From assembly GCA_031286165.1 (NCBI GenBank), contig JAITUU010000015.1, positions 1,558-65,557 on the forward strand: DNA of 64,000 bases, read 5' to 3'. The stretch comes from Bacteroidales bacterium. Lineage in GTDB: Bacteria; Bacteroidota; Bacteroidia; Bacteroidales; UBA1715. How positions within the stretch are numbered: the stretch's first letter is position 1; each line of letters starts with the position of its first letter. Positions 1 to 64,000 of this stretch are shown here, one piece after another. The notes below the pieces were generated by a model. The model had not been told where the DNA came from. It worked only from the letters and a program-made list of their open reading frames with translations, and did no database searches. Made by a program: the position numbers and the translations under genes.

Positions 1-3000
1 ATAGACGATGTTGCATTTTCTCGGAACCATGTAATAGTGCCCGTAGGATTTATTGCAGTAAGAAGTGCGGCAGCACTTCCGGCGCAATTTTCATTTCCTA
101 CAAGAACAGGTTTCGCCGGTTGCGGTTTGATTACAAAGGATTTAGAATCCGCAGTGCTTACACACGATACTGTTTCGCCGGTAGAGGCAAGGCGGTCGGA
201 AATTCGTTGTGTAGCCCATATAGTATAGGCATTGGCACCGCTCCACGAAGGAGTAACAGAACCATTGGTACCCAAACCCACGTAGTCGCTTGGCGATTCG
301 GCACCTTGCACACGCGAAGGTGCAGCATTGTACCATTCTATTACAGAACCGGCAGTATTTCCGCTCACGGTAAATGCCGGTGTGATTTCGTATTCGCAAA
401 TAGATACCGGTGTGTTGATAGTAACCGATTGTGCGCGGCGGATTTGAATAGTAAGCGCAGTACGAGGACCTTCGCAGGCAGCAGGTTGTGCGCCGGCATT
501 GCTTTCGCTCACCCAATAGGTAACTTGATTTTGAGTTTTATCGAGAGTGGTAGGTGTCCACGTAGCAGTAGTAGATGCAGCACTGCTTGCAGTGGCTGTG
601 CCTATCAAAGTTCCTCCTGTTTGTGCAGAATAGAAGTTGAATACCGGAGCATGAGTAGTGGGGCGTGCGCCTTGCAACCATTGTCCGCCTTGCACGGTGA
701 GTTCCGGATTGGCGAAATAATCGCAAATAATGCGGTCGGTGGTGAGCGGTGCAGGCACAGGGCACTGAATAATTACGGTGGCAGGGGTGGTAGCACTATT
801 ACAACCGTTCACTACTTGACGAACAAAATATTGTTTGCCCGGAGCTGTTATCTCTACATTGGCAGGGTCGCCGGTAGGGAAAGGATTTTGCGTTCCGTTT
901 GTAAGAACTCCCGCAGTAGTAGTTTGTGATACGGCAGTAGCAAACCATTCTACTCGTTGGAAGCCATTTGCAGCAGTTTCTAAACTTTCGGCTTTTACCA
1001 CCACAGGTCCCGGAGCACTTGGTGCTTGTTTGTAATCTACCGTAGTAGGTGCCGGAACATATTGCACCGGAATAGTAATAGTTTTTTCGTCTTTACAGCC
1101 GTTGTTGTTGGTTACTTGGTATTTTACGGTATAGGTTGCTGTGGTTTCGCCCCACGTGCTTGGGTTGAACAGAGCGTAACTATTTGGTTCGCTGTTGTTT
1201 CCGGGTTCTATGCCGTTTGCGTGTCCTACAATAGTCCATATATTTTGTTCGGCAGTTGTGCCGGTGGTATTGTTACGAGTAACATTTGCAGTAAGCATAT
1301 TTGCGTCATCATAATTACATAATATACCGTTTTTGGCTTGTGAAATACTTGCTATTACCGGGTCGGCAAATACGGTGAGGGTAACGGCTGCTTTTTGACT
1401 TTCGCAGGTTTGACCACTATTTGCTTCGCGAGCAATGTAACTTACCCAATAAGTAGTAGTGCTTTGCGCGGGTGAATTGTAGGTAGAATTATCGCCTCCT
1501 GCGTTAGGTGCGCCCGAAATTAAGGCACCGGCAGTGCCGTTATTGTCGGCATACCAATTCCATTGCGAAGGAGTAGGAGTGGCTGCGCCGGTGGCGGTGG
1601 TAGGTGCTTTTTCGGCTTTGATAGCCAAGCCTGCGCCGGGTAGTTCTTTTTTACACGAAGCGTTTGGAGTGAGGTCGGGTGCTTGGAAAGGGCAGTCCAC
1701 TAATATAAGGTTTACCGGAGTTTGTGCACTTTCGCAACCGCGAGCATTGAATTGGGTAATATTGAATACTTTGGTAAACGGAGCACCATGTGCTTTTGCA
1801 TCGCTGTCTATTTGTTGTGTAATGTTTCCAATATTACTATATGTAGTGCTGTTGTTTTGCAATCCGGTAGTTTTGTCGGTATCGTACCAATTCATTCTAA
1901 TACCCGGTGCTTGCACGGCAGCAGTTACAAACGTGTTAGGAATATTTGCAATGTCGCTAATGAGCCAGTATTTATCTGCCGGTTGCGGCGGCGCAGGGGT
2001 AAATTGTGCGGTAACGGTAAGGTCGTTTTGATTTGGACACGATGCTTGTATTTCGTCAGAACTTCCGTGTTTTTCAGTAATAGTATATATCACTTTCATA
2101 TCTCGTTGTGTATCGCCGTTAGTCCATGGGTCGGCAGTAGCGTCCCACGAGCGACCGATATTCGGTGTAAATCCCTTCCATGAAGAACCGCTTTGGTCAA
2201 ACGTAAATGAAGACGATGAGGAAAGTGTTGAAGGGTCGGGAGTGAGTTTGAATTTTATAGGATTTTCGTTACGTTTTGCGTCGGTGGCACAAAAATAGGT
2301 ATCGCCATTGGTATTATCCACAGTAATAGTAACATTCGGTTTGTTGTGAATAGAAAGAGTTACAATACCGCCCGAAGACCAGCAATCATTGTCCTTGTCG
2401 TATTCGGCTACATAGAGTGTTTGCGTACTTGCTGTTTGGTTGGCAGATGTGTAGGTAGTTCCTGTACCTAAAATAGTTACGCCATTTTGAGGGAAGGTAG
2501 TTGTATTGCCGGTAAGTCCCACAGGGTTTTTATCGAACCATGCTACTTTTGCAGGGTCAGCAAAAACTGTTGCTTCAAGGCTTGCAGTTTCGCCTAAGCA
2601 GAAGTGTGCATTTTTGGCTTCAGGCGTTTGTGCAGGGCACGAAGTTATGTTTAAAATAGCTGCTTGACATTCGCTGTAACAAGTTTCATTTCCCGCAATT
2701 TGTTTTGTAGCGCGAATTTGGTAGGGATATGTTCCTTTTCCATCGGCTTCGGTTTTACCTGTTTGGTACGTCAATCCTTCAAACAAAATACCCGAAGTGG
2801 TGAGCGCATCGCAGTTGCCATTGGCAAACCACTCAATGGCATTTGCTCCGCTTGGAAGTGTTGCTGTTAAGTTGGTATTTTCACCTGCGGTAAAGTTTCC
2901 ATTGCTTTGAATTTGAATAACTTTTTCCACGAGGGTGGGTTGCGTTACTGCCACGCTGGTAACGCTTGTGGTAGCATCGCCTTTACAGCCTTTGTCATCT

Positions 3001-6000
3001 TCGTAGAGGTAACTGAAATTTTGTGTGCCGCCTGCGGCAAACGGTGAATATTCGCCGGTAGAGGCATTTACCGTACCGTTGCTGCTGCTGAATTCGCCGC
3101 CTGAGGGAGCACCTACGAGTGCAAGATTGCTTGCATTCCAGCACACTTCGGCAGGTGCGGTGAGTGTTACCGTAGGAGGGGTATTAATTGTAAACGTAGT
3201 TTCCGCACTTCCTTTACAGTTGTTGGCATCGGTGTAATGTACACTGATAGTTTTTTGTCCGCTGCTTAAGCCGGTGGTGCTGAATGCGCCGGTACTTGTG
3301 TTTATACCTGTTATACCGCTGTATGCAAACCCGGTAGTGTTACCCATTTGCGCAGCAGTAGTAGGTGCGGTAGGAGTTACGGTTATAGTTATATCTTTGG
3401 AAGGATTCAAGGTATTTACTTCGCACGCACTTGCCGCGCTTGGGGCTATGGTGAAAGTTGGGTTCGGATTTACGGTAATAGTAGTTACCGGAGTAGCTTC
3501 GCCAATACAGCCATTGAGGGTAGGGGTAACGGTAATAGTGCTTGTAATAGCAGCATTGGTAGCGTTTTGGGCAGTAAACGATGCTATATATTCCGAACCG
3601 TTTGCGGCTATGCCGGTGGTGGTGTTGGTAGCAGTCCATGCGTAGTCAATGGCACTTGCCGCAGGTGTGCCGGTAAAGGTAATAAGCGTAGTATTTTCTC
3701 CGGCGCAGAGTGTTTGATTCGGAATTACACTTACGGTAGGAATTTCTTTGATTTTTACGGTAGCAGGAGCGGAAGTAGCCTCGCAACCGTTGTTATCTAC
3801 CACTGTTACGCTTGCGCTGTAAATTCCTGCAACGGTAGATGTAAGTACGTTGGTAGTGGCACCGGTTCCGCCACTCACACTTCCGCCTGTGTCGAGTTTC
3901 CAATTTTTGTAGGTATAAGGAGCACTTCCTTTTGCAGGAGTGGCAGTGAGTGTAAGTGCTGCTTTTTGACAGGCTTCGGCAGGGGCTATGGTAGCAGTAG
4001 GAAGTTCATATACTTCAAATTCCACAGTGGCACTCACCGGGCAGGCATTCGATGCCGAGCCTGCAATTTCTACCTGTACTTTGTGTACTCCGGCAGCAAG
4101 ATTGCTCAAATTGACAGGTGTGAGGCTACCATCGCCTGTGGCAGCACTCAATGTACCGCCACCGCTTACTACGGTGTATTTGAGGGATTCGTTTGCGGTG
4201 AGAGAACCGTCTAAACTAAATCGACTGCGAATGTCTATCGAAGTTTTTGTGCCTTCGCAGAAATCAATCTTATCGGTTTTCAGCGTAATGCCCGGAGGTG
4301 TTACTAAGGTAATTTTTACCGAAGCGGCAGAAGTACCTTCGCATTTGTTTGCGTCTTTTATATCGCTTAGCGTATAGATAATCCCTGCGGCATCTCCTGT
4401 CCAGCCGGTAATTTCACTTTTCCCGGTAGCATCGGTAGTGTAGGTTTTTCCGTCTATGGTAAAGTTCACCGGAGAGGCTCCTTTGGTAAATTGCACGGTA
4501 ACAGTGTGCGCGTTCAATTCACTAATGCAGCCGATTTTATCGGGACCTATGGTATAAACAGGGTTTTCGTGTTCTGTTATCGTAATAGCGTTGCTAGTGA
4601 ATGTACAACCATTGAGGGTAATTTTGCAGGTATAAATACCTGCGGTGGCATTATTGAGCGTTGTTGCTGTAGGAGATGCCGCTCCTTGCGAAACGCCGCC
4701 TTTGAACCATTCATAGCTAGCACCGGTAAGGCTAATGCCGGTTTCGGCTTCAAGCGAAAGGCTAATGCCGGTGGCTGATTTTTCGCTTGCGCAGTATTCT
4801 GTTTTTGTGGCATTGAGCGTTGCCTTCGGCGTAGGGTTTATAGTAATAGTTTGGCTTGCGGTAGCAGGCAGTGTACCTGCGCAACCGTTGGCATCGGTAA
4901 ATTCTTTCAGTTCGTAGGTATAAGTGCCGGGTGCGCTTGGCAGCGTAGTGCCGGTAAGGTTTGCCTTAGAAGAAGCAGTAGTACCCGAAGTTACGCCAAG
5001 TCCACCGGTTGTGAAGGTTGAAGTAAAGGTATATTCTGCTTTTCCTCCGGCAAATTCTACCGTAATAGGTGCAACAGTTGCACCCTCGCAGTAGATAGCC
5101 TGTCCGCCCAACGTGGCGGTAGGGGTAGGGTTTGAAACCACCAGTACTGAATCCCATTTGTAGCAGGCGTCAGACGTGGCAAATGCAGCATCGAAGGCTA
5201 ACACATAGAATTTAGTGCCTTGTTCAGTAGCATCGGTATAGTTTATTGTTTGATTTGAAGTAGTTACACCGGTTTCTGTTTTCAAGCCTGTTCCGCCGGT
5301 GCCGGCATTGTAAGTTGCCGTATTTACCGGTGCTTTAATCCAGCGAATGGTGTATTTGGGAGTGTAGGCAGGGCTGGGCATAATATCGTTGGTGCTCAAA
5401 GCCACGCTTTCGCCTTTACATAAGTTAATAGTGCGAATAGTGCCTGCGCCATCGGGAGTAGTTGTAAGCTTAGCCGTACTTGGTGTTTGTATTGCTATGT
5501 CTTTCGATACCGTACAGTCGGGGCAGTTATCTTCTATAAATACCGGCACGCGGTCGCAAAAACGCTGTGCGGTTTGGAATTTGATGTCGAATGCCATGTG
5601 TCCAAAGTTCGATTGATTACCATTGCTACCAATAGCACCACCAAGATTGAACTTAATAATAGTTTGATTCACATCATCGTTTCCGCTATTAGCCAATGTA
5701 CATGAAGTGGCAAATACTTTTGGATTGCCAAGTCCGGTACCGCTGTATGCAGATGGACCTATAAAATATTCACCCGGAGCCAAAGTTACACTTCCTTTTG
5801 CAATTAATTCAACCATTAAATCTTGTACTTCGCTACCTCGTGTTCTTTCGTATAAATCAGTTACCAAAGTACCGACTGCGGTTCCGGTGGGAACTTTCGT
5901 ATTACTGTTGGTACCTGCTTTGTATATTCCTAAGGTAACTGTTCCACTTCCAGATGCACCAACATTATACAATGACGACATAAAGAATAATTTAGATTCT

Positions 6001-8285
6001 GTAATAGTAACTGTTTCATACACCGTGAAACCGGTATAGTTTGTATTATTAAAACCTGTAATTGCACCCGGATTTGGTAAATTAACATCTCGATTTGTTG
6101 TTTGGCACGGTGCAGAACTTCGTTTTATAAACGTACCCGCAGCAGCAGCACTTTCTTCCACCCACGCCACGCGATATTTGTTGGCAGGTGTGGGGCAAGT
6201 TACGCCGGTGGGTAGTGTGGTTGCGCTGCAGAGTTTGAGTGTGCTTATATCGTTTATTACTGCCGAAACAGGTGCTGCCGGAGCAGTGCCGGAGCCGGTG
6301 GTGGCAGAGCCGCCGGTGGTGGTGGCAAGTGCCGTGCCGCCTACTTCGGCAGCATACCAATTATACACACGGAATTTTATGTCGTTTGCCACCGCCGGTG
6401 CATTAGGGGCTACCCACACCGTTGCTTTTTTGGTAGTGCAATTAAGGCTTAGGTTTGTGGGGTCTTTGTATTCTTGTTTAAAGAATTTCACTTCCATACT
6501 ATCGGCGGCGGGAGGAAAATTACCGCAAGGAGCATTTGTTCCTGTATATTCTACTTCTACTTTCCATCGACCTTCTCCTTTATCGCCTTTTGCTAACATT
6601 TCGGCAACAGTAAGAATTTTATTAGAGTTAGTACTGGCTTTCCCACTTTTTACTTGAGTCCAAGTAGTGGTACCCGGTGCTTGGTAATACCACGTAATGG
6701 TATATTTTGTAAGTATTGTAGCAGCAGTAATTTTATCTGAGAATCCTGATTTTAATTCCTGTCCGGCAAATTGAGTTTTGCATATTTCTACTAATTTTGG
6801 CGAAATATCTGCCATAGGTGCAAGGTCTTGTGCTCCACAACTTATAGGAAGAGTAATTTCAAAAGGGGTTGGTGCATCATCTGTATTTGGTGTTGTTGAA
6901 CCAGCAGGTTTATAACCCAATCCAAGCATGCCGGTTACTCCTGCATCACTATTTGTGTTACAACCAAAGGCATATATTTTGTTATCCATGGTAATAAACC
7001 AACCGCCATGGTCGGCACGGTTGATAAGGAAAATATTGCCTGTGGTATTTGCTGTGCTATTAATATAGCGTGTATAGCCTTTAGTATTATCGCCCTCGGT
7101 AGAAATGCTTGAACCACCACCACCGGCATTACAACCCTTATCGCCACCCCATACTACGGCTCTATCGTCCATGGTAACTGCCATACCGAAACCTTGTCCT
7201 CCGGCTACTTGTTTTGCTTTCAAAAAAGCATTTGGGTCATACGTTCCTCCATTTGGCACTACATCACGAATTTTTCTCGGTTTCCAACCGCTCCCATGAG
7301 GATTTCCGGTAGGACCAAGTTGATTATCCCATCCACCATTACCCCAGCCCCATACGTAATCATCGTTGTCTATGGCATAACCAACGCCATCGGAGCAAGA
7401 AAGATATTTAATATTATTCATAAATCCGGTGCCCGAACCATCAAGACCGGCATAACTGATTTTGGTAGCATAATTGGTTTGTCCCGCGGCTCTTCCCAAA
7501 GCACCATTTCCTTCGGAGGAACCGTTGATTGCCGCGCCTTGGCTCCAACCCCAACTCCATACTTGTCCACTTGCGTCTAATGCGTAAGCAGCATTATCGC
7601 CGGCGCACACCATAACTACGTTTTTTAAGCGTTGTCCGGCTCCGGTAAGTACATAAGCTGCTTCATAACTATCGGTTTGTGTGCCGTTACCCAATATACC
7701 GTAGGTGTGGGTATATTGGTTATCTCCGGCACCATTGCCTCCCCACGATACTAAATCACCGTTGCTTAAAATAGCATAACTCGAAGCATTACCTGCATAT
7801 ACTACCTTTGCGTCTATTAAATAAGTAACTCCGGCAACGGTTTCTTTAAACGCTGCATCAATACCGCTCCCCGCACGCACACGTACCGGCGCACTTACTA
7901 TACCTCCTTTTACGCCGTTACCTACTTGCCCGCGGTCGTTACCACCCCAACTCCATACGTGAGATTTTGGTTGCGCAGCACTTGTGCACGATAATGCCAC
8001 AAAGTGCCCACCCGAACCGGAATTTACTTGTTTCATATCCTCATTATTAAATGAGGCTTTTGGTATTATGGTAGGAGATGTTACTATGGATACAATCGCT
8101 CCGGCACCCAATCTGCCACCATCGTTTTTCCCCCACACTGCCACCAGCGTATTGGAGCAAATATAACTTGACACCGAGTTCCCCCCCGAAATGGTAAGGT
8201 TTGCCTGCGCCCATACGCTTGTACTACAAAGAAGTAGCGCGCTCACTGCGCACACTATACTGCGTAAAAAATGTTTTGTTTTCAT
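1..8285 (-). CDS. Giant secreted adhesin-like protein (>2760 aa, C-terminal end beyond the left window edge): signal peptide, RCC1-like beta-propeller head, then many Cys-containing Ig-like repeats; probable T9SS cargo
   Basis: Manual translation from ATG 8285 gives MKTKHFLRSIVCAVSALLLCSTSVWAQ, with RCC1-type blades (VWSWGGNDRGQVGNG, LVSWGGNG, VWSWGW, VWGWGNGG, IYAFGCN) and Ig-like units (e.g. YTDANNCKG, TTTYWVS..CES). Frame spot-checked at 7559, 3638 and 59, and no stop was found to position 1. In-frame ATGs also occur at 8309 and 8327. Confidence 0.88.
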   Translation of the reverse strand, partial: MKTKHFLRSIVCAVSALLLCSTSVWAQANLTISGGNSVSSYICSNTLVAVWGKNDGGRLGAGAIVSIVTSPTIIPKASFNNEDMKQVNSGSGGHFVALSCTSAAQPKSHVWSWGGNDRGQVGNGVKGGIVSAPVRVRAGSGIDAAFKETVAGVTYLIDAKVVYAGNASSYAILSNGDLVSWGGNGAGDNQYTHTYGILGNGTQTDSYEAAYVLTGAGQRLKNVVMVCAGDNAAYALDASGQVWSWGWSQGAAINGSSEGNGALGRAAGQTNYATKISYAGLDGSGTGFMNNIKYLSCSDGVGYAIDNDDYVWGWGNGGWDNQLGPTGNPHGSGWKPRKIRDVVPNGGTYDPNAFLKAKQVAGGQGFGMAVTMDDRAVVWGGDKGCNAGGGGSSISTEGDNTKGYTRYINSTANTTGNIFLINRADHGGWFITMDNKIYAFGCNTNSDAGVTGMLGLGYKPAGSTTPNTDDAPTPFEITLPISCGAQDLAPMADISPKLVEICKTQFAGQELKSGFSDKITAATILTKYTITWYYQAPGTTTWTQVKSGKASTNSNKILTVAEMLAKGDKGEGRWKVEVEYTGTNAPCGNFPPAADSMEVKFFKQEYKDPTNLSLNCTTKKATVWVAPNAPAVANDIKFRVYNWYAAEVGGTALATTTGGSATTGSGTAPAAPVSAVINDISTLKLCSATTLPTGVTCPTPANKYRVAWVEESAAAAGTFIKRSSAPCQTTNRDVNLPNPGAITGFNNTNYTGFTVYETVTITESKLFFMSSLYNVGASGSGTVTLGIYKAGTNSNTKVPTGTAVGTLVTDLYERTRGSEVQDLMVELIAKGSVTLAPGEYFIGPSAYSGTGLGNPKVFATSCTLANSGNDDVNQTIIKFNLGGAIGSNGNQSNFGHMAFDIKFQTAQRFCDRVPVFIEDNCPDCTVSKDIAIQTPSTAKLTTTPDGAGTIRTINLCKGESVALSTNDIMPSPAYTPKYTIRWIKAPVNTATYNAGTGGTGLKTETGVTTSNQTINYTDATEQGTKFYVLAFDAAFATSDACYKWDSVLVVSNPTPTATLGGQAIYCEGATVAPITVEFAGGKAEYTFTSTFTTGGLGVTSGTTASSKANLTGTTLPSAPGTYTYELKEFTDANGCAGTLPATASQTITINPTPKATLNATKTEYCASEKSATGISLSLEAETGISLTGASYEWFKGGVSQGAASPTATTLNNATAGIYTCKITLNGCTFTSNAITITEHENPVYTIGPDKIGCISELNAHTVTVQFTKGASPVNFTIDGKTYTTDATGKSEITGWTGDAAGIIYTLSDIKDANKCEGTSAASVKITLVTPPGITLKTDKIDFCEGTKTSIDIRSRFSLDGSLTANESLKYTVVSGGGTLSAATGDGSLTPVNLSNLAAGVHKVQVEIAGSASNACPVSATVEFEVYELPTATIAPAEACQKAALTLTATPAKGSAPYTYKNWKLDTGGSVSGGTGATTNVLTSTVAGIYSASVTVVDNNGCEATSAPATVKIKEIPTVSVIPNQTLCAGENTTLITFTGTPAASAIDYAWTATNTTTGIAANGSEYIASFTAQNATNAAITSTITVTPTLNGCIGEATPVTTITVNPNPTFTIAPSAASACEVNTLNPSKDITITVTPTAPTTAAQMGNTTGFAYSGITGINTSTGAFSTTGLSSGQKTISVHYTDANNCKGSAETTFTINTPPTVTLTAPAEVCWNASNLALVGAPSGGEFSSSNGTVNASTGEYSPFAAGGTQNFSYLYEDDKGCKGDATTSVTSVAVTQPTLVEKVIQIQSNGNFTAGENTNLTATLPSGANAIEWFANGNCDALTTSGILFEGLTYQTGKTEADGKGTYPYQIRATKQIAGNETCYSECQAAILNITSCPAQTPEAKNAHFCLGETASLEATVFADPAKVAWFDKNPVGLTGNTTTFPQNGVTILGTGTTYTSANQTASTQTLYVAEYDKDNDCWSSGGIVTLSIHNKPNVTITVDNTNGDTYFCATDAKRNENPIKFKLTPDPSTLSSSSSFTFDQSGSSWKGFTPNIGRSWDATADPWTNGDTQRDMKVIYTITEKHGSSDEIQASCPNQNDLTVTAQFTPAPPQPADKYWLISDIANIPNTFVTAAVQAPGIRMNWYDTDKTTGLQNNSTTYSNIGNITQQIDSDAKAHGAPFTKVFNITQFNARGCESAQTPVNLILVDCPFQAPDLTPNASCKKELPGAGLAIKAEKAPTTATGAATPTPSQWNWYADNNGTAGALISGAPNAGGDNSTYNSPAQSTTTYWVSYIAREANSGQTCESQKAAVTLTVFADPVIASISQAKNGILCNYDDANMLTANVTRNNTTGTTAEQNIWTIVGHANGIEPGNNSEPNSYALFNPSTWGETTATYTVKYQVTNNNGCKDEKTITIPVQYVPAPTTVDYKQAPSAPGPVVVKAESLETAANGFQRVEWFATAVSQTTTAGVLTNGTQNPFPTGDPANVEITAPGKQYFVRQVVNGCNSATTPATVIIQCPVPAPLTTDRIICDYFANPELTVQGGQWLQGARPTTHAPVFNFYSAQTGGTLIGTATASSAASTTATWTPTTLDKTQNQVTYWVSESNAGAQPAACEGPRTALTIQIRRAQSVTINTPVSICEYEITPAFTVSGNTAGSVIEWYNAAPSRVQGAESPSDYVGLGTNGSVTPSWSGANAYTIWATQRISDRLASTGETVSCVSTADSKSFVIKPQPAKPVLVGNENCAGSAAALLTAINPTGTITWFRENATSS

Positions 8286-8407
8286 TGTATTGTTATTTCT
8301 ATGTATCATTGTATTTATGTTTATCATTTCTTATTTCCGGTTTGTACTATTTTGTACTCAATACTCATATTTTGTATCTTGTTTCTATAGTCTTGTACCT
8401 TGTAATT

Positions 8408-8451
8408 GTCTGAACCACGATTTACAGGATTACAGGATTTTTAGGATTTTT
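8408..8451. repeat. GTCTGAACC-headed repeat, half element (copy A)
   Basis: gtctgaaccacgatttacaggattacaggatttttaggattttt; same head as 8615 and 18309. Confidence 0.75.
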
Positions 8452-8480
8452 CCATAATTCGTAATTGTGAATAAAACGCG

Positions 8481-8488
8481 CAAAAATA
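8481..8488 (-). promoter_or_regulatory. Bacteroidota sigma-A -7 box (TATTTTTG) upstream of the giant adhesin gene
   Basis: Reverse complement of caaaaata matches TAnnTTTG, about 195 nt upstream of the ATG. Confidence 0.55.
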
Positions 8489-8614
8489 CAAAATATGATT
8501 TGTATCATGCAGAAATAAGACTAAAAAAACAAGAAAATAGTTGCATGCTCATATAAAAAAATGTTTGTGGTCATGGTAAGTTGCTTATAATCAAGAAAAA
8601 AAAGTTTGTACATT

Positions 8615-8709
8615 GTCTGAACCACAATTTTCAAGATTACAAGATTTTCAGGATTTTTTCTAAAGAATCTTGGTAATTATGAAAATCTTGTAAAAATCAT
8701 GGTTCAGAC
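8615..8709. repeat. Palindromic MITE/REP-like element with GTCTGAACCA...TGGTTCAGAC termini (copy B)
   Basis: Perfect 10-bp terminal inverted repeat; the arms carry inverted caagatt/aatcttg subrepeats. Confidence 0.8.
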
Positions 8710-8726
8710 TTTTTCTGAGCGAAACG

Positions 8727-8776
8727 AAATAATTTACCATTTACAATAAATCATTAATAATTAAATTGTATTTTTG
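8727..8776 (+). repeat. Heptamer-built promoter repeat, copy 1 (ends in TATTTTTG -7 box)
   Basis: 44/50 identical to copy 3 at 9969. Confidence 0.8.
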
Positions 8777-8795
8777 GTGCTACAATTACAGAAGT

Positions 8796-9061
8796 ATGAG
8801 TTTTGTTTTTCAAATCACGCTATTGAGCAAATAGAACGGCGCGGCATTTCTCGCGAAACCGCAATAACCGCTATGGAAAATCCCGACCAAATATGCGTAG
8901 ATACAGAAAATCAAGACCTTCGCATCTATCACTATTTGCTCAAAGAACATGAGCAGATGTTTCTTCTGCGAATTTTCGTGAATGTAATGAAGCAACCGAA
9001 TGTAATTGTAACTATATATAAAACCACCAAAATACACAAGTACTATGAAAGTAAAATATGA
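8796..9061 (+). pseudogene. DUF4258-family putative toxin, probably frameshifted near the start
   Basis: FSNHAIEQIERRGIS...LLRIFVN...IVTIYKTTKIHKY is typical of DUF4258. ATG 8796 (MSFVF) is one T short of the main frame. The in-frame TTG/GTG starts (8774/8777) overlap the promoter box. Confidence 0.6.
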
Positions 9062-9239
9062 CAAAGAACAAGATATTATGTATGTTTCGTTCAGCGATGA
9101 AGCAGTATTTGAAAGCGATGAAGAAAAACAAGGGGTAATCATAGATTATTCTGCGCAAGGAACAGTAGTGGGCATGGAAATTCTGAGTGCTTCTAAGCAT
9201 ATAGGCAATCCGCTGAAAGTGGAATACGAAATCGCGTAA
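9045..9239 (+). CDS. DUF2283-family putative antitoxin
   Basis: MKVKYDKEQDIMYVSF...GVIIDYSAQGTVVGMEILSAS signature; overlaps the DUF4258 gene. Confidence 0.85.
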   Translation: MKVKYDKEQDIMYVSFSDEAVFESDEEKQGVIIDYSAQGTVVGMEILSASKHIGNPLKVEYEIA

Positions 9240-9294
9240 ATAATTCACAATTTACCATTTACCATTAACAATTAAATTGTATGTTTGTACAAAT
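9238..9294 (+). repeat. Heptamer-built promoter repeat, copy 2 (TATGTTTG -7 box at 9280-9287)
   Basis: 55/57 identical to 9969-10025. Confidence 0.9.
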
Positions 9295-9308
9295 CAAAAC
9301 ACAGCAAT

Positions 9309-9566
9309 ATGGCAGCAACGGCACAAATACAATATGCGGTAACCCTACCGGCAAACGACATACTGTTTTTTTCGGAATTAATCAAACGCAATAAATGGAA
9401 ATTAACCCCATTGACCAAAGAAAAAAACACAAAATCGTTCTCTGCTGAGCAAATAGCCATTGTAGAGATGGCGCAAAACGCATGCAACAAACAATTACAG
9501 GGTGCACCCAACCTTTCAACACAAGAAATTGTGCAAGAAGTACGAAATTATCGACATGGAAAATAG
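9309..9566 (+). CDS. Putative antitoxin of PIN TA pair
   Basis: Small ORF overlapping the PIN gene; C-terminal LSTQEIVQEVRNYR resembles PIN-partner antitoxins; ATG 9309 lies downstream of the promoter. Confidence 0.65.
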   Translation: MAATAQIQYAVTLPANDILFFSELIKRNKWKLTPLTKEKNTKSFSAEQIAIVEMAQNACNKQLQGAPNLSTQEIVQEVRNYRHGK

Positions 9567-9960
9567 GGTTGTATTCGATACCAATATTTGGATTAGTAAA
9601 ATCATTACCGGCACCTTACCCACATTTGTTGCGTGGATTTTTGCGCACCACATACAAGCCTTGCGTTCGGAACGCTCAACCGATGAACTGTATGCAGTAT
9701 TGAGCCGCAAGAAATTTGAGAAACACCACATAGATGTACAGGCAAACATGGAGGTATATAAAGCCTTGTGCAAATATTGTAACACCAAAACGCTTTTTAC
9801 CGACTGTGTCGATGTAAACGATAATTTTCTATTCGACCTTGCCATACAAGGAAAGGCGCAGTATATCGTTTCATCCGATAAAATTGTGCTCGCCACACCT
9901 CTGCACCACAGAAAATTACAACTCCTTACCTTCACGCAATTCAAAACCATAATCGGGTAA
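9556..9960 (+). CDS. PIN-domain toxin (PIN_3/TIGR00305-like)
   Basis: RVVFDTNIWIS, DEL, CVDVNDNFLFDLA, IVSSDK acidic tetrad. Confidence 0.85.
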   Translation: MENRVVFDTNIWISKIITGTLPTFVAWIFAHHIQALRSERSTDELYAVLSRKKFEKHHIDVQANMEVYKALCKYCNTKTLFTDCVDVNDNFLFDLAIQGKAQYIVSSDKIVLATPLHHRKLQLLTFTQFKTIIG

Positions 9961-9968
9961 TTACCCCA

Positions 9969-10025
9969 AAATAATTTACAATTTACAATTTACCATTAAC
10001 AATTAAATTGTATGTTTGTACAAAT
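9969..10025 (+). repeat. Heptamer-built promoter repeat, copy 3 (slyD promoter; -7 box 10011-10018)
   Basis: aaataatttacaatttacaatttaccattaacaattaaattgtatgtttgtacaaat. Confidence 0.9.
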
Positions 10026-10043
10026 TTTTAAAACTACAATACT

Positions 10044-10607
10044 ATGAACATAGAAAACGATGCCCTTGTGGCACTTACCTACACCTTGAAAAAAGATAAC
10101 GCCGAAGGCGAAGTAATAGAAGTGTGCTCGGCAGAGCGTCCGCTGGAATTTGTGTATGGCGCAGGCATGATGTTGCCCCACTTTGAAAAACACCTTGCAG
10201 GTTTGGCAGCAGGCGCAAACTACGAATTTACCCTCGCTCCCGATGAAGCCTACGGCGAATTTACCACCGATGCCATAGTGCCGGTGAATAAAGATATTTT
10301 TGCCGATTTTCCCGAAATGCTCGAAGCCGGCAGAATAGTACCCATGCGCGATGCACAAGGAAATCCGCTGCACGGACGCATTATTACCATAGACAACGAT
10401 AAAAACACCGTAACCATAGATTTTAACCACCCTATGGCTGGGCAAACCCTTCATTTCAACGGAACAATAGAAAGCGTGCGCAAAGCCACCGAAGAAGATA
10501 TGCAACGATTTTTCGGCGGCTGCGGCTGTGCTTGCAGCGGCGACGACTGCAATAGCGATTGCTCCGACAAAGAAAACTGCGGCGGCGGAAGTTGCGGCTG
10601 CAATTAA
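10044..10607 (+). CDS. slyD: FKBP-type peptidyl-prolyl isomerase SlyD with Cys-rich tail
   Basis: LAPDEAYGE, VTIDFNHPMAGQTLHF, C-terminal CGCACSGDDC...CGC. Confidence 0.93.
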   Translation: MNIENDALVALTYTLKKDNAEGEVIEVCSAERPLEFVYGAGMMLPHFEKHLAGLAAGANYEFTLAPDEAYGEFTTDAIVPVNKDIFADFPEMLEAGRIVPMRDAQGNPLHGRIITIDNDKNTVTIDFNHPMAGQTLHFNGTIESVRKATEEDMQRFFGGCGCACSGDDCNSDCSDKENCGGGSCGCN

Positions 10608-10680
10608 TTAGTTGAAAGTGGAAAATTGAGAACTGAAAATTGAGACCTCGCAATTTTTAATTCGTAATTCGTAATTGATA

Positions 10681-11418
10681 GTGAATCCTTTTTTCAACAT
10701 AGGACAATACTTTTTGCTCATGGGGCGCGTGTTTACCAAGCCCGATGACGCAAAGGTGTTTCGCGAAAATGTGTGGAAGGAAATTATTCTCATAGGCTAC
10801 TATTCCATTGTTATAGTGCTTATTATTTCCACTTTTATAGGAGCAGTAATTACGCTGCAAACCGCCTACAATATGACCAACCCTATTTACCCCGACTATA
10901 TTATAGGACTTGGCACGCGCGATAGTGTGATTTTGGAATTTTCATCTACCATAGTGGGGCTGGTGCTTGCAGGCAAAGTGGGTTCGAGCATAGCATCGAA
11001 TATAGGCACCATGCAGGTAACGCAGCAAATAGACGCGCTGGAAACTATGGGTGTCAATTCGGCGAATTTTTTGATTCTGCCAAAAATTGTGGCAGCAGTT
11101 ATCACCTTTCCCTTTTTGGGCATTTTGAGTATGATTACCGGTATAGCCGGTGGGTGGCTTGCCGGCATGATGAGCGGCGAAGTGCCTTCGGCGCAGTATG
11201 TGTATGGCTTGCAATATGCGTTTATACCGTACTATATAGTATATAGTTTAATCAAAATTTGCACCTTTGGCATTATCATTTCCTCAGTGGCAAGTTATTA
11301 CGGCTATTACACACGCGGCGGCGCACTCGAAGTGGGAAAAGCAAGCACTACGGCGGTGGTCAATAGCAGTTTAATAATTCTGGTGTTCAATTTACTGCTC
11401 ACGGCACTGCTTTTATAG
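10681..11418 (+). CDS. mlaE: MlaE-family ABC permease
   Basis: LAGKVGSSIASNIGTMQVTQQIDALETMG and GGALEVGKASTTAVV motifs. Confidence 0.9.
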   Translation: MNPFFNIGQYFLLMGRVFTKPDDAKVFRENVWKEIILIGYYSIVIVLIISTFIGAVITLQTAYNMTNPIYPDYIIGLGTRDSVILEFSSTIVGLVLAGKVGSSIASNIGTMQVTQQIDALETMGVNSANFLILPKIVAAVITFPFLGILSMITGIAGGWLAGMMSGEVPSAQYVYGLQYAFIPYYIVYSLIKICTFGIIISSVASYYGYYTRGGALEVGKASTTAVVNSSLIILVFNLLLTALLL

Positions 11419-11503
11419 TTGAAAACTGAAAATTGAGAACTGAGAGTTGAAAGTTAATCACTAATCACTAATCACTAATCACTGAGAACTAAGCACTAAA
11501 ACC
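11418..11503. repeat. Intergenic heptamer tandem array
   Basis: gaaaact gaaaatt gagaact gagagtt, then (aatcact)x4. Confidence 0.85.
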
Positions 11504-12262
11504 ATGATTGAAGTTTCACATCTTTGCAAATCGTTCAATGGCGTTCAAATTTTGAGCGATGTGTCGGCTATTTTTGAGGAAGGGAAAATTAATTTCACTA
11601 TCGGCAAAAGTGGTTCGGGCAAAACCGTGTTGCTCAAATCAATTATAGGATTGCACGAAATCGACAGCGGCAATATTTACTTTCACGACCGCAATTTTAC
11701 CACCATGACCATTAACCAGCGCAAAGAAATTCGCAAGGAAATCGGTATGGTGTTTCAGGGCAGTGCCTTGTTCGATTCTTCTACTTTGGAAGAAAATGTG
11801 ATGTTTCCCCTCAAAATGTTCTCCGATTTATCGTATGACGAGTGCCGCGAACGCGCCAATTTTTGCCTGCAACGGGTAGATGTGGTGGGTAAAAATCATT
11901 TATTTCCTTCGGAAATCAGCGGCGGCATGCAAAAACGGGTAGCCATAGCACGTGCCATTGCCCTCAATCCCAAGTATTTGTTTTGCGATGAACCCAATTC
12001 CGGTTTAGACCCGCAAACCTCGATTTTGATAGACAATTTGATAAAAGAAATTGTGCGCGAATACAATATGACCACCATTATCAATACCCACGACATGAAT
12101 TCGGTGATGGAAATTGCCGATAAAATTATTTTTATTCACGAAGGCAAACTGTGGTGGCAGGGCGACAAAGAATCAATTTGGACTACCGACAATCCGGAAG
12201 TGAATCGGTTTATTTTCGCTTCGGAACTCACCAAAAAAATTCGGGTGCTGTATGAAAAATAG
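11504..12262 (+). CDS. mlaF: MlaF-family ABC ATPase
   Basis: GKSGSGKT Walker A, ISGGMQKRVAIARA, CDEPNSGLDP; follows mlaE. Confidence 0.9.
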   Translation: MIEVSHLCKSFNGVQILSDVSAIFEEGKINFTIGKSGSGKTVLLKSIIGLHEIDSGNIYFHDRNFTTMTINQRKEIRKEIGMVFQGSALFDSSTLEENVMFPLKMFSDLSYDECRERANFCLQRVDVVGKNHLFPSEISGGMQKRVAIARAIALNPKYLFCDEPNSGLDPQTSILIDNLIKEIVREYNMTTIINTHDMNSVMEIADKIIFIHEGKLWWQGDKESIWTTDNPEVNRFIFASELTKKIRVLYEK

Positions 12263-13331
12263 TGTAGAACAATTATTTCAAATCGCAAAAAAACTCCTCG
12301 TTCAACTCATAGAAACTCCTTCTATCAGTAGGGAAGAACACAAAACTGCCGATTTGTTGTGTGCGTTTTTTGCGCATCACGGTATAAAAACGGAGCGAAT
12401 TGCCAATAATGTACTAGTGCGCAATCGCGCATTTTCGTCCGAAAAACCTACGGTGCTGCTCAATTCTCACCACGATACTGTGAAACCGGTGGCAGCGTGG
12501 CATACCAACCCTTTTGAGGCAATAGAACGCGAAGGAAAAATGTTCGGACTTGGCAGCAACGATGCCGGTGCACCGCTTGTGTCGCTTGCTGCCGCGTTTT
12601 TGTATTTTTACGAACAAGAACATCTACCCTTCAACCTGCTTTTTGTAGCCTCTGCCGAAGAAGAAGTGTCGGGAGCAGGTGGGCTGGAATTGGTAATGAA
12701 GGAATTGCACGAAGATATTGCCTGTGCCATAGTGGGCGAACCCACTTCGCTGCGCATGGCAGTTGCCGAAAAAGGTTTGCTGGTACTCGATTGCACGGCT
12801 CATGGCACAGCAGGGCACGCAGCCCACGCCACCGGCGAAAACGCGCTCTACAAAGCGGTGGACACAATTCAAACACTGCGAAATTTTGCATTTGAAAAAT
12901 CATCGGAATTTTTGGGCACGGTAAAAACCACCGTAACCATGATACAAGCCGGCACGCAGCACAACGTAATTCCGGCGGAATGTACATTTACCGTAGATGT
13001 GCGCACCAATGAACACTATACCAATGCCGAAGTGTTGCAAATTTTGGAAGAAAAACTCGCCCCCACTACACTACGAGCACGTTCCTTACGCCTCAATTCT
13101 TCGCACATAGCACTTTCGCACCCATTGGTACACGCAGCGCAGAGTATTGGCATAGAACTCTACGGCTCGCCCACCATGAGCGACCAAGTATTTTTGCCCC
13201 ACCTTCCTTCGGTGAAAATTGGTCCCGGCGATACCCTGCGTTCGCACACGGCGAATGAATTTATTTACGAACACGAACTAAAAAACGGCATAGAAACGTA
13301 TATACAATTACTTGAAAATTTGAACCTATAA
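12252..13331 (+). CDS. argE: M20-family deacylase (ArgE-like)
   Basis: LLNSHHDTV, GLGSNDAG, AEEE, GEPT, SHTANE; adjacent to argH. Confidence 0.8.
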   Translation: MKNSVEQLFQIAKKLLVQLIETPSISREEHKTADLLCAFFAHHGIKTERIANNVLVRNRAFSSEKPTVLLNSHHDTVKPVAAWHTNPFEAIEREGKMFGLGSNDAGAPLVSLAAAFLYFYEQEHLPFNLLFVASAEEEVSGAGGLELVMKELHEDIACAIVGEPTSLRMAVAEKGLLVLDCTAHGTAGHAAHATGENALYKAVDTIQTLRNFAFEKSSEFLGTVKTTVTMIQAGTQHNVIPAECTFTVDVRTNEHYTNAEVLQILEEKLAPTTLRARSLRLNSSHIALSHPLVHAAQSIGIELYGSPTMSDQVFLPHLPSVKIGPGDTLRSHTANEFIYEHELKNGIETYIQLLENLNL

Positions 13332-13443
13332 AACACAAGATATGAAGTACCGAGATGTGTATATATCTTCATCGTTTCAGTTATTCCGTTATTCCGTTAT
13401 TCAAAACTAATCACTAACAACTAATCCCTTGATACTAATTACT

Positions 13444-14799
13444 ATGAATAAAGTACAATCGCCGATTTGGGCAAAAGATACACAGGCAAACGAAACAGTT
13501 GCCACATTCACCGTAGGGCGCGATGCCGAGTTCGATACCATGCTTGCGCGTGCCGATGTGTTGGGCAATTTGGCGCATACGCGCATGTTGGCAAGTATTA
13601 ATTTGCTCACACAGGAAGAATTGGCGCAAGTGCAGCAAGGTTTGAAAGAAATTTATACGGATATAGAAAACGGAAGATTTGAAATAGAAGCGGGTGTGGA
13701 AGACGTGCACTCACAAGTGGAACTGCTGCTCACCCGCAAATACGGCGATGTGGGTAAAAAAATTCACAGCGGACGCTCGCGCAACGACCAAATTCTTTTA
13801 GACCTCAAACTCTTCATTCGTGAAGAAATAATACACACACTCCGCACGGTGGAAACGCTGTTTGCACAACTGCAAACGCTGAGCGAGGCGCACAAAAAAA
13901 CGCTGATGCCGGGTTACACGCATTTGCAAATTGCCATGCCATCGTCTTTCGGGCTGTGGTTTGGCTGCTATGCCGAAAGTTTGACCGATGACCTGCAACT
14001 CCTGCTCGCTGCCTACAAAATTACCAACCAAAATCCGCTTGGTTCCGCCGCAGGTTACGGCTCATCGTTTCCGCTCAATCGCAGCATGACCACCGAACTG
14101 CTCGGTTTTGAAAATCTTAATTACAATGTGATGTATGCACAAATGGGGCGCGGAAAAGTTGAAAAAATCACAAGTTATGCCCTTGCTTCTATTGCATCTA
14201 CGTTGGCAAAAATGGCTATGGAAATGTGTCTTTTCATGAATCAAAATTTTGGATTTGTGTCCTTTCCCGAAGAACTCACTACGGGTTCGAGTATTATGCC
14301 CCACAAAAAAAATCCCGATGTATTTGAACTCATTCGCGCAAAATGCAATCGCCTGCAAGCCCTCCCCACCGAGATTACCTTTATTACCACCAATTTGCCT
14401 TTTGGCTACAATCGCGATTTGCAAATTATAAAAGAACACTTTTTGCCCGCCTTTGCCGAACTGCAATCGTGCATGGAATTGACGATGCTCATGTTTGCCA
14501 ACATTCGCATAGCACCCGATATTTTACATTCGCCGCTCTATGATTATTTGTTCAGCGTAGATGAAGTCAATCGCTTGGTGCAGCAGGGCGTGCCCTTTCG
14601 CGATGCCTACAAACAAGTGGGGCGCGAAATCAACGAAGGGAAATTTAACCCTGTAAAAACCGCCGAACACACTCACGAAGGCAGTATAGGGAATTTGTGT
14701 AGCACAGAAATTGCCCGAAAATGTGCGGCAATAGTGGCACAATTCGAGTGGGAGAAAACGGAAAAACAGTTGAAACAGTTGTTAGTTGTTAATTATTAA
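13444..14799 (+). CDS. argH: Argininosuccinate lyase
   Basis: HSGRSRNDQ, MPGYTHLQ, GSSIMPHKKNPD. Confidence 0.96.
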   Translation: MNKVQSPIWAKDTQANETVATFTVGRDAEFDTMLARADVLGNLAHTRMLASINLLTQEELAQVQQGLKEIYTDIENGRFEIEAGVEDVHSQVELLLTRKYGDVGKKIHSGRSRNDQILLDLKLFIREEIIHTLRTVETLFAQLQTLSEAHKKTLMPGYTHLQIAMPSSFGLWFGCYAESLTDDLQLLLAAYKITNQNPLGSAAGYGSSFPLNRSMTTELLGFENLNYNVMYAQMGRGKVEKITSYALASIASTLAKMAMEMCLFMNQNFGFVSFPEELTTGSSIMPHKKNPDVFELIRAKCNRLQALPTEITFITTNLPFGYNRDLQIIKEHFLPAFAELQSCMELTMLMFANIRIAPDILHSPLYDYLFSVDEVNRLVQQGVPFRDAYKQVGREINEGKFNPVKTAEHTHEGSIGNLCSTEIARKCAAIVAQFEWEKTEKQLKQLLVVNY

Positions 14800-15183
14800 T
14801 GGTTTGATTTTGTGCTTTTGATAATGGAAGTTATAATTTTGATAATTTCCACCGCATCGGCATTGAGGCTTTCAAATTCTTGTTCTCCAATGTACGATGT
14901 GGCTACAAGTAATTCTAACCAATACATTGTTTCATTGATTTCTTTTTGTGCTATAGCCATTTTATGTGCAAAATCGGCTTTGCTTTCCGAATGTTCAGCC
15001 TCGCGAACGTTTGCAGCTACCGAAGTGCCACTTCGTAGAATTTGTTTTGATAGTACAAACTCTTTTTTGTGTTCGCACAAATATTTGTACAGATTTATAC
15101 AACGTACAGCAAACGCAAAACTTTTCGCTTTAACAACATTGGTTTTCATAACTCATTAACAATTAACCATTAATAATTAACAA
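14786..15183. repeat. Perfect 19-bp inverted repeat enclosing the four helix bundle gene
   Basis: ttgttaattattaatggtt (14786-14804) is the exact reverse complement of aaccattaataattaacaa (15165-15183). Confidence 0.9.
14796..15149 (-). CDS. Four helix bundle protein (23S rRNA IVS protein / bAvd-like, TIGR02436-type)
   Basis: KSFAFAVR, LSKQILRSGTSVAANVREA, SKADFAHKMAIAQKEINETMYWLELL. Confidence 0.93.
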   Translation of the reverse strand: MKTNVVKAKSFAFAVRCINLYKYLCEHKKEFVLSKQILRSGTSVAANVREAEHSESKADFAHKMAIAQKEINETMYWLELLVATSYIGEQEFESLNADAVEIIKIITSIIKSTKSNH

Positions 15184-16671
15184 TTATTTCGGAATCTGTA
15201 TGCGAATAACCGTGCCTTTGCCGAGTTCCGAAGATTTTACGAAAATTTTGCCTTTGTGATATTCGCTCACTATTCGTTTGGCGAGGCTCAGCCCAAGACC
15301 CCAGCCGCGCGGTTTGGTGGTGTAGCCGGCGGTAAAAATTGTTTTGAATTTATTGCGGGCAATTCCTTTACCGCTGTCTTGCACGTCTATTATAGCATAT
15401 TTGCCGGCGTCCGAAAGGCTCACGCTCACATTTCCTTTGCCGTCCATAGCATCTATGGCGTTTTTTATGATATTTTCCACTACCCATTCAAAAAGTTGCA
15501 CATTCACCGGCGCAATTATGGATTTCTGCGTGCCGAAAACCGTAAAATGCACACTGTTACTTGTGCGCAGGCGCAAATACGCAAGCACATTTTCTACAAT
15601 TTCGTTCAAATTTTCGGGCGTAAGCACCGGTTTTGCCCCAATTTTCGAGAATCGGTCGGCTACTACTTGTAAACGCAGCACATCTTTATTGATTTCGCCA
15701 ATAATATCGGGGTTCACGTGTTCTTCTTTGAGCAATTCCACCCATGCCATGAGCGATGAAATGGGCGTACCCAATTGATGCGCCGTTTCTTTGGACATTC
15801 CCACCAAAAGTTGCGTTTGTTCGTTGCGGCGCAGATTGTAGTACATCATGTAGGCAAGCACCACCAGCAGTACTATGACCAATAAAAACAGTGCCGGATA
15901 AAAGCGCAGGCGAGTGAGCAGTGTGGAATCTTCGTAAAAAATATAGTGAGTAATAGTGCCATTGAGCATAATGGGAATGGGAGTATTACTTTCCATCATG
16001 CGGGCAATTTTTTCGCGTTGCTTTTCTATGGTGCAAAATTCTTTGTCGGCAATATTGCCGCAGGCTATTACTTCGAGCGTATCTACGGTGGTAATAACTA
16101 CCGGCACCGATGCCGAATTGCGTACCACTTCGTCTATAAACGAGGCTATCATATTGTTCATTATCACGTGCAATTCCGAAAATAGGTGCGAATCGGAGTA
16201 GTAGAGGTAATTAATCACCGTGTTGCCATACTGAATGGCAATGGGTTCGTAGTGCGAAAATTCCGCTTTTACACCTGCCGGCATGGCTTCGCCGAGCGCG
16301 AGGTCGAAATTCAAATTGGCGGTGGACACCACCTTGCCTTTGGGGTCGGTGAGAATAATGGGAATATTTTTGTTGCTGCTGATAACTTTGAGCAAATAGG
16401 AAAGAAAATGCGAATCGTTTTCCTGCAAAATCAGCCGCTGCGCCTCGCTCCACATATCTATTTTGCGGCGTTCGTCTTCCTGCAATTTGGTGAACACTTG
16501 GTTGGAATGTTCCACTATGGCATTGCGCTTTTGAATAGCCTCTGCCCACAGCAACACCTGCTTGCGTTCCTCGCGTTTAATATTGGAAATAGTGCGATTG
16601 AGCAGTAAAAAGAGTGCCGCTATGGTAAGCGTGGCAAATATAAATATGCAGTATTTTATGCGAGAGGTCAT
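15184..16671 (-). CDS. Membrane sensor histidine kinase
   Basis: Two TM segments, ETAHQLGTPISSL H-box, ENIIKNAIDA, DSGKGI, GWGLGLSL. Confidence 0.93.
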   Translation of the reverse strand: MTSRIKYCIFIFATLTIAALFLLLNRTISNIKREERKQVLLWAEAIQKRNAIVEHSNQVFTKLQEDERRKIDMWSEAQRLILQENDSHFLSYLLKVISSNKNIPIILTDPKGKVVSTANLNFDLALGEAMPAGVKAEFSHYEPIAIQYGNTVINYLYYSDSHLFSELHVIMNNMIASFIDEVVRNSASVPVVITTVDTLEVIACGNIADKEFCTIEKQREKIARMMESNTPIPIMLNGTITHYIFYEDSTLLTRLRFYPALFLLVIVLLVVLAYMMYYNLRRNEQTQLLVGMSKETAHQLGTPISSLMAWVELLKEEHVNPDIIGEINKDVLRLQVVADRFSKIGAKPVLTPENLNEIVENVLAYLRLRTSNSVHFTVFGTQKSIIAPVNVQLFEWVVENIIKNAIDAMDGKGNVSVSLSDAGKYAIIDVQDSGKGIARNKFKTIFTAGYTTKPRGWGLGLSLAKRIVSEYHKGKIFVKSSELGKGTVIRIQIPK

Positions 16672-16714
16672 TGTTTTGGAGTTGTTAGTTTTCAGTTGTT
16701 AGTTGTTAAGTCTG

Positions 16715-16827
16715 GATTGCTTCGTTCATCGCAATGACACTTTTGTATATATTCTTGCGCACTCCATTTATTTCTTCGTCATTACCTTCGGTGAGGGCTT
16801 CGCCGTTGCGAACGTAGTGAAGCAATC
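16715..16827. repeat. GATTGCTTC...GAAGCAATC REP-like palindromic doublet with 24-nt nested module (copy 1)
   Basis: Inverted arms gattgcttcgttcatcgcaatgac and gtcatt[24 nt]gcgaacgtagtgaagcaatc; similar to 29858-29942. Confidence 0.8.
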
Positions 16828-17093
16828 TATGTTAGTTGTTAGGTTTCATCTGTTAGTACTCATTTCTCTCATCTCAAAATTCGGTCAAAAATAATCATTA
16901 CCTATTAATCAGTAACCATTAATTTAAAAATTTATTGTATTTGTTTGGTATTAGTTGTTAGTTGTTAGTTTTCAGTTTTCAGTTCTCCACGAAATAAAAA
17001 TATGAGCAAAAACATAAAAAAATACCGAAGAAAAATTTTGCCGTTTCATTCAGTGTGGTATATTTGCAAAACCAATTAGTAAAAAAACTGCTT

Positions 17094-17474
17094 GTGAAAA
17101 AGTTCTTTGTGATTCTCGGTTTTTGTATTCCGCTTGCGGCAAGTGCGCAGCATGGCTGGAATAAGATAACGTATTCGCAATCAATGTTTTTTTCGGCAGA
17201 GGTACTTGTTGGTAAAAAACCTGCCAAGCAAGGCGACGAAGTGGGTGCTTTTATAGACGGTGAGTGTAGAATGATAGCACCGGTGCTGGTAATTAACGGC
17301 AAAAGCACAATTTCAGGCGCAATATATGGCGATGTGAACGAAGAATTGGAAGAACCCGAAGAAGTAGAATTTAAACTATGGCGCGAAAAAAATAATACGA
17401 TACTGAAAACCAAACAACGAGTGGAAATGAAACCGGGAGCAGTGCTGCACGACTACACACTCAAATTCAAATAG
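17094..17474 (+). CDS. Secreted hypothetical protein
   Basis: Signal peptide (KKFFVILGFCIPLAASAQ); GDEVGAFIDGECR motif; GTG start after the TATATTTG box at 17059-17066. Confidence 0.7.
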   Translation: MKKFFVILGFCIPLAASAQHGWNKITYSQSMFFSAEVLVGKKPAKQGDEVGAFIDGECRMIAPVLVINGKSTISGAIYGDVNEELEEPEEVEFKLWREKNNTILKTKQRVEMKPGAVLHDYTLKFK

Positions 17475-17520
17475 AAAAACAATTAAAAACAAATAAATAT
17501 TCACTTAAATTTTTAACATT

Positions 17521-18246
17521 ATGAAAAAAATCAATTCAATTATCATGGCTGCATTAGTTGCAGCAGCAAGTCTTTTTAGTTTCACGTCTTGTGGCACTGA
17601 CCCGGAGGATTTATTAACAGTAGATGCGTCAATAATGGACCAAGCAACAGGAAAAGTAGCGTTGGAACAAACATTAGGAAAAGTTGCTCAGTTGTGGAGT
17701 ATTACAACAGGTGGAGAAACTAATCTTTCATCTACGTACGAAACTTATTTAGACCAACTTATTAAAAATGGTAATACTATTATCGCCGGTTTACCACAAG
17801 GTACGTATGAAATACGTGTATTTGATGGAACGAATCTTAACACTGCAAATGTTGCGAAAAAACAATTTACTATTTCAACAACTACAACCGGACCGGATTG
17901 GACTACCGCAACAGGTACAATTACCGCAAACGGAACCTACGCTTACCAACGCGGTAGCGATATAGGTACATCGAATCCAACAGGTACTATTGTAGTTTCA
18001 GGTATTTCTACTGCATCTGTAACAGTAAAACTTGATAACTATGCTGCGGTAACACTTTCTGACGCTGGTTCTTCTTGGTTATTAACAAACGGAACAACGG
18101 CAAACCAATCAACTGTTAATGGTTTATCATCATTCGCAACTGTGTTTGGTGCTAAAAAAGGCGGTGCAGCGCAGTTTATTTCTCCTGAACTTTCAGGTAG
18201 CAGTGCAGCAAACGGTATTATTCAATTTGTTGCCATAGCGCAATAA
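17521..18246 (+). CDS. Predicted surface lipoprotein, unknown function
   Basis: Lipobox FTSC followed by acidic GTDPED; Thr/Gly-rich. Confidence 0.8.
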   Translation: MKKINSIIMAALVAAASLFSFTSCGTDPEDLLTVDASIMDQATGKVALEQTLGKVAQLWSITTGGETNLSSTYETYLDQLIKNGNTIIAGLPQGTYEIRVFDGTNLNTANVAKKQFTISTTTTGPDWTTATGTITANGTYAYQRGSDIGTSNPTGTIVVSGISTASVTVKLDNYAAVTLSDAGSSWLLTNGTTANQSTVNGLSSFATVFGAKKGGAAQFISPELSGSSAANGIIQFVAIAQ

Positions 18247-18267
18247 TCATTTCAGATTAGCATATAT

Positions 18268-18302
18268 AAAAAGCCGCTCTCCGTTGGAGGGCGGTTTTTT
18301 TT
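18268..18302 (+). terminator. Intrinsic terminator
   Basis: gccgctctcc/ggagggcggt stem plus T run. Confidence 0.85.
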
Positions 18303-18308
18303 GTAATT

Positions 18309-18367
18309 GTCAGAACCGGGATTTAGTGAGATTTTGGGATTTTTAGGATTTTAGGGAGGATTTTTTT
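18309..18367. repeat. GTC(A/T)GAACC-headed repeat, half element (copy C)
   Basis: tgtaattgtcagaacc...gggatttttaggattttagg, similar to 8401-8451. Confidence 0.65.
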
Positions 18368-18418
18368 ACTAAATCTATGGAATTTGCGTTATATTTGTAG
18401 GGTTAAATAACGGAAAAT

Positions 18419-18631
18419 ATGAATGCTATTGAATTTCAATCAACGGTAAGGAACGGCGTTATTCAAATGCCGGAACAGTATAGACATAAGCAATTTGCGA
18501 ATGCACGAGTAATAGTGCTTACCGGTAAGGAACGGAGAGCAAGAAGTAAAAAAACAACAGTTTTTACCGATTTCGGATTAGAAATGCCTGTTGATTACAA
18601 ATTTAACAGAGAAGAAGCCAATGCTCGCTGA
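18419..18631 (+). CDS. Putative antitoxin (AbrB-like beta-hairpin)
   Basis: MNAIEFQSTVRNGVIQMPEQY...YKFNREEANAR; overlaps the PIN gene; -7 box at 18390-18397. Confidence 0.75.
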   Translation: MNAIEFQSTVRNGVIQMPEQYRHKQFANARVIVLTGKERRARSKKTTVFTDFGLEMPVDYKFNREEANAR

Positions 18632-19025
18632 AAAAATATTTTTGGATAGTAATGTATTGATTTACGCTTATTTCAAACAAGATGAACGGAAACAGCGTAT
18701 TTCACAAGGGCTTGTTGCGCAAAATTCTATTATCAGCACACAAGTTTTGCAGGAATTATCGAATACTTTGCATAAAAAAATGAAGATAGATTATGATATT
18801 GTGCGTCTTATTGTACAAGAATGTGTTCATAATTGCAAACTTCATATAAACACTTCCGATACTATCTTTTCGGCATTTGATATTGCTCAGCGATATACGT
18901 TTTCGTTTTATGACAGCCTTATTATTGCAGCCGCTCAGGAAAATAATTGCACCATACTCTACTCCGAAGATATGCAGCACAAGCAACGCATAGGAAATTG
19001 TGTTATACAAAATCCGTTTTTGTGA
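18621..19025 (+). CDS. PIN-domain (VapC-like) toxin
   Basis: IFLDSNVLIY, ISTQVLQE, FSFYDSLIIAAA, LYSEDMQH. Confidence 0.9.
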   Translation: MLAEKIFLDSNVLIYAYFKQDERKQRISQGLVAQNSIISTQVLQELSNTLHKKMKIDYDIVRLIVQECVHNCKLHINTSDTIFSAFDIAQRYTFSFYDSLIIAAAQENNCTILYSEDMQHKQRIGNCVIQNPFL

Positions 19026-19068
19026 TTTTTTCAAACTGCGACTATAATTTTCACTTTTCAGTTCTCAA

Positions 19069-21516
19069 TTATTCATAATAATACACTCGCTTTACGCGGC
19101 GCGAAATGCCGGTTATGACTTCATAGGGAATGGTTTCTAAGCGTGTAGCCATATCGCTTATGGGAAGTTCGCTGCCAAATATCACAACTTCGGCTCCTAT
19201 GTGAGTGTCTATGCCGGTAATGTCTATCATGGTGGCGTCCATGCACACATTGCCTATTATGGGGGCTAATTGATTTCCTACGAGCACCTGCCCGGTGCCG
19301 TTACCAAGTTTTCGGCGCAAACCATCGGCATAGCCAATGGGCAGAACGGCAATTTTCGAGGGACGGAGAATTTTTCCGTTGCGGCAGTAACCCACTGTTT
19401 CGCCGCTGTGCATGCTGCGAATGTCGGAAATGCAGGTTTTGAGTGTGCTCACGTGCATACAGTTTTCTTGCTGCGTGGCACTAATGCCGTACAGTCCTAT
19501 ACCCAAGCGCACCATGTCGAACTGCGCTTGCGCAAAACGTTCTATACCGGCAGAATTAAGAATGTGGCGCAAAACAGGGTAGGGTAGTGTGCGTTGTATG
19601 CCTTCGCTCATGCGGGTAAAAAGAGTTATTTGCTCGTGGGTAAATTCATCGAAACGACTTTCATCGCTGCCCACCAAGTGCGAAAATACCGATACCACGC
19701 GGCAGTGGGCAATGGTGGCAATGCGCTGCAATGCACCAGCAATATCGTCTTCGCGAAATCCGTAGCGAGCCATGCCGGTATCTAATTTCAGGTGAATGGG
19801 TAGGTGAGGGAGTTTGTGCGTTTTTTGAAATTGTTCGAGTTCGGCAAGTACGGTGAAATTGTGAATATTGGGTTCCAAATTGTGTTCGTAGAGTTGCGCC
19901 AACATGCCGTATTCGGGGTTCATTACTATAATAGGTATGCGAATACCGGCATTGCGAAGTTCTATGCCTTCGTCCACAAAAGCAACTGCGAGGTAGTCCA
20001 CGCCTTGATGTTGCAAAATATTGGCAATTTCGTAACTACCGCTGCCGTAGGAAAATGCTTTTACCATTACCATAATTTTTGTGCCGGATTTTAGTTTCGA
20101 TTTGAAATAATTCAAATTGTGAATCATGGCGTTCAAATTGATTTCGAGCACGGTTTGGTGGGTTTGCAGTTCCAATTTGTGGGCTATCAATTCAAATTGA
20201 TATTCGCGGGCGGCTTTGAGCAGAATGGTTTCGTTTTCAAAGTGGAATTGTTCACTATTCGCCAAAAATTCCTGTGTGGTGGCAAAAAAATGCCCTTGAG
20301 GGATAAAGGCAGGTAAATAGGTGGAAATATCGTTGCCAACTCCTATAATAGTTTGAATATCATATTGTTGAATAAGTTCTGCAATGTGTGCATAGAGTTC
20401 GCCGGCGGCTGTGCCGCTTTGTTTCACGTCCGAAAGTATGAGTGTTTTCTTTGTGTGCTGTTTTTGCTGCGAAAGAAATTGCAGTGCTATTCCAATACTC
20501 TGTAAATCAGAATTATAACTATCATTAATAATGGTGCAGTTGTGTGTTCCTGCAATTTGTTCCAGCCGCATGGCTATTTGCGGTACAGTACTCATATAGG
20601 GCACAAGGTTCGATTGCGGCAGGAGTAATTGCGCACACACAAAGCAGTGTATGGCATTTTCTATGCTTGCGCGGTCGCGGAAGGGCAGGGTAAATTCCTG
20701 TGTTTTTTCGTGAGAGCGCACCGAAATTATAGTGTATTCTGATTGCGCTGTGGTGGAAACTTGAATTGGAGCGCGGTTTGAAAAACTCCAAGCCACACGT
20801 TCGGTGTGCGGCAGAAGTTGTGCGTGGTGGTGGATTTCTTCGTAATCGGCACAATACACGAGTTGCTTGCAGTGGGTAAACAGTTTCATTTTTTCGGCAA
20901 CTTTTTCGTCTATTGAGCGAAAATTTTCCTGATGCGCATCGCCCACGGTGGTAAATATACCGATAGTGGGCTGCAACATTCGCTCCAAGTGTTCCATTTC
21001 GCCGCATTGCGAAATTCCTGCTTCCATAATGGCGCAATTGTAGTTCGCTTGCAGCAGCATGAGCGAAAGCGGCACGCCGATTTGCGAATTGTAACTTTTT
21101 GGGCTGCGCACTACGGTTATTTCGTGTTTGAGAATGTGATAGAGCCACTCTTTGCAAATTGTTTTCCCATTGCTGCCCGTAATGGCAATTACGGGGAAGT
21201 GGAATTGCTCGCGATAGTGTTGCATGAGGTGCTGAAACGCCCGCAGCGTGGATTTTGATATAATATAGTGTGCATCGGTGTACGTGGGGTATGACTCACC
21301 CTCTTGCACCCAAAATATGCGCTGCCCTTGTTCGTAGAGATGCGCTATAAATGTGTGTCCATTGCGCTGCGCACCCACCAATGCCAAAAAAACAGTGTGG
21401 GGCGAGGGCGAAAAATTACGACTGTCGAACTGAACATGAGTAATCACGAGTGCGCCGGAGCCGAGCAGTGTGCTGTGGCTCAATTGTGCTATGTGAGCGA
21501 GTGAATATGAAAACAT
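19069..21516 (-). CDS. alr: Bifunctional MurF-like ligase / alanine racemase
   Basis: ITGSNGKT Mur-ligase P-loop plus MVKAFSYGSG, HLKLDTGMAR, IPYEV racemase motifs. Confidence 0.93.
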   Translation of the reverse strand: MFSYSLAHIAQLSHSTLLGSGALVITHVQFDSRNFSPSPHTVFLALVGAQRNGHTFIAHLYEQGQRIFWVQEGESYPTYTDAHYIISKSTLRAFQHLMQHYREQFHFPVIAITGSNGKTICKEWLYHILKHEITVVRSPKSYNSQIGVPLSLMLLQANYNCAIMEAGISQCGEMEHLERMLQPTIGIFTTVGDAHQENFRSIDEKVAEKMKLFTHCKQLVYCADYEEIHHHAQLLPHTERVAWSFSNRAPIQVSTTAQSEYTIISVRSHEKTQEFTLPFRDRASIENAIHCFVCAQLLLPQSNLVPYMSTVPQIAMRLEQIAGTHNCTIINDSYNSDLQSIGIALQFLSQQKQHTKKTLILSDVKQSGTAAGELYAHIAELIQQYDIQTIIGVGNDISTYLPAFIPQGHFFATTQEFLANSEQFHFENETILLKAAREYQFELIAHKLELQTHQTVLEINLNAMIHNLNYFKSKLKSGTKIMVMVKAFSYGSGSYEIANILQHQGVDYLAVAFVDEGIELRNAGIRIPIIVMNPEYGMLAQLYEHNLEPNIHNFTVLAELEQFQKTHKLPHLPIHLKLDTGMARYGFREDDIAGALQRIATIAHCRVVSVFSHLVGSDESRFDEFTHEQITLFTRMSEGIQRTLPYPVLRHILNSAGIERFAQAQFDMVRLGIGLYGISATQQENCMHVSTLKTCISDIRSMHSGETVGYCRNGKILRPSKIAVLPIGYADGLRRKLGNGTGQVLVGNQLAPIIGNVCMDATMIDITGIDTHIGAEVVIFGSELPISDMATRLETIPYEVITGISRRVKRVYYYE

Positions 21517-21739
21517 AGTGAATACGATTTTAACCACAAATATAGGTATTAGTTATTAGTTGTTAGTTGTTAGTTGTAAATTATTTTAAAAAGTCTGTAC
21601 GTTTATACATCAATTACTTTCTCTAAAATTCAAAAAAATAGATTTTTAGCGAAAAAAAACAGTGAATACATTGCGCAATAAAAAAACATTTGTACTTTTG
21701 TCAGTATAAATTTGAAAGAGTATAATTTAAAACAATTTT

Positions 21740-23437
21740 ATGAACATGAGAAAAATACACATTTTTGCCGTAGCATCGGCTATTTTAGTTACAGCCGGTT
21801 GTGCTGGACCGAACAAAATGCTGAAAAATGCGGACCAAGTGCGTTATCAGGTTATTCCAAACCCAATGGAAATGAGAGCCGATAGCGTAGCGGTTACTAT
21901 TAAAGGGTCATATCCCGCGAAATTCTTTCCTAAAAAAGCAACAGTACATGTTACTCCTACCATTCAGTGGGACGGCGGCAGTGTAGCCCTGCCCGCAAAA
22001 GACCTTCGCGGTGAATCGGTACAATCAAACGCTCAAATGATTTCATACACCACCGGTGGAAGTTTTTCATACAAAGCACAAGTGCCTTACACCGATGCTA
22101 TGTTCCAATCGAGCCTTATGGTGGGAGCAACAGCAAAAGTAGGTAACAAAAGTGTAGATTTTCCTGCGGTAAAAGTTGCCGATGGCGTAATGGCTACTGC
22201 AAATTTATTGCAAGACGATGCACAAGTAATCAATGTAGATAACCAATTGAAACGCAATCAAGTGGTAACTTCGGAAACTACCATTATGTTCTTGATAGAC
22301 CAAGCAAACGTTCGCAGTAGCGAAATGGGAACTGCCGGAATCAAAGCATTGAAAGATTTTACTGCAAGCGTGGCAAAAGATACTACACTTATATATAAAG
22401 GTATCGACATTCATGGTTATGCATCGCCCGATGGTCCGCAAGATTTGAACCAACGCTTGGCTTCACAACGTGAAACAAACGCCGGAAATGCTATCAAACG
22501 AGCATTGAACAAAAGCGGTTTCGTGGGAACTTACACCAAAGAAGACTGGGATAAATTCGTAATTTTAGTGCAAAATTCTAACATTCAAGATAAAGAAGTA
22601 ATTCTTCAAATTTTGAGTTCATACTCTGACCCCGATGTTCGCGAAGCAGAATTGAGAAAAATGAGTGTGATTTTCAAAGAACTTGCCGAACAAATTTTAC
22701 CACAACTCCGCCGTTCGGAAGTAGTAGTATCGGCTAACAAAAAAGACAAACCCGAAAGTGTGATTTTGGCGGCAGCATTGGGTCAATCAAACGTACAACT
22801 TACGCTTCAAGAGTATTTGTATGCAGCAGAAACACTTGCTCAATCTACAAACGATAAAATCACTATTTTGAAAAATGCAACAGTGAAATTTCCACAAGAA
22901 TGGTCGGCATTCAATAACTTAGGTGCAGCCTATATTGCAGCAAGCGATTACGCAAATGCGCTTACCGCACTTAACAAAGCAAACGAAATTTCGGAAGGCG
23001 ACAATGTAGTGAAAAACAACTTGGGTGTACTTGCAGTGAAACAAGGCAATATAGCACAAGGTTTGGAATATTTTGAACTTGCACAAGGCGCAGGTCCCGA
23101 AGTTCGTTACAACTTAGGCTGGGCACAATTCAAAGCAGGTAACTACGACCAAGCAGTAGCAATGTTTGCAAACGCACCACGTTTCAATACCGCTCTTGCA
23201 CAAGTATTAACCGGCGACAATGATTCAGCAATGCAAACATTGACCCGTGCCGAATCAAGCGCAGTTGCTTCATATTTGAAAGCAGTAATTGGTGCTCGCG
23301 AAAAAAATCTTGACCAAGTAACTACCAATTTGCAAGCAGCAGTAAATGCAGACCCAACGTTGCTACAACGTGCAAAAAAAGATATTGAATTTAGAGCATT
23401 TGCACAAGATGCAAGTTTCAAAGCGATTGTTCAATAA
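21740..23437 (+). CDS. OmpA-like/TPR lipoprotein
   Basis: Lipobox TAGC, GYASPDG...LASQR, C-terminal TPRs (AFNNLGAAY, KNNLGVLA); -7 box at 21693-21700. Confidence 0.8.
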   Translation: MNMRKIHIFAVASAILVTAGCAGPNKMLKNADQVRYQVIPNPMEMRADSVAVTIKGSYPAKFFPKKATVHVTPTIQWDGGSVALPAKDLRGESVQSNAQMISYTTGGSFSYKAQVPYTDAMFQSSLMVGATAKVGNKSVDFPAVKVADGVMATANLLQDDAQVINVDNQLKRNQVVTSETTIMFLIDQANVRSSEMGTAGIKALKDFTASVAKDTTLIYKGIDIHGYASPDGPQDLNQRLASQRETNAGNAIKRALNKSGFVGTYTKEDWDKFVILVQNSNIQDKEVILQILSSYSDPDVREAELRKMSVIFKELAEQILPQLRRSEVVVSANKKDKPESVILAAALGQSNVQLTLQEYLYAAETLAQSTNDKITILKNATVKFPQEWSAFNNLGAAYIAASDYANALTALNKANEISEGDNVVKNNLGVLAVKQGNIAQGLEYFELAQGAGPEVRYNLGWAQFKAGNYDQAVAMFANAPRFNTALAQVLTGDNDSAMQTLTRAESSAVASYLKAVIGAREKNLDQVTTNLQAAVNADPTLLQRAKKDIEFRAFAQDASFKAIVQ

Positions 23438-23455
23438 TCGAATAATTCCTATTAT

Positions 23456-23491
23456 AAAAAGGCGGTTTGATATTCAAATCGCCTTTTTTTT
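23456..23491. terminator. Bidirectional intrinsic terminator
   Basis: A run, ggcggtttga/tcaaatcgcc stem, T run, between convergent genes. Confidence 0.85.
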
Positions 23492-23492
23492 G

Positions 23493-24764
23493 TTATACAC
23501 AGTATTCTTCAATGCTGCGTATCATACCGAGAATTACGGTTTGTAATTCTTCGGAGGAAATGCAGTAGGGCGGCATGGTGTAAATAAGTTTTCCAAAGGG
23601 GCGTAGCCACACGCCATGTGCCACAAAGAGTGGTTGAATACGGCTCATATCTACCGCCTCGTGCATTTCTACCACACCGATTGCGCCCAACACGCGCACT
23701 TGTGCCACTGCCGCGTGAGTTTCAAGTGCTTGCAGTAAGTGCTGTAATTCGCGCTCAATTCGCAGCACGTTTGCTTGCCACGAAGTTTCTAAAAGAAGAT
23801 TGATGCTTTCGCAGGCGAGTGCGCAGGCAAGCGGATTTGCCATAAAGGTTGGTCCGTGCATGAACACATAAGGCGGATTTTCGGAAATGGTATGCGCAAT
23901 TTTGCTGCTGCACAGCGTGGCGGCAAAACTCATGTAGCCGCCCGTGAGGGCTTTGCCTATACACATAATATCGGGTTGCACGGCGGCGTGTTCGCAGGCA
24001 AACAGTGTTCCGCTGCGTCCAAATCCGGTGGCAATTTCATCGGCTATGAGGAGAATATTGTATTTCTTACACAAATCGGCAATTCCGCGCAAAAACTGCG
24101 GGTGATAAAAATACATTCCCCCCGCGCCCTGCACTATGGGTTCTATAATAAATGCCGCAATGGATTTGTGCTTGCTTTTAAATAATTCGCGCACTTCGTT
24201 CAAATCGCTTTCCTGCCATGCGCCATGAAAGGTGCTTTGCGGACGAGAAACAAAGAATTGACAGGTCAAAGAGTTTGAGAAAAGCGAATGCATACCTGTT
24301 ACAGGGTCGCACACCGACATAGCGTTCCACGTATCGCCGTGATAGCCGCCGCGAATGGTGGCAAAGTGCCGTTTTTGCGGTTTTTTGGCTGCCACTTGGT
24401 ATTGCAACGCCATTTTCATGGCAACTTCCACTGCTACCGAACCCGAATCGGAGTAGAATACGTGTTGCAAATTCTGTGGAACTATGCGGAGGAGTGTTTC
24501 GGTGAGTTTTATAGCCGGTGCGTGAGTAAGTCCGCCAAACATCACGTGCGAAAATTTCTCGATTTGCGCGTGCATGGCAGCATTTAAGCGTGGGTGATTG
24601 TAGCCGTGAATAACCGACCACCAACTGCTCATGCCATCTATAATTTTTGCGCCATTTGCCAACTCTAAATATACGCCCTGCGCAGATATTACTTCAAATT
24701 GTTCCAAAGGGCGAGTTGCCGAAGCGTAGGGGTGCCATATATGATTGCGGTCGATAGAGTTCAT
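23493..24764 (-). CDS. bioA: Adenosylmethionine-8-amino-7-oxononanoate aminotransferase
   Basis: IWHPY, DGMSSWW, DSGSVAVEVAMK, DEIATGFGR, GKALTGG, HGPTFMANPLA. Confidence 0.96.
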   Translation of the reverse strand: MNSIDRNHIWHPYASATRPLEQFEVISAQGVYLELANGAKIIDGMSSWWSVIHGYNHPRLNAAMHAQIEKFSHVMFGGLTHAPAIKLTETLLRIVPQNLQHVFYSDSGSVAVEVAMKMALQYQVAAKKPQKRHFATIRGGYHGDTWNAMSVCDPVTGMHSLFSNSLTCQFFVSRPQSTFHGAWQESDLNEVRELFKSKHKSIAAFIIEPIVQGAGGMYFYHPQFLRGIADLCKKYNILLIADEIATGFGRSGTLFACEHAAVQPDIMCIGKALTGGYMSFAATLCSSKIAHTISENPPYVFMHGPTFMANPLACALACESINLLLETSWQANVLRIERELQHLLQALETHAAVAQVRVLGAIGVVEMHEAVDMSRIQPLFVAHGVWLRPFGKLIYTMPPYCISSEELQTVILGMIRSIEEYCV

Positions 24765-24847
24765 AGATTTTTTTTTTACAAAAGTATGGAATTTGTGAAA
24801 CATGGCAATACGGCAATGTGCTAATGAGGCAATATGCTAATGTGCCA

Positions 24848-24902
24848 AAATAATTTACAATTTACAATTTACAATTTACAATTATAGTATATTTGTACAA
24901 AT
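24848..24902 (+). repeat. Heptamer-built promoter repeat, copy 4 (TATATTTG at 24888-24895)
   Basis: aaat(aatttac)x4 aattatagtatatttgtacaaat; preceded by an octamer array at 24804-24846. Confidence 0.8.
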
Positions 24903-24928
24903 TTACAACGGCTTAAAAATCATACACT

Positions 24929-26125
24929 ATGCCACAAATTTCAGACCGTGGGCTTACCATGCCGGCTTCGCCCATCCGTAAACTTTCAAAATATGCCGAT
25001 GCTGCCAAAGCACGAGGAGTAGAGGTTTTGCACCTCAATATAGGGCAACCCGATTTGCCCACGCCGCCGCAAGCACTCGATGCTGTGCGTTCATTTTCAT
25101 GTGATTACGTGCCATATTCTCACTCTGCCGGAAATAGTACTTTGCGCAAAAAAATGGCAGACTACTATAAATCCATAGGAATAGATATTTCGCACGAAGA
25201 TATTTTGATAACCAACGGCGGCTCAGAGGCTATTTGTTTTGCGTATTACAGCATACTCAATTATGCCGATGAAGTAATTGTGCCCGAACCATTTTACTCG
25301 AATTATTACGGATTTACCACCGAAACCGGTGCTCGCATGATTCCCGTGCGTTCCACTATTGAGAGCGGTTTTGCACTGCCTTCCATAGAAGAATTTGAAA
25401 AAGCACTCACGCCGCGCACCAAAGCAATTATGCTCTGCAATCCGAATAATCCTACGGGTTACGTGTATTCGCGCAATGAATTGGAGCAAATTCGCGATTT
25501 GGTGAAACAATACAATCTTTTTTTGATTTGCGATGAAGTGTATCGAGAATTTTGCTACGATAGCGAGCATTATTCGGTGATGAATTTGCAGGGAATAGAA
25601 GATAATGTTATTTTAGTTGATTCATTTTCAAAACGTTACAATGTGTGTGGTATTCGCGTGGGTGCACTCATTTCGCGCAATAAAGACGTAATAGCCACAT
25701 CACTCAAATTTGCGCAAGCGCGATTGAGTCCGCCATCGTTTGGGCAAATTGTAGCCGAAGCCCTTTTGGATACACCGCAGAGTTATATACAAGAATCGGC
25801 GGAGGAATACGATAGACGTAGAAAGTTCATAATCAATGAATTGAATAAAATAAAAGGGGTGCGTTCGCCCATGCCGAAGGGGGCGTTTTATTCCATTGTG
25901 GAATTGCCGGTAGATAATGCCGAAAAATTCTGTCAGTGGTTATTGGAAGAATTTCAACACGAAGGGGCTACGGTAATGCTTGCGCCGGGAAATGGATTTT
26001 ACACAGGTAAAAAATTGGGCGATAAACAAGTGCGCATAGCCTATATACTGAATATTGAAAAACTCGAACGAGCAATAGAATGTTTGAAACACGCACTTGC
26101 GGCGTATCCGGGAAGAACTCATTAG
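24929..26125 (+). CDS. Class I PLP-dependent aminotransferase (aspartate aminotransferase-like)
   Basis: LNIGQPD, CNPNNPTG, DEVYREF, DSFSKRY. Confidence 0.9.
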   Translation: MPQISDRGLTMPASPIRKLSKYADAAKARGVEVLHLNIGQPDLPTPPQALDAVRSFSCDYVPYSHSAGNSTLRKKMADYYKSIGIDISHEDILITNGGSEAICFAYYSILNYADEVIVPEPFYSNYYGFTTETGARMIPVRSTIESGFALPSIEEFEKALTPRTKAIMLCNPNNPTGYVYSRNELEQIRDLVKQYNLFLICDEVYREFCYDSEHYSVMNLQGIEDNVILVDSFSKRYNVCGIRVGALISRNKDVIATSLKFAQARLSPPSFGQIVAEALLDTPQSYIQESAEEYDRRRKFIINELNKIKGVRSPMPKGAFYSIVELPVDNAEKFCQWLLEEFQHEGATVMLAPGNGFYTGKKLGDKQVRIAYILNIEKLERAIECLKHALAAYPGRTH

Positions 26126-26137
26126 GAGTTAGGAAAT

Positions 26138-27094
26138 ATGCAAAAAGTGTTGTTCATAATCAATCCTATGTCGGGCACCGGACGGCAGAAACGAATGATA
26201 GAGAACTATGCGCGAGAATTTTTACCTGCGGCGGATTTTGAATTGCATTTTTCTTACACCGAATACGCCGGTCATGCCATACAGTTGAGCAACAATGCGC
26301 GAAATATATTCGACATAGTGGTGGCGGTGGGCGGCGATGGCACTATTCACGAAGTGGCGCAACCGCTTGTTCATTCCAACACTACGCTCGCCATTATTCC
26401 TATGGGGTCTGGCAATGGATTGTCGCGTTTTTTGCACATTCCGCTCTCTATTCGCCCTGCTATTCGCTTAATAGCCGAAGGACGAAAAATGCAAATGGAT
26501 ACGATTTTGTGCAACAATGAATATGTGCTCAATATTGCCGGTTTTGGTTTCGATGCCGTTATCGGCGATTTATTCAACATCAATGTAACCAAGCGCGGTG
26601 GGCTGAAATACGTGCATTTGGTGAGCAAGGAATTATTTCACTACAAACCGCAAACTTTTACGTTCAACAGCGAAAACAAAGAATTTACCCGTACATTTTT
26701 TATAGGTGCCATAGCCAATGCCAATCAATATGGGCTGAATGCGCATATAGCACCCACTGCCGATGTTACCGATGGAAAATTTGAAGTGGTGTTTATAGAA
26801 AAATTTCCGCCGCTTTTCACCCTCAAACTTGCCATAGACCTTTTTACCAATCGCATACACAAATCGCGCTATGTGGAAACTCTGCAAGTGGATTCACTTA
26901 CCATACAAAATGCGCGACCTTATACCATTCACATGGACGGCGAACCGCGTGTAATGTATTCCGACATTAATTTTTCCATAGCACCGCAATCACTCACGGT
27001 TATTGCAGGCGAGAAAAAGGAACTTCCTCTTACTGCCATTGCGCGAAAAACCCGAAATATTCTCGCGCACGAGGAAATACACATACATGATTAA
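26138..27094 (+). CDS. Diacylglycerol kinase family (YegS/DAGKc) lipid kinase
   Basis: IINPMSG, VGGDGTIHEV, PMGSGNGL, HMDGE. Confidence 0.92.
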   Translation: MQKVLFIINPMSGTGRQKRMIENYAREFLPAADFELHFSYTEYAGHAIQLSNNARNIFDIVVAVGGDGTIHEVAQPLVHSNTTLAIIPMGSGNGLSRFLHIPLSIRPAIRLIAEGRKMQMDTILCNNEYVLNIAGFGFDAVIGDLFNINVTKRGGLKYVHLVSKELFHYKPQTFTFNSENKEFTRTFFIGAIANANQYGLNAHIAPTADVTDGKFEVVFIEKFPPLFTLKLAIDLFTNRIHKSRYVETLQVDSLTIQNARPYTIHMDGEPRVMYSDINFSIAPQSLTVIAGEKKELPLTAIARKTRNILAHEEIHIHD

Positions 27095-27130
27095 TTGCAG
27101 AGAAATTTTGATTTTCCCCATTTATTCCAA

Positions 27131-27157
27131 GTCATTCCTGCTTTCGCAGGAATGGAC
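27131..27157. repeat. GTCATTCC-type REP-like hairpin
   Basis: cattcctgc-tttc-gcaggaatg stem-loop between convergent genes. Confidence 0.6.
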
Positions 27158-27193
27158 GGGTTACTTTTAGATGTTACGCTTATTTTAGAGAAA

Positions 27194-27784
27194 TTAGAAC
27201 AACACGTTGATTGCGTGAGCAAGTCGTCCCCAGCCTTGTCCGCCGAAAAGTACGAAAATCAAAATAAACGGTAGCACAATGAGGGTGTAATAGCGCGTAA
27301 AGAGCAATTCCACCAATGCACTGCGGAAAGAAAAAAGAAGAAAGATAACTAAGGGAAGGAGCAATAATGCTACCCAAAGAACAAAGCCATCGTTGTAAAT
27401 ATTGGCATGGCGAATTTTTTGAGTGTTAGTATCTACACTAAGGTATTTTGCTTGCCCAAACCAACGAGTAGAGTACGCAGATATAGTATTTGCGCCCATC
27501 AATATTGCTACATTCGACCGCCCGTTAATATTTCCTTGCGGGTGAAAACGAAATACTCTGTCTCCTACTGTTACTTGTACGTCTGAAACCAAATCATTCG
27601 TATGGCTCATTTGTAACTGTGCGGCAAATTCCGGAACAGAAACTTGCACCACAGTATTGTCGTAAAAATAATCAACGATACATACAAGTGCTATAACTGC
27701 GGCAAACACTGCCACGATTTTTGATAATGGATACTGCCACGATTGTTTGTAATTGCCGAGTTCCTGTTCAAATTTTGTTTCCAT
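27194..27784 (-). CDS. Hypothetical membrane protein (about 3 TM)
   Basis: Open frame with hydrophobic segments, directly downstream of the leuS half gene. Confidence 0.65.
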   Translation of the reverse strand: METKFEQELGNYKQSWQYPLSKIVAVFAAVIALVCIVDYFYDNTVVQVSVPEFAAQLQMSHTNDLVSDVQVTVGDRVFRFHPQGNINGRSNVAILMGANTISAYSTRWFGQAKYLSVDTNTQKIRHANIYNDGFVLWVALLLLPLVIFLLFSFRSALVELLFTRYYTLIVLPFILIFVLFGGQGWGRLAHAINVLF

Positions 27785-27812
27785 GAGTATTACTTTTTTT
27801 AGGTTAAATGTT

Positions 27813-28988
27813 TTATAGTACAATATTAATAATTTTTCCCGGAACTACAATAACTTTTTTGGGAACATTTCCACTGAGATATTTCATACTTTGACTATCG
27901 TTTAGCACAGCCTTTTCTATATCTTCTTTGCTTGTGCCGGTGGCAAATTCAAGGGTAAAACGCACTTTTCCGTTGAAAGATACGGGATATTTTACCGTAT
28001 TTTCCTGTAAAAATTTCTCGTTATATTCAGGAAATTGCGCATTGCAAATGCTGTGAGAGTGCCCCAATCGGCTGTATAATTCTTCGGCAATATGCGGTGC
28101 AAATGGCGCAAGGCACACAAGAAGTGGTTTTAAAATCGCTCGTTTATTGCACTGCACGCGCTGCAATTCGTTCACACAAATCATAAATGCCGAAACAGCG
28201 GTATTAAACGAAAAGTTTTCAATATCCGAAGTTACTTTTTTAATGAGGGTGTGCAGTATTTTCAGTTCTTCGGCTGTGGGGGCTTCGGTGGAAATTGCAA
28301 ATTCATCGCGATTAAAAAACAGTGCCCATAATTTTTTCAAAAATCGGTGCACACCGTCAATTCCCTTCATATCCCATGGTTTCGATTGTTCCAAAGGACC
28401 GAGAAACATTTCGTACATGCGCAGGGTGTCGGCTCCGTAGCGTTCCACTATGCTGTCGGGATTCACCACGTTGAACATAGATTTCGACATTTTTTCCACC
28501 GCATGACCGCAGTGATATTTTCCGTCTTCTAAAATAAATTCCGCATCGGCAAAATCGGGTCGCCACTTTTTAAATGCTTCTGTATCAAGAATATCGTTTT
28601 CCACTATATTCACGTCCACGTGTAATTGCGTGGTATCGTATTGGTCTTTCAATCCCAGCGACACAAAGGTATTGCTGCCTTGTATGCGATACACAAAATT
28701 CGAGCGACCTTGTATCATACCTTGATTGATAAGTTTTTGAAAGGGTTCATCTTTGGCTATCGTGCCCAAATCGAACAAAAATTTATTCCAAAACCGGCTG
28801 TAAATTAAGTGCCCGGTAGCGTGTTCGGTTCCTCCCAAGTATAAATCCACATTGCCCCAATAGTCATTCGCTTTTTTTGAAACAAGTGCGTTTTGGTTAT
28901 GGGGGTCTTCGTAGCGCAAATAATAGGCTGAACTGCCGGCAAAACCCGGCATGGTATTGAGTTCGAGAGGATATTTTTTTGATTCCAT
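27813..28988 (-). CDS. leuS: Leucyl-tRNA synthetase, C-terminal half only (putative beta subunit)
   Basis: [68 protein letters not shown]; no HIGH motif or CP1 domain; 391 aa. Confidence 0.93.
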
Positions 28989-29010
28989 AGGTTTTTCAAC
29001 TGTAATAGTG

Positions 29011-29041
29011 CAAAAATAAACAAAATGCGTAAACTACCAAA
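29011..29041 (-). promoter_or_regulatory. Consensus Bacteroidota promoter of the leuS C-half gene
   Basis: Minus strand TTTG-N19-TATTTTTG, 22 nt upstream of ATG 28988. Confidence 0.8.
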
Positions 29042-29086
29042 CTCCGTGTTTTTTATTTACTTTTGTGCGTTGAATTATTGAAGAAT

Positions 29087-29794
29087 ATGCTCAAAATCTA
29101 TCCTCATATTGGCACTGTGGAAATTGTGGCAAATAAACGCCTGACACGCATTAGTTTGAAAGTGGGAAAATCGGGCGTACCGCAACTTTCTATGCCGCAC
29201 CTGCGCTATTTGCCCGATGCTGAGGCGTTTTTACTGCAAAAATCGGCATGGATAGAGAGTGCAAAGCGCAAAATAGCGCAGCGCACACCAAAACAAACGC
29301 TGTTTTCCGCCGGCGACACTCTTACGCCGCAACACAGTTTGCGTTTTGTGCAAGTAGAATATACGCAGAGAGTACGCGCAAAAATTAGCGAAACGGAAGT
29401 TATAGTGTTTCACGCGCCGCAGGTAGAGAGCGGCGATTACCGTGTGCAGGAGTGTGTAGCAAAAGCACGCGAGCAGGCATTGGTGAATATGGCGCAGATG
29501 CACATTCCTTCGCGATTGCAAAAACTTGCACAAGACTATCATTTTACTTACGCACAGTGCAAGATTTCGCGAGCAAAAGGTCGCTGGGGTAGTTGCTCTC
29601 ACGCCAATAGTATTTCTATCAGTTGTTACATTATGCTGCTGCCGCCGCATTTGATTGATTTTATTTTGCTCCACGAACTTACGCACAGTATTCATAAAAA
29701 TCATGGTGCCGCCTTTCATGCCTACTTGCAACGCTTGCTGCCAAAACCCGAAAAAGACTACGAACAGGAAATTCGGAAATACTCCATTCGATAG
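29087..29794 (+). CDS. YgjP/DUF45 (M48-like) zinc metallohydrolase
   Basis: KGRWGSCS, ILLHELTH, NHGAAF; own -7 box at 29058-29065. Confidence 0.88.
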   Translation: MLKIYPHIGTVEIVANKRLTRISLKVGKSGVPQLSMPHLRYLPDAEAFLLQKSAWIESAKRKIAQRTPKQTLFSAGDTLTPQHSLRFVQVEYTQRVRAKISETEVIVFHAPQVESGDYRVQECVAKAREQALVNMAQMHIPSRLQKLAQDYHFTYAQCKISRAKGRWGSCSHANSISISCYIMLLPPHLIDFILLHELTHSIHKNHGAAFHAYLQRLLPKPEKDYEQEIRKYSIR

Positions 29795-29857
29795 TATTTT
29801 TAAGTATAAATACGAATAGTGGGGTAAAATTTTTGCTGTACTTTTGCAATTCAAATA

Positions 29858-29942
29858 GATTGCTTCACTATGTTCGCAATGACGCTTTTTTCTCATCATT
29901 ACCTTCGATGAGGGCTACACCGTTGCGAGGAACGAAGCAATC
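29858..29942. repeat. GATTGCTTC REP-like doublet with 24-nt nested module (copy 2)
   Basis: gattgcttcactatgttcgcaatgac ... tcatt[accttcgatgagggctacaccgtt]gcgaggaacgaagcaatc. Confidence 0.8.
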
Positions 29943-29959
29943 CGGAAAGGAACTAACAA

Positions 29960-30451
29960 ATGACAACGAACGAACTGTTTGCACTGAATGAAATAATTGG
30001 CGCACAATTACGTGCGAAAAATGCAAGTCTTGCCACTGCCGAAAGTTGCACCGGCGGAGCCGTAGCACAGAGTATTACGGCAATTTCGGGTTGTTCGGCA
30101 TATTTCAAAGGCAGTGTGGTGGCGTATTCCAACGAAGTAAAACAAAATCTGTTGCACGTGCCGGAGTTTATTATTACATCGCACGGCGCGGTGAGCAAGG
30201 AGTGTGTGCAGGCAATGGCGCAGAATTGCCGCAGAATTTTCAATACCACTTACGCTATAGCCACCAGCGGCATAGCCGGACCGGGCGGCGGCACTGACGA
30301 AAAACCGGTGGGCACGGTGTGGATTGCTGTTGCCGCGCCACAGGGAATCGTGTCGCACAAATGCGCATTTTCCGGCACTCGCGCACACATAGTGGAGCAA
30401 ACGCTGCTTGTCTCGCTGCAAATGCTCCTTCACGAAGTAGAACAACAATAA
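29960..30451 (+). CDS. pncC: CinA C-terminal domain protein (NMN deamidase)
   Basis: ATAESCTGG, GAVSKE, SGIAGPGGGTDEKPVGTVW. Confidence 0.88.
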   Translation: MTTNELFALNEIIGAQLRAKNASLATAESCTGGAVAQSITAISGCSAYFKGSVVAYSNEVKQNLLHVPEFIITSHGAVSKECVQAMAQNCRRIFNTTYAIATSGIAGPGGGTDEKPVGTVWIAVAAPQGIVSHKCAFSGTRAHIVEQTLLVSLQMLLHEVEQQ

Positions 30452-30467
30452 ATAGTAGAATTTTCGT

Positions 30468-31421
30468 ATGATACAACAACTGATAGCCGACATTAAAGCC
30501 GGTGCCGAAATAGATTTTGAAACGGCTTGCAAACTTGCAGAATATGCAAACAAAGAAGAACTTTACGAGGGCGCAAATACCTTACGCGAATATTTTTGCA
30601 ATGCCGCGCTGCAACTTTGCTCTATAACCAACGCAAAATCGGGGCTGTGCAGCGAAAATTGCAAGTGGTGTAGTCAGTCGGCACACAACAAGTGTAAGAT
30701 AGATATTTACGATAGTATAGACAAAAATACCGCCGTAGCGCAGGCAGTGGCAAATGGCAAAGCCGGTGTGCACAGGCACGGATTGGTAACAAGCGGACGC
30801 ACCGTATCGCCGCAAACGTTGCAAAATTGTGTTTCGATTTATCGCGAAATTGCACAAAAATCGCCCATAAAACTATGTGCTTCAATGGGTTTACTCACAA
30901 AAGAACAGTTGCAGGAATTGAAAGATGCCGGAGTAACGCGCTATCACTGTAATTTGGAAACTGCGCCATCGTTTTTCCCGAACTTGTGCAGCACTCACAG
31001 CGTTGAAGAAAAAATTGCAACTATTCGTGCTGCGCAAGCAATTGGTTTGGAAGTGTGTTCGGGCGGCATTATCGGTATGGGCGAAACTATGGCACAACGC
31101 ATAGAATTGGCACTCGCACTACGCGATTTAGGTATTCGTTCCATTCCTATCAATATTTTGAATCCCATAGAAGGCACACCGCTTTTTGGCATGCCGCCAC
31201 TTTCTGATGAGGAAATTCTTACAAGTTTTGCACTCTTCCGTTTTATCAATCCGCGAGCCTATTTGCGCTTTGCCGGCGGACGACTTTCTATTCAACACTT
31301 GCAGGGGAAAGCACTCAAATCGGGCATTAATGCTTCTATTACCGGCGATATGCTCACCACGCACGGTGTGCAGGTGCAAGACGATGTGAATACATTTCGC
31401 GCAGCAGGCTTTGTTATTTAA
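30468..31421 (+). CDS. bioB: Biotin synthase
   Basis: NAKSGLCSENCKWCSQS, YHCNLET, CSGGIIGMGE, RFAGGR. Confidence 0.96.
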   Translation: MIQQLIADIKAGAEIDFETACKLAEYANKEELYEGANTLREYFCNAALQLCSITNAKSGLCSENCKWCSQSAHNKCKIDIYDSIDKNTAVAQAVANGKAGVHRHGLVTSGRTVSPQTLQNCVSIYREIAQKSPIKLCASMGLLTKEQLQELKDAGVTRYHCNLETAPSFFPNLCSTHSVEEKIATIRAAQAIGLEVCSGGIIGMGETMAQRIELALALRDLGIRSIPINILNPIEGTPLFGMPPLSDEEILTSFALFRFINPRAYLRFAGGRLSIQHLQGKALKSGINASITGDMLTTHGVQVQDDVNTFRAAGFVI

Positions 31422-32478
31422 TGTTGATTGTATTGAGCCACGCTTGGTAGGATTTTGCGTAGCGTAGGTGTTCATCGTAGGTTTTGGTAAACTGATGATG
31501 ATTGGAATTGATTTTGGCGCAATAGAAAAAATAATTGTGATTTTCGGCATTGAGCACGGCATCAATATCTACTTTTTGCGGAGTGCAAATGGGTCCGGGC
31601 GGTAAACCGGCAACGGCATAGGTGTTGTAGGGCGAATGTGCGGTAGCATCTTTGTGTTTATTGAGCACGCGCTTAATGGAAAAATCGCCCAAAGCGTATT
31701 TTATGGTAGGGTCCACTTGCAAGCGTTGGTGCGTGCGCAAGCGATTGAGCAATACGCCGGCTATGCGTGGTTTTTCGTCATTTTTATTGGTTTCTTGATT
31801 GATAATTGACGCCATAGTCATTACTTGCTGCGGCGTTAAACCTATTTTTTTCGCCTGCGCTAAGCGTTCTTCATTCCAAAACAGTGTGGATTCTTTGTGC
31901 ATACGTTCCATAAATTGCCGTGCGCTTGTGTTCCATTTGAATTGGTAGGTATCGGGAATAAAAAGTGTAATAATGTTCGCTTTATTCACGCCCAGCGAAT
32001 CGAGAAAATCCTTGTTGGTAAAGAGTTCATCGAAATCTTCTTGCGTAGCCTCCAACTGTTTGCTTGCTTGGGCTGCCACATCGTGCGCATAGCGAGCAAA
32101 TGAAAGCGTAAAATTCACATATTCGCGCTTACCCGACCGAAAAAGAATCAATAAATCTTTGTTACTCATACCGTTGCGCAGTTTATACAAGCCGGGAGAT
32201 GGCGGATTTTTTAGTATCAAATTTGCCAAAAATGCGAAACTACGGCTATTGCCCATATCGAGTTCATCGCGCAATTTTTGCGTGAGCGATTCGTAGGTGG
32301 AACCGGTGGGTACGGCAAAGAGATAATATTCTTCGCCGTTTGGCGTGGTTATGCTGGGGCGCAAAAGAGCGTTGTAGGTAAATAAACACAATGCAAAAAA
32401 CACAATTCCAAAAAACAAAAACCGATTCTGTTTTCCCGATTTTCCCGTACTTTTTTTTGCTGCCTTTTTTTGTGCCAT
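31414..32478 (-). CDS. mltG: Endolytic transglycosylase MltG
   Basis: PDTY, MASIINQE, LQVDPT, SPYNTY, GLPPGPI. Confidence 0.93.
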   Translation of the reverse strand: MAQKKAAKKSTGKSGKQNRFLFFGIVFFALCLFTYNALLRPSITTPNGEEYYLFAVPTGSTYESLTQKLRDELDMGNSRSFAFLANLILKNPPSPGLYKLRNGMSNKDLLILFRSGKREYVNFTLSFARYAHDVAAQASKQLEATQEDFDELFTNKDFLDSLGVNKANIITLFIPDTYQFKWNTSARQFMERMHKESTLFWNEERLAQAKKIGLTPQQVMTMASIINQETNKNDEKPRIAGVLLNRLRTHQRLQVDPTIKYALGDFSIKRVLNKHKDATAHSPYNTYAVAGLPPGPICTPQKVDIDAVLNAENHNYFFYCAKINSNHHQFTKTYDEHLRYAKSYQAWLNTINIK

Positions 32479-32517
32479 AGGTTGTTATAAATTATCTACT
32501 CAAAGTATTGCCATAGA

Positions 32518-32543
32518 GATTGCTTCACTTCGTTCGCAATGCC
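32518..32543. repeat. Solo GATTGCTTC REP-like arm
   Basis: gattgcttcacttcgttcgcaatg. Confidence 0.7.
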
Positions 32544-32586
32544 GTTTTGCATTTGTTGAAGAAACAATTAACCATCAATTAGTACG

Positions 32587-33606
32587 TCAATTTGCTGCTT
32601 GAAATTGTTTGATAAATCGCAAATCGTTTTCAAAAAACAGGCGAATATCTTTGATTTGATATTTGAGCATGGCTATGCGTTCTACGCCCATACCAAAGGC
32701 AAAACCGCTATATACTTTGCTGTCGATTCCGCAATTTGTGAGTACGTTGGGGTCCACCATACCGCAGCCCAAAATTTCTACCCAACCGCTGTGTTTACAC
32801 ACGCCGCAGCCTTTTCCGCCGCAAAGCGAGCACGAAATATCCATTTCTGCCGAAGGTTCGGTGAAGGGGAAATAGGAGGGACGAAGGCGAATTTGCGTGT
32901 CGGCACCAAACATTTCTTTGGCAAAAAACAGCAGCGTTTGTTTCAAATCGGCGAAGGATACATCTTTGTCGATATACAAACCCTCCACTTGGTGGAAAAT
33001 ACAGTGTGCACGCGCCGAAATTGCCTCGTTGCGAAACACCCTACCGGGAAACACGGCGCGAATGGGCGGTTGTGTTTTTTCCATTACGCGCACTTGCACG
33101 CTCGAAGTGTGGGTACGGAGCAATATATCGGGATTTTTTTCAATAAAAAATGTATCCTGCATATCGCGAGCAGGATGTTCTTCGGGAAAATTGAGCGCAC
33201 TGAATACGTGCCAATCGTCCTCAATTTCCTGTCCTTCGGCTACGGTGAACCCTATGCGCGAAAAAATGTCGATAATTTGTTTTTTGATAATAGAAAGCGG
33301 ATGACGACTGCCCAACTGCAAAGGATTGCCGGGAAGGCTAAGGTCTATATCGAGTGTTTGATTTTCGGCAGAAGAAAATGCCGCAGTGAGTTCATCGAAT
33401 TTTGCTTGCGCTTCTTGTTTGAGAATATTGATGCGTGCGCCAATTTCTTTTTTCTGTTCGTTCGGCACGTTTTTAAATTCCGCAAAGAGATTGTTTAATT
33501 CCCCTTTTTTCGATAAATACGCAAGGCGAAATTGTTCTACATCGCTACTCGACTGTGCGGTAAATGCTGCGATTGCGGCACTGAGCGTTTCAATTTTTTG
33601 TAACAT
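32587..33606 (-). CDS. pheS: Phenylalanyl-tRNA synthetase alpha subunit
   Basis: HPARDMQDTF, LRTHTS, FHQVEG, YFPFTEPS, GFAFGMGVER. Confidence 0.97.
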   Translation of the reverse strand: MLQKIETLSAAIAAFTAQSSSDVEQFRLAYLSKKGELNNLFAEFKNVPNEQKKEIGARINILKQEAQAKFDELTAAFSSAENQTLDIDLSLPGNPLQLGSRHPLSIIKKQIIDIFSRIGFTVAEGQEIEDDWHVFSALNFPEEHPARDMQDTFFIEKNPDILLRTHTSSVQVRVMEKTQPPIRAVFPGRVFRNEAISARAHCIFHQVEGLYIDKDVSFADLKQTLLFFAKEMFGADTQIRLRPSYFPFTEPSAEMDISCSLCGGKGCGVCKHSGWVEILGCGMVDPNVLTNCGIDSKVYSGFAFGMGVERIAMLKYQIKDIRLFFENDLRFIKQFQAAN

Positions 33607-33611
33607 TTCGG

Positions 33612-34274
33612 TTATTTTAAAATCACAATTTTGGTAATTATAATATCTTCCAGCGGGCGATTGGCGGCATTGGTGGGTTGCGAGGCTATGAGGTCTATAA
33701 TTTCAAGTCCTTTTATTACTTCGCCAAATACGGTATATTGCCCGTCTAAAAAGGGAGTGCCGCCAATGGTTGTATAAATATTTTGTTGATATTCGTTATA
33801 ATCCTGTACTTGCGCCGCAGGAATTTTTTTGCCCTGTACTATGTAGAATTGCGAACCGGACGATGCTTTTTGCGGATTAACTTGGTCGCCCATGCGAGCC
33901 GCAGCCAGCGCGCCTTTGCGGTGAAAAAGCGTTTGGTGAAATTCCGCCGGAATGGTGTAGCCCGGTCCGCCTGTGCCAAGTTGTGCTCCGGCAGGTGTAT
34001 TTTTAGAATTTGGGTCGCCGCCTTGAATCATAAATCCTGAAATAACGCGGTGAAAGAGCAAACTATCGTAAAATCCTTCCTGCGCAAGTTTTATAAAATT
34101 ATCGCGGTGCAGCGGCGTTTCGTTGTAGAGTTTCACGGTCATCACGCCTTTATTGGTGTGAATTTCCACAAGTGTTTCTTTTTCTTTTGGATTTTTGGTG
34201 TTCAGCGCAAATACTACGCCCGAAATGCAGAGCAAGGCTGCGGTGATAATAGAAATGATGTGTTGTTTTTTCAT
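33612..34274 (-). CDS. Cyclophilin-type peptidyl-prolyl isomerase (exported)
   Basis: FHRVISGFMIQGGDP, SSGSQFYIV, LDGQYTVFGEV; N-terminal signal peptide. Confidence 0.93.
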   Translation of the reverse strand: MKKQHIISIITAALLCISGVVFALNTKNPKEKETLVEIHTNKGVMTVKLYNETPLHRDNFIKLAQEGFYDSLLFHRVISGFMIQGGDPNSKNTPAGAQLGTGGPGYTIPAEFHQTLFHRKGALAAARMGDQVNPQKASSGSQFYIVQGKKIPAAQVQDYNEYQQNIYTTIGGTPFLDGQYTVFGEVIKGLEIIDLIASQPTNAANRPLEDIIITKIVILK

Positions 34275-34342
34275 TTGTGTAGGTTTTTTTATTGTTCGCA
34301 AAAGTACGATTTAATTGAAAACTGAAAACTGAAAACTGAAAA

Positions 34343-35977
34343 TTATTTTTTCTCCAATTCGCGCAAATGCGCCATTTTTTTTGTTGTCAAAAATTCCGAA
34401 ATACCACAGAGGTGTTCTTTCACTCGTTTGTTGCCAAATTCATATACTTTTGTAACCAAGCCGTCTAAAAAATCGCGGTCGTGCGACACCAAAATCAGCG
34501 TGCCATCGTAATCTTTCAGAGCCGATTTCAGTACATCTTTGGTGCGCATATCTAAGTGATTGGTGGGTTCATCGAGAATGAGCATATTCACCGGATTGAG
34601 CAGGAGTTTTATCATGGCAAGGCGCGTGCGTTCGCCACCCGAAAGCACTTTTACTTTTTTGGTCCAACTTTCGCCGCCAAACATAAATGCACCCAAAATA
34701 TCTTTGATTTTGCTGCGAATATCGCCCACTGCTACATCGTCTATGGTTTGAAATACGGTTTTTTCTTCGTCTAAAAGCGAGGCTTCGTTTTGCGCAAAAT
34801 AGCCAATGTGCACATTGTGCCCAATGGAAAGTTTTCCTTCAAAATCAATTGTGTTCATAATCGACTGTATCATGGTAGATTTTCCTTCACCGTTTTTACC
34901 CACAAAGGCAACTTTTTCGCCGCGCGAAATGGTGAAATTTGCACCGGAATACACTCTGTGTTCTCCGTAGGTTTTGCCTACATTATCGGCAATTACAGGA
35001 TAATTGCCCGACCGCTCGCAGGGTGGAAATTTGAGCCTCAGGGCAGAAGTATCTTCTTCATCAACCTCCAAAACTTGCAGTTTTTCGAGCATTTTTACCC
35101 TACTTTGCACTTGCAGTGTTTTTGAGTAGGTTCCCTTAAAGCGTTCAATAAATTCGGTGGTTTCTGCTATCATTTTTTGCTGTTCGTCCACCGCTTTTTG
35201 TTGCTGTTCGCGGCGTTCGGAGCGCAGTTGTAAGTAAGAGGAATAATTCACTTTGTAATCGTAAATTCTGCCCATAGTAACTTCTATGGTGCGAGTGGTA
35301 ATGTTGTCCACAAAGGTGCGGTCGTGCGAAATTACCACTACCGCTTTGCCGCTTTGAATTAAAAAATCTTCAAACCACTGAATAGATTCTATATCCATGT
35401 GGTTGGTGGGTTCGTCTAAGAGTATGAGGTCGGGTTTTTGCAAAAGAATTTTTGCAAGTTCTATGCGCATACGCCAGCCGCCACTGAAATCGCCGGTGGG
35501 GCGAGTAAAATCTTCGCGTGAAAATCCCAAACCGATGAGAATTTTTTCAACTTCGGCATCGTAGTTAATTTCTTCTATGCTGTAAAATCGCTCGCTCAGA
35601 GCCGACACATCTTCTATAATTTTCATGTATTCGTCTGATTCGTAATCAGTGCGCGTGGCGAGTTGATTGTTGAGGTCGTCTATTTGCTGCTGCATGGCAA
35701 AAATTGCGGCAAACGCCTGCGATGCTTCCTCGAACACCGTGCGTTTGTTTTCGGTCATCAGGTGCTGCGGCAGGTAGGCTACGGTTTTATCTTTGGGCAC
35801 CACCACTTTACCTGCCGAAGGCTGCTGCACGCCGGCTAAAATTTTGAGCAAGGTAGATTTTCCCGCGCCGTTTTTGCCCATGAGCGCAATGCGGTCTTTT
35901 TCGTTGATTACAAAATTGATGTTGGAAAACAAAGTGCTGCCGCCAAATTCCACGGCTAAATTATCGACTGAAACCAT
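34343..35977 (-). CDS. ABC-F family ATPase
   Basis: Two ABC domains (GKNGAGKST, SGGW, LDEPTNH twice), no TM segments. Confidence 0.93.
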   Translation of the reverse strand: MVSVDNLAVEFGGSTLFSNINFVINEKDRIALMGKNGAGKSTLLKILAGVQQPSAGKVVVPKDKTVAYLPQHLMTENKRTVFEEASQAFAAIFAMQQQIDDLNNQLATRTDYESDEYMKIIEDVSALSERFYSIEEINYDAEVEKILIGLGFSREDFTRPTGDFSGGWRMRIELAKILLQKPDLILLDEPTNHMDIESIQWFEDFLIQSGKAVVVISHDRTFVDNITTRTIEVTMGRIYDYKVNYSSYLQLRSERREQQQKAVDEQQKMIAETTEFIERFKGTYSKTLQVQSRVKMLEKLQVLEVDEEDTSALRLKFPPCERSGNYPVIADNVGKTYGEHRVYSGANFTISRGEKVAFVGKNGEGKSTMIQSIMNTIDFEGKLSIGHNVHIGYFAQNEASLLDEEKTVFQTIDDVAVGDIRSKIKDILGAFMFGGESWTKKVKVLSGGERTRLAMIKLLLNPVNMLILDEPTNHLDMRTKDVLKSALKDYDGTLILVSHDRDFLDGLVTKVYEFGNKRVKEHLCGISEFLTTKKMAHLRELEKK

Positions 35978-36070
35978 AGTTGTATTTTGAGCGGCAAAGA
36001 TACACTTTTTTAGATACAAGATTATTAGATATAAGAAACGAGCAATAAGTACAGAGAATAGAGTACAGTG

Positions 36071-36120
36071 AAAATAATTCGTAATTACTAATTGTTAATT
36101 CACAATTTTGTGTACTTTTG
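36071..36120 (+). promoter_or_regulatory. Heptamer-array promoter of the RelE/HigA pair
   Basis: aaaat aattcgt aattact aattgtt aattcac aattttg tg TACTTTTG. Confidence 0.65.
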
Positions 36121-36164
36121 TTATACGGTATTATTGTGCTAATGAGCAATAATGTAACGAAAGA

Positions 36165-36496
36165 ATGACGGAAAGAACCATAACAGCATATAAAAATTAC
36201 TTTTTAGATTTTATTCAATCGCTTGATGCAAATGTATCTAAAAAGATATTTTATGTGCTTGATATGCTCAAATCGCAAAATAGAATTTCCGAAAATTTAT
36301 TAAATATATTCGTGAAGGAGTATATGAATTACGTTCGGAATATGAAGGAAACATCTATCGCGTTTTCTTTTGTTTTGATAAAGGTAATGTGGTAATTCTT
36401 TTCAATGGATTTCAAAAGAAAACACAGAAAACTCCCGAAAAAGAAATTAAAAAGGCAATAACATTAAAGAATGAATATTATGCACATAAAGAATGA
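36165..36496 (+). pseudogene. RelE/ParE (Gp49/HigB-like) toxin, split by a -1 frameshift at about 36293
   Basis: Frame 0 reads ...DMLKSQNRISE. The -1 frame continues KFIKYIREGVYELRSEYEGNIYRVFFCFDKGNVVILFNGFQKKTQKTPEKEIKKA to TGA at 36494-36496. Confidence 0.88.
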
Positions 36497-36779
36497 TAAT
36501 CTCACAAGTATAGATGATATAATGGATAATCTCTATGGAAAAGTTGGTACGCCGGAGCGTGAAGCATTTCGGAGTGAAGCATATACTCATTGTGTGGGAG
36601 AAGTAATACATGAAATTCGCAAAGCCGAAAAAATAAGTCAATCGGAACTTGCCAATAGAGTAGGTTTGAAAAAATCGTATATTTCAAAAATAGAGAAGGG
36701 GATTATAGAACCAAGCGTATCTACGTTTTACCGCATTGCCAATGCCTTAGGACGTTCAGTGGAATTATTACCTGCGTGA
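36480..36779 (+). CDS. HigA-like XRE/HTH antitoxin
   Basis: YGKVGTPEREAF, IRKAEKISQSELANRVGLKKSYISKIEKG. Confidence 0.88.
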   Translation: MHIKNDNLTSIDDIMDNLYGKVGTPEREAFRSEAYTHCVGEVIHEIRKAEKISQSELANRVGLKKSYISKIEKGIIEPSVSTFYRIANALGRSVELLPA

Positions 36780-36808
36780 TTTTTTATTTTCCAAAATTCT
36801 TTTTCGTT

Positions 36809-38092
36809 ATGACAATACAAAATTTTTATACCGAGATTTTTCTCAATCACCCCACTATTTCTACCGATTCGCGCAGTATTACGCCCGGTTGTGTGTTTTT
36901 CGCGCTTTCGGGCGAAAATTTTAATGGCAATACCTTTGCTGCGCAGGCAATAGAGCAGGGGGCAGCCTATGCGGTGGTGGACGATACCAATTTGGCATCA
37001 AACGAACGTTGCATTGTAGTGGAACATGTATTGCAATTTTTACAACAAGTAGCCGCCTATCATAGAAGGCAGTGTAGGGCAAAAATTATTGCCATTACCG
37101 GCACCAATGGAAAAACTACTACCAAAGAATTGATTTCGGCTGTGTTGTCGCAAAAATTCAATACCATTAACACGCTGGGAAATTTGAATAATCACATAGG
37201 AGTACCGCTCACGCTGCTGCGCATTACTGCCGACACAGAAATTGCCATAGTGGAAATGGGTGCCAATCACGAAAAGGAAATCGCGTTTTTGTGCTCCATT
37301 GCACAACCCGATTACGGGATTATTACCAACGTGGGCAAGGCGCATTTGCAGGGGTTTGGCAGTTTCGAGGGGGTTATTCGTACCAAAACAGAACTGTATG
37401 ACAGTATAAAAGCACATGGAGGCACTATATTTCAAGATTTTGACAATGAAATTTTGCGTGCAAACGATAAAGAAATTACCAACTGTGTGTCGTATGCCTT
37501 CAATGCTGATGCGCAGTACAGAGGCGAACTTGTGCGCACATCGCTCTTTGCGGCGTTTTGTTTTGTGCATGGCGGCTCGCGCACGTTTATACAATCGAAC
37601 CTTTTCGGCGAATACAATGCCAAAAATATGCTCGCTGCGGCGGCTATCGGGGCGTATTTCGGTGTGTCCGATAAAGCAATACAAACAGCGATAGAACATT
37701 ACACGCCCACCAATAATCGCTCACAACTGCAAAAAACAGCGCACAATACCTTGATTTTAGATGCCTACAATGCCAATCCTACGAGTATGCGTGCGGCTAT
37801 TGAGGCATTTGCGCAGGTGGAGCAAGCGCACAAAACCCTTATTTTGGGCGAAATGTTTGAATTGGGCGAAGATGCCCAAAAAGAACATCAAGCAATTATA
37901 AAACTCATTGATTCATTGAAGTTTACATCGGTATTTTTGGTGGGGAATTGGCACGCGCACACGCACTACAATCATTTTGCCACTGCGCACGATTTAAAAA
38001 CCTACCTTACCGCTCACCCACTCAAACAGCAATACATATTTATAAAAGGTTCGCGCGGTGTGAAGTTGGAAACGGTGGTGGACGTTTTGTAA
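36809..38092 (+). CDS. murF: UDP-N-acetylmuramoyl-tripeptide--D-Ala-D-Ala ligase
   Basis: STDSR, ITGTNGKTTTKE, NLNNHIGVP, DAYNANPTSM, KGSRG. Confidence 0.96.
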   Translation: MTIQNFYTEIFLNHPTISTDSRSITPGCVFFALSGENFNGNTFAAQAIEQGAAYAVVDDTNLASNERCIVVEHVLQFLQQVAAYHRRQCRAKIIAITGTNGKTTTKELISAVLSQKFNTINTLGNLNNHIGVPLTLLRITADTEIAIVEMGANHEKEIAFLCSIAQPDYGIITNVGKAHLQGFGSFEGVIRTKTELYDSIKAHGGTIFQDFDNEILRANDKEITNCVSYAFNADAQYRGELVRTSLFAAFCFVHGGSRTFIQSNLFGEYNAKNMLAAAAIGAYFGVSDKAIQTAIEHYTPTNNRSQLQKTAHNTLILDAYNANPTSMRAAIEAFAQVEQAHKTLILGEMFELGEDAQKEHQAIIKLIDSLKFTSVFLVGNWHAHTHYNHFATAHDLKTYLTAHPLKQQYIFIKGSRGVKLETVVDVL

Positions 38093-38152
38093 TGGGATAC
38101 AAGATTTTTAAACAGCAGACACAAGCACTAAGATTTTAGACTTTCTGACGTA

Positions 38153-39802
38153 TCAATTTACAAATTTTTTCGCTCGCTGTACGGCTTCTTCAAAGGTTGA
38201 TAGAATATTTGCTTTGCCCAGCAAAAACACTATGCGGCTGTCGTGCAATTCTTCATATACTTTGGGATTCACGCCCGAAAGAATGACTTTGATGTTGCTT
38301 TTTTGCAAACTTTGAATTACATCGCGCAGATTGTGCACCGCAGTTTGGTCCACAAAGGGAACGTAGCGCATACGCACAATGAGTACCTTCGATTTTGAAC
38401 CGATTTCGCGCAGGGTGTTGCAGTAACTTTTGGCAGAACCAAAAAAGAAGGGTCCACTGATTTCGTAAATTGAAATGCCGGCGGGAATGTCGGAATAATT
38501 TTCTAAGGTATTTCTATCCACCGTATCGGTTTGTAGTCCACCGGCATCGCTCATGCGTTTCATAAACAGCAGAGCCGAAAGTACCACACCCACTTCTATA
38601 GCCACCGTGAGGTCTATAAATACGGTAAGAAAGAAGGTTACCAATAATATAAGTATATCGAAACGCGAGCCGTTGAAAATAGAAAGGAAGGAACGCCATT
38701 CGCTCATGTTGTAGGCTACCACTATAAGAATACCGGCTAAGCAGGGCATGGGAATGAGTTTTGCCCACGAACCGAAAAAGAGCATAATGAGCAGTAGGGT
38801 AACGGCGTGCATCATGCCGGCAATAGGTGTGCGACCGCCGTTTTTCACGTTTGTAGCCGTGCGAGCAATTGCGCCGGTGGCGGGAATACCGCCAAAAAAC
38901 GGTGTAACCACGTTGGCAACTCCTTGTGCAATCAATTCTGTATTAGAATCGTGGGTGGAACCTATCATACCATCGGCTACCACCGCCGAAAGCAGCGATT
39001 CTATTGCGCCCAGCAGCGCAATGGTGAGTGCCGGCGCAAAATACATTTGCAACTGCGCCCAATCTATGTGCGGTGCCGAAAGCGATATTTTTTGCGGAAT
39101 AGTACCAAAACTCGTTTCTATGGTATTCACCGGCACGTGAAAGAGATGCACAAAGAGTGTTACCAAAATAATGGCAACAAAGGAACCGGGAATTTTGGTG
39201 GTAATTTTTTTGAAACCTACCGTTATAAATATAGTAATAATAGTGAGTACTACGGCAAATTTATTAGTAGTGCCGAGTGCGCCAATGTAGGCAGTCCATT
39301 TTCCTATAAAATCGCCCGGAACAGAGCGAATTTGAAGCCCCAACGCATCTTTTACCTGTGTAGAAAAAATTACTAAGGCTATGGCACTTGTGAAACCCAC
39401 AATAAGCGGGTGAGGAATGTAGCGCAGAAGTGTTCCCAATTTGAGTAAACCAAACAGAATGAGAAAAAATCCTGCTAAAATGGTGGAAATGAGCAAGCCA
39501 TCGAAACCATACTGCTGCAATACGCCGAATACTATAACAATAAATGCACCCGTAGGTCCGCCTATTTGCACGCGGCTACCGCCCAAAAATGAAATAATAA
39601 ATCCTGCAATCACCGCCGTAATCAATCCTTTTTCGGGCGAAACTCCTGATGCTACGGCAAAGGCAATGGCAAGCGGCAGAGCCACTATGCCCACTATAAT
39701 ACCCGAAAATAAATCTTTACCGAATTGTTCTTTGCCATACCCTTGTTTCAATACCGAAAATAGGGCAGGTCGGCAAATTTCCGAAAGGCGAAAATGAATC
39801 AT
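38153..39802 (-). CDS. SulP-family anion transporter with STAS domain
   Basis: GGSRVQIGGPTGAF, ESLLSAVVAD, PATGAIARTA, GPFFFG. Confidence 0.93.
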   Translation of the reverse strand: MIHFRLSEICRPALFSVLKQGYGKEQFGKDLFSGIIVGIVALPLAIAFAVASGVSPEKGLITAVIAGFIISFLGGSRVQIGGPTGAFIVIVFGVLQQYGFDGLLISTILAGFFLILFGLLKLGTLLRYIPHPLIVGFTSAIALVIFSTQVKDALGLQIRSVPGDFIGKWTAYIGALGTTNKFAVVLTIITIFITVGFKKITTKIPGSFVAIILVTLFVHLFHVPVNTIETSFGTIPQKISLSAPHIDWAQLQMYFAPALTIALLGAIESLLSAVVADGMIGSTHDSNTELIAQGVANVVTPFFGGIPATGAIARTATNVKNGGRTPIAGMMHAVTLLLIMLFFGSWAKLIPMPCLAGILIVVAYNMSEWRSFLSIFNGSRFDILILLVTFFLTVFIDLTVAIEVGVVLSALLFMKRMSDAGGLQTDTVDRNTLENYSDIPAGISIYEISGPFFFGSAKSYCNTLREIGSKSKVLIVRMRYVPFVDQTAVHNLRDVIQSLQKSNIKVILSGVNPKVYEELHDSRIVFLLGKANILSTFEEAVQRAKKFVN

Positions 39803-39867
39803 ACTCTCAATTTTTTTCGCAAATTTATACGGATTTTAAACAATTCAACATGAAAACGATAGCAATC

Positions 39868-40491
39868 TTAGTGATTTTTGAAAATTTTTAGAATAGAAGT
39901 TTCTTTATCAATCAGTTGCGTGCGCAAACCTGCCTTGCGAGCACCTACGAGATTTTCTTCTTTATCGTCTAAAAACAGCGTGTGCTCAGGGTTCAAACCT
40001 GCTTGTGCAATCACGGTTTCAAAAATTTCTACGTGTGGTTTGTTCAAGTGCAGGTGATGCGAATACCACACTGTTTCAAATAAATCGTGTATGGAGTGTT
40101 TAATTCCTTGATTTTTCATATTTTGCACAAAAGCCTTTTCGTGCAAATCGTTGGTATTGCTCAGTAAAAATGTGCGGTATTGCATTTTTAAGCGGAGCAA
40201 TAACTCCACGTGCGCCGGCGGAAAATCGAGCAACATAGCGTTCCACGCATCGGTAATTTGCTGTGCACTAATATAGTGCGGCGCAAGTGATTGAATGTAC
40301 GCCACAAATTCATCGCTTGAAATTAGCCCGCATTCGTAGTTGCGAAATACATTGTTTTGCGCCACAGAGCGCGAAAGGTCGTGCGCGTTGCACTGCAATA
40401 ATTGCATAAGAGCAGAGTAGGTGCGTTGCTCGTTGAGGTTGAGAATTACACCGCCGAAATCGAAAATAATAGAGGTAATGTTTTCTAACAT
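39868..40491 (-). CDS. HAD-family phosphatase (YihX-like)
   Basis: IIFDFGGV, LLSNTN, KP, FLDD. Confidence 0.9.
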   Translation of the reverse strand: MLENITSIIFDFGGVILNLNEQRTYSALMQLLQCNAHDLSRSVAQNNVFRNYECGLISSDEFVAYIQSLAPHYISAQQITDAWNAMLLDFPPAHVELLLRLKMQYRTFLLSNTNDLHEKAFVQNMKNQGIKHSIHDLFETVWYSHHLHLNKPHVEIFETVIAQAGLNPEHTLFLDDKEENLVGARKAGLRTQLIDKETSILKIFKNH

Positions 40492-40613
40492 GAATTTTAT
40501 TTTTTCGCAAAGATAGATTTTGTTGAAAAAACAAAAAAATAATCGAATACATATTTGCAGGTTTCAAAAAAACAGGTATTTTTGCAGCACTTAAATAACA
40601 GTATGGTTATTTA

Positions 40614-40687
40614 GGGCTCATAGCTCAGTTGGTTAGAGCACCTGACTCATAATCAGGGGGTCACAGGTTCAAGCCCTGTTGAGCCCA
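40614..40687 (+). tRNA. tRNA with CAT anticodon, most likely tRNA-Ile2 (lysidine-modified); CCA not encoded
   Basis: Acceptor stem GGGCTCA/TGAGCCC, D arm AGCTCAGTTGGTTAGAGC, anticodon arm CCTGA-CTCATAA-TCAGG, T loop GGTTCAAG; -7 box at 40577-40584. Confidence 0.93.
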
Positions 40688-40691
40688 CGGT

Positions 40692-40727
40692 AAAGCAGTC
40701 GTTCGATAATGGAACGACTGCTTTTTT
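40692..40727 (+). terminator. Intrinsic terminator after the tRNA
   Basis: aaagcagtcgttc/gaacgactgcttt stem plus T run. Confidence 0.85.
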
Positions 40728-40847
40728 GTATATTACAAACTATTGAATATTAGCGAAAACCCTGCCGAAAGTCATAGGAATTTGGTGTGATTGTATAAAA
40801 TCTCTGCGTATTTTTGACCTATACAAACACTTAAAAAATGTAACATT

Positions 40848-41402
40848 ATGAAAACGATAAACACATTAGTATTGGTAGGCGGTATCAGTAAAAATTCAAT
40901 CAATCAACGATTGTTCAACGAAATTGCAAAACACTATAAAGGAAATCTTGCCTTCAAGCAATTTCACGTAGAAAAACTGCCGTATTATTCGCAAGATATT
41001 GAAAATGAAAAAATTGCGATAGTTGAAGATTTTAAATCACAGGTGGAGCAGGCAGATGCAATATTATTGATTACGCCGGAGTACAATCGTTCCTTTCCCG
41101 GTGTGTTGAAAAACGCCCTCGATTGGGGCAGCCGTCCGTGGGGGCACAATAGTTGGAGCGGCAAAGCAGCAGCCGTAATGGGTGTTTCCATAGGGCAAAT
41201 AGGAACCTTTGCTGCGCAAGGACATTTGCGAGCCGTGTGTTCGTTTTTGAATATGCACGTAATGAGCCAACCCGAATTTTACGGTCAAGCACAAGCCTTG
41301 CTTACTGAAACCGGATTAGTTGAAAGTGCGTTGCCGTTTATAGACCAATATTTGGCAAGTTTTGAGAAATGGATAGAGCGAATTAATGCTAAAAAACAAT
41401 AG
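40848..41402 (+). CDS. NAD(P)H-dependent FMN reductase (ChrR/SsuE-like)
   Basis: ITPEYNRSFPGVLKNALDWGSRP. Confidence 0.92.
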   Translation: MKTINTLVLVGGISKNSINQRLFNEIAKHYKGNLAFKQFHVEKLPYYSQDIENEKIAIVEDFKSQVEQADAILLITPEYNRSFPGVLKNALDWGSRPWGHNSWSGKAAAVMGVSIGQIGTFAAQGHLRAVCSFLNMHVMSQPEFYGQAQALLTETGLVESALPFIDQYLASFEKWIERINAKKQ

Positions 41403-41464
41403 ATACTCGTTCAAAACGGGTGTTGGTGGCGTTCTGAGATAACGCTCTCGTGCAATACGAGGAG

Positions 41465-41497
41465 AGAGGAAGTGAATATGCACCACTTCCTCTTTTT
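41465..41497 (+). terminator. Intrinsic terminator
   Basis: agaggaagtg/cacttcctct stem plus T run. Confidence 0.8.
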
Positions 41498-41557
41498 GTG
41501 TGTATGTGTTTATAATTAAAGTTATATATTTGCCACTTGAATTTTGTAATTTATACT

Positions 41558-42787
41558 ATGATACACAAAGATAAATGTTCATTCTGCGGTCGTCCGGGCA
41601 ATCGGGTACGTATTCTTATTAACGGTAGTTCCGGCAATATTTGCGATGATTGTATTCGTGATGCCTTCGATATGGTGAAAATGAGTGAAGAACACAGCAA
41701 AAAATCGTTGAACACACAGCCCGGAGTGCAGGCAATGCTGAAACCGGTGGAAATAAAACAACACTTAGACGAGTATGTAATAGGGCAGAACGAGGCAAAA
41801 AAAGTACTTGCCGTGGCGGTGTACAATCACTATAAACGAATTAATCAGCAGGTAAAAACCGACGAGGTGGAGATTGAGAAATCGAACATTATGCTGGTGG
41901 GCGAAACAGGAACAGGAAAAACCCTGCTGGCAAAAACCATTGCCAAACTATTGGACGTTCCCTTTGCCATAGTAGATGCTACGGTGCTCACCGAAGCCGG
42001 CTACGTGGGCGAAGATATTGAAAGTTTGCTTGTGCGCTTGCTGCAAAATGCCGATTACGATGTGGCGCGTGCCGAAAAAGGTATTGTGTTTATAGACGAA
42101 ATCGACAAAATTGCCCGCAAAGGCGACAATCCTTCTATAACGCGCGATGTGAGCGGCGAAGGCGTGCAACAGGGTTTGCTCAAATTGCTCGAAGGTTCGG
42201 TGGTAAATGTGCCGCCGCAAGGAGGTAGAAAGCACCCCGACCAAAAAATGATAGCCGTAGATACTAAAAATATTCTCTTTATTTGCGGTGGCGCATTCGA
42301 GGGAATCGACAAAATTATTGCTCGCCGCTTGAATACCAAAGTGGTGGGGTTTGGCGCAAAAGAAAAAACAAAAGAGATAGATAAAAACAATTTTTTGCAA
42401 TACGTTGCCCCACAGGATTTACGCACTTTTGGTTTAATTCCCGAAATTATCGGGCGTATTCCCGTGTTGGCACACCTCAATCCGCTCGACCGCGATGCAC
42501 TGCGCCGAATTTTGGTAGAACCTAAAAATGCGCTCAGCAAGCAATATTATGAACTCTTCAAAATGGACAATGTGGAACTTTCTTTTGCCGATGAAACTTT
42601 TGATTACATAGTAGATAAGGCAATAGAATTTAAACTCGGCGCACGCGGCTTACGCTCTATTTGCGAAGCAATTATGGTAGATGCCATGTTTGAAATTCCT
42701 TCGAGTGATGTAAAAGAACTCACAATTACCAAAGAATTTGCTCAACAACATTTTGAAAAATCCCTGCTGGCGCAAAAGCAACAATAG
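41558..42787 (+). CDS. clpX: ATP-dependent Clp protease ATP-binding subunit
   Basis: CSFC/CDDC zinc finger, [33 protein letters not shown]. Confidence 0.97.
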
Positions 42788-42810
42788 GCAATATGCTAAT
42801 ATGCTAATAC

Positions 42811-42846
42811 AAAAAAATCCTGCGAGAAAACTTGCAGGATTTTTTT
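42811..42846. terminator. Bidirectional terminator
   Basis: A run, tcctgcgag/cttgcagga stem, T run. Confidence 0.85.
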
Positions 42847-42871
42847 GTATCTAATAACTAACAATTAATTA

Positions 42872-45800
42872 CTATCTATTATTCACCAGCATTTTAGCCA
42901 CGGTTTTCACGCCGTTGTTCACATTGCTCACCAAATACACGCCGGAAGGGAGCGGCAGGTGTATGGAGTAGGTAGGATTGCCGGCAGCCACAGTGGTTTC
43001 GTAGAGCAGGGTGCCGGTAATGGCATGAATGCTCACATAATTGCTCTGCGTAGCGTTGGCAAACGAGCAATCTATGGTAGTAGAGCCTTTGCTTACGGCG
43101 TAGGTAATTTCAAATGCTTTACCTGCCCCTTCGCCAAAGAGTACCGATACTACTCGTGAGTACGATACCGCACCGTTGAAATCGGTTTGACTCAGGCGAT
43201 AGTACGATAAGCCCGCAAGCGGTGCGTAGTCGGTAATGCCGTAGTATTGCGGCACGGTAGTAGTACCTGCGCCAAGCACATCTTCGCACACATTGTAGAA
43301 CGCCACGCCGTCTGCCGAACGTTGCACGGTAAAGTAGTCGTTGTTGGTTTCGCTTTGGGTAGCCCAATTTAGGTTCACATGAGTGCCTTCGCGCTCAGCG
43401 GTAAATTCTATCAATTCCACCGGCAAAAAGAAACTGCCCGGAGGTGTTACTCTTTGGTCGAATTCTGCTTGGCAGGCTGCGGTGGTTTCCCAGCGTATTT
43501 TTGCCACACTATCGGCTACCGCACCGGTACCTTTTTGCAAATAAAAATCTTGCCAGCCATTAATTGGTACAAGTGGATTATCTTCGCCCGGCTGACCGTC
43601 TGCGCGACCGCCATAAAAGTCATTGGCATAGAGTAAACGTCCGGTACCATACACATAGCCTACTTTATCGCCCACAGGGTGTTGCATATTTCCGCAATAG
43701 TAGAGCGTGGCACCACTCGCCACGTGGATTTTAAATTGATTTGTTACCGAAGCAGCCATGTCGCCAATGAAAGCAACGCCACCGTTTTCTACCGCGAAAG
43801 CATTACCACCTCCGCCACCGCAGGAAGAACTAATAAAACCGCGAGAAAACATTTCTCCGCCATTTTCTACCGAGAATTGTGCGCCACCACCGGCACCATT
43901 CAAATTCAAATTTCCTTTGGTGGGTACAAATTGATTGTACGCATACACACCGCCGCCATTTTTTATGCGGAAACGCATACCGCCGCCTTGAGTAAGTGTG
44001 GCTATAAAATCGCCATCGCGTACATATATTTTTCCTTTTATGGTGTGAGTTCTACTCGAATTGGTAGTGCTAAATAGCATATCACTATTGTTTACTACAA
44101 ATAAACTTTCTGAATTAAAGAAACAATACGAATGTTGCTGGGTTGTTTTTGTAGTACCGTGAGAGAGAGCGATTTGAGCATCCATAGATTCTCGCATATC
44201 TTTCTCCTGCGTATCACACGTAAATTGTTCTGTTTTTACTGTTCCTTGAAGGTCTTTATTACCACCGCAATCGCCGGTTCCGCAATTACCGCCACCGCAA
44301 TTATCGGTATATACGTCAGTAGTTCTAAAGCAATTATCATCAAGTCCTACATGGGCTAATATTTCTACTCTATGCGTGCTACCCAGCGGATTGTTTATAA
44401 ACACTGTGCCTTTGCTTTCGTTGTAGAAAAATGCACCTTCGCGAGCACCAATAATAAAATCGGAATTGGTGAGATTGAAACTTCCTTTATTACTAAAATA
44501 TACCGAAGAATTTAATCGGTTACTATTTCCGCCGCCGTCCATTTCAAATTTTCCATCGGTTATGTTTATGGTTCCTTTGTTGTCGATTTTGGTTTCTTCA
44601 CAACCGGCATCCCATTGGTCGTTGCCCAAATAGCGTCCTACGGTAAAATTACCGGTTACATCGAGTCTTCCCGAAGATTCTACGGTTATTTGCCCTGATT
44701 TAAACGTAAAATCGTGGCGAATATCTAAGGTTCCCGATATGGTAAGTTTCACGGGGTCTTTTCCGGCACTTTCGGCTATGGTAAAATCGCCAATGCGTAC
44801 CACTTCGGAGTTTATAATAGGGCAGGAGCCGGTGCAGAGAGTTACGTTGTCGTAGGCAGTGGGCACATCGTTCAGTTTGGTGGTGCTATTGCAATTTCCT
44901 AAGTACCAGTTGTCTTTTACGGTCCAATCGCGTTTGCTTGGGTCGGAATTACAGCCTTTATATACCACATCGCGTTTTTGGGCTACCACATTACCTGTTA
45001 CACTCACGCTCAGGGTAGTATTGTCGGATACAAGTTTTATTTGTGCCGAATATGCGCCGGTAGGCAGTCCCGATTTCATTTTTACACACACTTGTCCTCC
45101 GCCGCTACCGAGAGTAGTAGTGCTTGTAATTTCAAAATTATTTGCATCGGCACCTTCCAATGTTACGGCAATGGAATTCGACCAACATTCGGTAAGAATA
45201 TCGAAACAGGTTTGCGGTGCTGTGCCGCCAATTAAGTATGATAATGAAACAGAATTGGACGAAGAGTATAACTGTTTGTTTTTCAATTCTCCTTTGGCGG
45301 CTATGGTGTTTATAGTGCTGCCATTGGTAAGGGTAATAGCATTGGGAGTGTCAAATTCCGAAGACACTATTCGTTTTAAATACAGTGTTGTGCCTGTTTC
45401 GGCAGCGGCTTTTGCCACTGTATAAGGAGCAGTAAGTTTTGTGCCGGCAGCATTGTATAATTCAAATTCCGGGGCTACTGCCACTATTACTCCGGCAGCG
45501 GCTACACACGAACCTTTTACCGTAAAGGGTTGCAGGTCGGTAAAATCGTTTCCGGCACATACTTTATTGAATATCAATTTTTGTGTGGTGCTTCCGGTTA
45601 GGTTGGTGGAGGCGGTACCGCTTGCTTGAATGGTGTACATATTATTGCCTCCCCATGAAAGTGATAGTGCGTTTTCGTTTGAAAACGTTGTTCTTGCATC
45701 TCGCGCTGCGTATATTGTTATATTAAGATTTTTTGTTGCCGTAATAGCATTGTTTATAGTGGTATAGAATGTGCTGGCAGTATTAGTTGTAGCCAGTGCC

Positions 45801-48619
45801 AATCCTCCAGTCGCAGCAGCATAAAATTTATATCCCGATTGTGGAGAAATGCTTGAAATATTCTCCACGCAAGTACCTTGTATGTTAATTGCTTTTCTAC
45901 CATAGCCTATACCGTCGCACACAGGGTCAAATTCCACCAATTCCGGAGTAATGGTAATTTCCGATTTTCCTACGCTCACTTCGGCAATGCTGAGTGATTG
46001 GTCGGTGGCACCGGTGCTTGTTATAGGCACTTGGCGAGCAACTATATCATCAGTGGTGGTTACTTGTGTTTTATCTATGCGCACATATACTAAGGTTTCT
46101 GCCACTGTGCCGTTGTTTGGTTGCAGTGTAAGAGTAGTGCTCCACGTAGTGCCGTTCAAAGAATATTGATAGGGTGCACTTGCGGGTATCACAATCGGTG
46201 CTGTTAAATTATCGCCTTTTACCGAAAAATCGTATTTTGGCGTTTCGGTGGCTCCTTGGCAAATACTATATGCCGGAATAGAACGCATAACGGTAATTTT
46301 GGGTACACTACAATCGGCATTTACCACAGTAGCCACCACAAATCCTCTATTATCGGTAGGGCGGAAGTTGGTTGGGTTACAACTTTGGTCGTATTTGGTA
46401 ATATTAAAGTAGCCTTTTTTATCGCTTACGTTACCGCTGCTTGTTACGGTATAGCGAGTGCTGCCGCTGCCCGATTGTCGCCAATTTTTAATGGTAAAAC
46501 TTTTATTGCTATTAAAATTTGTGGCTATGGTTATGGTGCTGCCATTGAATACAAACCAACCATTGCCCGATTCAAAGGGGTCGGTATCATCTCTTCGGGT
46601 AATTTCCATATTACCGTTTAGTATCACACTTTCGTCGTTTTCGGTTCCTGCCCACGAAAGTTTTCCTTTTCCTGCGCGAATGGTAAATTTGCCTTCTACT
46701 ATGAGCGTGCCATTGCCTACTGCTATGGTAGGAGTGTTGCCATTATCGGAAGTAGTACCCACTTTTACTTCGCCAAGCACACGCAAGGTGTTTGTGCCGC
46801 TCAGTGTAACCGAACCGCTTCTATCTACAATCAACTGCCCGCAGGTTATATCTTTATCTACGGTAATTTTACTTTCGGCGCGTCCATCATCGCGGTAGCC
46901 TATTTTTACAATATCGCACGGACCGGGGTAGGTACCTGCCGGTACCGGACTTCCTAATTCCGAAAAACTCCATGTGGTGTTGTCTGTCCAATTACCGGTG
47001 CTTACTATACTGTAGAATGTTTGTGCCGAGCAGGCTGTGCGCGTGCCGCCGCCAAGTGTAACTTCGGCGGTTTTTCCATTGGCGGTAAGGGTTATTTTGT
47101 TGGCGGCTACTGAAGTGGGTTTGCCATTTCCTGCTTTTTCTGCCGGTGTAGATTTTTCGCGTATTTGCACATACACCGTAGTACCCGGTTCCACGTCTAA
47201 CGAAGTGCTCCACGGTCCGTTTGGTTTTGTGGAAATTTCGTAATCGCCGCCTACGGTTACTTTCACTTTGGGTCCCAAGCAGGCTCCGCTTACTACAAAC
47301 GTTTGCGGTACCGAATAATCGTGGGTAGAATAGCCGGTAAAATTATTCAATGCCGCAGGCGAAGCTACTAATTGTGCTCCTGCACCTATTTGTGCCGAGA
47401 GTGCCACCGTAGAAGATGTAGTAGCACCACTGCTTGCGGTAAGGTTTGCATTGAGCGTACCTGTGCTTTGCCCTGTTGCCACACGTACCCACACGGTAGT
47501 ATTCACTATTTCGCCGCTTGCGTTTGGTGCTTGAGACACTGAATTTAACCATGTAGTGCCGTCAAGTGAAAATTGATAGCCGCTCACAGGACCCACCACT
47601 GCCGGAGCAGTTATGAGTTGTGCATTCAAGGTAAGTTTTTGCGCTGCCGATGCTTCGTTTGTGCAGGATGTGAATTGCGAAAGCGAAGCGGTGAGCCGCA
47701 CTTCCGGATTACACGCAGCATTGGTTACCGGATTTGTTACCGTAATTGTTGTTGGTTTTAAGTTTTCAGAGTTGCAATTTTGGTCGTAGGTAGTTACGGT
47801 GAATTTTTTGTTCGATACCGTAATAGTCATTTTTGAAGTACAGGGTGATTTTGGTTGTATCAGTTTTTTTACGGTTAGGTCTGAATTTTGCAGTTGTATA
47901 TTCATAGTTCTACCGCAGGCACCACTCATATCAAGTGTAAGGTTAGTGCAATCGCCTACTGAATTATTTGTTTTATACGTAAAATTTCCATCTACTTTCA
48001 GTGTTCCGCTCCCGCGAAGTCCCTTATCGTTGTTGTGGTTATCCGAAAAATTCCCTTTTACATACAAGTAGCCATCTACCGTGAGTACAGCATCGGTAGC
48101 ATTGTTATTAGCATCTTTTGCTACGGTAAAATTACCGTTTACTGTAACAGAACCGGTACTTTCTATTTTAAATTCCTTTCCATTGTTTCGCCCATAGGTT
48201 ACGTTGCCGCCCACAAGCAGTGTTCCTCTCACAACAACACCATCGCCATCGGTGTCTTTAAAACTTTTAAAATCACCTTTTATATCGAGTGTTACGCCGG
48301 CATTGATAGTTAAACCCGGACTGTTGTTCTGCATAGTTAAATCTTTACACACAGCATTCACATCTACTATCACTTTTACATCGTTGCATATATACACATT
48401 GTCGGCTGCCGTAGGCAGTGCAGCCGGTTTTGTGCTACCACCACACGCGGTTCGCCAATTATTCAAATCGCTCCAGTTGCCATTACTATTAAAATAATAG
48501 TCGGTAGCACTCACACTCCCCAAGCCCACAAAGAGCAAAGTACCGAGTAGCATTATAAGCCTGCGGCAATTTTTTACTGTAAAAAATTCTACCTGTTTGT
48601 AAAGTGTGTTCATACGCAT
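42872..48619 (-). CDS. 1915-aa secreted beta-helix/Ig multidomain protein with T9SS type-A-like C-terminal sorting domain
   Basis: Signal peptide; repeated GNW...W...P...D.V.I caps followed by beta-helix-like strands; LPVELIEF...WATQSETNNDYFTVQRS domain; C-terminal LPSGVYLV...VAKMLV. Confidence 0.85.
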   Translation of the reverse strand: MRMNTLYKQVEFFTVKNCRRLIMLLGTLLFVGLGSVSATDYYFNSNGNWSDLNNWRTACGGSTKPAALPTAADNVYICNDVKVIVDVNAVCKDLTMQNNSPGLTINAGVTLDIKGDFKSFKDTDGDGVVVRGTLLVGGNVTYGRNNGKEFKIESTGSVTVNGNFTVAKDANNNATDAVLTVDGYLYVKGNFSDNHNNDKGLRGSGTLKVDGNFTYKTNNSVGDCTNLTLDMSGACGRTMNIQLQNSDLTVKKLIQPKSPCTSKMTITVSNKKFTVTTYDQNCNSENLKPTTITVTNPVTNAACNPEVRLTASLSQFTSCTNEASAAQKLTLNAQLITAPAVVGPVSGYQFSLDGTTWLNSVSQAPNASGEIVNTTVWVRVATGQSTGTLNANLTASSGATTSSTVALSAQIGAGAQLVASPAALNNFTGYSTHDYSVPQTFVVSGACLGPKVKVTVGGDYEISTKPNGPWSTSLDVEPGTTVYVQIREKSTPAEKAGNGKPTSVAANKITLTANGKTAEVTLGGGTRTACSAQTFYSIVSTGNWTDNTTWSFSELGSPVPAGTYPGPCDIVKIGYRDDGRAESKITVDKDITCGQLIVDRSGSVTLSGTNTLRVLGEVKVGTTSDNGNTPTIAVGNGTLIVEGKFTIRAGKGKLSWAGTENDESVILNGNMEITRRDDTDPFESGNGWFVFNGSTITIATNFNSNKSFTIKNWRQSGSGSTRYTVTSSGNVSDKKGYFNITKYDQSCNPTNFRPTDNRGFVVATVVNADCSVPKITVMRSIPAYSICQGATETPKYDFSVKGDNLTAPIVIPASAPYQYSLNGTTWSTTLTLQPNNGTVAETLVYVRIDKTQVTTTDDIVARQVPITSTGATDQSLSIAEVSVGKSEITITPELVEFDPVCDGIGYGRKAINIQGTCVENISSISPQSGYKFYAAATGGLALATTNTASTFYTTINNAITATKNLNITIYAARDARTTFSNENALSLSWGGNNMYTIQASGTASTNLTGSTTQKLIFNKVCAGNDFTDLQPFTVKGSCVAAAGVIVAVAPEFELYNAAGTKLTAPYTVAKAAAETGTTLYLKRIVSSEFDTPNAITLTNGSTINTIAAKGELKNKQLYSSSNSVSLSYLIGGTAPQTCFDILTECWSNSIAVTLEGADANNFEITSTTTLGSGGGQVCVKMKSGLPTGAYSAQIKLVSDNTTLSVSVTGNVVAQKRDVVYKGCNSDPSKRDWTVKDNWYLGNCNSTTKLNDVPTAYDNVTLCTGSCPIINSEVVRIGDFTIAESAGKDPVKLTISGTLDIRHDFTFKSGQITVESSGRLDVTGNFTVGRYLGNDQWDAGCEETKIDNKGTINITDGKFEMDGGGNSNRLNSSVYFSNKGSFNLTNSDFIIGAREGAFFYNESKGTVFINNPLGSTHRVEILAHVGLDDNCFRTTDVYTDNCGGGNCGTGDCGGNKDLQGTVKTEQFTCDTQEKDMRESMDAQIALSHGTTKTTQQHSYCFFNSESLFVVNNSDMLFSTTNSSRTHTIKGKIYVRDGDFIATLTQGGGMRFRIKNGGGVYAYNQFVPTKGNLNLNGAGGGAQFSVENGGEMFSRGFISSSCGGGGGNAFAVENGGVAFIGDMAASVTNQFKIHVASGATLYYCGNMQHPVGDKVGYVYGTGRLLYANDFYGGRADGQPGEDNPLVPINGWQDFYLQKGTGAVADSVAKIRWETTAACQAEFDQRVTPPGSFFLPVELIEFTAEREGTHVNLNWATQSETNNDYFTVQRSADGVAFYNVCEDVLGAGTTTVPQYYGITDYAPLAGLSYYRLSQTDFNGAVSYSRVVSVLFGEGAGKAFEITYAVSKGSTTIDCSFANATQSNYVSIHAITGTLLYETTVAAGNPTYSIHLPLPSGVYLVSNVNNGVKTVAKMLVNNR

Positions 48620-48928
48620 CTATTTTTAAGTTTAAACCCCTATATTAACTAAGTCTTCAAAAAGACCTCAATTTCATGTATTTACTAAAATTTGCAAAAT
48701 CATAATTACAACACACATTTTGCCTATTTTAATGAACTCCAAATATACTGCGAAAAATCTGAAAAACCAAAGGTTTTTGCATTTATTTTTCACTATTGCA
48801 GGTAATACGCTCTCATACAACACAATATTATATGTATCTATTCGTTTGTTGTTCCATGCTTTATTTCATAACAATTTATGTGCTACCACACCCTACACGC
48901 TGGTAATTGAAAGTTGAAAATTAGATAC

Positions 48929-48964
48929 AAAAAAAGCCCGCTACTTTGGTAGCAGGCTTTTTTT
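48929..48964. terminator. Intrinsic terminator after tonB
   Basis: A run, gcccgctac/gtagcaggc stem, T run. Confidence 0.75.
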
Positions 48965-49000
48965 GTATCTAAAAGTCTTGTGTTTAATCACTAAGCACTA

Positions 49001-49840
49001 TTACGATTTTTTCTGTAATTGGAAGGTAATAGGCAGGGTGAAGTATGAAGGCACTTCTACACCGCTTTCGCTTTTGGCAGGTTTCCATTTACCCATAGAT
49101 TTCACTACGCGCATTGCTTCTTTATCCAAACTTGGATACACGCTTTTTATAATGCGCACATTATCAATGTTTCCATCGCCGCGCACTACAAATTCTACTA
49201 CCACCAAACCTTGTACGTTTGCATCGAGTGCATCTACCGGGTAGTTGGTATTTTCGGCAAGCCATTTCATGAGTACTTTTTCGCCACCCGGAAATTCCGC
49301 TTTTATGGCAGGGAAACGTACCGGTTCGGCTTTGGCGTTGTCTATATCGCTTTGGCGTTTGGCATCGTCTGCATTTTTGGCGTTCACATCATCGCTACCT
49401 TCTACGGTGCGTGCGGCTATGTCCACGTCTGCTTTATCTATTTCGGCAGCCGTTTGTTGTTGATTTTCGGTACGCACGTTTTCGTCTTTATCAACCACAA
49501 TATTGGTTACTTGAATAGCCTTTTTCACGATTTCGGGTGGTGGTATGTTTTCCACTACCACTTCTTCCTTCGGTTTTTCGTCCTCTTCTTTCATGTCTAT
49601 TACCGATGCTTTCACTTCATCTGTTTGTCCCACATCGGCTTCGCCCCATTCTATGGTAGATACTATTTTTGGCAAAAATATAGCCAAAAGACCTACGAGG
49701 AATACTATCACTATGGCTTTTATGTGTCGGTTGGAAGAATCGTTACGGAGTTCGTAGGCGCCATAATTTTTATTTTCCTTTCCGAGTGCAATATTGAGCC
49801 ATTCGGGCGAATATAAATCAAAATCTTTGATTAATTTCAT
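49001..49840 (-). CDS. tonB: Energy transducer TonB
   Basis: NKNYGAYELR, single TM, EFPGG, YP..A...VQGLVVVEFVV, LDKEAMRVV, WKPA. Confidence 0.92.
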   Translation of the reverse strand: MKLIKDFDLYSPEWLNIALGKENKNYGAYELRNDSSNRHIKAIVIVFLVGLLAIFLPKIVSTIEWGEADVGQTDEVKASVIDMKEEDEKPKEEVVVENIPPPEIVKKAIQVTNIVVDKDENVRTENQQQTAAEIDKADVDIAARTVEGSDDVNAKNADDAKRQSDIDNAKAEPVRFPAIKAEFPGGEKVLMKWLAENTNYPVDALDANVQGLVVVEFVVRGDGNIDNVRIIKSVYPSLDKEAMRVVKSMGKWKPAKSESGVEVPSYFTLPITFQLQKKS

Positions 49841-49853
49841 CTGTTTATTGTTA

Positions 49854-50546
49854 TTATTTTAGTTTATCGACTTGTGCTTTTTGCTCCGGCGACAACACAG
49901 ATTCGTCTCCCGTTCTTGTATAATACAAATATCTATCACCGTCTGAAAGGTCGGTTACTTGGTAGAAACCGATATTGGTAATAAGTATTTCGTCCAATAT
50001 ATCTACCATGTTGGCGTAGGCTGCTGCATCGAGTGGTTTTATGAGCACGGTAGGTGCTATTTTCAATTCCTCGTTTGCTCTGCGCTGCACTTGGGTAGTG
50101 AGCGTGTCGTAGGCTGCTTGGTCTATTTCTCCACGGTCGCGCTGTTCTTTCAATGCTTGAATTTGCTCGTATGTTCCCACGTTTTTACGGAGCAAAAGTT
50201 GGCGTATGCCATCTTCGCCGTAAGCTATGGGGCGCAAAAGAGTTGAGTCTTTGTAACTTTCTTCGGTGAGCATACCTTCGTAATAGAACAACTGATTGTT
50301 TGGTCCCATTAATATGGTAATAGCCGATGATTCACGTGCTTTCAATTCTTTTCCTTCTTCTGCTTTTTCGGTAGAAGGCATTGAGAGATTCATTACTTGC
50401 GGTTTGAGCAAGGTAGTGCAAAACATGAAGAACGTAATAAGCAACATATTCATGTCCACCATGGGAGTAAAATCTACTCGCAGAGTGTGTTTTTTCTGGC
50501 GTGATTTTTTCTGTCCGCCTTTTTCCTGTACTTGTACTTCTGACAT
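49854..50546 (-). CDS. exbD: Biopolymer transporter ExbD
   Basis: RVDFTPMVDMNMLLITFFM. Confidence 0.9.
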   Translation of the reverse strand: MSEVQVQEKGGQKKSRQKKHTLRVDFTPMVDMNMLLITFFMFCTTLLKPQVMNLSMPSTEKAEEGKELKARESSAITILMGPNNQLFYYEGMLTEESYKDSTLLRPIAYGEDGIRQLLLRKNVGTYEQIQALKEQRDRGEIDQAAYDTLTTQVQRRANEELKIAPTVLIKPLDAAAYANMVDILDEILITNIGFYQVTDLSDGDRYLYYTRTGDESVLSPEQKAQVDKLK

Positions 50547-50570
50547 ATCTAAATATTTTTTTGTTACTTG

Positions 50571-51260
50571 TTATTCATTGCCAGACGAACTTGCTCGCAA
50601 ACTCGTTACGAGTAAATATCTGTTTTCTCGCAAATCGCGCAAATTGTTCATAATGTTTTTTACAACTTCGTAGCGTGTGGTGCGGTCGGCTTTGATAACC
50701 AATTCAAGGTCTTTTGAGCCGTCTTGCAAATCCACTGCGCGTGCGTGGCGTATCCAATTCTGAAATTCATTGATGGACCTTCCCTGATACGTAAGTTTTG
50801 CCGCGCTGGTAAGCGTATCTGCCGGAATACCTACGTTCGGATTGTTGGGAATTTCCAATTGCTCAGCCATAAACTTATCTTGCTGCTCCACAGTAAGGTC
50901 TAAGTAAGCAGGCAATTTGGTAATAGGCACGCCAAAGGTTGTAATTTTGCGAAGTGCGTCCATTTGCGATTCGGTAAAACTCACTCCGTAGTCGGCTCCT
51001 ACCAATTTGGTAATTTCTACCAAATCGTTCATATTGTCCATACTAAGGAATATTTTACCTTGTTCATCTACCAGAATTGTCATTGAATTGGTTTCGGGAA
51101 CTTTAATTTCCGATACTGATGCCGGCGTGGTTACTGTTATCGGCTCTTTTTTTACGAAAGTCGATGTGAGCATGAAGAAGGTGAGCAACAATACTGTTAC
51201 GTCACTCATTGCCGTCATATCAATGAAAGTACTGTGTTTTTTTACTGGTGCTTTTGCCAT
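50571..51260 (-). CDS. exbD: Biopolymer transporter ExbD
   Basis: IDMTAMSDVTVLLLTFFML, IKAD. Confidence 0.9.
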   Translation of the reverse strand: MAKAPVKKHSTFIDMTAMSDVTVLLLTFFMLTSTFVKKEPITVTTPASVSEIKVPETNSMTILVDEQGKIFLSMDNMNDLVEITKLVGADYGVSFTESQMDALRKITTFGVPITKLPAYLDLTVEQQDKFMAEQLEIPNNPNVGIPADTLTSAAKLTYQGRSINEFQNWIRHARAVDLQDGSKDLELVIKADRTTRYEVVKNIMNNLRDLRENRYLLVTSLRASSSGNE

Positions 51261-51365
51261 TTCTTTCGGTTTTAGTTAGAGTTCTGAGTATTTAGTTTTT
51301 TATATAACGAGGTAAACAATAATTTATTTTGAAACTATTGCGTACTAATTACTAAACTATAACTA

Positions 51366-52148
51366 TTAGTGAGTTTCGGCAAACGTTTGTGTAAGGGCAA
51401 ATCCTATTTCTTCAATAGCGTAGGTCATGTTATCTACTTTTCCGCTATAGAATGAGTACGAAATAATTGCCAATGCACCGGTAAGGATACCGTTTGCGGT
51501 GTTAATCAAGGCTTCGGAAATACCTACCGAAAGTGCCATAGAGTCCACACCACCCGCACCTGCAAGTGCCGAGAATGAACGAATCATACCAAGTACCGTT
51601 CCGAACAAACCCATAAGAGTACCGAGTGATGAAATAGTTGCTATGATTGACAAATTTTGTTGCAATGTAGGCATTTGCAATGCTGTTGCTTCTTCTATTT
51701 CGTTTTTAATTTGTGCTACTTTTTCTTCTTTCGATAAATCTACTGTTTCCACTTCATGGTATTTGCGCAAGCCTGCATCTACTATGGCTGCCACAGAACC
51801 TTGTTGTTGGTCGCACAGTGCTTGTGCTCCTTCAAAATTACCTTTGCGCAATTCTGCTTTCACATTTGCCACAAATTGAATTAAATTACCTTTACCTTTT
51901 GCTTTGTTAAGCGCGAAAAAGCGTTCAACACTCAAAATGATTACTGTAAGCAACAATGATAAGATAATTGGTACCACAAATCCCCCTTTAAACATGGTTC
52001 CCAAAAAGTTCGCTGGGTGTTGTGTCGGGTCATTGTTTTCAAAGTTGCTGTCGGCTCCAAGCACTAAATAGAAAAATAAATGTGCTAATACTAAGCTCAC
52101 TGCGATTACGGCGAAGGCTGATACCCCTCTGGTTTTTTTTACGTTCAT
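51366..52148 (-). CDS. exbB: MotA/TolQ/ExbB proton channel
   Basis: LGTLMGLFGTVLGMIRSF, GISEALINTA. Confidence 0.93.
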   Translation of the reverse strand: MNVKKTRGVSAFAVIAVSLVLAHLFFYLVLGADSNFENNDPTQHPANFLGTMFKGGFVVPIILSLLLTVIILSVERFFALNKAKGKGNLIQFVANVKAELRKGNFEGAQALCDQQQGSVAAIVDAGLRKYHEVETVDLSKEEKVAQIKNEIEEATALQMPTLQQNLSIIATISSLGTLMGLFGTVLGMIRSFSALAGAGGVDSMALSVGISEALINTANGILTGALAIISYSFYSGKVDNMTYAIEEIGFALTQTFAETH

Positions 52149-52593
52149 AACGATTTGTAATTAGTTTGGTTTAAAAAATTTAATAATAACTATTCTATCT
52201 TTTGAAAAATCTTTACCTCAATTCTTCACATTGCGCAAAGGTACCAAAGTCTCGGTATGAGCCAAATACCCTTTTAATGGTATTTTCGGTTTTTGCTACT
52301 TTATGACGAATATCATAAAAATTTTCCAACGGCAAAAATACATTTTTTTTGAAATCTCTCTACTTTATTTGCATTTATTTTTGAAATTTTTGCTTCGGCA
52401 ACTCTATGCCTCTCAACTTTTCGATTTCTTTCATAAAAACGCCTTGTTTTTTGGGTTTAGTATGTAAAACGGTATTTTTATTGTGCTTTTTTTGAATATT
52501 GTGTAAGTAGTAGTTAGTATTCGGTATTCAGTAGTTGGTAATGAGTACTTTCAACGTTCCATTCTCTCCTTTCAATTATCCACTAAAAAACAC

Positions 52594-53007
52594 TTACATT
52601 TTGGCAATAAATTCTTGCGGAGTAAGAATTTGTATGTGCGCTGCCGATGCAAAATCTTTGGTGTTCCGGGTTACAATCGCGTCCATTTCATTACGCATGG
52701 CTACGTGTGTCTGCAAGGCATCTTCAAAGTCGTTCCAGCCCATTTTATGTGCCAAATACACATCTTCTTTATATACCGAAAGCACATTGAAAAGTATTAA
52801 TAAATCATCAAACGTATGCGAAGCAAATGTATGTCCGTTTGTTTTTTGCAACACATAAAAAATATCGGTAGCCATCGATGCGGTGATGTAACCTTCTACG
52901 CTGCCGTTGGCAATTTCCACCACGATTGCTTGTGCGTTTTCGTAAAATAATTCTCGTTTTAACGCAAAATCAAGAACAACATTGGTATCTAACAATATTC
53001 TTTTCAT
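52594..53007 (-). CDS. PIN-domain toxin
   Basis: ILLDTNVVLD, DFEDALQ, IVTRNTKDF. Confidence 0.9.
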   Translation of the reverse strand: MKRILLDTNVVLDFALKRELFYENAQAIVVEIANGSVEGYITASMATDIFYVLQKTNGHTFASHTFDDLLILFNVLSVYKEDVYLAHKMGWNDFEDALQTHVAMRNEMDAIVTRNTKDFASAAHIQILTPQEFIAKM

Positions 53008-53255
53008 ATCTGTTTTGCTTGTAAACGGTTGTAGCGAATATCGTCTAATTCTTCATCGGTCAAGTGATTTTTCGGCATTGCAGCCTGCTGTTTCAGTAAT
53101 CGTTTTAAAGCAAGTTTTCGTTGTTTTAATTCTGTTGTGGTATCTTCTGTCGGAATAATTACTAAAGTTACTTTTTTGTTGTATAAATACGGCATTGAAT
53201 ATAGGTTAATTACGCCATTATTTGAAATAGAAACATCTGTTTGATATACTTGCAT
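53004..53255 (-). CDS. Putative antitoxin
   Basis: Small ORF with a 4-nt overlap on the PIN gene; N-terminal beta-hairpin like 18419; LTDEELDDIRY. Confidence 0.72.
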   Translation of the reverse strand: MQVYQTDVSISNNGVINLYSMPYLYNKKVTLVIIPTEDTTTELKQRKLALKRLLKQQAAMPKNHLTDEELDDIRYNRLQAKQI

Positions 53256-53344
53256 AGTGTTCGTTCGTAATTAGTTTATAACTTATGAATACAAAGATAT
53301 ATTTTTTTCTATGATATTACAATAGTATAAAAATTTTTCAACTC

Positions 53345-55159
53345 TCAATTCTCAGTTCCCATTCTCCACTCTCCCTTAAAAATTCTCACTTCCACCACTC
53401 GCTCATGCGCAGTGCGTATTGAAAAATCGTATTCCGTGTGTGGTTTTTCGGGTAGAATTACCGGCGTTTTTTCGTAAAAACGTACATTCTGCGTGTGTAT
53501 TCCGGCGCGTTGTAATTCTTCCACAATACAATTCCGCACCGATTCTGTGCGGCGTTGCGCCAAGCGTTCGTTGTATTCTCTGCTGCCGCTTGCGCTTGTA
53601 AATGCCTGTAATTCAATTACTACTTCGCCTTTTTCTTGTGCAATTTCTTGCAATTTTCGCCGCAGTGCCTCCGCGTGCGCCACAAGTTGTTTGCTAAGAA
53701 AATCGCGCAATTGCTGTTCTTCTATTTTCTGCGCTATGCTAAATTCCTTTGCACGCACAGTGGCAATCTGTGTTTCCACAAAATCTTTATACTGCGCATA
53801 TTCCTCCGCGTAATTCAATACCGACTGTTCTTGCGGAAAATCGTGGCGAAAAAATAGCGTGGTGCGAAATTCCTGTTCGTCAGTTCTTTTGGTAGGAGAT
53901 GCTGCATCGACTGCGGCATGACGTAACGGTGTTTGTAAAGGGTACAAAAACACCGAATTATAAAAAAATGCGGTTTTTTCTGGTTTTTTCTGCGGACGAT
54001 TGGAGGTAAAAAACGCCGTATCGTTCAAAATTGTGTAGTAAAAATCATCGAAGGAAGAATTAATAGGCACAGCCATGTTTTCCGCTGTTTGAAAGGCAGA
54101 ATGGAGGTATTTTGCACTGAAAATATCGAAACCGCCCATGCCCATGCGCCAATCGGAACTAAAAAAAAGCGTTTTGCTTGCAGTATCGAAAAACGGACAC
54201 ATTTCATCGCCGGCGGTATTTACTCCTGCTCCGGCATTGATAGGCGTGCCCCACCAACCTTCTTGGCTCATCGGGCAATACCAAATATCGAAGCCCCCAA
54301 AACCACCCTGCATATTCGCTGCAAAAAACACCACACGCCGGCTGCCAATGTGCGCAAAATGCACGTGTATCATACTCTCATGTTGGTTTTCCGGCATCAA
54401 TCTGCTTTTTGGCTCTTGCAAGGTCAAAATTCCTGCACTATCGCTCACCACGCGCAATTCCGCCTTACTGAGCGGCGTGTGTGCCGGGCGGCGTGCTACA
54501 AAAATTTCACCTTGCACGTCTTGTAAATCGGAAAAAGAATATAGCGGATTGGAAAACAGCGTTTTGTAGGGTTCTGCAAGTGGTGCAAAGCTAATGTGCG
54601 ATGCTTCGCCCCTGCGATTTTCTAACACGTTCACACCGTTATACACCACAGAATTGTGCAGTAAACTCACGCCGTAATTGTGAAAAAAGGGCGAACGTTC
54701 ATCGCGCACAATATTGAAATTCCGGGTTTCGGTAGTCCATTGCAATTTTTGCACTTCATTCAGTGTGCGCTCGTAAAATTCACGGTGATGAGAGGTTATA
54801 TACCTATTATAATAAAACTGTGCATCTTTTTTGTTGCCAAAGTTTTGTTCTATGTGTGCCAACCAAAACAACACTTCGGGATAGCGTTCCGCATCGGTTT
54901 TTGCAAGTTGTTTATATAAGGCACGTGCTTCGTTGAACTGTAAATTGAGCCGGTACGCATTGGCGGCAAGGACTTGCAGCGCAGGCATTTTTTCATACAT
55001 CTGCATAAGCGACAAAGAAAGTTCTATGGCAGTTTCGTAATCGCCCGAAGCATACGCACTCTGCGCCTGCTCAAACACTTTATCGTAGGTTTGCGCATAA
55101 TTTGCGTGAAACAGCACGCAGAAACACACGAGGGTACACATTTTTTGTATTACAGTCAT
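53345..55159 (-). CDS. TPR-PD40-OmpA-like protein (PorE-related)
   Basis: N-terminal TPRs, GGFGGFDIW, VNTAGDEMCPF, TLFFSSD..GMGGFDIF, FTSNR, GSREYNERLAQRR. Confidence 0.8.
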   Translation of the reverse strand: MTVIQKMCTLVCFCVLFHANYAQTYDKVFEQAQSAYASGDYETAIELSLSLMQMYEKMPALQVLAANAYRLNLQFNEARALYKQLAKTDAERYPEVLFWLAHIEQNFGNKKDAQFYYNRYITSHHREFYERTLNEVQKLQWTTETRNFNIVRDERSPFFHNYGVSLLHNSVVYNGVNVLENRRGEASHISFAPLAEPYKTLFSNPLYSFSDLQDVQGEIFVARRPAHTPLSKAELRVVSDSAGILTLQEPKSRLMPENQHESMIHVHFAHIGSRRVVFFAANMQGGFGGFDIWYCPMSQEGWWGTPINAGAGVNTAGDEMCPFFDTASKTLFFSSDWRMGMGGFDIFSAKYLHSAFQTAENMAVPINSSFDDFYYTILNDTAFFTSNRPQKKPEKTAFFYNSVFLYPLQTPLRHAAVDAASPTKRTDEQEFRTTLFFRHDFPQEQSVLNYAEEYAQYKDFVETQIATVRAKEFSIAQKIEEQQLRDFLSKQLVAHAEALRRKLQEIAQEKGEVVIELQAFTSASGSREYNERLAQRRTESVRNCIVEELQRAGIHTQNVRFYEKTPVILPEKPHTEYDFSIRTAHERVVEVRIFKGEWRMGTEN

Positions 55160-55263
55160 AGAAACGTATTTTGCACAAATTTATACAGTTTAACGCACAA
55201 AAGCGCATAGTATTTTGAATTTACAAACAAAAATGTAGTATTTTTACTCTCAAATGTAACACT

Positions 55264-57186
55264 ATGTATAAACAGCCAAAATCACTCGCCTTCCTGTTTT
55301 TTACCGAAATGTGGGAGCGATTCAGTTTTTACGGTATGCGTGCGTTGCTCACGCTGTATTTAACGCTGCAACTTTTTCGCCATTTGCAGGAACCCGAAAA
55401 AAAAGCTGCCGCTTTCGGAATTTATGCCGCCTATGGTGCGCTGGTGTATGCCACGCCGTTTATTGGCGGTTTGATAGCCGATAAATTTTTAGGTTACAAA
55501 AAAGCCATTATTTGGGGCGCAATTCTTATGGCGGTGGGGCATTTTGTTATGGCTATCGAAAGTGAATTTTTTCTCTACTTGGCGTTGGCATTCCTCATTA
55601 TCGGCAATGGTTTTTTTAAACCCAACATTTCGTCCATAGTGGGCAATTTGTATATGGAAAACGACCCGCGCCGCGATAGTGGGTTCACTATTTTTTACAT
55701 GGGTGTGAATTTGGGTGCGTTTTTTTCGCCGCTCATTTGCGGCATTATTGGCGAAACCTTTGGTTGGCATTGGGGTTTTGGCATTGCCGGTTTGGGTATG
55801 ATTATTGGTTTGGTGGTTTTTATGCGCAATCAAAAAAACTTAGACCATAAAGAAAGTATAGATTTCAACAATCCTTCTGCCGAAGTGCAGATAGTACCTG
55901 CGCAGATAGGCGCACCGCCCCATGTGGAGGAATTACAGAAAAAACGCTTTTTCGGCATTTCGATAGAACACTGTATTTATGCACTCAGTGTGGCTTCGGT
56001 GGCAGTATTTGCTCTTCTTGTAAAAAATTACCAATTCATGACCTACGCGCTTACTCCTTTTGCCGTAGCGGTAGTGCTCATTATTTTTGTAATAGCAGTG
56101 CGCAGCCCCAAAGTAGAGCGGCAGCGATTGTTTGTTATTCTTATTTTGCTCTTTTTTACGGTATTGTTTTTCGCATTTTTCGAGCAAGCGGGTTCTTCGC
56201 TCACGCTGTTTGCCAACGAAAATGTAAATAGAAACCTTTTTTCGTTTACCGTACCCACTTCGCTCTTTCAGTCGGTCAATCCGCTGTTTATACTTGTGTT
56301 GGCAACGCCGCTCACCATGCTGTGGCTGCGTTTGGCAGAGCGTAAACGCGAACCAAATACGGTGGTAAAATTCTCTTTGGGTTTATTTTTCCTCAGTTTG
56401 GGATTTCTGCTCCTTGCCGTAGCACCCTATTTTGTACGCGCTGTGTCGCTCAATGTGGGCGGTATAGACACGCCGCTCGTGCTCCATATTGCTGCCGTGC
56501 CCATGCTTATACTCATAGTGAGTTATATGCTGCAAACCATTGGTGAACTCTGCCTTTCGCCCATAGGACTTTCTATGGTAACAAAACTTTCGCCGCCGCG
56601 CATTACCGCTATGGTAATGGGCGCGTGGTTTCTTTCGAGTGCTATGGCGCACCACGTGGCAGGCATTATTGCCAATTTTACCACCCAAGAAGAATCGCCG
56701 GTGGAAATTATGATTTCCGATTTTGCCGAGCATCTTCCTGCGCAATCGCTCACTCTTTCTGCCGAAGAATTTTTTGCTGCGCATACAAACGAAATTTCAG
56801 AAACCTATTACACTGCATTCAACGATATATTGAGCGAAAAACCGCTAAAAGCGGTGTATGAACGCGCTTGGGGAAATTTCAAGCAAACAAACCTTACGCA
56901 GTTTATACAAGATTCCGCGCTTGTTTCGCAGGCAATGCTGCATAGTTTCAATACCGGATTAGCGCATTTTTACGAGCAAGGCGAACATGCAGTGCTACAA
57001 GCAGCGGATAAGCGATTTATAAGCGAAGCGCGTGCCGACACCCTCAGTCCTTCCACCAAATATTCTTTATTCAATTTGCTGAATTATGCGCGAGTATTTG
57101 GTGTGGTGGGTTTAATTGCACTCGTGGCATCGCTCGTACTCTTTGCTCTTTCGCCCTTTATTACCCGCATGATGCACGAAAATTAG
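55264..57186 (+). CDS. POT-family proton-dependent oligopeptide transporter
   Basis: EMWERFSFYGM (ExxERFxYY-like), GNGFFKPNIS, FYMGVNLG, GELCLSPIG. Confidence 0.94.
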   Translation: MYKQPKSLAFLFFTEMWERFSFYGMRALLTLYLTLQLFRHLQEPEKKAAAFGIYAAYGALVYATPFIGGLIADKFLGYKKAIIWGAILMAVGHFVMAIESEFFLYLALAFLIIGNGFFKPNISSIVGNLYMENDPRRDSGFTIFYMGVNLGAFFSPLICGIIGETFGWHWGFGIAGLGMIIGLVVFMRNQKNLDHKESIDFNNPSAEVQIVPAQIGAPPHVEELQKKRFFGISIEHCIYALSVASVAVFALLVKNYQFMTYALTPFAVAVVLIIFVIAVRSPKVERQRLFVILILLFFTVLFFAFFEQAGSSLTLFANENVNRNLFSFTVPTSLFQSVNPLFILVLATPLTMLWLRLAERKREPNTVVKFSLGLFFLSLGFLLLAVAPYFVRAVSLNVGGIDTPLVLHIAAVPMLILIVSYMLQTIGELCLSPIGLSMVTKLSPPRITAMVMGAWFLSSAMAHHVAGIIANFTTQEESPVEIMISDFAEHLPAQSLTLSAEEFFAAHTNEISETYYTAFNDILSEKPLKAVYERAWGNFKQTNLTQFIQDSALVSQAMLHSFNTGLAHFYEQGEHAVLQAADKRFISEARADTLSPSTKYSLFNLLNYARVFGVVGLIALVASLVLFALSPFITRMMHEN

Positions 57187-57293
57187 TGATTAGAGATTAG
57201 TTGTTAGAGATTAGGCATAAAAACCTCTCACGAAACGAAGTTCGCAGGAGTTTTTCTTTTATTAACATATTGTCGTATTAGCACATTAGCATA

Positions 57294-58289
57294 TTAACAC
57301 ATTCTAAATTCATAACCCGAAAGTTCCGCATGTGCCGTAATTACAACATGTTTTGCTATCGTTTGTAGAAATTTTCTGTTACTGCCGCCGTGCCCTATGG
57401 CAAAATTGAGTTGTGCGGGGGCTACTTCTATGTGTATTGTTTCGTAGGATTTTTGAACATTGGTTTTGAAAATGTGCAACCACACGTAACTCAACAGTAG
57501 TTCTTTGAATGAACTATGATAGGGACCGGCGAGCAAGGCTCCGTTACTGAGGTCGCTGCTGGGGTGCAGCCCCACGCGCAACACCTGCACGCCGCGTTGT
57601 TCAAAGTTTTGATACACCGGCGCAGTCCACGCAAGTGCATCTTCGAGAGAAAGCGGCGTGTATAATTCTTTGCGCCAGAGTTCCGCAAGCGGCGTATGTG
57701 CTACCACCAGAGTAGGGTATATGCGCGTGGAGTGCGCTCCCAAATCGCAAATAGTTTGAGCCGTGTGCAAGGCTCTTTGGGCACTGTCGCCGGGCAAGCC
57801 TATCATCATTTGCAAGCCTAAGCGAAATCCTGCGCGGCGAATCAACGTTGCCGCATTCACAATATCTGCCTGTGTGTGTCCGCGCCCCGATTGCCGTAGA
57901 ACTTCGTCATTGGTAGATTGCGCACCAAGTTCTATATCGAGCACGGAATAGTGTTTGAGTAGCGCAAGTGTTTCATTGTCAATGTAATCGGGGCGAGTGG
58001 AAATACGAATGCTTTGCACGCGCCCACTGCGAATGTACGGTTGCACAAGTTGCAAATACTCTTCCTGTTCGCTCAGCGGCATGGCGGTAAATGTGCCGCC
58101 AAAAAATGCAATTTGCACCTCAGTTTCGGGTGGTATAGTGTGTAAATACTGCTCTATACTGTGTGTAATTTCCTTAGTGCTTGGAATATGCACTCTACTG
58201 CTAATGTGCTGCTGATTGCAAAATACGCACTGATGCGGACACGAACGCTGCGGAAAAAATATGGGAATATTGACGTGTTTTTGCTTCAT
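57294..58289 (-). CDS. Radical SAM protein (Elp3/YhcC-like)
   Basis: CPHQCVFC, FFGGTF, STRPD, ELGAQS, RIYPTLV. Confidence 0.9.
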   Translation of the reverse strand: MKQKHVNIPIFFPQRSCPHQCVFCNQQHISSRVHIPSTKEITHSIEQYLHTIPPETEVQIAFFGGTFTAMPLSEQEEYLQLVQPYIRSGRVQSIRISTRPDYIDNETLALLKHYSVLDIELGAQSTNDEVLRQSGRGHTQADIVNAATLIRRAGFRLGLQMMIGLPGDSAQRALHTAQTICDLGAHSTRIYPTLVVAHTPLAELWRKELYTPLSLEDALAWTAPVYQNFEQRGVQVLRVGLHPSSDLSNGALLAGPYHSSFKELLLSYVWLHIFKTNVQKSYETIHIEVAPAQLNFAIGHGGSNRKFLQTIAKHVVITAHAELSGYEFRMC

Positions 58290-58372
58290 GTGTGCAAAAT
58301 TACATTGTTTTTTCCTATTTTTGAACATCGCAACAAAATCGCGTTGAAATACCAGTATTTATACCACCTCTC

Positions 58373-59638
58373 ATGATTGCATTTTTCAGTTTTCTTGTAT
58401 GGAAAGTACCGTTTTTTCGTAATAGTGCTTTGCGCACATGGCATATTTTGAGCGCGTTTTACCTCAAATTATGCCTTGCCGTTGCGTTTTTTCTTATATA
58501 CACGCACTATGCTGCCTATCGTCAGCAGAGCGATTCGCAGGCATTTTACCATTCGGCAGCGCAGTTTGCAGGCATTGCATACGCCGATTTCGGCGATTTT
58601 GTGCGTGCAAGTGTGGGAATTTCTCCAAAAAATGCTGAAATTGCAGAACAAATACAGCACATTCCATTGTGGAATCGCCCGTATGATATGGCTGTGCCCA
58701 ACGATACGCGCTTCACACTCATTCTGTATTCGTGGCTCTATCTCATTAGTTTTGGTTTTTTACCTCTTATGCTCATTTTCTCGAATATCATAGCATTTTT
58801 GGGTTTGTTTGCCTTGTTTCGGGCGTTTTTGCTTGCAGGTAGTAAAAAACTTCCTGCTGCCATTGCCTGTTTTGCCATTCCGAGCACTCTATTTTGGTCT
58901 TCGGGCTTGCTCAAAGAAGTGTGGTTACTGCTCTTTTTAGGCTTCATACTCTATTCGGCACTGCAATTTTTCGCTACGCGCAACATCCGTTTTGCTCTAT
59001 TTGCCCTTCTGTGGGCAATCGCCCTCATACACATAAAAATCTACATTGCCGCTATTGCGCTGCCGCTTATTGGTATTTTTGCCCTTCGGCGCACATTTCC
59101 ACGCACCAAAGCGATGGTGTTTTACCTCTGCGCCTTTGGCGGATTTGCGTTTGCGGCAATTCTTTTGTGTTTGATTTTCAATTACAATAGCGTAGAAATT
59201 ATTGTCAATCAGCGCAATACCTTTGTGCGTATGCTCGAATTTCAAAATCATTCCACCATACTTCTCACTACGTTCAGCGGTTCGTATTTCATGGCGGCAC
59301 TACACATGCTTGCCGGATTTTTTCAATCACTTCTGCGTCCTTCGCTCTTCGATGTGCACAATATATGGCTCTTTTTTGCAGGAATTGAGAATACGCTGAT
59401 AGTAGTATTGATACTTTGTGCACTTTTCTATTGTGTAAAAAATAATTGTAAGCCGAGTGATTACGCAATTCTTGCAATCGTTTTTGTGATTGCCGTGTTT
59501 GTACTCATAGGATTTACCACACCGAATTTGGGTGCTTTGCAACGCTACAAAAGTCCCCTCCTGCCTTTTGTGGTGGTACTATGCGGCAATGCAGTATGCA
59601 CTTATCGCAATTTTCCTTTCAAAAACTGCGCGGTGTAG
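58373..59638 (+). CDS. Polytopic membrane protein (possible GT-C/polysaccharide-related)
   Basis: About 10 TM segments; PSTLFWSSGLLKE and NLGALQRYK motifs. Confidence 0.65.
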   Translation: MIAFFSFLVWKVPFFRNSALRTWHILSAFYLKLCLAVAFFLIYTHYAAYRQQSDSQAFYHSAAQFAGIAYADFGDFVRASVGISPKNAEIAEQIQHIPLWNRPYDMAVPNDTRFTLILYSWLYLISFGFLPLMLIFSNIIAFLGLFALFRAFLLAGSKKLPAAIACFAIPSTLFWSSGLLKEVWLLLFLGFILYSALQFFATRNIRFALFALLWAIALIHIKIYIAAIALPLIGIFALRRTFPRTKAMVFYLCAFGGFAFAAILLCLIFNYNSVEIIVNQRNTFVRMLEFQNHSTILLTTFSGSYFMAALHMLAGFFQSLLRPSLFDVHNIWLFFAGIENTLIVVLILCALFYCVKNNCKPSDYAILAIVFVIAVFVLIGFTTPNLGALQRYKSPLLPFVVVLCGNAVCTYRNFPFKNCAV

Positions 59639-62385
59639 GAATCGCTACATTCGCACACTTGCTCCGGCGTGCCGGCACACACTATGTGTCCGCCTTTATC
59701 GCCCCCTTCGGGACCAATGTCGATAATCCAATCGGCACATTTTATTACATCTATATTGTGTTCTATTACTACTATGCTGTGTCCTTTTGCTATCAAGCGT
59801 TTGAATGATTCCAGCAGTTTGTGAATATCGTGAAAATGCAGTCCGGTAGTAGGTTCATCGAAAATAAAAAGGCAGGCTTGGTCTTTGCCTTCTTTGCTCA
59901 AAAACGATGCGAGTTTCACCCGCTGACTTTCGCCACCCGAAAGTGTGCTCGAAGATTGTCCTAATTTCATGTAACCCAAACCAACGTCTTGCAGCGGTTT
60001 GATTTTTTCCACAATTTTTTGTGTGAGCGAACTTTTATCGCCGGCAAAAAATGCAATGGCATCGTCTATGGTGAGTTCCAAAATATCGAAAATAGATTTT
60101 CCGCGACACAGCACTTCCAACACCTCGTCTTTGAAGCGTTTGCCACCGCAGGCTTCGCACACAAGTTCTACATCTGCCATAAATTGCATGGCTACGTGTA
60201 TAGTGCCCTCTCCCTGACATTCTTCGCAACGTCCGCCATCGGTATTGAAGGAAAAATGCGCCGGTTTGAAACCCATTTGCTTCGATAAGGGTTGTTCGGC
60301 ATAGAGTTTGCGAATTTCATCGTAGGCTTTCAAGTACGTTACAGGATTGGAACGCGAAGAACGCCCAATAGGATTTTGGTCCACAAATTCCACCGAAAAA
60401 ATACTTTGGTCTATGCCGCCAATACTATCGAAACGCCCAATTTCCGCACCACTTGCAGCACCCAATTCGCGGGCTACGGCAGGATACAAAATTTTGTGAA
60501 TGAGCGAAGATTTTCCCGAACCGCTCACGCCGGTAATTACCGTAAACACGCCCAGAGGAATTTCTACATCTACATTTTTTAAATTATTTTCGCGTGCGCC
60601 GCGTATAGAAATTGCCTTCGACCACGCTTTGCGTTTTGCCGGAAGTTCTATGCGCTCTCTGCCGCACAAATAATCGGCTGTGAGCGAATGTGTTGCCTGC
60701 GCCAAATCTGCCACCGTACCTTGAAATACCAATTCACCGCCAAGCGAACCGGCACCCGGACCAATGTCGATAATTTGGTCGGCGGCACGCATAATTTCTT
60801 CGTCATGCTCTACCACAATCACGGTGTTGCCCAACAGCTGCAAACTGCGCAATACGCCTATGAGCAAATGAGTGTCGCGTGGGTGCAAGCCAATGCTCGG
60901 TTCGTCTAAAATATAAAGCGAACCTACCAAACTGCTGCCCAGCGAAGTTGCCAAATTAATTCGCTGACTTTCGCCGCCCGAAAGCGAATTGGAAAGGCGG
61001 TTGAGGGTTAAGTAGCCCAAGCCAACATTTTGTAAAAATCCCAATCGCGATTTGATTTCGAGTACAATTCGGTGTGCAATTTTTTCTTCGTGCGCCGTTA
61101 ATTGCATAGTTTCAAAAAATGGAACAAGGTCATTGATAGGCATTTGCACAATTTTGTCGATAGAAGTTCCTGCCACCTGCACGTACAATGCTTGCGGTTT
61201 GAGCCGCGAACCGTGGCACACGGGGCAGGTAGTTTTTCCTTTGTAGCGTGAAAGCATTACGCGGTACTGAATTTTGTAGGTATTTTCTTCCACCATGTTG
61301 AAAAATTGGTCAATGCCGGCAAAATGTGCGCAGCCGTGCCACAGCATATCTTTATGTTCCTGCGAAAGTTCGTGGTAGGGTTTGTGAATGGGGAATTTTG
61401 CCCGCTCGGCACCGCGCACCACATCCATTTTCCACTCACTCATTTTTTCGCCGCGCCAGCACATCACCGCATCGTCCCACACCGAAAGCGATTCGTTGGG
61501 AATTACCAATTTGGGGTCAATTCCCATAATTTTTCCGAAGCCTTCGCACTCCGGGCAGGCTCCCAGCGGACTATTGAAACTGAACGTGTGCACCGTAGCT
61601 TCTTCAAACTGCATACCATCGGCTTCAAAATCGTTGGAAAAATCGTAGCGTTTGTAATTGCCGTTTTTTTGTTCTATAAATACCACGCAGGCATTATTGC
61701 CTTCGTAAAATGCCGTTTGCACCGAATCGGCTATGCGAGCCTGTTCTTCGGTGGAACTCACTACGCGGTCTATGAGTAAATAACTGTCATTGAGTGGAAT
61801 AGCGATTTTTTGTGCCAAAATATCGTCTATACGCAGCATTTCGTTATTCACAAAAAGTCGCGAAAATCCTTGCTGTTGCAAATTTTCGAGCGTGCGCGTA
61901 AGTGTAGCAATTTCGGCTCGCAATGCCGAAGTTATGAATATTTTTTTACCCTCGTTTTTCAGAATTGTTTGTACCACATCGTTCACCGAATGGCGTTTTA
62001 CTTCTTTACCGGAAATAGGCGAAATCACACGCCCGATGCGAGCATACAATAATTTCAAGTAATCGTAAATTTCGGTAGAAGTGCCCACCGTAGAGCGTGG
62101 ATTGGTAGTATTCACTTTTTGCTCAATAGCAATAGCAGGTGGAATGCCGCCAATATAATCCACTTCGGGTTTGTGAATTTTACCCAAAAATTGCCGCGCG
62201 TATGCAGAAAGACTTTCCACATAGCGGCGTTGCCCTTCGGCATAGAGTGTGTCGAACGCCAGCGAAGATTTTCCGCTACCCGAAAGTCCGGTAATTACTA
62301 TCAGTTTATTACGCTCAATAGAGAGCGACACATTTTTGAGATTGTGAACGCGGCTGCCTTTTATGTCTATATGTTGTGTGTTCAT
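59602..62385 (-). CDS. uvrA: Excinuclease ABC subunit A
   Basis: [28 protein letters not shown], zinc fingers, two LSGGE and DEP motifs. Confidence 0.97.
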
Positions 62386-62395
62386 GTGTGGTGGT

Positions 62396-64000
62396 TTACA
62401 TTCTCTCCGGCACGCGAATACCAAGCAAATTCATAGCCGATTCTATTACGGTGGCGGTTTGGCGAGCGAGTGCCACGCGGAACAATTTTTGGTTTTCGTT
62501 TGCTTCGTTCAGAATGGAATGTTCGTGATAGAATTGATTGAAGAGTTTCACCAAATCATACACATAGTTGGCTATGTGCGAAGGAGCGTGTTCCGCGCCG
62601 GCAAGGCTTATGCTTTCGCCGTAGCGGTTTATGGCTTTTATGACTTCTATTTCGAGCGGTGCGCACTCCACCTGCGGCAATTGTGCCGGAGGATACAATC
62701 CTTGTTCGGCGGCTTTGCGCAATACCGAACAAATTCGCGCATGGGTATATTGAATAAAAGGACCGGTATTTCCGTTGAAATCTATGGATTCCTGCGGATT
62801 GAAGAGCATGGTTTTTCGCGGTTCTACTTTCAGTATAAAATATTTCAACGCCGCTTGGGCTATCATTTCGTGAATTTCGGCGGCTTGGGCAGGTGAAAGT
62901 CCGCTCAATTTTCCCAATTCTTGCGAAATTGCAATAGAATCCTGCAACATATCTTCCATCAAATCATCGGCATCTACCACCGTACCTTCGCGGCTTTTCA
63001 TTTTGCCGGCAGGCAGTTCCACCATACCGTAGGACATGTGGTAAATTTTATGTGCCCACGCATAGCCAAGTTTTTTGAGAATAAGTGCAAGTACTTGAAA
63101 ATGATAATTTTGCTCATTCCCCACCACATAAATGAGTTCCTGCATATCGCCAAATTCCTTAAAACGCTCTATTGCCGTGCCTATATCTTGGGTCATATAC
63201 ACCGAAGTTCCATCGGGGCGGAGCAGGAGTTTGTGGTCTAAACCTTCGGGAGTGAGGTCTGCCCACACCGAACCGTCTTCTTTTCTGTATAAAATTCCTC
63301 GCGCCAAACCGTCCATAACAACCTGTTTACCAAGTAAATATGTTTTCGATTCGTAGTACATTGTATCGAAGGACACGCCCATGCGCGAGTAGGTTTTTGC
63401 AAAACCGTCATACACCCAATTATTCATGCGAGTCCATAGTGCAATGGTTTCGGTGTCGCCATGTTCCCATTTCACAAGCATTTCGCGGGCTTGTTGCATG
63501 ATAGGCGCGGCATTTTTCGCCTCATCTTCGCTCATGCCTTGCTGCGTGAGTTCTTCAATTTCTTTTTTATACTGTTTGTCGAAGGCTACATAATAGTTTC
63601 CCACCAAGTGGTCGCCTTTGCTGCCGCTCGATTGCGGTGTTTCGCCATTGCCGTATAACTGCCACGCTACCATAGATTTACAAATATGAATACCTCTATC
63701 GTTTATCAAATTTGCTTTGATAACGCGCTTGCCGTTTGCCTCCAAAATTTGCGCAATGGAAAATCCCAATAAATTGTTGCGAATATGCCCCAAGTGCAAG
63801 GGTTTGTTGGTGTTTGGCGAAGAATATTCTACCATTACCGTAGGCGACTGCGGCGTTACCGGTTTTTTGCCGAATTGCGCACCTTGCGCGGCGGCGTTTT
63901 CGAGCACGGAAATCCAATACGAGGTGGCAATAGAAATGTTTAAAAAACCTTTTATAACATTGTACGAAGCAATTTCATTCACATTTTTTTGTAAATACTC
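62396..64000 (-). CDS. argS: Arginyl-tRNA synthetase (start lies beyond the right edge)
   Basis: VEYSSPNTNKPLHLGH, GKMKSREG, GPFIQYTHAR, PERM; frame stays open to 64000. Confidence 0.96.
   Translation of the reverse strand, partial: EYLQKNVNEIASYNVIKGFLNISIATSYWISVLENAAAQGAQFGKKPVTPQSPTVMVEYSSPNTNKPLHLGHIRNNLLGFSIAQILEANGKRVIKANLINDRGIHICKSMVAWQLYGNGETPQSSGSKGDHLVGNYYVAFDKQYKKEIEELTQQGMSEDEAKNAAPIMQQAREMLVKWEHGDTETIALWTRMNNWVYDGFAKTYSRMGVSFDTMYYESKTYLLGKQVVMDGLARGILYRKEDGSVWADLTPEGLDHKLLLRPDGTSVYMTQDIGTAIERFKEFGDMQELIYVVGNEQNYHFQVLALILKKLGYAWAHKIYHMSYGMVELPAGKMKSREGTVVDADDLMEDMLQDSIAISQELGKLSGLSPAQAAEIHEMIAQAALKYFILKVEPRKTMLFNPQESIDFNGNTGPFIQYTHARICSVLRKAAEQGLYPPAQLPQVECAPLEIEVIKAINRYGESISLAGAEHAPSHIANYVYDLVKLFNQFYHEHSILNEANENQKLFRVALARQTATVIESAMNLLGIRVPERM

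Follow-up and report, generated by a model that had tools for sequence, protein, structure and literature searches.

Insertion with a long duplication of the target has been described for restriction-modification genes, first in Helicobacter pylori, and the accessible part of that report gives duplications of more than 30 bp (44–47 bp in its Table 2) and leaves the mechanism unresolved (Furuta, Abe and Kobayashi 2010, PMC2853133). In Photorhabdus, one small islet of toxin-antitoxin (TA) genes is flanked by two copies of a site that is present once in a relative (PMC13617665); the phrase 'direct repeat' is absent from the available portion of that paper. Intergenic direct repeats of heptamers are also known, with polymerase slippage reported as their proposed origin in the open sections of MacGregor 2015 (PMC4679880), where the long simple sequence repeats of Mrazek 2007 are summarised as well. 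Here we analysed a window of 64,000 nucleotides (the whole stretch of DNA under study) from a Bacteroidales bacterium, part of a 2.5-Mb assembly (G000) that is 98.7% complete, and found two TA-type gene pairs in tandem before a slyD-like gene. Like the TA cassette arrays of integrons, the locus consists of tandem small gene pairs with a repeat between them that starts at the stop codon.

The window contains three direct repeats of 57 nt, with starts at 8727, 9238 and 9969 and thus 511 and 731 bp apart, and these repeats and the genes between them all lie on the + strand. Copy 1 (8727–8783) carries a heptamer array and a TAnnTTTG box at 8769–8776. It is followed by a DUF4258 gene encoding a putative toxin (8796–9061; PF14076, E = 2e-7) and a DUF2283 gene encoding a putative antitoxin of 64 aa (9045–9239; PF10049, E = 5e-18), the TAA stop of which (9237–9239) overlaps copy 2. 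Copy 2 (9238–9294, −7 box 9280–9287) is the predicted promoter of a second pair, formed by an 85-aa putative antitoxin gene (9309–9566) and a 134-aa putative toxin gene of the PIN_3/TIGR00305 type (9556–9960; PF13470, E = 6e-12; TIGR00305 above cut-off). The PIN stop lies at 9958–9960 and copy 3 (9969–10025, −7 box 10011–10018), the predicted slyD promoter, begins 9 nt later. The conserved downstream gene (10044–10607; PF00254) encodes an FKBP-type peptidyl-prolyl isomerase of 187 aa, which we take to be SlyD because of its FKBP domain and Cys-rich tail, and it was matched in 25 of 31 genomes, G000 among them. An Rfam scan of 8300–10700 gave no match at E≤0.1. Just 5′ of copy 1 (8405–8451 and 8612–8709) are REP-like direct and inverted repeats with units of 8–9 nt, and sequences related to them occur in many contigs of other organisms in two metagenome runs, X2 and X3. 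On the − strand, 1–8286 is taken up by a very large ORF of more than 2,760 codons that is still open where the window begins; it points away from the stack, its start resembles a signal peptide, and it probably encodes a surface protein.

The 85-aa ORF overlaps the recognised PIN_3/TIGR00305 gene, suggesting that the two form a putative type II TA-type pair, with the antitoxin role assigned from this overlap. The ORF had zero matches in Pfam or NCBIfam and only unnamed Bacteroidota look-alikes (<0.9), and small genes resembling it stand 5′ of PIN homologues too. DUF4258 and DUF2283 presumably form a TA pair as well; a search of the open literature yielded no work mentioning both. The DUF4258 gene has no in-frame ATG: the sole nearby one (8796) is out of frame and meets a stop after 12 codons, and the in-frame TTG and GTG starts lie inside or beside the −7 box. 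The homologue in the congener G002 is intact, so the outer pair looks decayed and its DUF4258 member is likely a pseudogene.

Copies 2 and 3 are identical at 55 of 57 positions. Their mismatches, at positions 9 and 19, lie only in the 5′ third, and the 3′ 38 nt are identical, including the tail in which other members of the repeat family vary. When 104 elements of the genome were aligned, copies 2 and 3 were the closest of 5,356 pairs (53/55, tail 7/7); the runner-up pairs (52/55) were unlinked, near-consensus copies with differing tails. A rarity-weighted score was 37.1 for copies 2 and 3, which share private variants, compared to 27.2 for the next pair. Judged from these letters, the two copies likely derive from one duplication of the predicted slyD promoter, and, their 3′ ends being identical, duplication of one sequence is a better fit than a crossover of two family members. 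Copy 1 matched copy 3 at 44 of 50 positions and copy 2 at 42 of 50, and only at 43–45 of 57 over the full length. It was no closer overall to copies 2 and 3 (43/55) than to other members (44/55), and on the weighted measure 6 and 8 of 81 other members scored equal or better; an 11-nt variant is common to all three copies and present in 0 of the 81 others. Copy 1 is thus ambiguous as a duplicate of copies 2 and 3. The layout, the spacings and the 55/57 and 44/50 identities that had been given in a preliminary description of this DNA were all reproduced, as were the three boxes and the start of the inner repeats at, or within 10 nt of, the preceding stop codon.

We consider it fairly probable (about 0.6) that the antitoxin/PIN pair was inserted before slyD in an event that duplicated a 57-bp target, probably by host recombination or repair and with no dedicated integrase. 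In such an event the foreign pair would have entered at the slyD promoter, and host enzymes would have copied 57 bp of a target that happens to be one of about 105 heptamer-plus-TAnnTTTG elements of the genome; the direction, gain and not loss, is what we infer. The TA pair and slyD would then have a promoter each, and this would account for the insertion having been tolerated. The repeat would also permit clean loss by recombination, and TA addiction, given toxin activity of the predicted kind, would oppose that loss. The DUF4258/DUF2283 pair probably arrived at this spot earlier and is now in decay.

The inserts, 674 bp for antitoxin/PIN (9295–9968) and 454 bp for the outer pair, hold TA-type genes only, with neither integrase nor transposase. 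An insertion sequence, a MITE or another non-autonomous transposon was rejected, since terminal inverted repeats were absent (5/15 and 1/15 matches at the insert ends) and no mobility gene was present. As in the available text of Furuta 2010 (PMC2853133), a short insert (<20 kb) without a mobility gene lies between near-identical direct repeats of more than 30 bp. Unlike the insertions in that text, the cargo here is a TA pair and not restriction-modification genes, and it contains no DNA-cutting enzyme to start a break, which points to host repair as the agent; in addition, the target is itself one member of a multicopy promoter family, there is a stack of two pairs, and the genomes searched gave no empty site. 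The locus also resembles the Photorhabdus islets, as far as the available portion of PMC13617665 describes them, in being a small TA-only island that has no mobility genes and was probably gained and then eroded, but the site there is palindromic and Tn3 res-I-like, whereas here it is a non-palindromic host promoter element.

The tight packing of tandem gene pairs, with stops abutting the repeat, together with tyrosine-recombinase-like genes in the genome (sub-threshold matches), would fit a dedicated system of the integron type, the repeat being recognised by a recombinase supplied in trans. Against this, none of seven matches to the integron integrase model TIGR02249 in the 98.7% complete genome was above the cut-off (best 112 of 265 bits), no RYYYAAC or GTTRRRY boxes were found in or near the three copies, and the folding of the copies was no better than that of shuffles (z 0.37 to −0.77). 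Furthermore, members of this sequence family stand before the genes for gyrase, RecA and tRNA synthetases. Unlike integrons, then, the locus has no IntI and no attC motifs or hairpin, and its repeat is a general promoter-type element. The integron-like array that had been proposed for this locus did not survive these comparisons, and we regard such a system as very improbable; the footprint is likely of the known integrase-free kind.

No empty slyD site was found in 31 genomes and one metagenome scan, which included no close relative. The nearest slyD orthologues were 71% and 66% identical, with promoter regions wholly different from that of the locus. In the congeners G001 and G002, homologues of both pairs lie at unrelated sites without the element, and the slyD orthologues carry neither pair. 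The orthologous prfC and pyrB sites of G001 and G002 were tried as empty sites and rejected, as their neighbours differ and the sites are not clean.

The locus was present in a single metagenome run, X1, from termite gut, which may be the source sample; X2 and X3 were without it. Contigs of X1 cover 8300–10700 with zero differences, the letters of the DUF4258 gene included, and the repeat is therefore real. They break exactly at the 38-nt core common to copies 2 and 3, so that they cannot tell an integrated copy from an empty site plus a circle. This break, and a depth of 20.5 for the middle contig against 16 and 18.4 for the outer ones, would be expected if the TA pair were a small circle or belonged elsewhere and the assembler had threaded it through the repeat. 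Such an artefact is hardly credible to us, because the two distinct 5′ halves stand in separate X1 contigs without differences, the depths are near 1:1:1, and the same pattern is seen at repeats shorter than the word length, where one X1 contig (L031 1699–4201) runs through both copies of the repeat on contig C29. No circle was found, and no joint skipping 511 bp, 731 bp or the C29 cassette was seen among X1 contigs, which drop rare variants, so this is not evidence of absence.

We then consider the element itself. A profile built from 47 seed copies, with a threshold of at least 15 bits and the −7 box included, found 104 copies in the genome, compared to 0 after shuffling of the genome; copy 1 is a weaker member that comes on top of these 104. 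The element spans about 50 bp and comprises about four degenerate AAYTnnn units set in phase with the −7 box (an example is at 24848–24895 of the window), and the last unit lies 6 nt from the box in 83 of 100 copies, a spacing that is partly imposed by the profile. Period-7 arrays numbered 227 in the genome, compared to 5–61 for periods 5, 6 and 8–11, and were mostly intergenic, with 14 of the 227 inside ORFs of at least 150 aa. Of 579 ORFs with a −7 box no more than 60 nt away, 80 carry the element, or about 14% of predicted promoters. Among 100 copies with a downstream ORF, 90 precede one of at least 140 aa, and the median distance to the ATG is 24 nt. When 40 of these 100 ORFs were drawn at random, 30 matched ordinary, non-TA Pfam families and 10 had no match at 1e-8, three of the latter heading TA-type operons. 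Ordinary genes behind the element include those for gyrase B, RecA, five tRNA synthetases, metabolic enzymes and transporters. These results indicate that the element family itself is not cassette machinery.

In the open sections of MacGregor 2015 (PMC4679880), heptamers likewise form genome-wide, strain-specific, non-coding 7-nt arrays before mixed and often essential genes, in some Bacteroidetes among others; those arrays stand a few nt from the start codon and are read as translational signals, whereas the units described here lie upstream of a −7 box in fixed phase, at the median distance given above. A search of the open literature, with subscription journals and supplements outside its scope, found nothing on a promoter-phased heptamer element. 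The −7 boxes of copies 2 and 3 lie 21 and 25 nt before their ATGs. Both copies have an atypical G at −9, a base nearly absent from that position in Flavobacterium promoters according to the accessible part of PMC6847099, so promoter activity is not assured. On the numbering used there, which puts the final G at −5, the last duplicated position would be about +3; the insert would accordingly begin with the 5′ UTR and reach 8 nt beyond the PIN stop.

An exact pattern of the element had 67 matches in G000 and 42 in G002, and G001, which is 79% complete, had 10; a few reverse readings of the same array are included in these numbers. Each of 21 other family members had at most 6. In an order-wide sample, 45 of 301 genomes were matched, with at most 10 matches per any other genome. 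Only 11 of 33 element-bearing promoters of G002 with an orthologue in G000 also carried the element there (one gene was counted twice and a few of the others have different heptamers), suggesting that predicted promoters carry it as a labile cap. By these pattern counts the element is expanded in the genus and appears to be gained and lost quickly between congeners. The fast turnover, together with the presence of the element on 80 of 579 predicted promoters and the 52/55 identity reached by unlinked copies, raises the question of whether there was a duplication at all: the TA pairs could have brought their own promoters, each being capped by the element later, with local gene conversion making copies 2 and 3 alike. 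We consider this quite unlikely, because the unlinked 52/55 pairs are near-consensus with different tails, while the tails of copies 2 and 3 agree at 7/7 and these two copies have private variants in common. Separate capping also leaves the unrelated repeats around other accessory genes, described below, unexplained.

TA operons stood behind an element in 5 of 18 cases against the background of 80 of 579, which was not significant (p=0.16) even though the count is biased upward by both pairs at the slyD locus and one operon that was found via the element. Three TA-type operons follow an element without a second copy. These operons, the failure to find an empty allele in the genomes searched, the failure of copy 1 to be closer to copies 2 and 3 than to other members, and the G at −9 count against our explanation of insertion with target duplication. 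The repeat had been thought to double as a promoter and as the place of recombination. It is multicopy (about 105), a point missed in the preliminary description, and precedes both the inner TA pair and slyD as a predicted promoter; it is not a dedicated cassette site, since it stands mostly before genes of ordinary families and lacks significant enrichment at TA operons. Other bracketed accessory genes in the genome have unrelated repeats.

Two further places in the window touch on the element. At 36072–37440, an element is followed by a Gp49-type toxin gene split over two frames, an HTH antitoxin gene and a Mur ligase gene, with no second element copy; our search found no close orthologue of that Mur ligase. 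At 14764–15186, a four-helix-bundle gene (TIGR02436) lies between two oppositely oriented heptamer arrays. The idea of the element as a scar of insertion of such genes found no support: 0 of 63 element matches in relatives had one within 700 bp upstream, and only two such genes were found in G000.

We scanned the genome for exact 20-mers 150–4000 bp apart, which gave 129 repeats, 28 of them not wholly coding. Half of these 28 non-coding direct repeats, at 10 places, bracket accessory genes, and the repeats are mutually unrelated; the cargo includes Fic, PIN_3, YoeB, YafQ, HigB, AAA_14/DUF4143, an archaeal-type ATPase and YhcG. At the nine places besides slyD, repeats of 26–68 bp surround TA, Fic or ATPase genes. 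What they duplicate is a promoter or a terminator, and the last stop codon is often followed within about 15 nt by the second copy. Nine of 12 repeats tested have only two copies in the genome and three are multicopy. A flanking repeat scoring at least 25 was found for 9 of 39 accessory genes picked by Pfam family and for 9 of 1,541 control ORFs, one hit of a further Pfam search being left aside. The p-value of this enrichment is overstated because the families were picked after the repeat scan had been seen; several of the nine control matches are accessory genes themselves or antisense frames of the slyD locus. The other 30 accessory genes had no flanking repeat.

Some of these places show further structure. 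A 357-aa archaeal-type AAA ATPase gene occurs in G000 (contig C21; L030:1760–2999) and in G002 (contig C15; L230:1500–2745), with 77% DNA identity but at different loci, and the same palindromic repeat stands on both sides of it in the two species. Since the gene carries it at a different site in G002, the repeat belongs to the gene and not to the target; the gene is possibly a one-gene unit with its own terminal sites, recombinase or operator sites. This repeat that travels with its gene, the three multicopy repeats and the 30 genes without a repeat count against target duplication. On contig C43 of G000 (48608–49891; L034:2109–3392), tandem YoeB and YafQ pairs have in common a terminator repeat (68/68) and a near-identical stretch of 176 bp that covers the promoter and the 5′ part of the antitoxin, which looks like duplication of a TA unit followed by a swap of its toxin half. 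A similar staggered repeat pair surrounds Fic and a probable pair, which we take to be HicBA, on contig C19.

Elsewhere in the order, flanking repeats of this kind were found at 5 of 25 scored DUF2283 loci (29 given) and at 6 of 24 scored PIN loci (28 given). Together these are 11 of 49 TA homologues, compared to 0 of 25 slyD control loci (26 given), and several of the 11 look like dispersed repeat families. Clean target copies were found at L160, L188 and L201, the L160 repeat being a 118-bp copy of the end of the upstream gene. At L188 (1147–1944; G117, contig C25) a PIN TA pair lies between perfect 53-bp repeats (53/53) that span a −7 box and the opening codons of the gene downstream, and the first inserted gene likely takes its start codon from the upstream copy. 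Among the PIN loci scored within the family, 1 of 15 was repeat-flanked. A genome-contig scan gave 5 of 33 PIN loci, two of the five being coding duplications; the closest PIN homologue in that scan (47%; L084) has an unrelated 51-bp repeat with a −7 box, the second copy of which overlaps the PIN stop.

A second three-element stack was found on contig C563 of G117, from another family of the order (L118:1–1680), which was picked by hand for two element matches 658 bp apart. It reads element, nucleotidyltransferase gene, element, small ORF with PemK/MazF, element and HSDR_N_2 gene, and its inner element copies are identical at 54 of 56 positions; after the nucleotidyltransferase gene there is an apparent cut-off start of what we take to be a HEPN gene. 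The other close pair picked by hand, on contig C14 of G265, does not bracket a TA pair. TA-type three-element stacks thus exist in two families but are rare.

Two independent stacks of this kind before a conserved gene, the 5 of 18 TA operons behind an element, and the 11-nt variant confined to the three copies, which fits repeated use of one site, could also mean that the homology was portable. A TA pair with its own heptamer promoter would then have been circularised or transferred and have recombined into the slyD element, the dispersed family serving as integrase-free landing pads on which cassettes are stacked. We hold this to be possible but unlikely. One crossover of two members should leave unlike 3′ ends, and those of copies 2 and 3 are identical; the enrichment of TA operons was not significant despite its upward-biased count; none of the 42 matches in G002 had a second copy nearby, and the one such copy among 20 matches in four other genomes did not bracket a TA pair; and most bracketed modules use other repeats. 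The broader view, in which the element is a self-spreading promoter cap that rewrites hundreds of housekeeping promoters in the genus and is also a slippage- or recombination-prone landing pad stacking TA pairs without integrase across the order, seems to us rather unlikely. The preliminary description, in which TA modules were stacked by recombination at the repeat, is upheld in part: the inner pair lies between near-identical promoter-type copies, leaving a predicted promoter for it and another for slyD, and a second stack exists; the 3′ identity of copies 2 and 3 favours duplication of one sequence, and copy 1 is not an established duplicate.

We return to insertion with duplication of the target as the preferred reading. 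Nothing was found on TA pairs with long target duplications in the open literature, subscription journals and supplements lying outside the scope of that search. The route by which TA genes reach chromosomal sites without a mobility gene close by is still to be explained. In this genome and in the order, long duplications flank many TA, Fic and ATPase genes, which extends the footprint described for restriction-modification genes to cargo that lacks a DNA-cutting enzyme. Two features are new here: the second three-element TA-type stack, in another family, and the phased heptamer element on about 14% of predicted promoters, with its turnover between congeners. Finally, duplication of the promoter would be a simple reason why such insertions survive before core genes.

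Follow-up and report, generated by a model that had tools for sequence, protein, structure and literature searches.

The two-chain leucyl-tRNA synthetase (LeuRS) of Aquifex aeolicus, with subunits of 634 and 289 aa, is often taken as a relic of synthetase evolution, and no other natural two-chain LeuRS was found to be treated in the literature that we searched. The Aquifex enzyme is divided inside an enlarged leucine-specific domain, just before the KMSKS motif (PMC3643597). Comparable arrangements are described for phages. In Aeromonas phage Aeh1 the mobE homing endonuclease splits the NrdA gene, and the tails at the break are shown to be required (PMC3045599). In fractured genes the pieces are rejoined by split inteins, and the genes concerned code for DNA-metabolism enzymes, mainly of phages (PMC2677866).

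Here we analyze a 64,000-nt stretch of DNA from a Bacteroidales bacterium (the window) that contains an ORF coding for the C-terminal half of LeuRS (C-half). From sequence comparison we consider it highly probable that this ORF codes for the C-terminal subunit of a functional, naturally split LeuRS that is encoded by two genes and acts as a heterodimer. The break, which is located in a loop, was probably made by gene insertion, the two genes being unlinked later. Among the freely accessible articles that we searched, none describes a split LeuRS from Bacteroidota.

Results

A stand-alone gene codes for the C-terminal half of LeuRS

The features of the locus, together with the genes found between the LeuRS halves of its relatives, are collected in Table 1. 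A preliminary description of this DNA had reported a clean, stand-alone LeuRS C-half of 391 aa that is devoid of the HIGH motif and the CP1 editing domain, and both the ORF and the profile matches agree with this. Specifically, the C-half matches positions 484-842 of the 843 in the TIGR00396 (leuS_bact) model (E 4e-94), with a score of 316 bits that falls below the curated whole-protein cut-off of 548.4 bits. Its Pfam match is to Anticodon_1 (PF08264, residues 242-354), residues 165-192 match the KMSKS stretch of tRNA-synt_1, and neither the Pfam nor the TIGR00396 matches include a HIGH region or an editing domain. The C-half contains the second half of the Rossmann fold, the leucine-specific insertion, KMSKS (residues 166-170), and the anticodon-binding and C-terminal domains. 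From residue 9-10 to its end it aligns with residues 501-876 of the solved Neisseria LeuRS and 495-875 of the Thermus LeuRS, and it is 65-76% identical to the corresponding part of the 920-960-aa leuS frames across Bacteroidales.

Table 1. Features around the C-half gene in the window, and genes located between the LeuRS halves in relatives.
Feature	Position	Strand	Description
Putative C-half subunit gene of split LeuRS ('beta-like')	27813..28988	-	ORF of 391 aa, ATG start
A-rich leader	28989..29010	-	22 nt, between promoter-like motif and ATG, read directly
Promoter-like motif	29011..29041	-	TTTG-N19-TATTTTTG (-33/-7 type), 22 nt before C-half ATG
YgjP-like metallopeptidase-domain protein gene	29063..29794	+	Divergent; PF01863, E 6.8e-33
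Membrane-protein gene downstream of C-half	27194..27784	-	No Pfam family
Repeat element of about 88 bp with inverted ends	29857..29943	.	Second copy on contig C53
Insert in G002			RhuM+Fic protein and two small paralogous proteins
Insert in L124			RhuM/Fic alone; spacers of 5 bp and 18 bp
Insert in L123			Mrr restriction endonuclease and RhuM/Fic
Insert in L127			YhcG/DUF1016 nuclease
Insert in L202			DUF3843
Insert in L203			YhcG remnant
Insert in L207			RhuM/Fic remnant and one further gene

The promoter-like motif and the A-rich leader that had been described ahead of the C-half are both present. The pattern TTTG-N18-20-TATTTTTG occurs eight times in the window against 2.3 occurrences expected, a count that was reached in 0 of 100 shuffles, and we take its N19 form to be the Bacteroidota promoter consensus, promoters of this phylum being unlike those of the sigma-70 type. 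The divergent gene that had been placed about 100 bp upstream is the YgjP-like gene, which starts at 29063 (TTG) or at 29087 (ATG), 74-98 bp from the C-half start. Since this gene bounds the upstream region of the C-half there is no room there for the N-terminal half (N-half), and no frameshifted N-half remnant was found upstream of the C-half among the ORFs of the window. On the other side synteny is kept, since homologues of the membrane-protein gene follow the C-half in both congeners.

The N-terminal half is encoded on another contig and no intact leuS is present

The genome that contains the window (G000) is a metagenome-assembled genome (MAG) of 56 contigs that is 98.7% complete with 1.46% contamination. 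The preliminary description had predicted that a separate N-half carrying HIGH and CP1, and ending near the break, would be found outside the window, and such an ORF is indeed located on contig C53, whereas the C-half is on contig C5, where the genome search matched model positions 474-842. This 552-aa ORF covers positions 1-475 of TIGR00396 (608 bits), carries the first Rossmann half with HVGH at residues 48-51 and the CP1 editing domain (PF13603, residues 283-450), ends in ...PPLGRAKNWVYEAKD followed by a stop codon, and is followed in turn by rplM and rpsI. About 50 nt ahead of it is a -7-type TATTTTTG alone; no exact TTTG partner for this element was found upstream of the N-half. Jointly, the N-half and the C-half cover positions 1-842 of the 843 in TIGR00396, with the HIGH and KMSKS signatures both present and divided between two chains, and their 552 and 391 aa add up to 943 aa, most Bacteroidales leuS frames being of 920-960 aa. 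As the halves are on different contigs of a MAG, it is binning, together with the situation in the congener G002 described below, that places them in the same cell.

A search of all 56 contigs with the LeuRS model revealed no full-length leuS, the absence of which had also been predicted, and no other LeuRS of either bacterial or archaeal type; the remaining matches were IleRS-, ValRS- or MetRS-sized frames. The essentiality of the enzyme, the selection acting on both halves and the lack of any other LeuRS together suggest that leucylation of tRNA-Leu is carried out by the split LeuRS.

The break is located in a variable surface loop

By extrapolation from the alignments, the break maps to approximately residue 485 of the Thermus LeuRS, and to residues 480-500 of the Neisseria enzyme, which is about 165 residues before KMSKS and ahead of the second Rossmann half. 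The preliminary description had placed the Aquifex break further downstream, in the leucine-specific domain, in accord with the Aquifex report (PMC3643597). The Bacteroidales break falls in a short variable surface loop that comes after a conserved PPLGRAxxW and before a conserved PLE-containing stretch. In G000 the loop reads ...NWVYEAKD-stop on the N-half, with a new start, MESKK-YPLE, on the C-half, whereas the loops of whole genes are continuous and read ...NWKYEKYPLE... (L032) or ...NWKTEEGYPLE.... The L032 protein is a single-chain LeuRS that is 76% identical to the C-half, and the whole-gene relatives closest to the window, L032 among them, have a short loop. The split forms look like this short loop opened with a few added residues on each side, the tails past the conserved residues being only about 3-20 residues long.

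Split LeuRS genes are widespread in Bacteroidales

We searched for short relatives with residues 1-100 of the C-half as query against proteins of 215-685 aa, which gave 4416 matches. Among the matches listed, 98 of 119 other short relatives open with M followed by 2-36 residues and YPLE, FPLE or HPLE, and the remainder are contig-end fragments of whole genes. The lengths of the listed short relatives cluster at 391-397 aa, some of them are on contigs of 100-211 kb, and their source names include 'leucyl-tRNA synthetase [Candidatus Symbiothrix dinenymphae]' and 'hypothetical protein [Bacteroidia bacterium]'. In a mirror search with the last 110 residues of the N-half, 119 of the 120 relatives listed were parsed (P0121-P0239, with P0065 left out). 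Of these, 63 stop no more than 23 residues after the conserved W, with the consensus W-V-Y-E-E-K, and 56 continue into the C part. Both types of halves are found on contigs of up to 211 kb.

The split is also observed in genomes. Among the best 80 loci of species-representative genomes three are split (L041, L045 and L046, labelled as Dysgonamonadaceae and Prevotellaceae bacteria), as are, cleanly, five of the 80 loci listed from metagenome contigs. In each of the genomes G321 and G323 an N-half and a C-half occur once, on separate contigs, and a whole-genome check found no whole leuS in either of them; in G322 (1.4 Mb) a C-half alone was found. Frames of 394-420 aa are present in 12 of 41 genomes around G321, and all ten that were fetched start with M...[YF]PLE. 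In a 301-genome sample of the order, short frames occurred only in G000 and in the frameshifted G182 among the 150 rows listed, beyond which the search had 178 further rows. Every complete split case has exactly one matching N-half. Thus, the earlier proposal of a split peculiar to this lineage holds in that the split is real, and fails in that the split occurs widely in Bacteroidales metagenomes and genomes. Four loci considered as further split cases (G001, G039, G182 and L166) were set aside as contig-end or frameshift cases.

The distribution of the split on gene trees was analyzed with C-part trees of 196 rows (FastTree) and 74 rows (IQ-TREE, LG+G4). The split label needs 16 changes on both trees, of which well-supported branches force at least nine (FastTree) and at least seven (IQ-TREE). 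Forcing the 42 split rows into one clade costs 512 log-likelihood units (AU p 9e-23), and the split proteins L070, L100 and L069 are well-supported sisters of whole genes that have unrelated loop types. As read from these gene trees, this shows repeated change of state at one loop, with which independent insertions, re-fusions and lateral spread are all compatible.

Both halves are maintained

The preliminary description had reasoned that its reading would fall if the genome had an intact leuS and relatives lacked the half gene, or if the gene evolved neutrally. The congener G002 exhibits the same split, with 2.3 kb between two halves that share a contig and a strand, its N-half ending in ...DWVYEEKK-stop and its C-half starting with MKTKKYPLE... 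at the same break. The third congener, G001, is uninformative since both of its pieces touch contig ends. Pairwise Nei-Gojobori comparison of the congeners gave dN/dS values of 0.06-0.09 for both halves (0.07-0.09 for the C-half), figures that are rough since dS, about 1.5 between G000 and G002, is near saturation. On these estimates both halves are under purifying selection, and a dS of about 1.5 at such a low dN/dS indicates that the halves have remained separate and constrained genes over a long period of divergence. For the same region other split pairs have dN/dS values of 0.06-0.10 versus 0.02-0.05 for whole-gene pairs, so the ratio in split lineages appears to be about twice that of whole genes, a mild relaxation at most.

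The motifs had been described as undecayed, and this extends to the relatives. Among 44 aligned N-halves the catalytic and editing motifs H48-V49-G50-H51, T309-T310-R311 and H404-D405 are invariant. The Rossmann-half motifs are likewise invariant across 48 aligned C-halves, as are K166, M167 and K169 of KMSKS, while its S168 and S170 are conserved in 90% or more of the rows.

Modelling the halves together, as had been suggested, yielded an ipSAE of 0.86 from a co-fold of the two alignments, as against 0.00 for the best of three controls, with a partner pLDDT of 89 and with 98% or more of the contacts shared between runs. Of 80 solved complexes 58 attain the mark of this tool, as do 2 of 110 mismatched pairs; since the halves resemble solved single-chain LeuRS, a pass may reflect memory and indicates likeness, not binding. 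The tightest contacts are between residues 33-36 of the N-half and 47-50 of the C-half, which in the model we read as neighbouring Rossmann strands. In the proposed enzyme the two polypeptides would associate non-covalently and rebuild the normal LeuRS fold, with the central beta-sheet of the active site formed across the chains, one of which would provide HIGH and the other KMSKS.

These data bear on whether the locus could instead result from faulty assembly or binning, or be a leuS that broke recently and is being lost, so that the ORF would be a fragment of a normal gene. We regard this as very improbable and as already largely refuted. The MAG does consist of 56 contigs, and broken copies of leuS are met nearby: in G182 the loop carries a plain frameshift, leuS being intact in its two congeners, in G039 a frameshift has left overlapping pieces, and L166 has a stop in the loop. 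Against this, the C-half has a clean ATG and a promoter-like motif and sits more than 27 kb from both ends of the window, and the same stop/start pair recurs in G002, G321, G323 and many metagenome proteins. The misassembly near 28990 that the preliminary description wanted excluded is not seen, as an 8312-base Logan contig (run X1) spans 27000-30500 in one piece with 0 differences; it represents a second assembler and not second data, since X1 may be the source sample. Among the runs listed as containing this stretch none is an RNA run. The low dN/dS over a dS of about 1.5, and the lack of another LeuRS in a 98.7% complete genome, argue likewise against decay.

The C-half could also be a stand-alone tRNA-binding paralog that has no role in aminoacylation, with leucylation performed by something else, as the preliminary description had offered as its alternative. 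Free tRNA-binding fragments of synthetases exist, and the anticodon-binding and C-terminal tRNA-binding domains are both kept in the C-half, but nothing else in the genome was found able to charge tRNA-Leu, KMSKS is conserved as described above, and each complete case has exactly one N-half to match, the two halves being co-oriented in one cluster in seven loci. This alternative thus goes unsupported, and we consider it exceedingly improbable.

Foreign genes separate the halves in relatives

The order N-half, insert, C-half on one strand is observed in seven loci (L021, L123, L124, L127, L202, L203 and L207), with inserts that vary in content (Table 1). Some of the inserts have nuclease domains (Mrr_cat, YhcG PDDEXK) and others are RhuM/Fic or DUF3843 genes. 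A RhuM gene also ends just ahead of the C-half in L122, G321 and G322. No N-half was found nearby in nine loci with 3-6.5 kb of upstream sequence (the window, L046, L122, L204, L205 and L208-L211). Among the upstream genes of these loci are DUF3843 in L204 and, in L205, a helicase together with an ADP-ribosyltransferase/glycohydrolase pair. In G000 no foreign gene is found beside either half, unless the YgjP-like gene is counted as one. An 84%-identical copy of the 88-bp repeat of the window is located directly after the N-half stop on contig C53 (L001, 1388-1476), and these two copies may have been left behind by the rearrangement through which the halves became separated. The metagenome protein P0065 reads through both tags (...DWVYMENNKNKKYPLE...), as would be expected of either a re-fusion or a precursor.

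We give almost no credence to the idea that protein trans-splicing, an intron or recoding joins the halves again or lets them be read as a single chain. Fractured genes, in which an endonuclease sits between the halves of a split intein, do exist (PMC2677866), but the LeuRS tails are too short for intein halves, Rfam detected no group I or group II intron in the window, L021, L123, L124, L127 or L001, the L124 spacers are too small for an intron, and the halves of G000 are on different contigs.

The split was probably made by gene insertion, as judged from the relatives. In this proposal foreign genes (RhuM/Fic, Mrr, YhcG/DUF1016 or DUF3843) would have inserted into the leuS loop and split the gene, giving an operon of N-half, insert and C-half that is still seen in relatives. 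In G000 the halves would later have moved apart, with the C-half transcribed from its own promoter. Given the inserts, the opened loop, the P0065 read-through and the lack of an intron or intein, we regard the linked arrangement as older than the unlinked one of G000. The earlier suggestion that the N-half is encoded elsewhere is borne out for G000, while an origin of the split within this lineage gives way to a likely insertion followed by secondary unlinking.

Identity among the RhuM/Fic proteins of G002, L123 and L124 is 74-77%, and among the corresponding C-halves it is 74-75%. The RhuM/Fic proteins have diverged about as much as the C-halves, which points to old co-inheritance in these three loci and not to recent transfer of a cassette. 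In what is a weak test, nine split and 147 whole loci were compared for identity at third codon positions, in windows of 60 nt that cover the 330 nt following the junction. Values for split-split pairs were uniformly higher, by about 0.04-0.10, and did not peak next to the junction, so that no sign of a co-conversion tract was seen.

It is conceivable, although on balance we doubt it, that a guild of selfish or defence genes (RhuM/Fic, Mrr, YhcG, DUF3843 and others) preferentially lands and is exchanged in the leuS loop. These genes would bring ready-made adaptors, and the resulting arrangement would spread sideways between leuS alleles of gut Bacteroidales. The adaptors would be W-x-Y-E-E-K-stop on one side and an M-E-N-K-K start on the other, and on account of them the essential enzyme would survive as two chains. 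The insert would be co-transcribed with the enzyme and could not be lost by imprecise deletion, and sideways spread would account for the occurrence of split forms with similar tags at scattered places in the gene tree.

Discussion

A split LeuRS in Bacteroidales would constitute a second, unrelated LeuRS break point that occurs in a different phylum and in many species, with intermediates that still indicate how it was made. As a natural experiment it would tell at which points the catalytic fold of a class Ia synthetase can be cut with the enzyme still working, and it would be a cellular counterpart to the phage 'genes in pieces', with foreign genes sheltered by an essential one. There is also a warning for annotation and for the scoring of genome completeness, since public records name these halves 'hypothetical', 'partial' or 'class I tRNA ligase family protein'.

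Relative to ordinary single-chain Bacteroidales LeuRS, such as that of L032, the enzyme is of the same type, the difference being that in the former the loop is continuous and there is one polypeptide. Like the alpha-beta LeuRS of Aquifex, the Bacteroidales enzyme is of bacterial type and encoded by two genes, with HIGH on the first chain and KMSKS plus the anticodon-binding and C-terminal domains on the second. Activity of the Aquifex enzyme needs both chains, and we infer the same for the Bacteroidales halves. There are several important differences. The Bacteroidales break comes well before KMSKS and leaves the leucine-specific insertion whole in the C-half, the halves are of 552 and 391 aa instead of 634 and 289 aa, and the phylum is Bacteroidota. 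Furthermore, in Bacteroidales relatives foreign genes are located between the halves, and the split recurs many times on the gene tree.

The order of enzyme-N, inserted gene and enzyme-C is that of the fractured genes, which differ in that no intein parts are present at the LeuRS break. The similarity to Aeh1 NrdA goes further, as in both cases the gene of an essential enzyme is cut, for LeuRS probably, by an inserted gene, both pieces are kept, short new tails are present at the break, and the active site is made up, or in the case of LeuRS would be made up, of two chains. The foreign gene between co-oriented halves that characterizes Aeh1 is found in the seven relative loci and not in G000. 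Finally, the Aeh1 enzyme is a phage ribonucleotide reductase whereas the LeuRS case involves a tRNA synthetase in a cellular host, and the Aeh1 insert is a known homing endonuclease whereas the LeuRS inserts are varied (RhuM/Fic, Mrr, YhcG and DUF3843).

Insertions and apparent breaks at the LeuRS break loop

The variable surface loop at which leucyl-tRNA synthetase (LeuRS) is split evidently tolerates insertions. In-frame inserts that resemble translated repeat elements are present within LeuRS loops at five loci (L021 and L023, which belong to the congeners G002 and G001, respectively, as well as L049, L055 and L056), with the G002 protein providing the examples ...LPPAPSSRGGESPLEGGGG... and ...FPPSQTTRAENIPPLRQ... 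An insert of the form ...PSPSKGGGENSDSN...SPSPSGRVGEG... sits precisely at the break loop in three whole, unsplit LeuRS genes. There are also plain frameshifts or stops at or close to this loop in the otherwise whole leuS genes of L025 (genome G182), L024 (genome G039) and L166, which represent either sequencing errors or young breaks; leuS is intact in both congeners of G182.

Added sequence is also observed in the N-halves. Those of approximately 690-745 aa, found among the relatives' proteins P0126, P0136, P0148, P0152, P0156, P0180, P0186 and P0216, owe their length to an in-frame DUF559 domain that precedes the editing-domain match, and the DUF559-bearing N-halves end at the usual W-x-Y-E... 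break. Regarding the C-halves, the gene upstream of the C-half in locus L208 starts with MTDIFDIQQTAEN..., which is near-identical to the tag (MTDVFDIQQTAENEYPLE...) at the N-terminus of P0019, a C-half. Tag sequence seems to have been duplicated or swapped between the C-half and inserted genes.

Other features of the window

Copies of a short inverted-end repeat (GATTGCTTC...GAAGCAATC) are dispersed through the genome that contains the window, and comparison with contigs from a second assembler showed additional contig pieces stacking over the copy at window 29850-29940. The two ORFs past this repeat are, as judged from their sequences, presumably CinA/PncC-like (163 aa) and biotin-synthase-like (317 aa), and we take them to be ordinary housekeeping neighbours. 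Besides one tRNA gene, the window has no Rfam match to an RNA family.

Coordinates of LeuRS variants, associated domains and window features
Feature	Location	Strand	Details
Frameshifted leuS	L025 (G182:C48) 2889..5677		
LeuRS with in-loop insert	L021 (G002) N-half 506..2200		Repeat-like translated sequence
Gene upstream of C-half	L208 1872..3470	-	532 aa
DUF559 in N-half	P0126 residues 367-470		PF04480, Vsr-like endonuclease fold
DUF559 in N-half	P0216 residues 319-425		PF04480, Vsr-like endonuclease fold
Inverted-end repeat copies	Window 29857-29943, 32517-32546, 16806-16828; N-half locus L001 1388-1476		
tRNA gene	Window 40614-40687	+	Rfam RF00005, 75 bits
163-aa ORF and 317-aa ORF	Window 29960-31421	+	Past inverted-end repeat

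Two LeuRS types

Most of the order has a LeuRS type of 920-960 aa that exhibits 65-76% identity to the window C-half. Genomes G003-G023, which fall in the remaining genera (g2-g5) of the window's own family (f1), have a distinct, more canonical type with frames of approximately 870-900 aa, and the three of these that were tested against the window C-half (G003, G004 and G006) gave E values of only ~1e-62. Lateral transfer is the probable source of one of these types.
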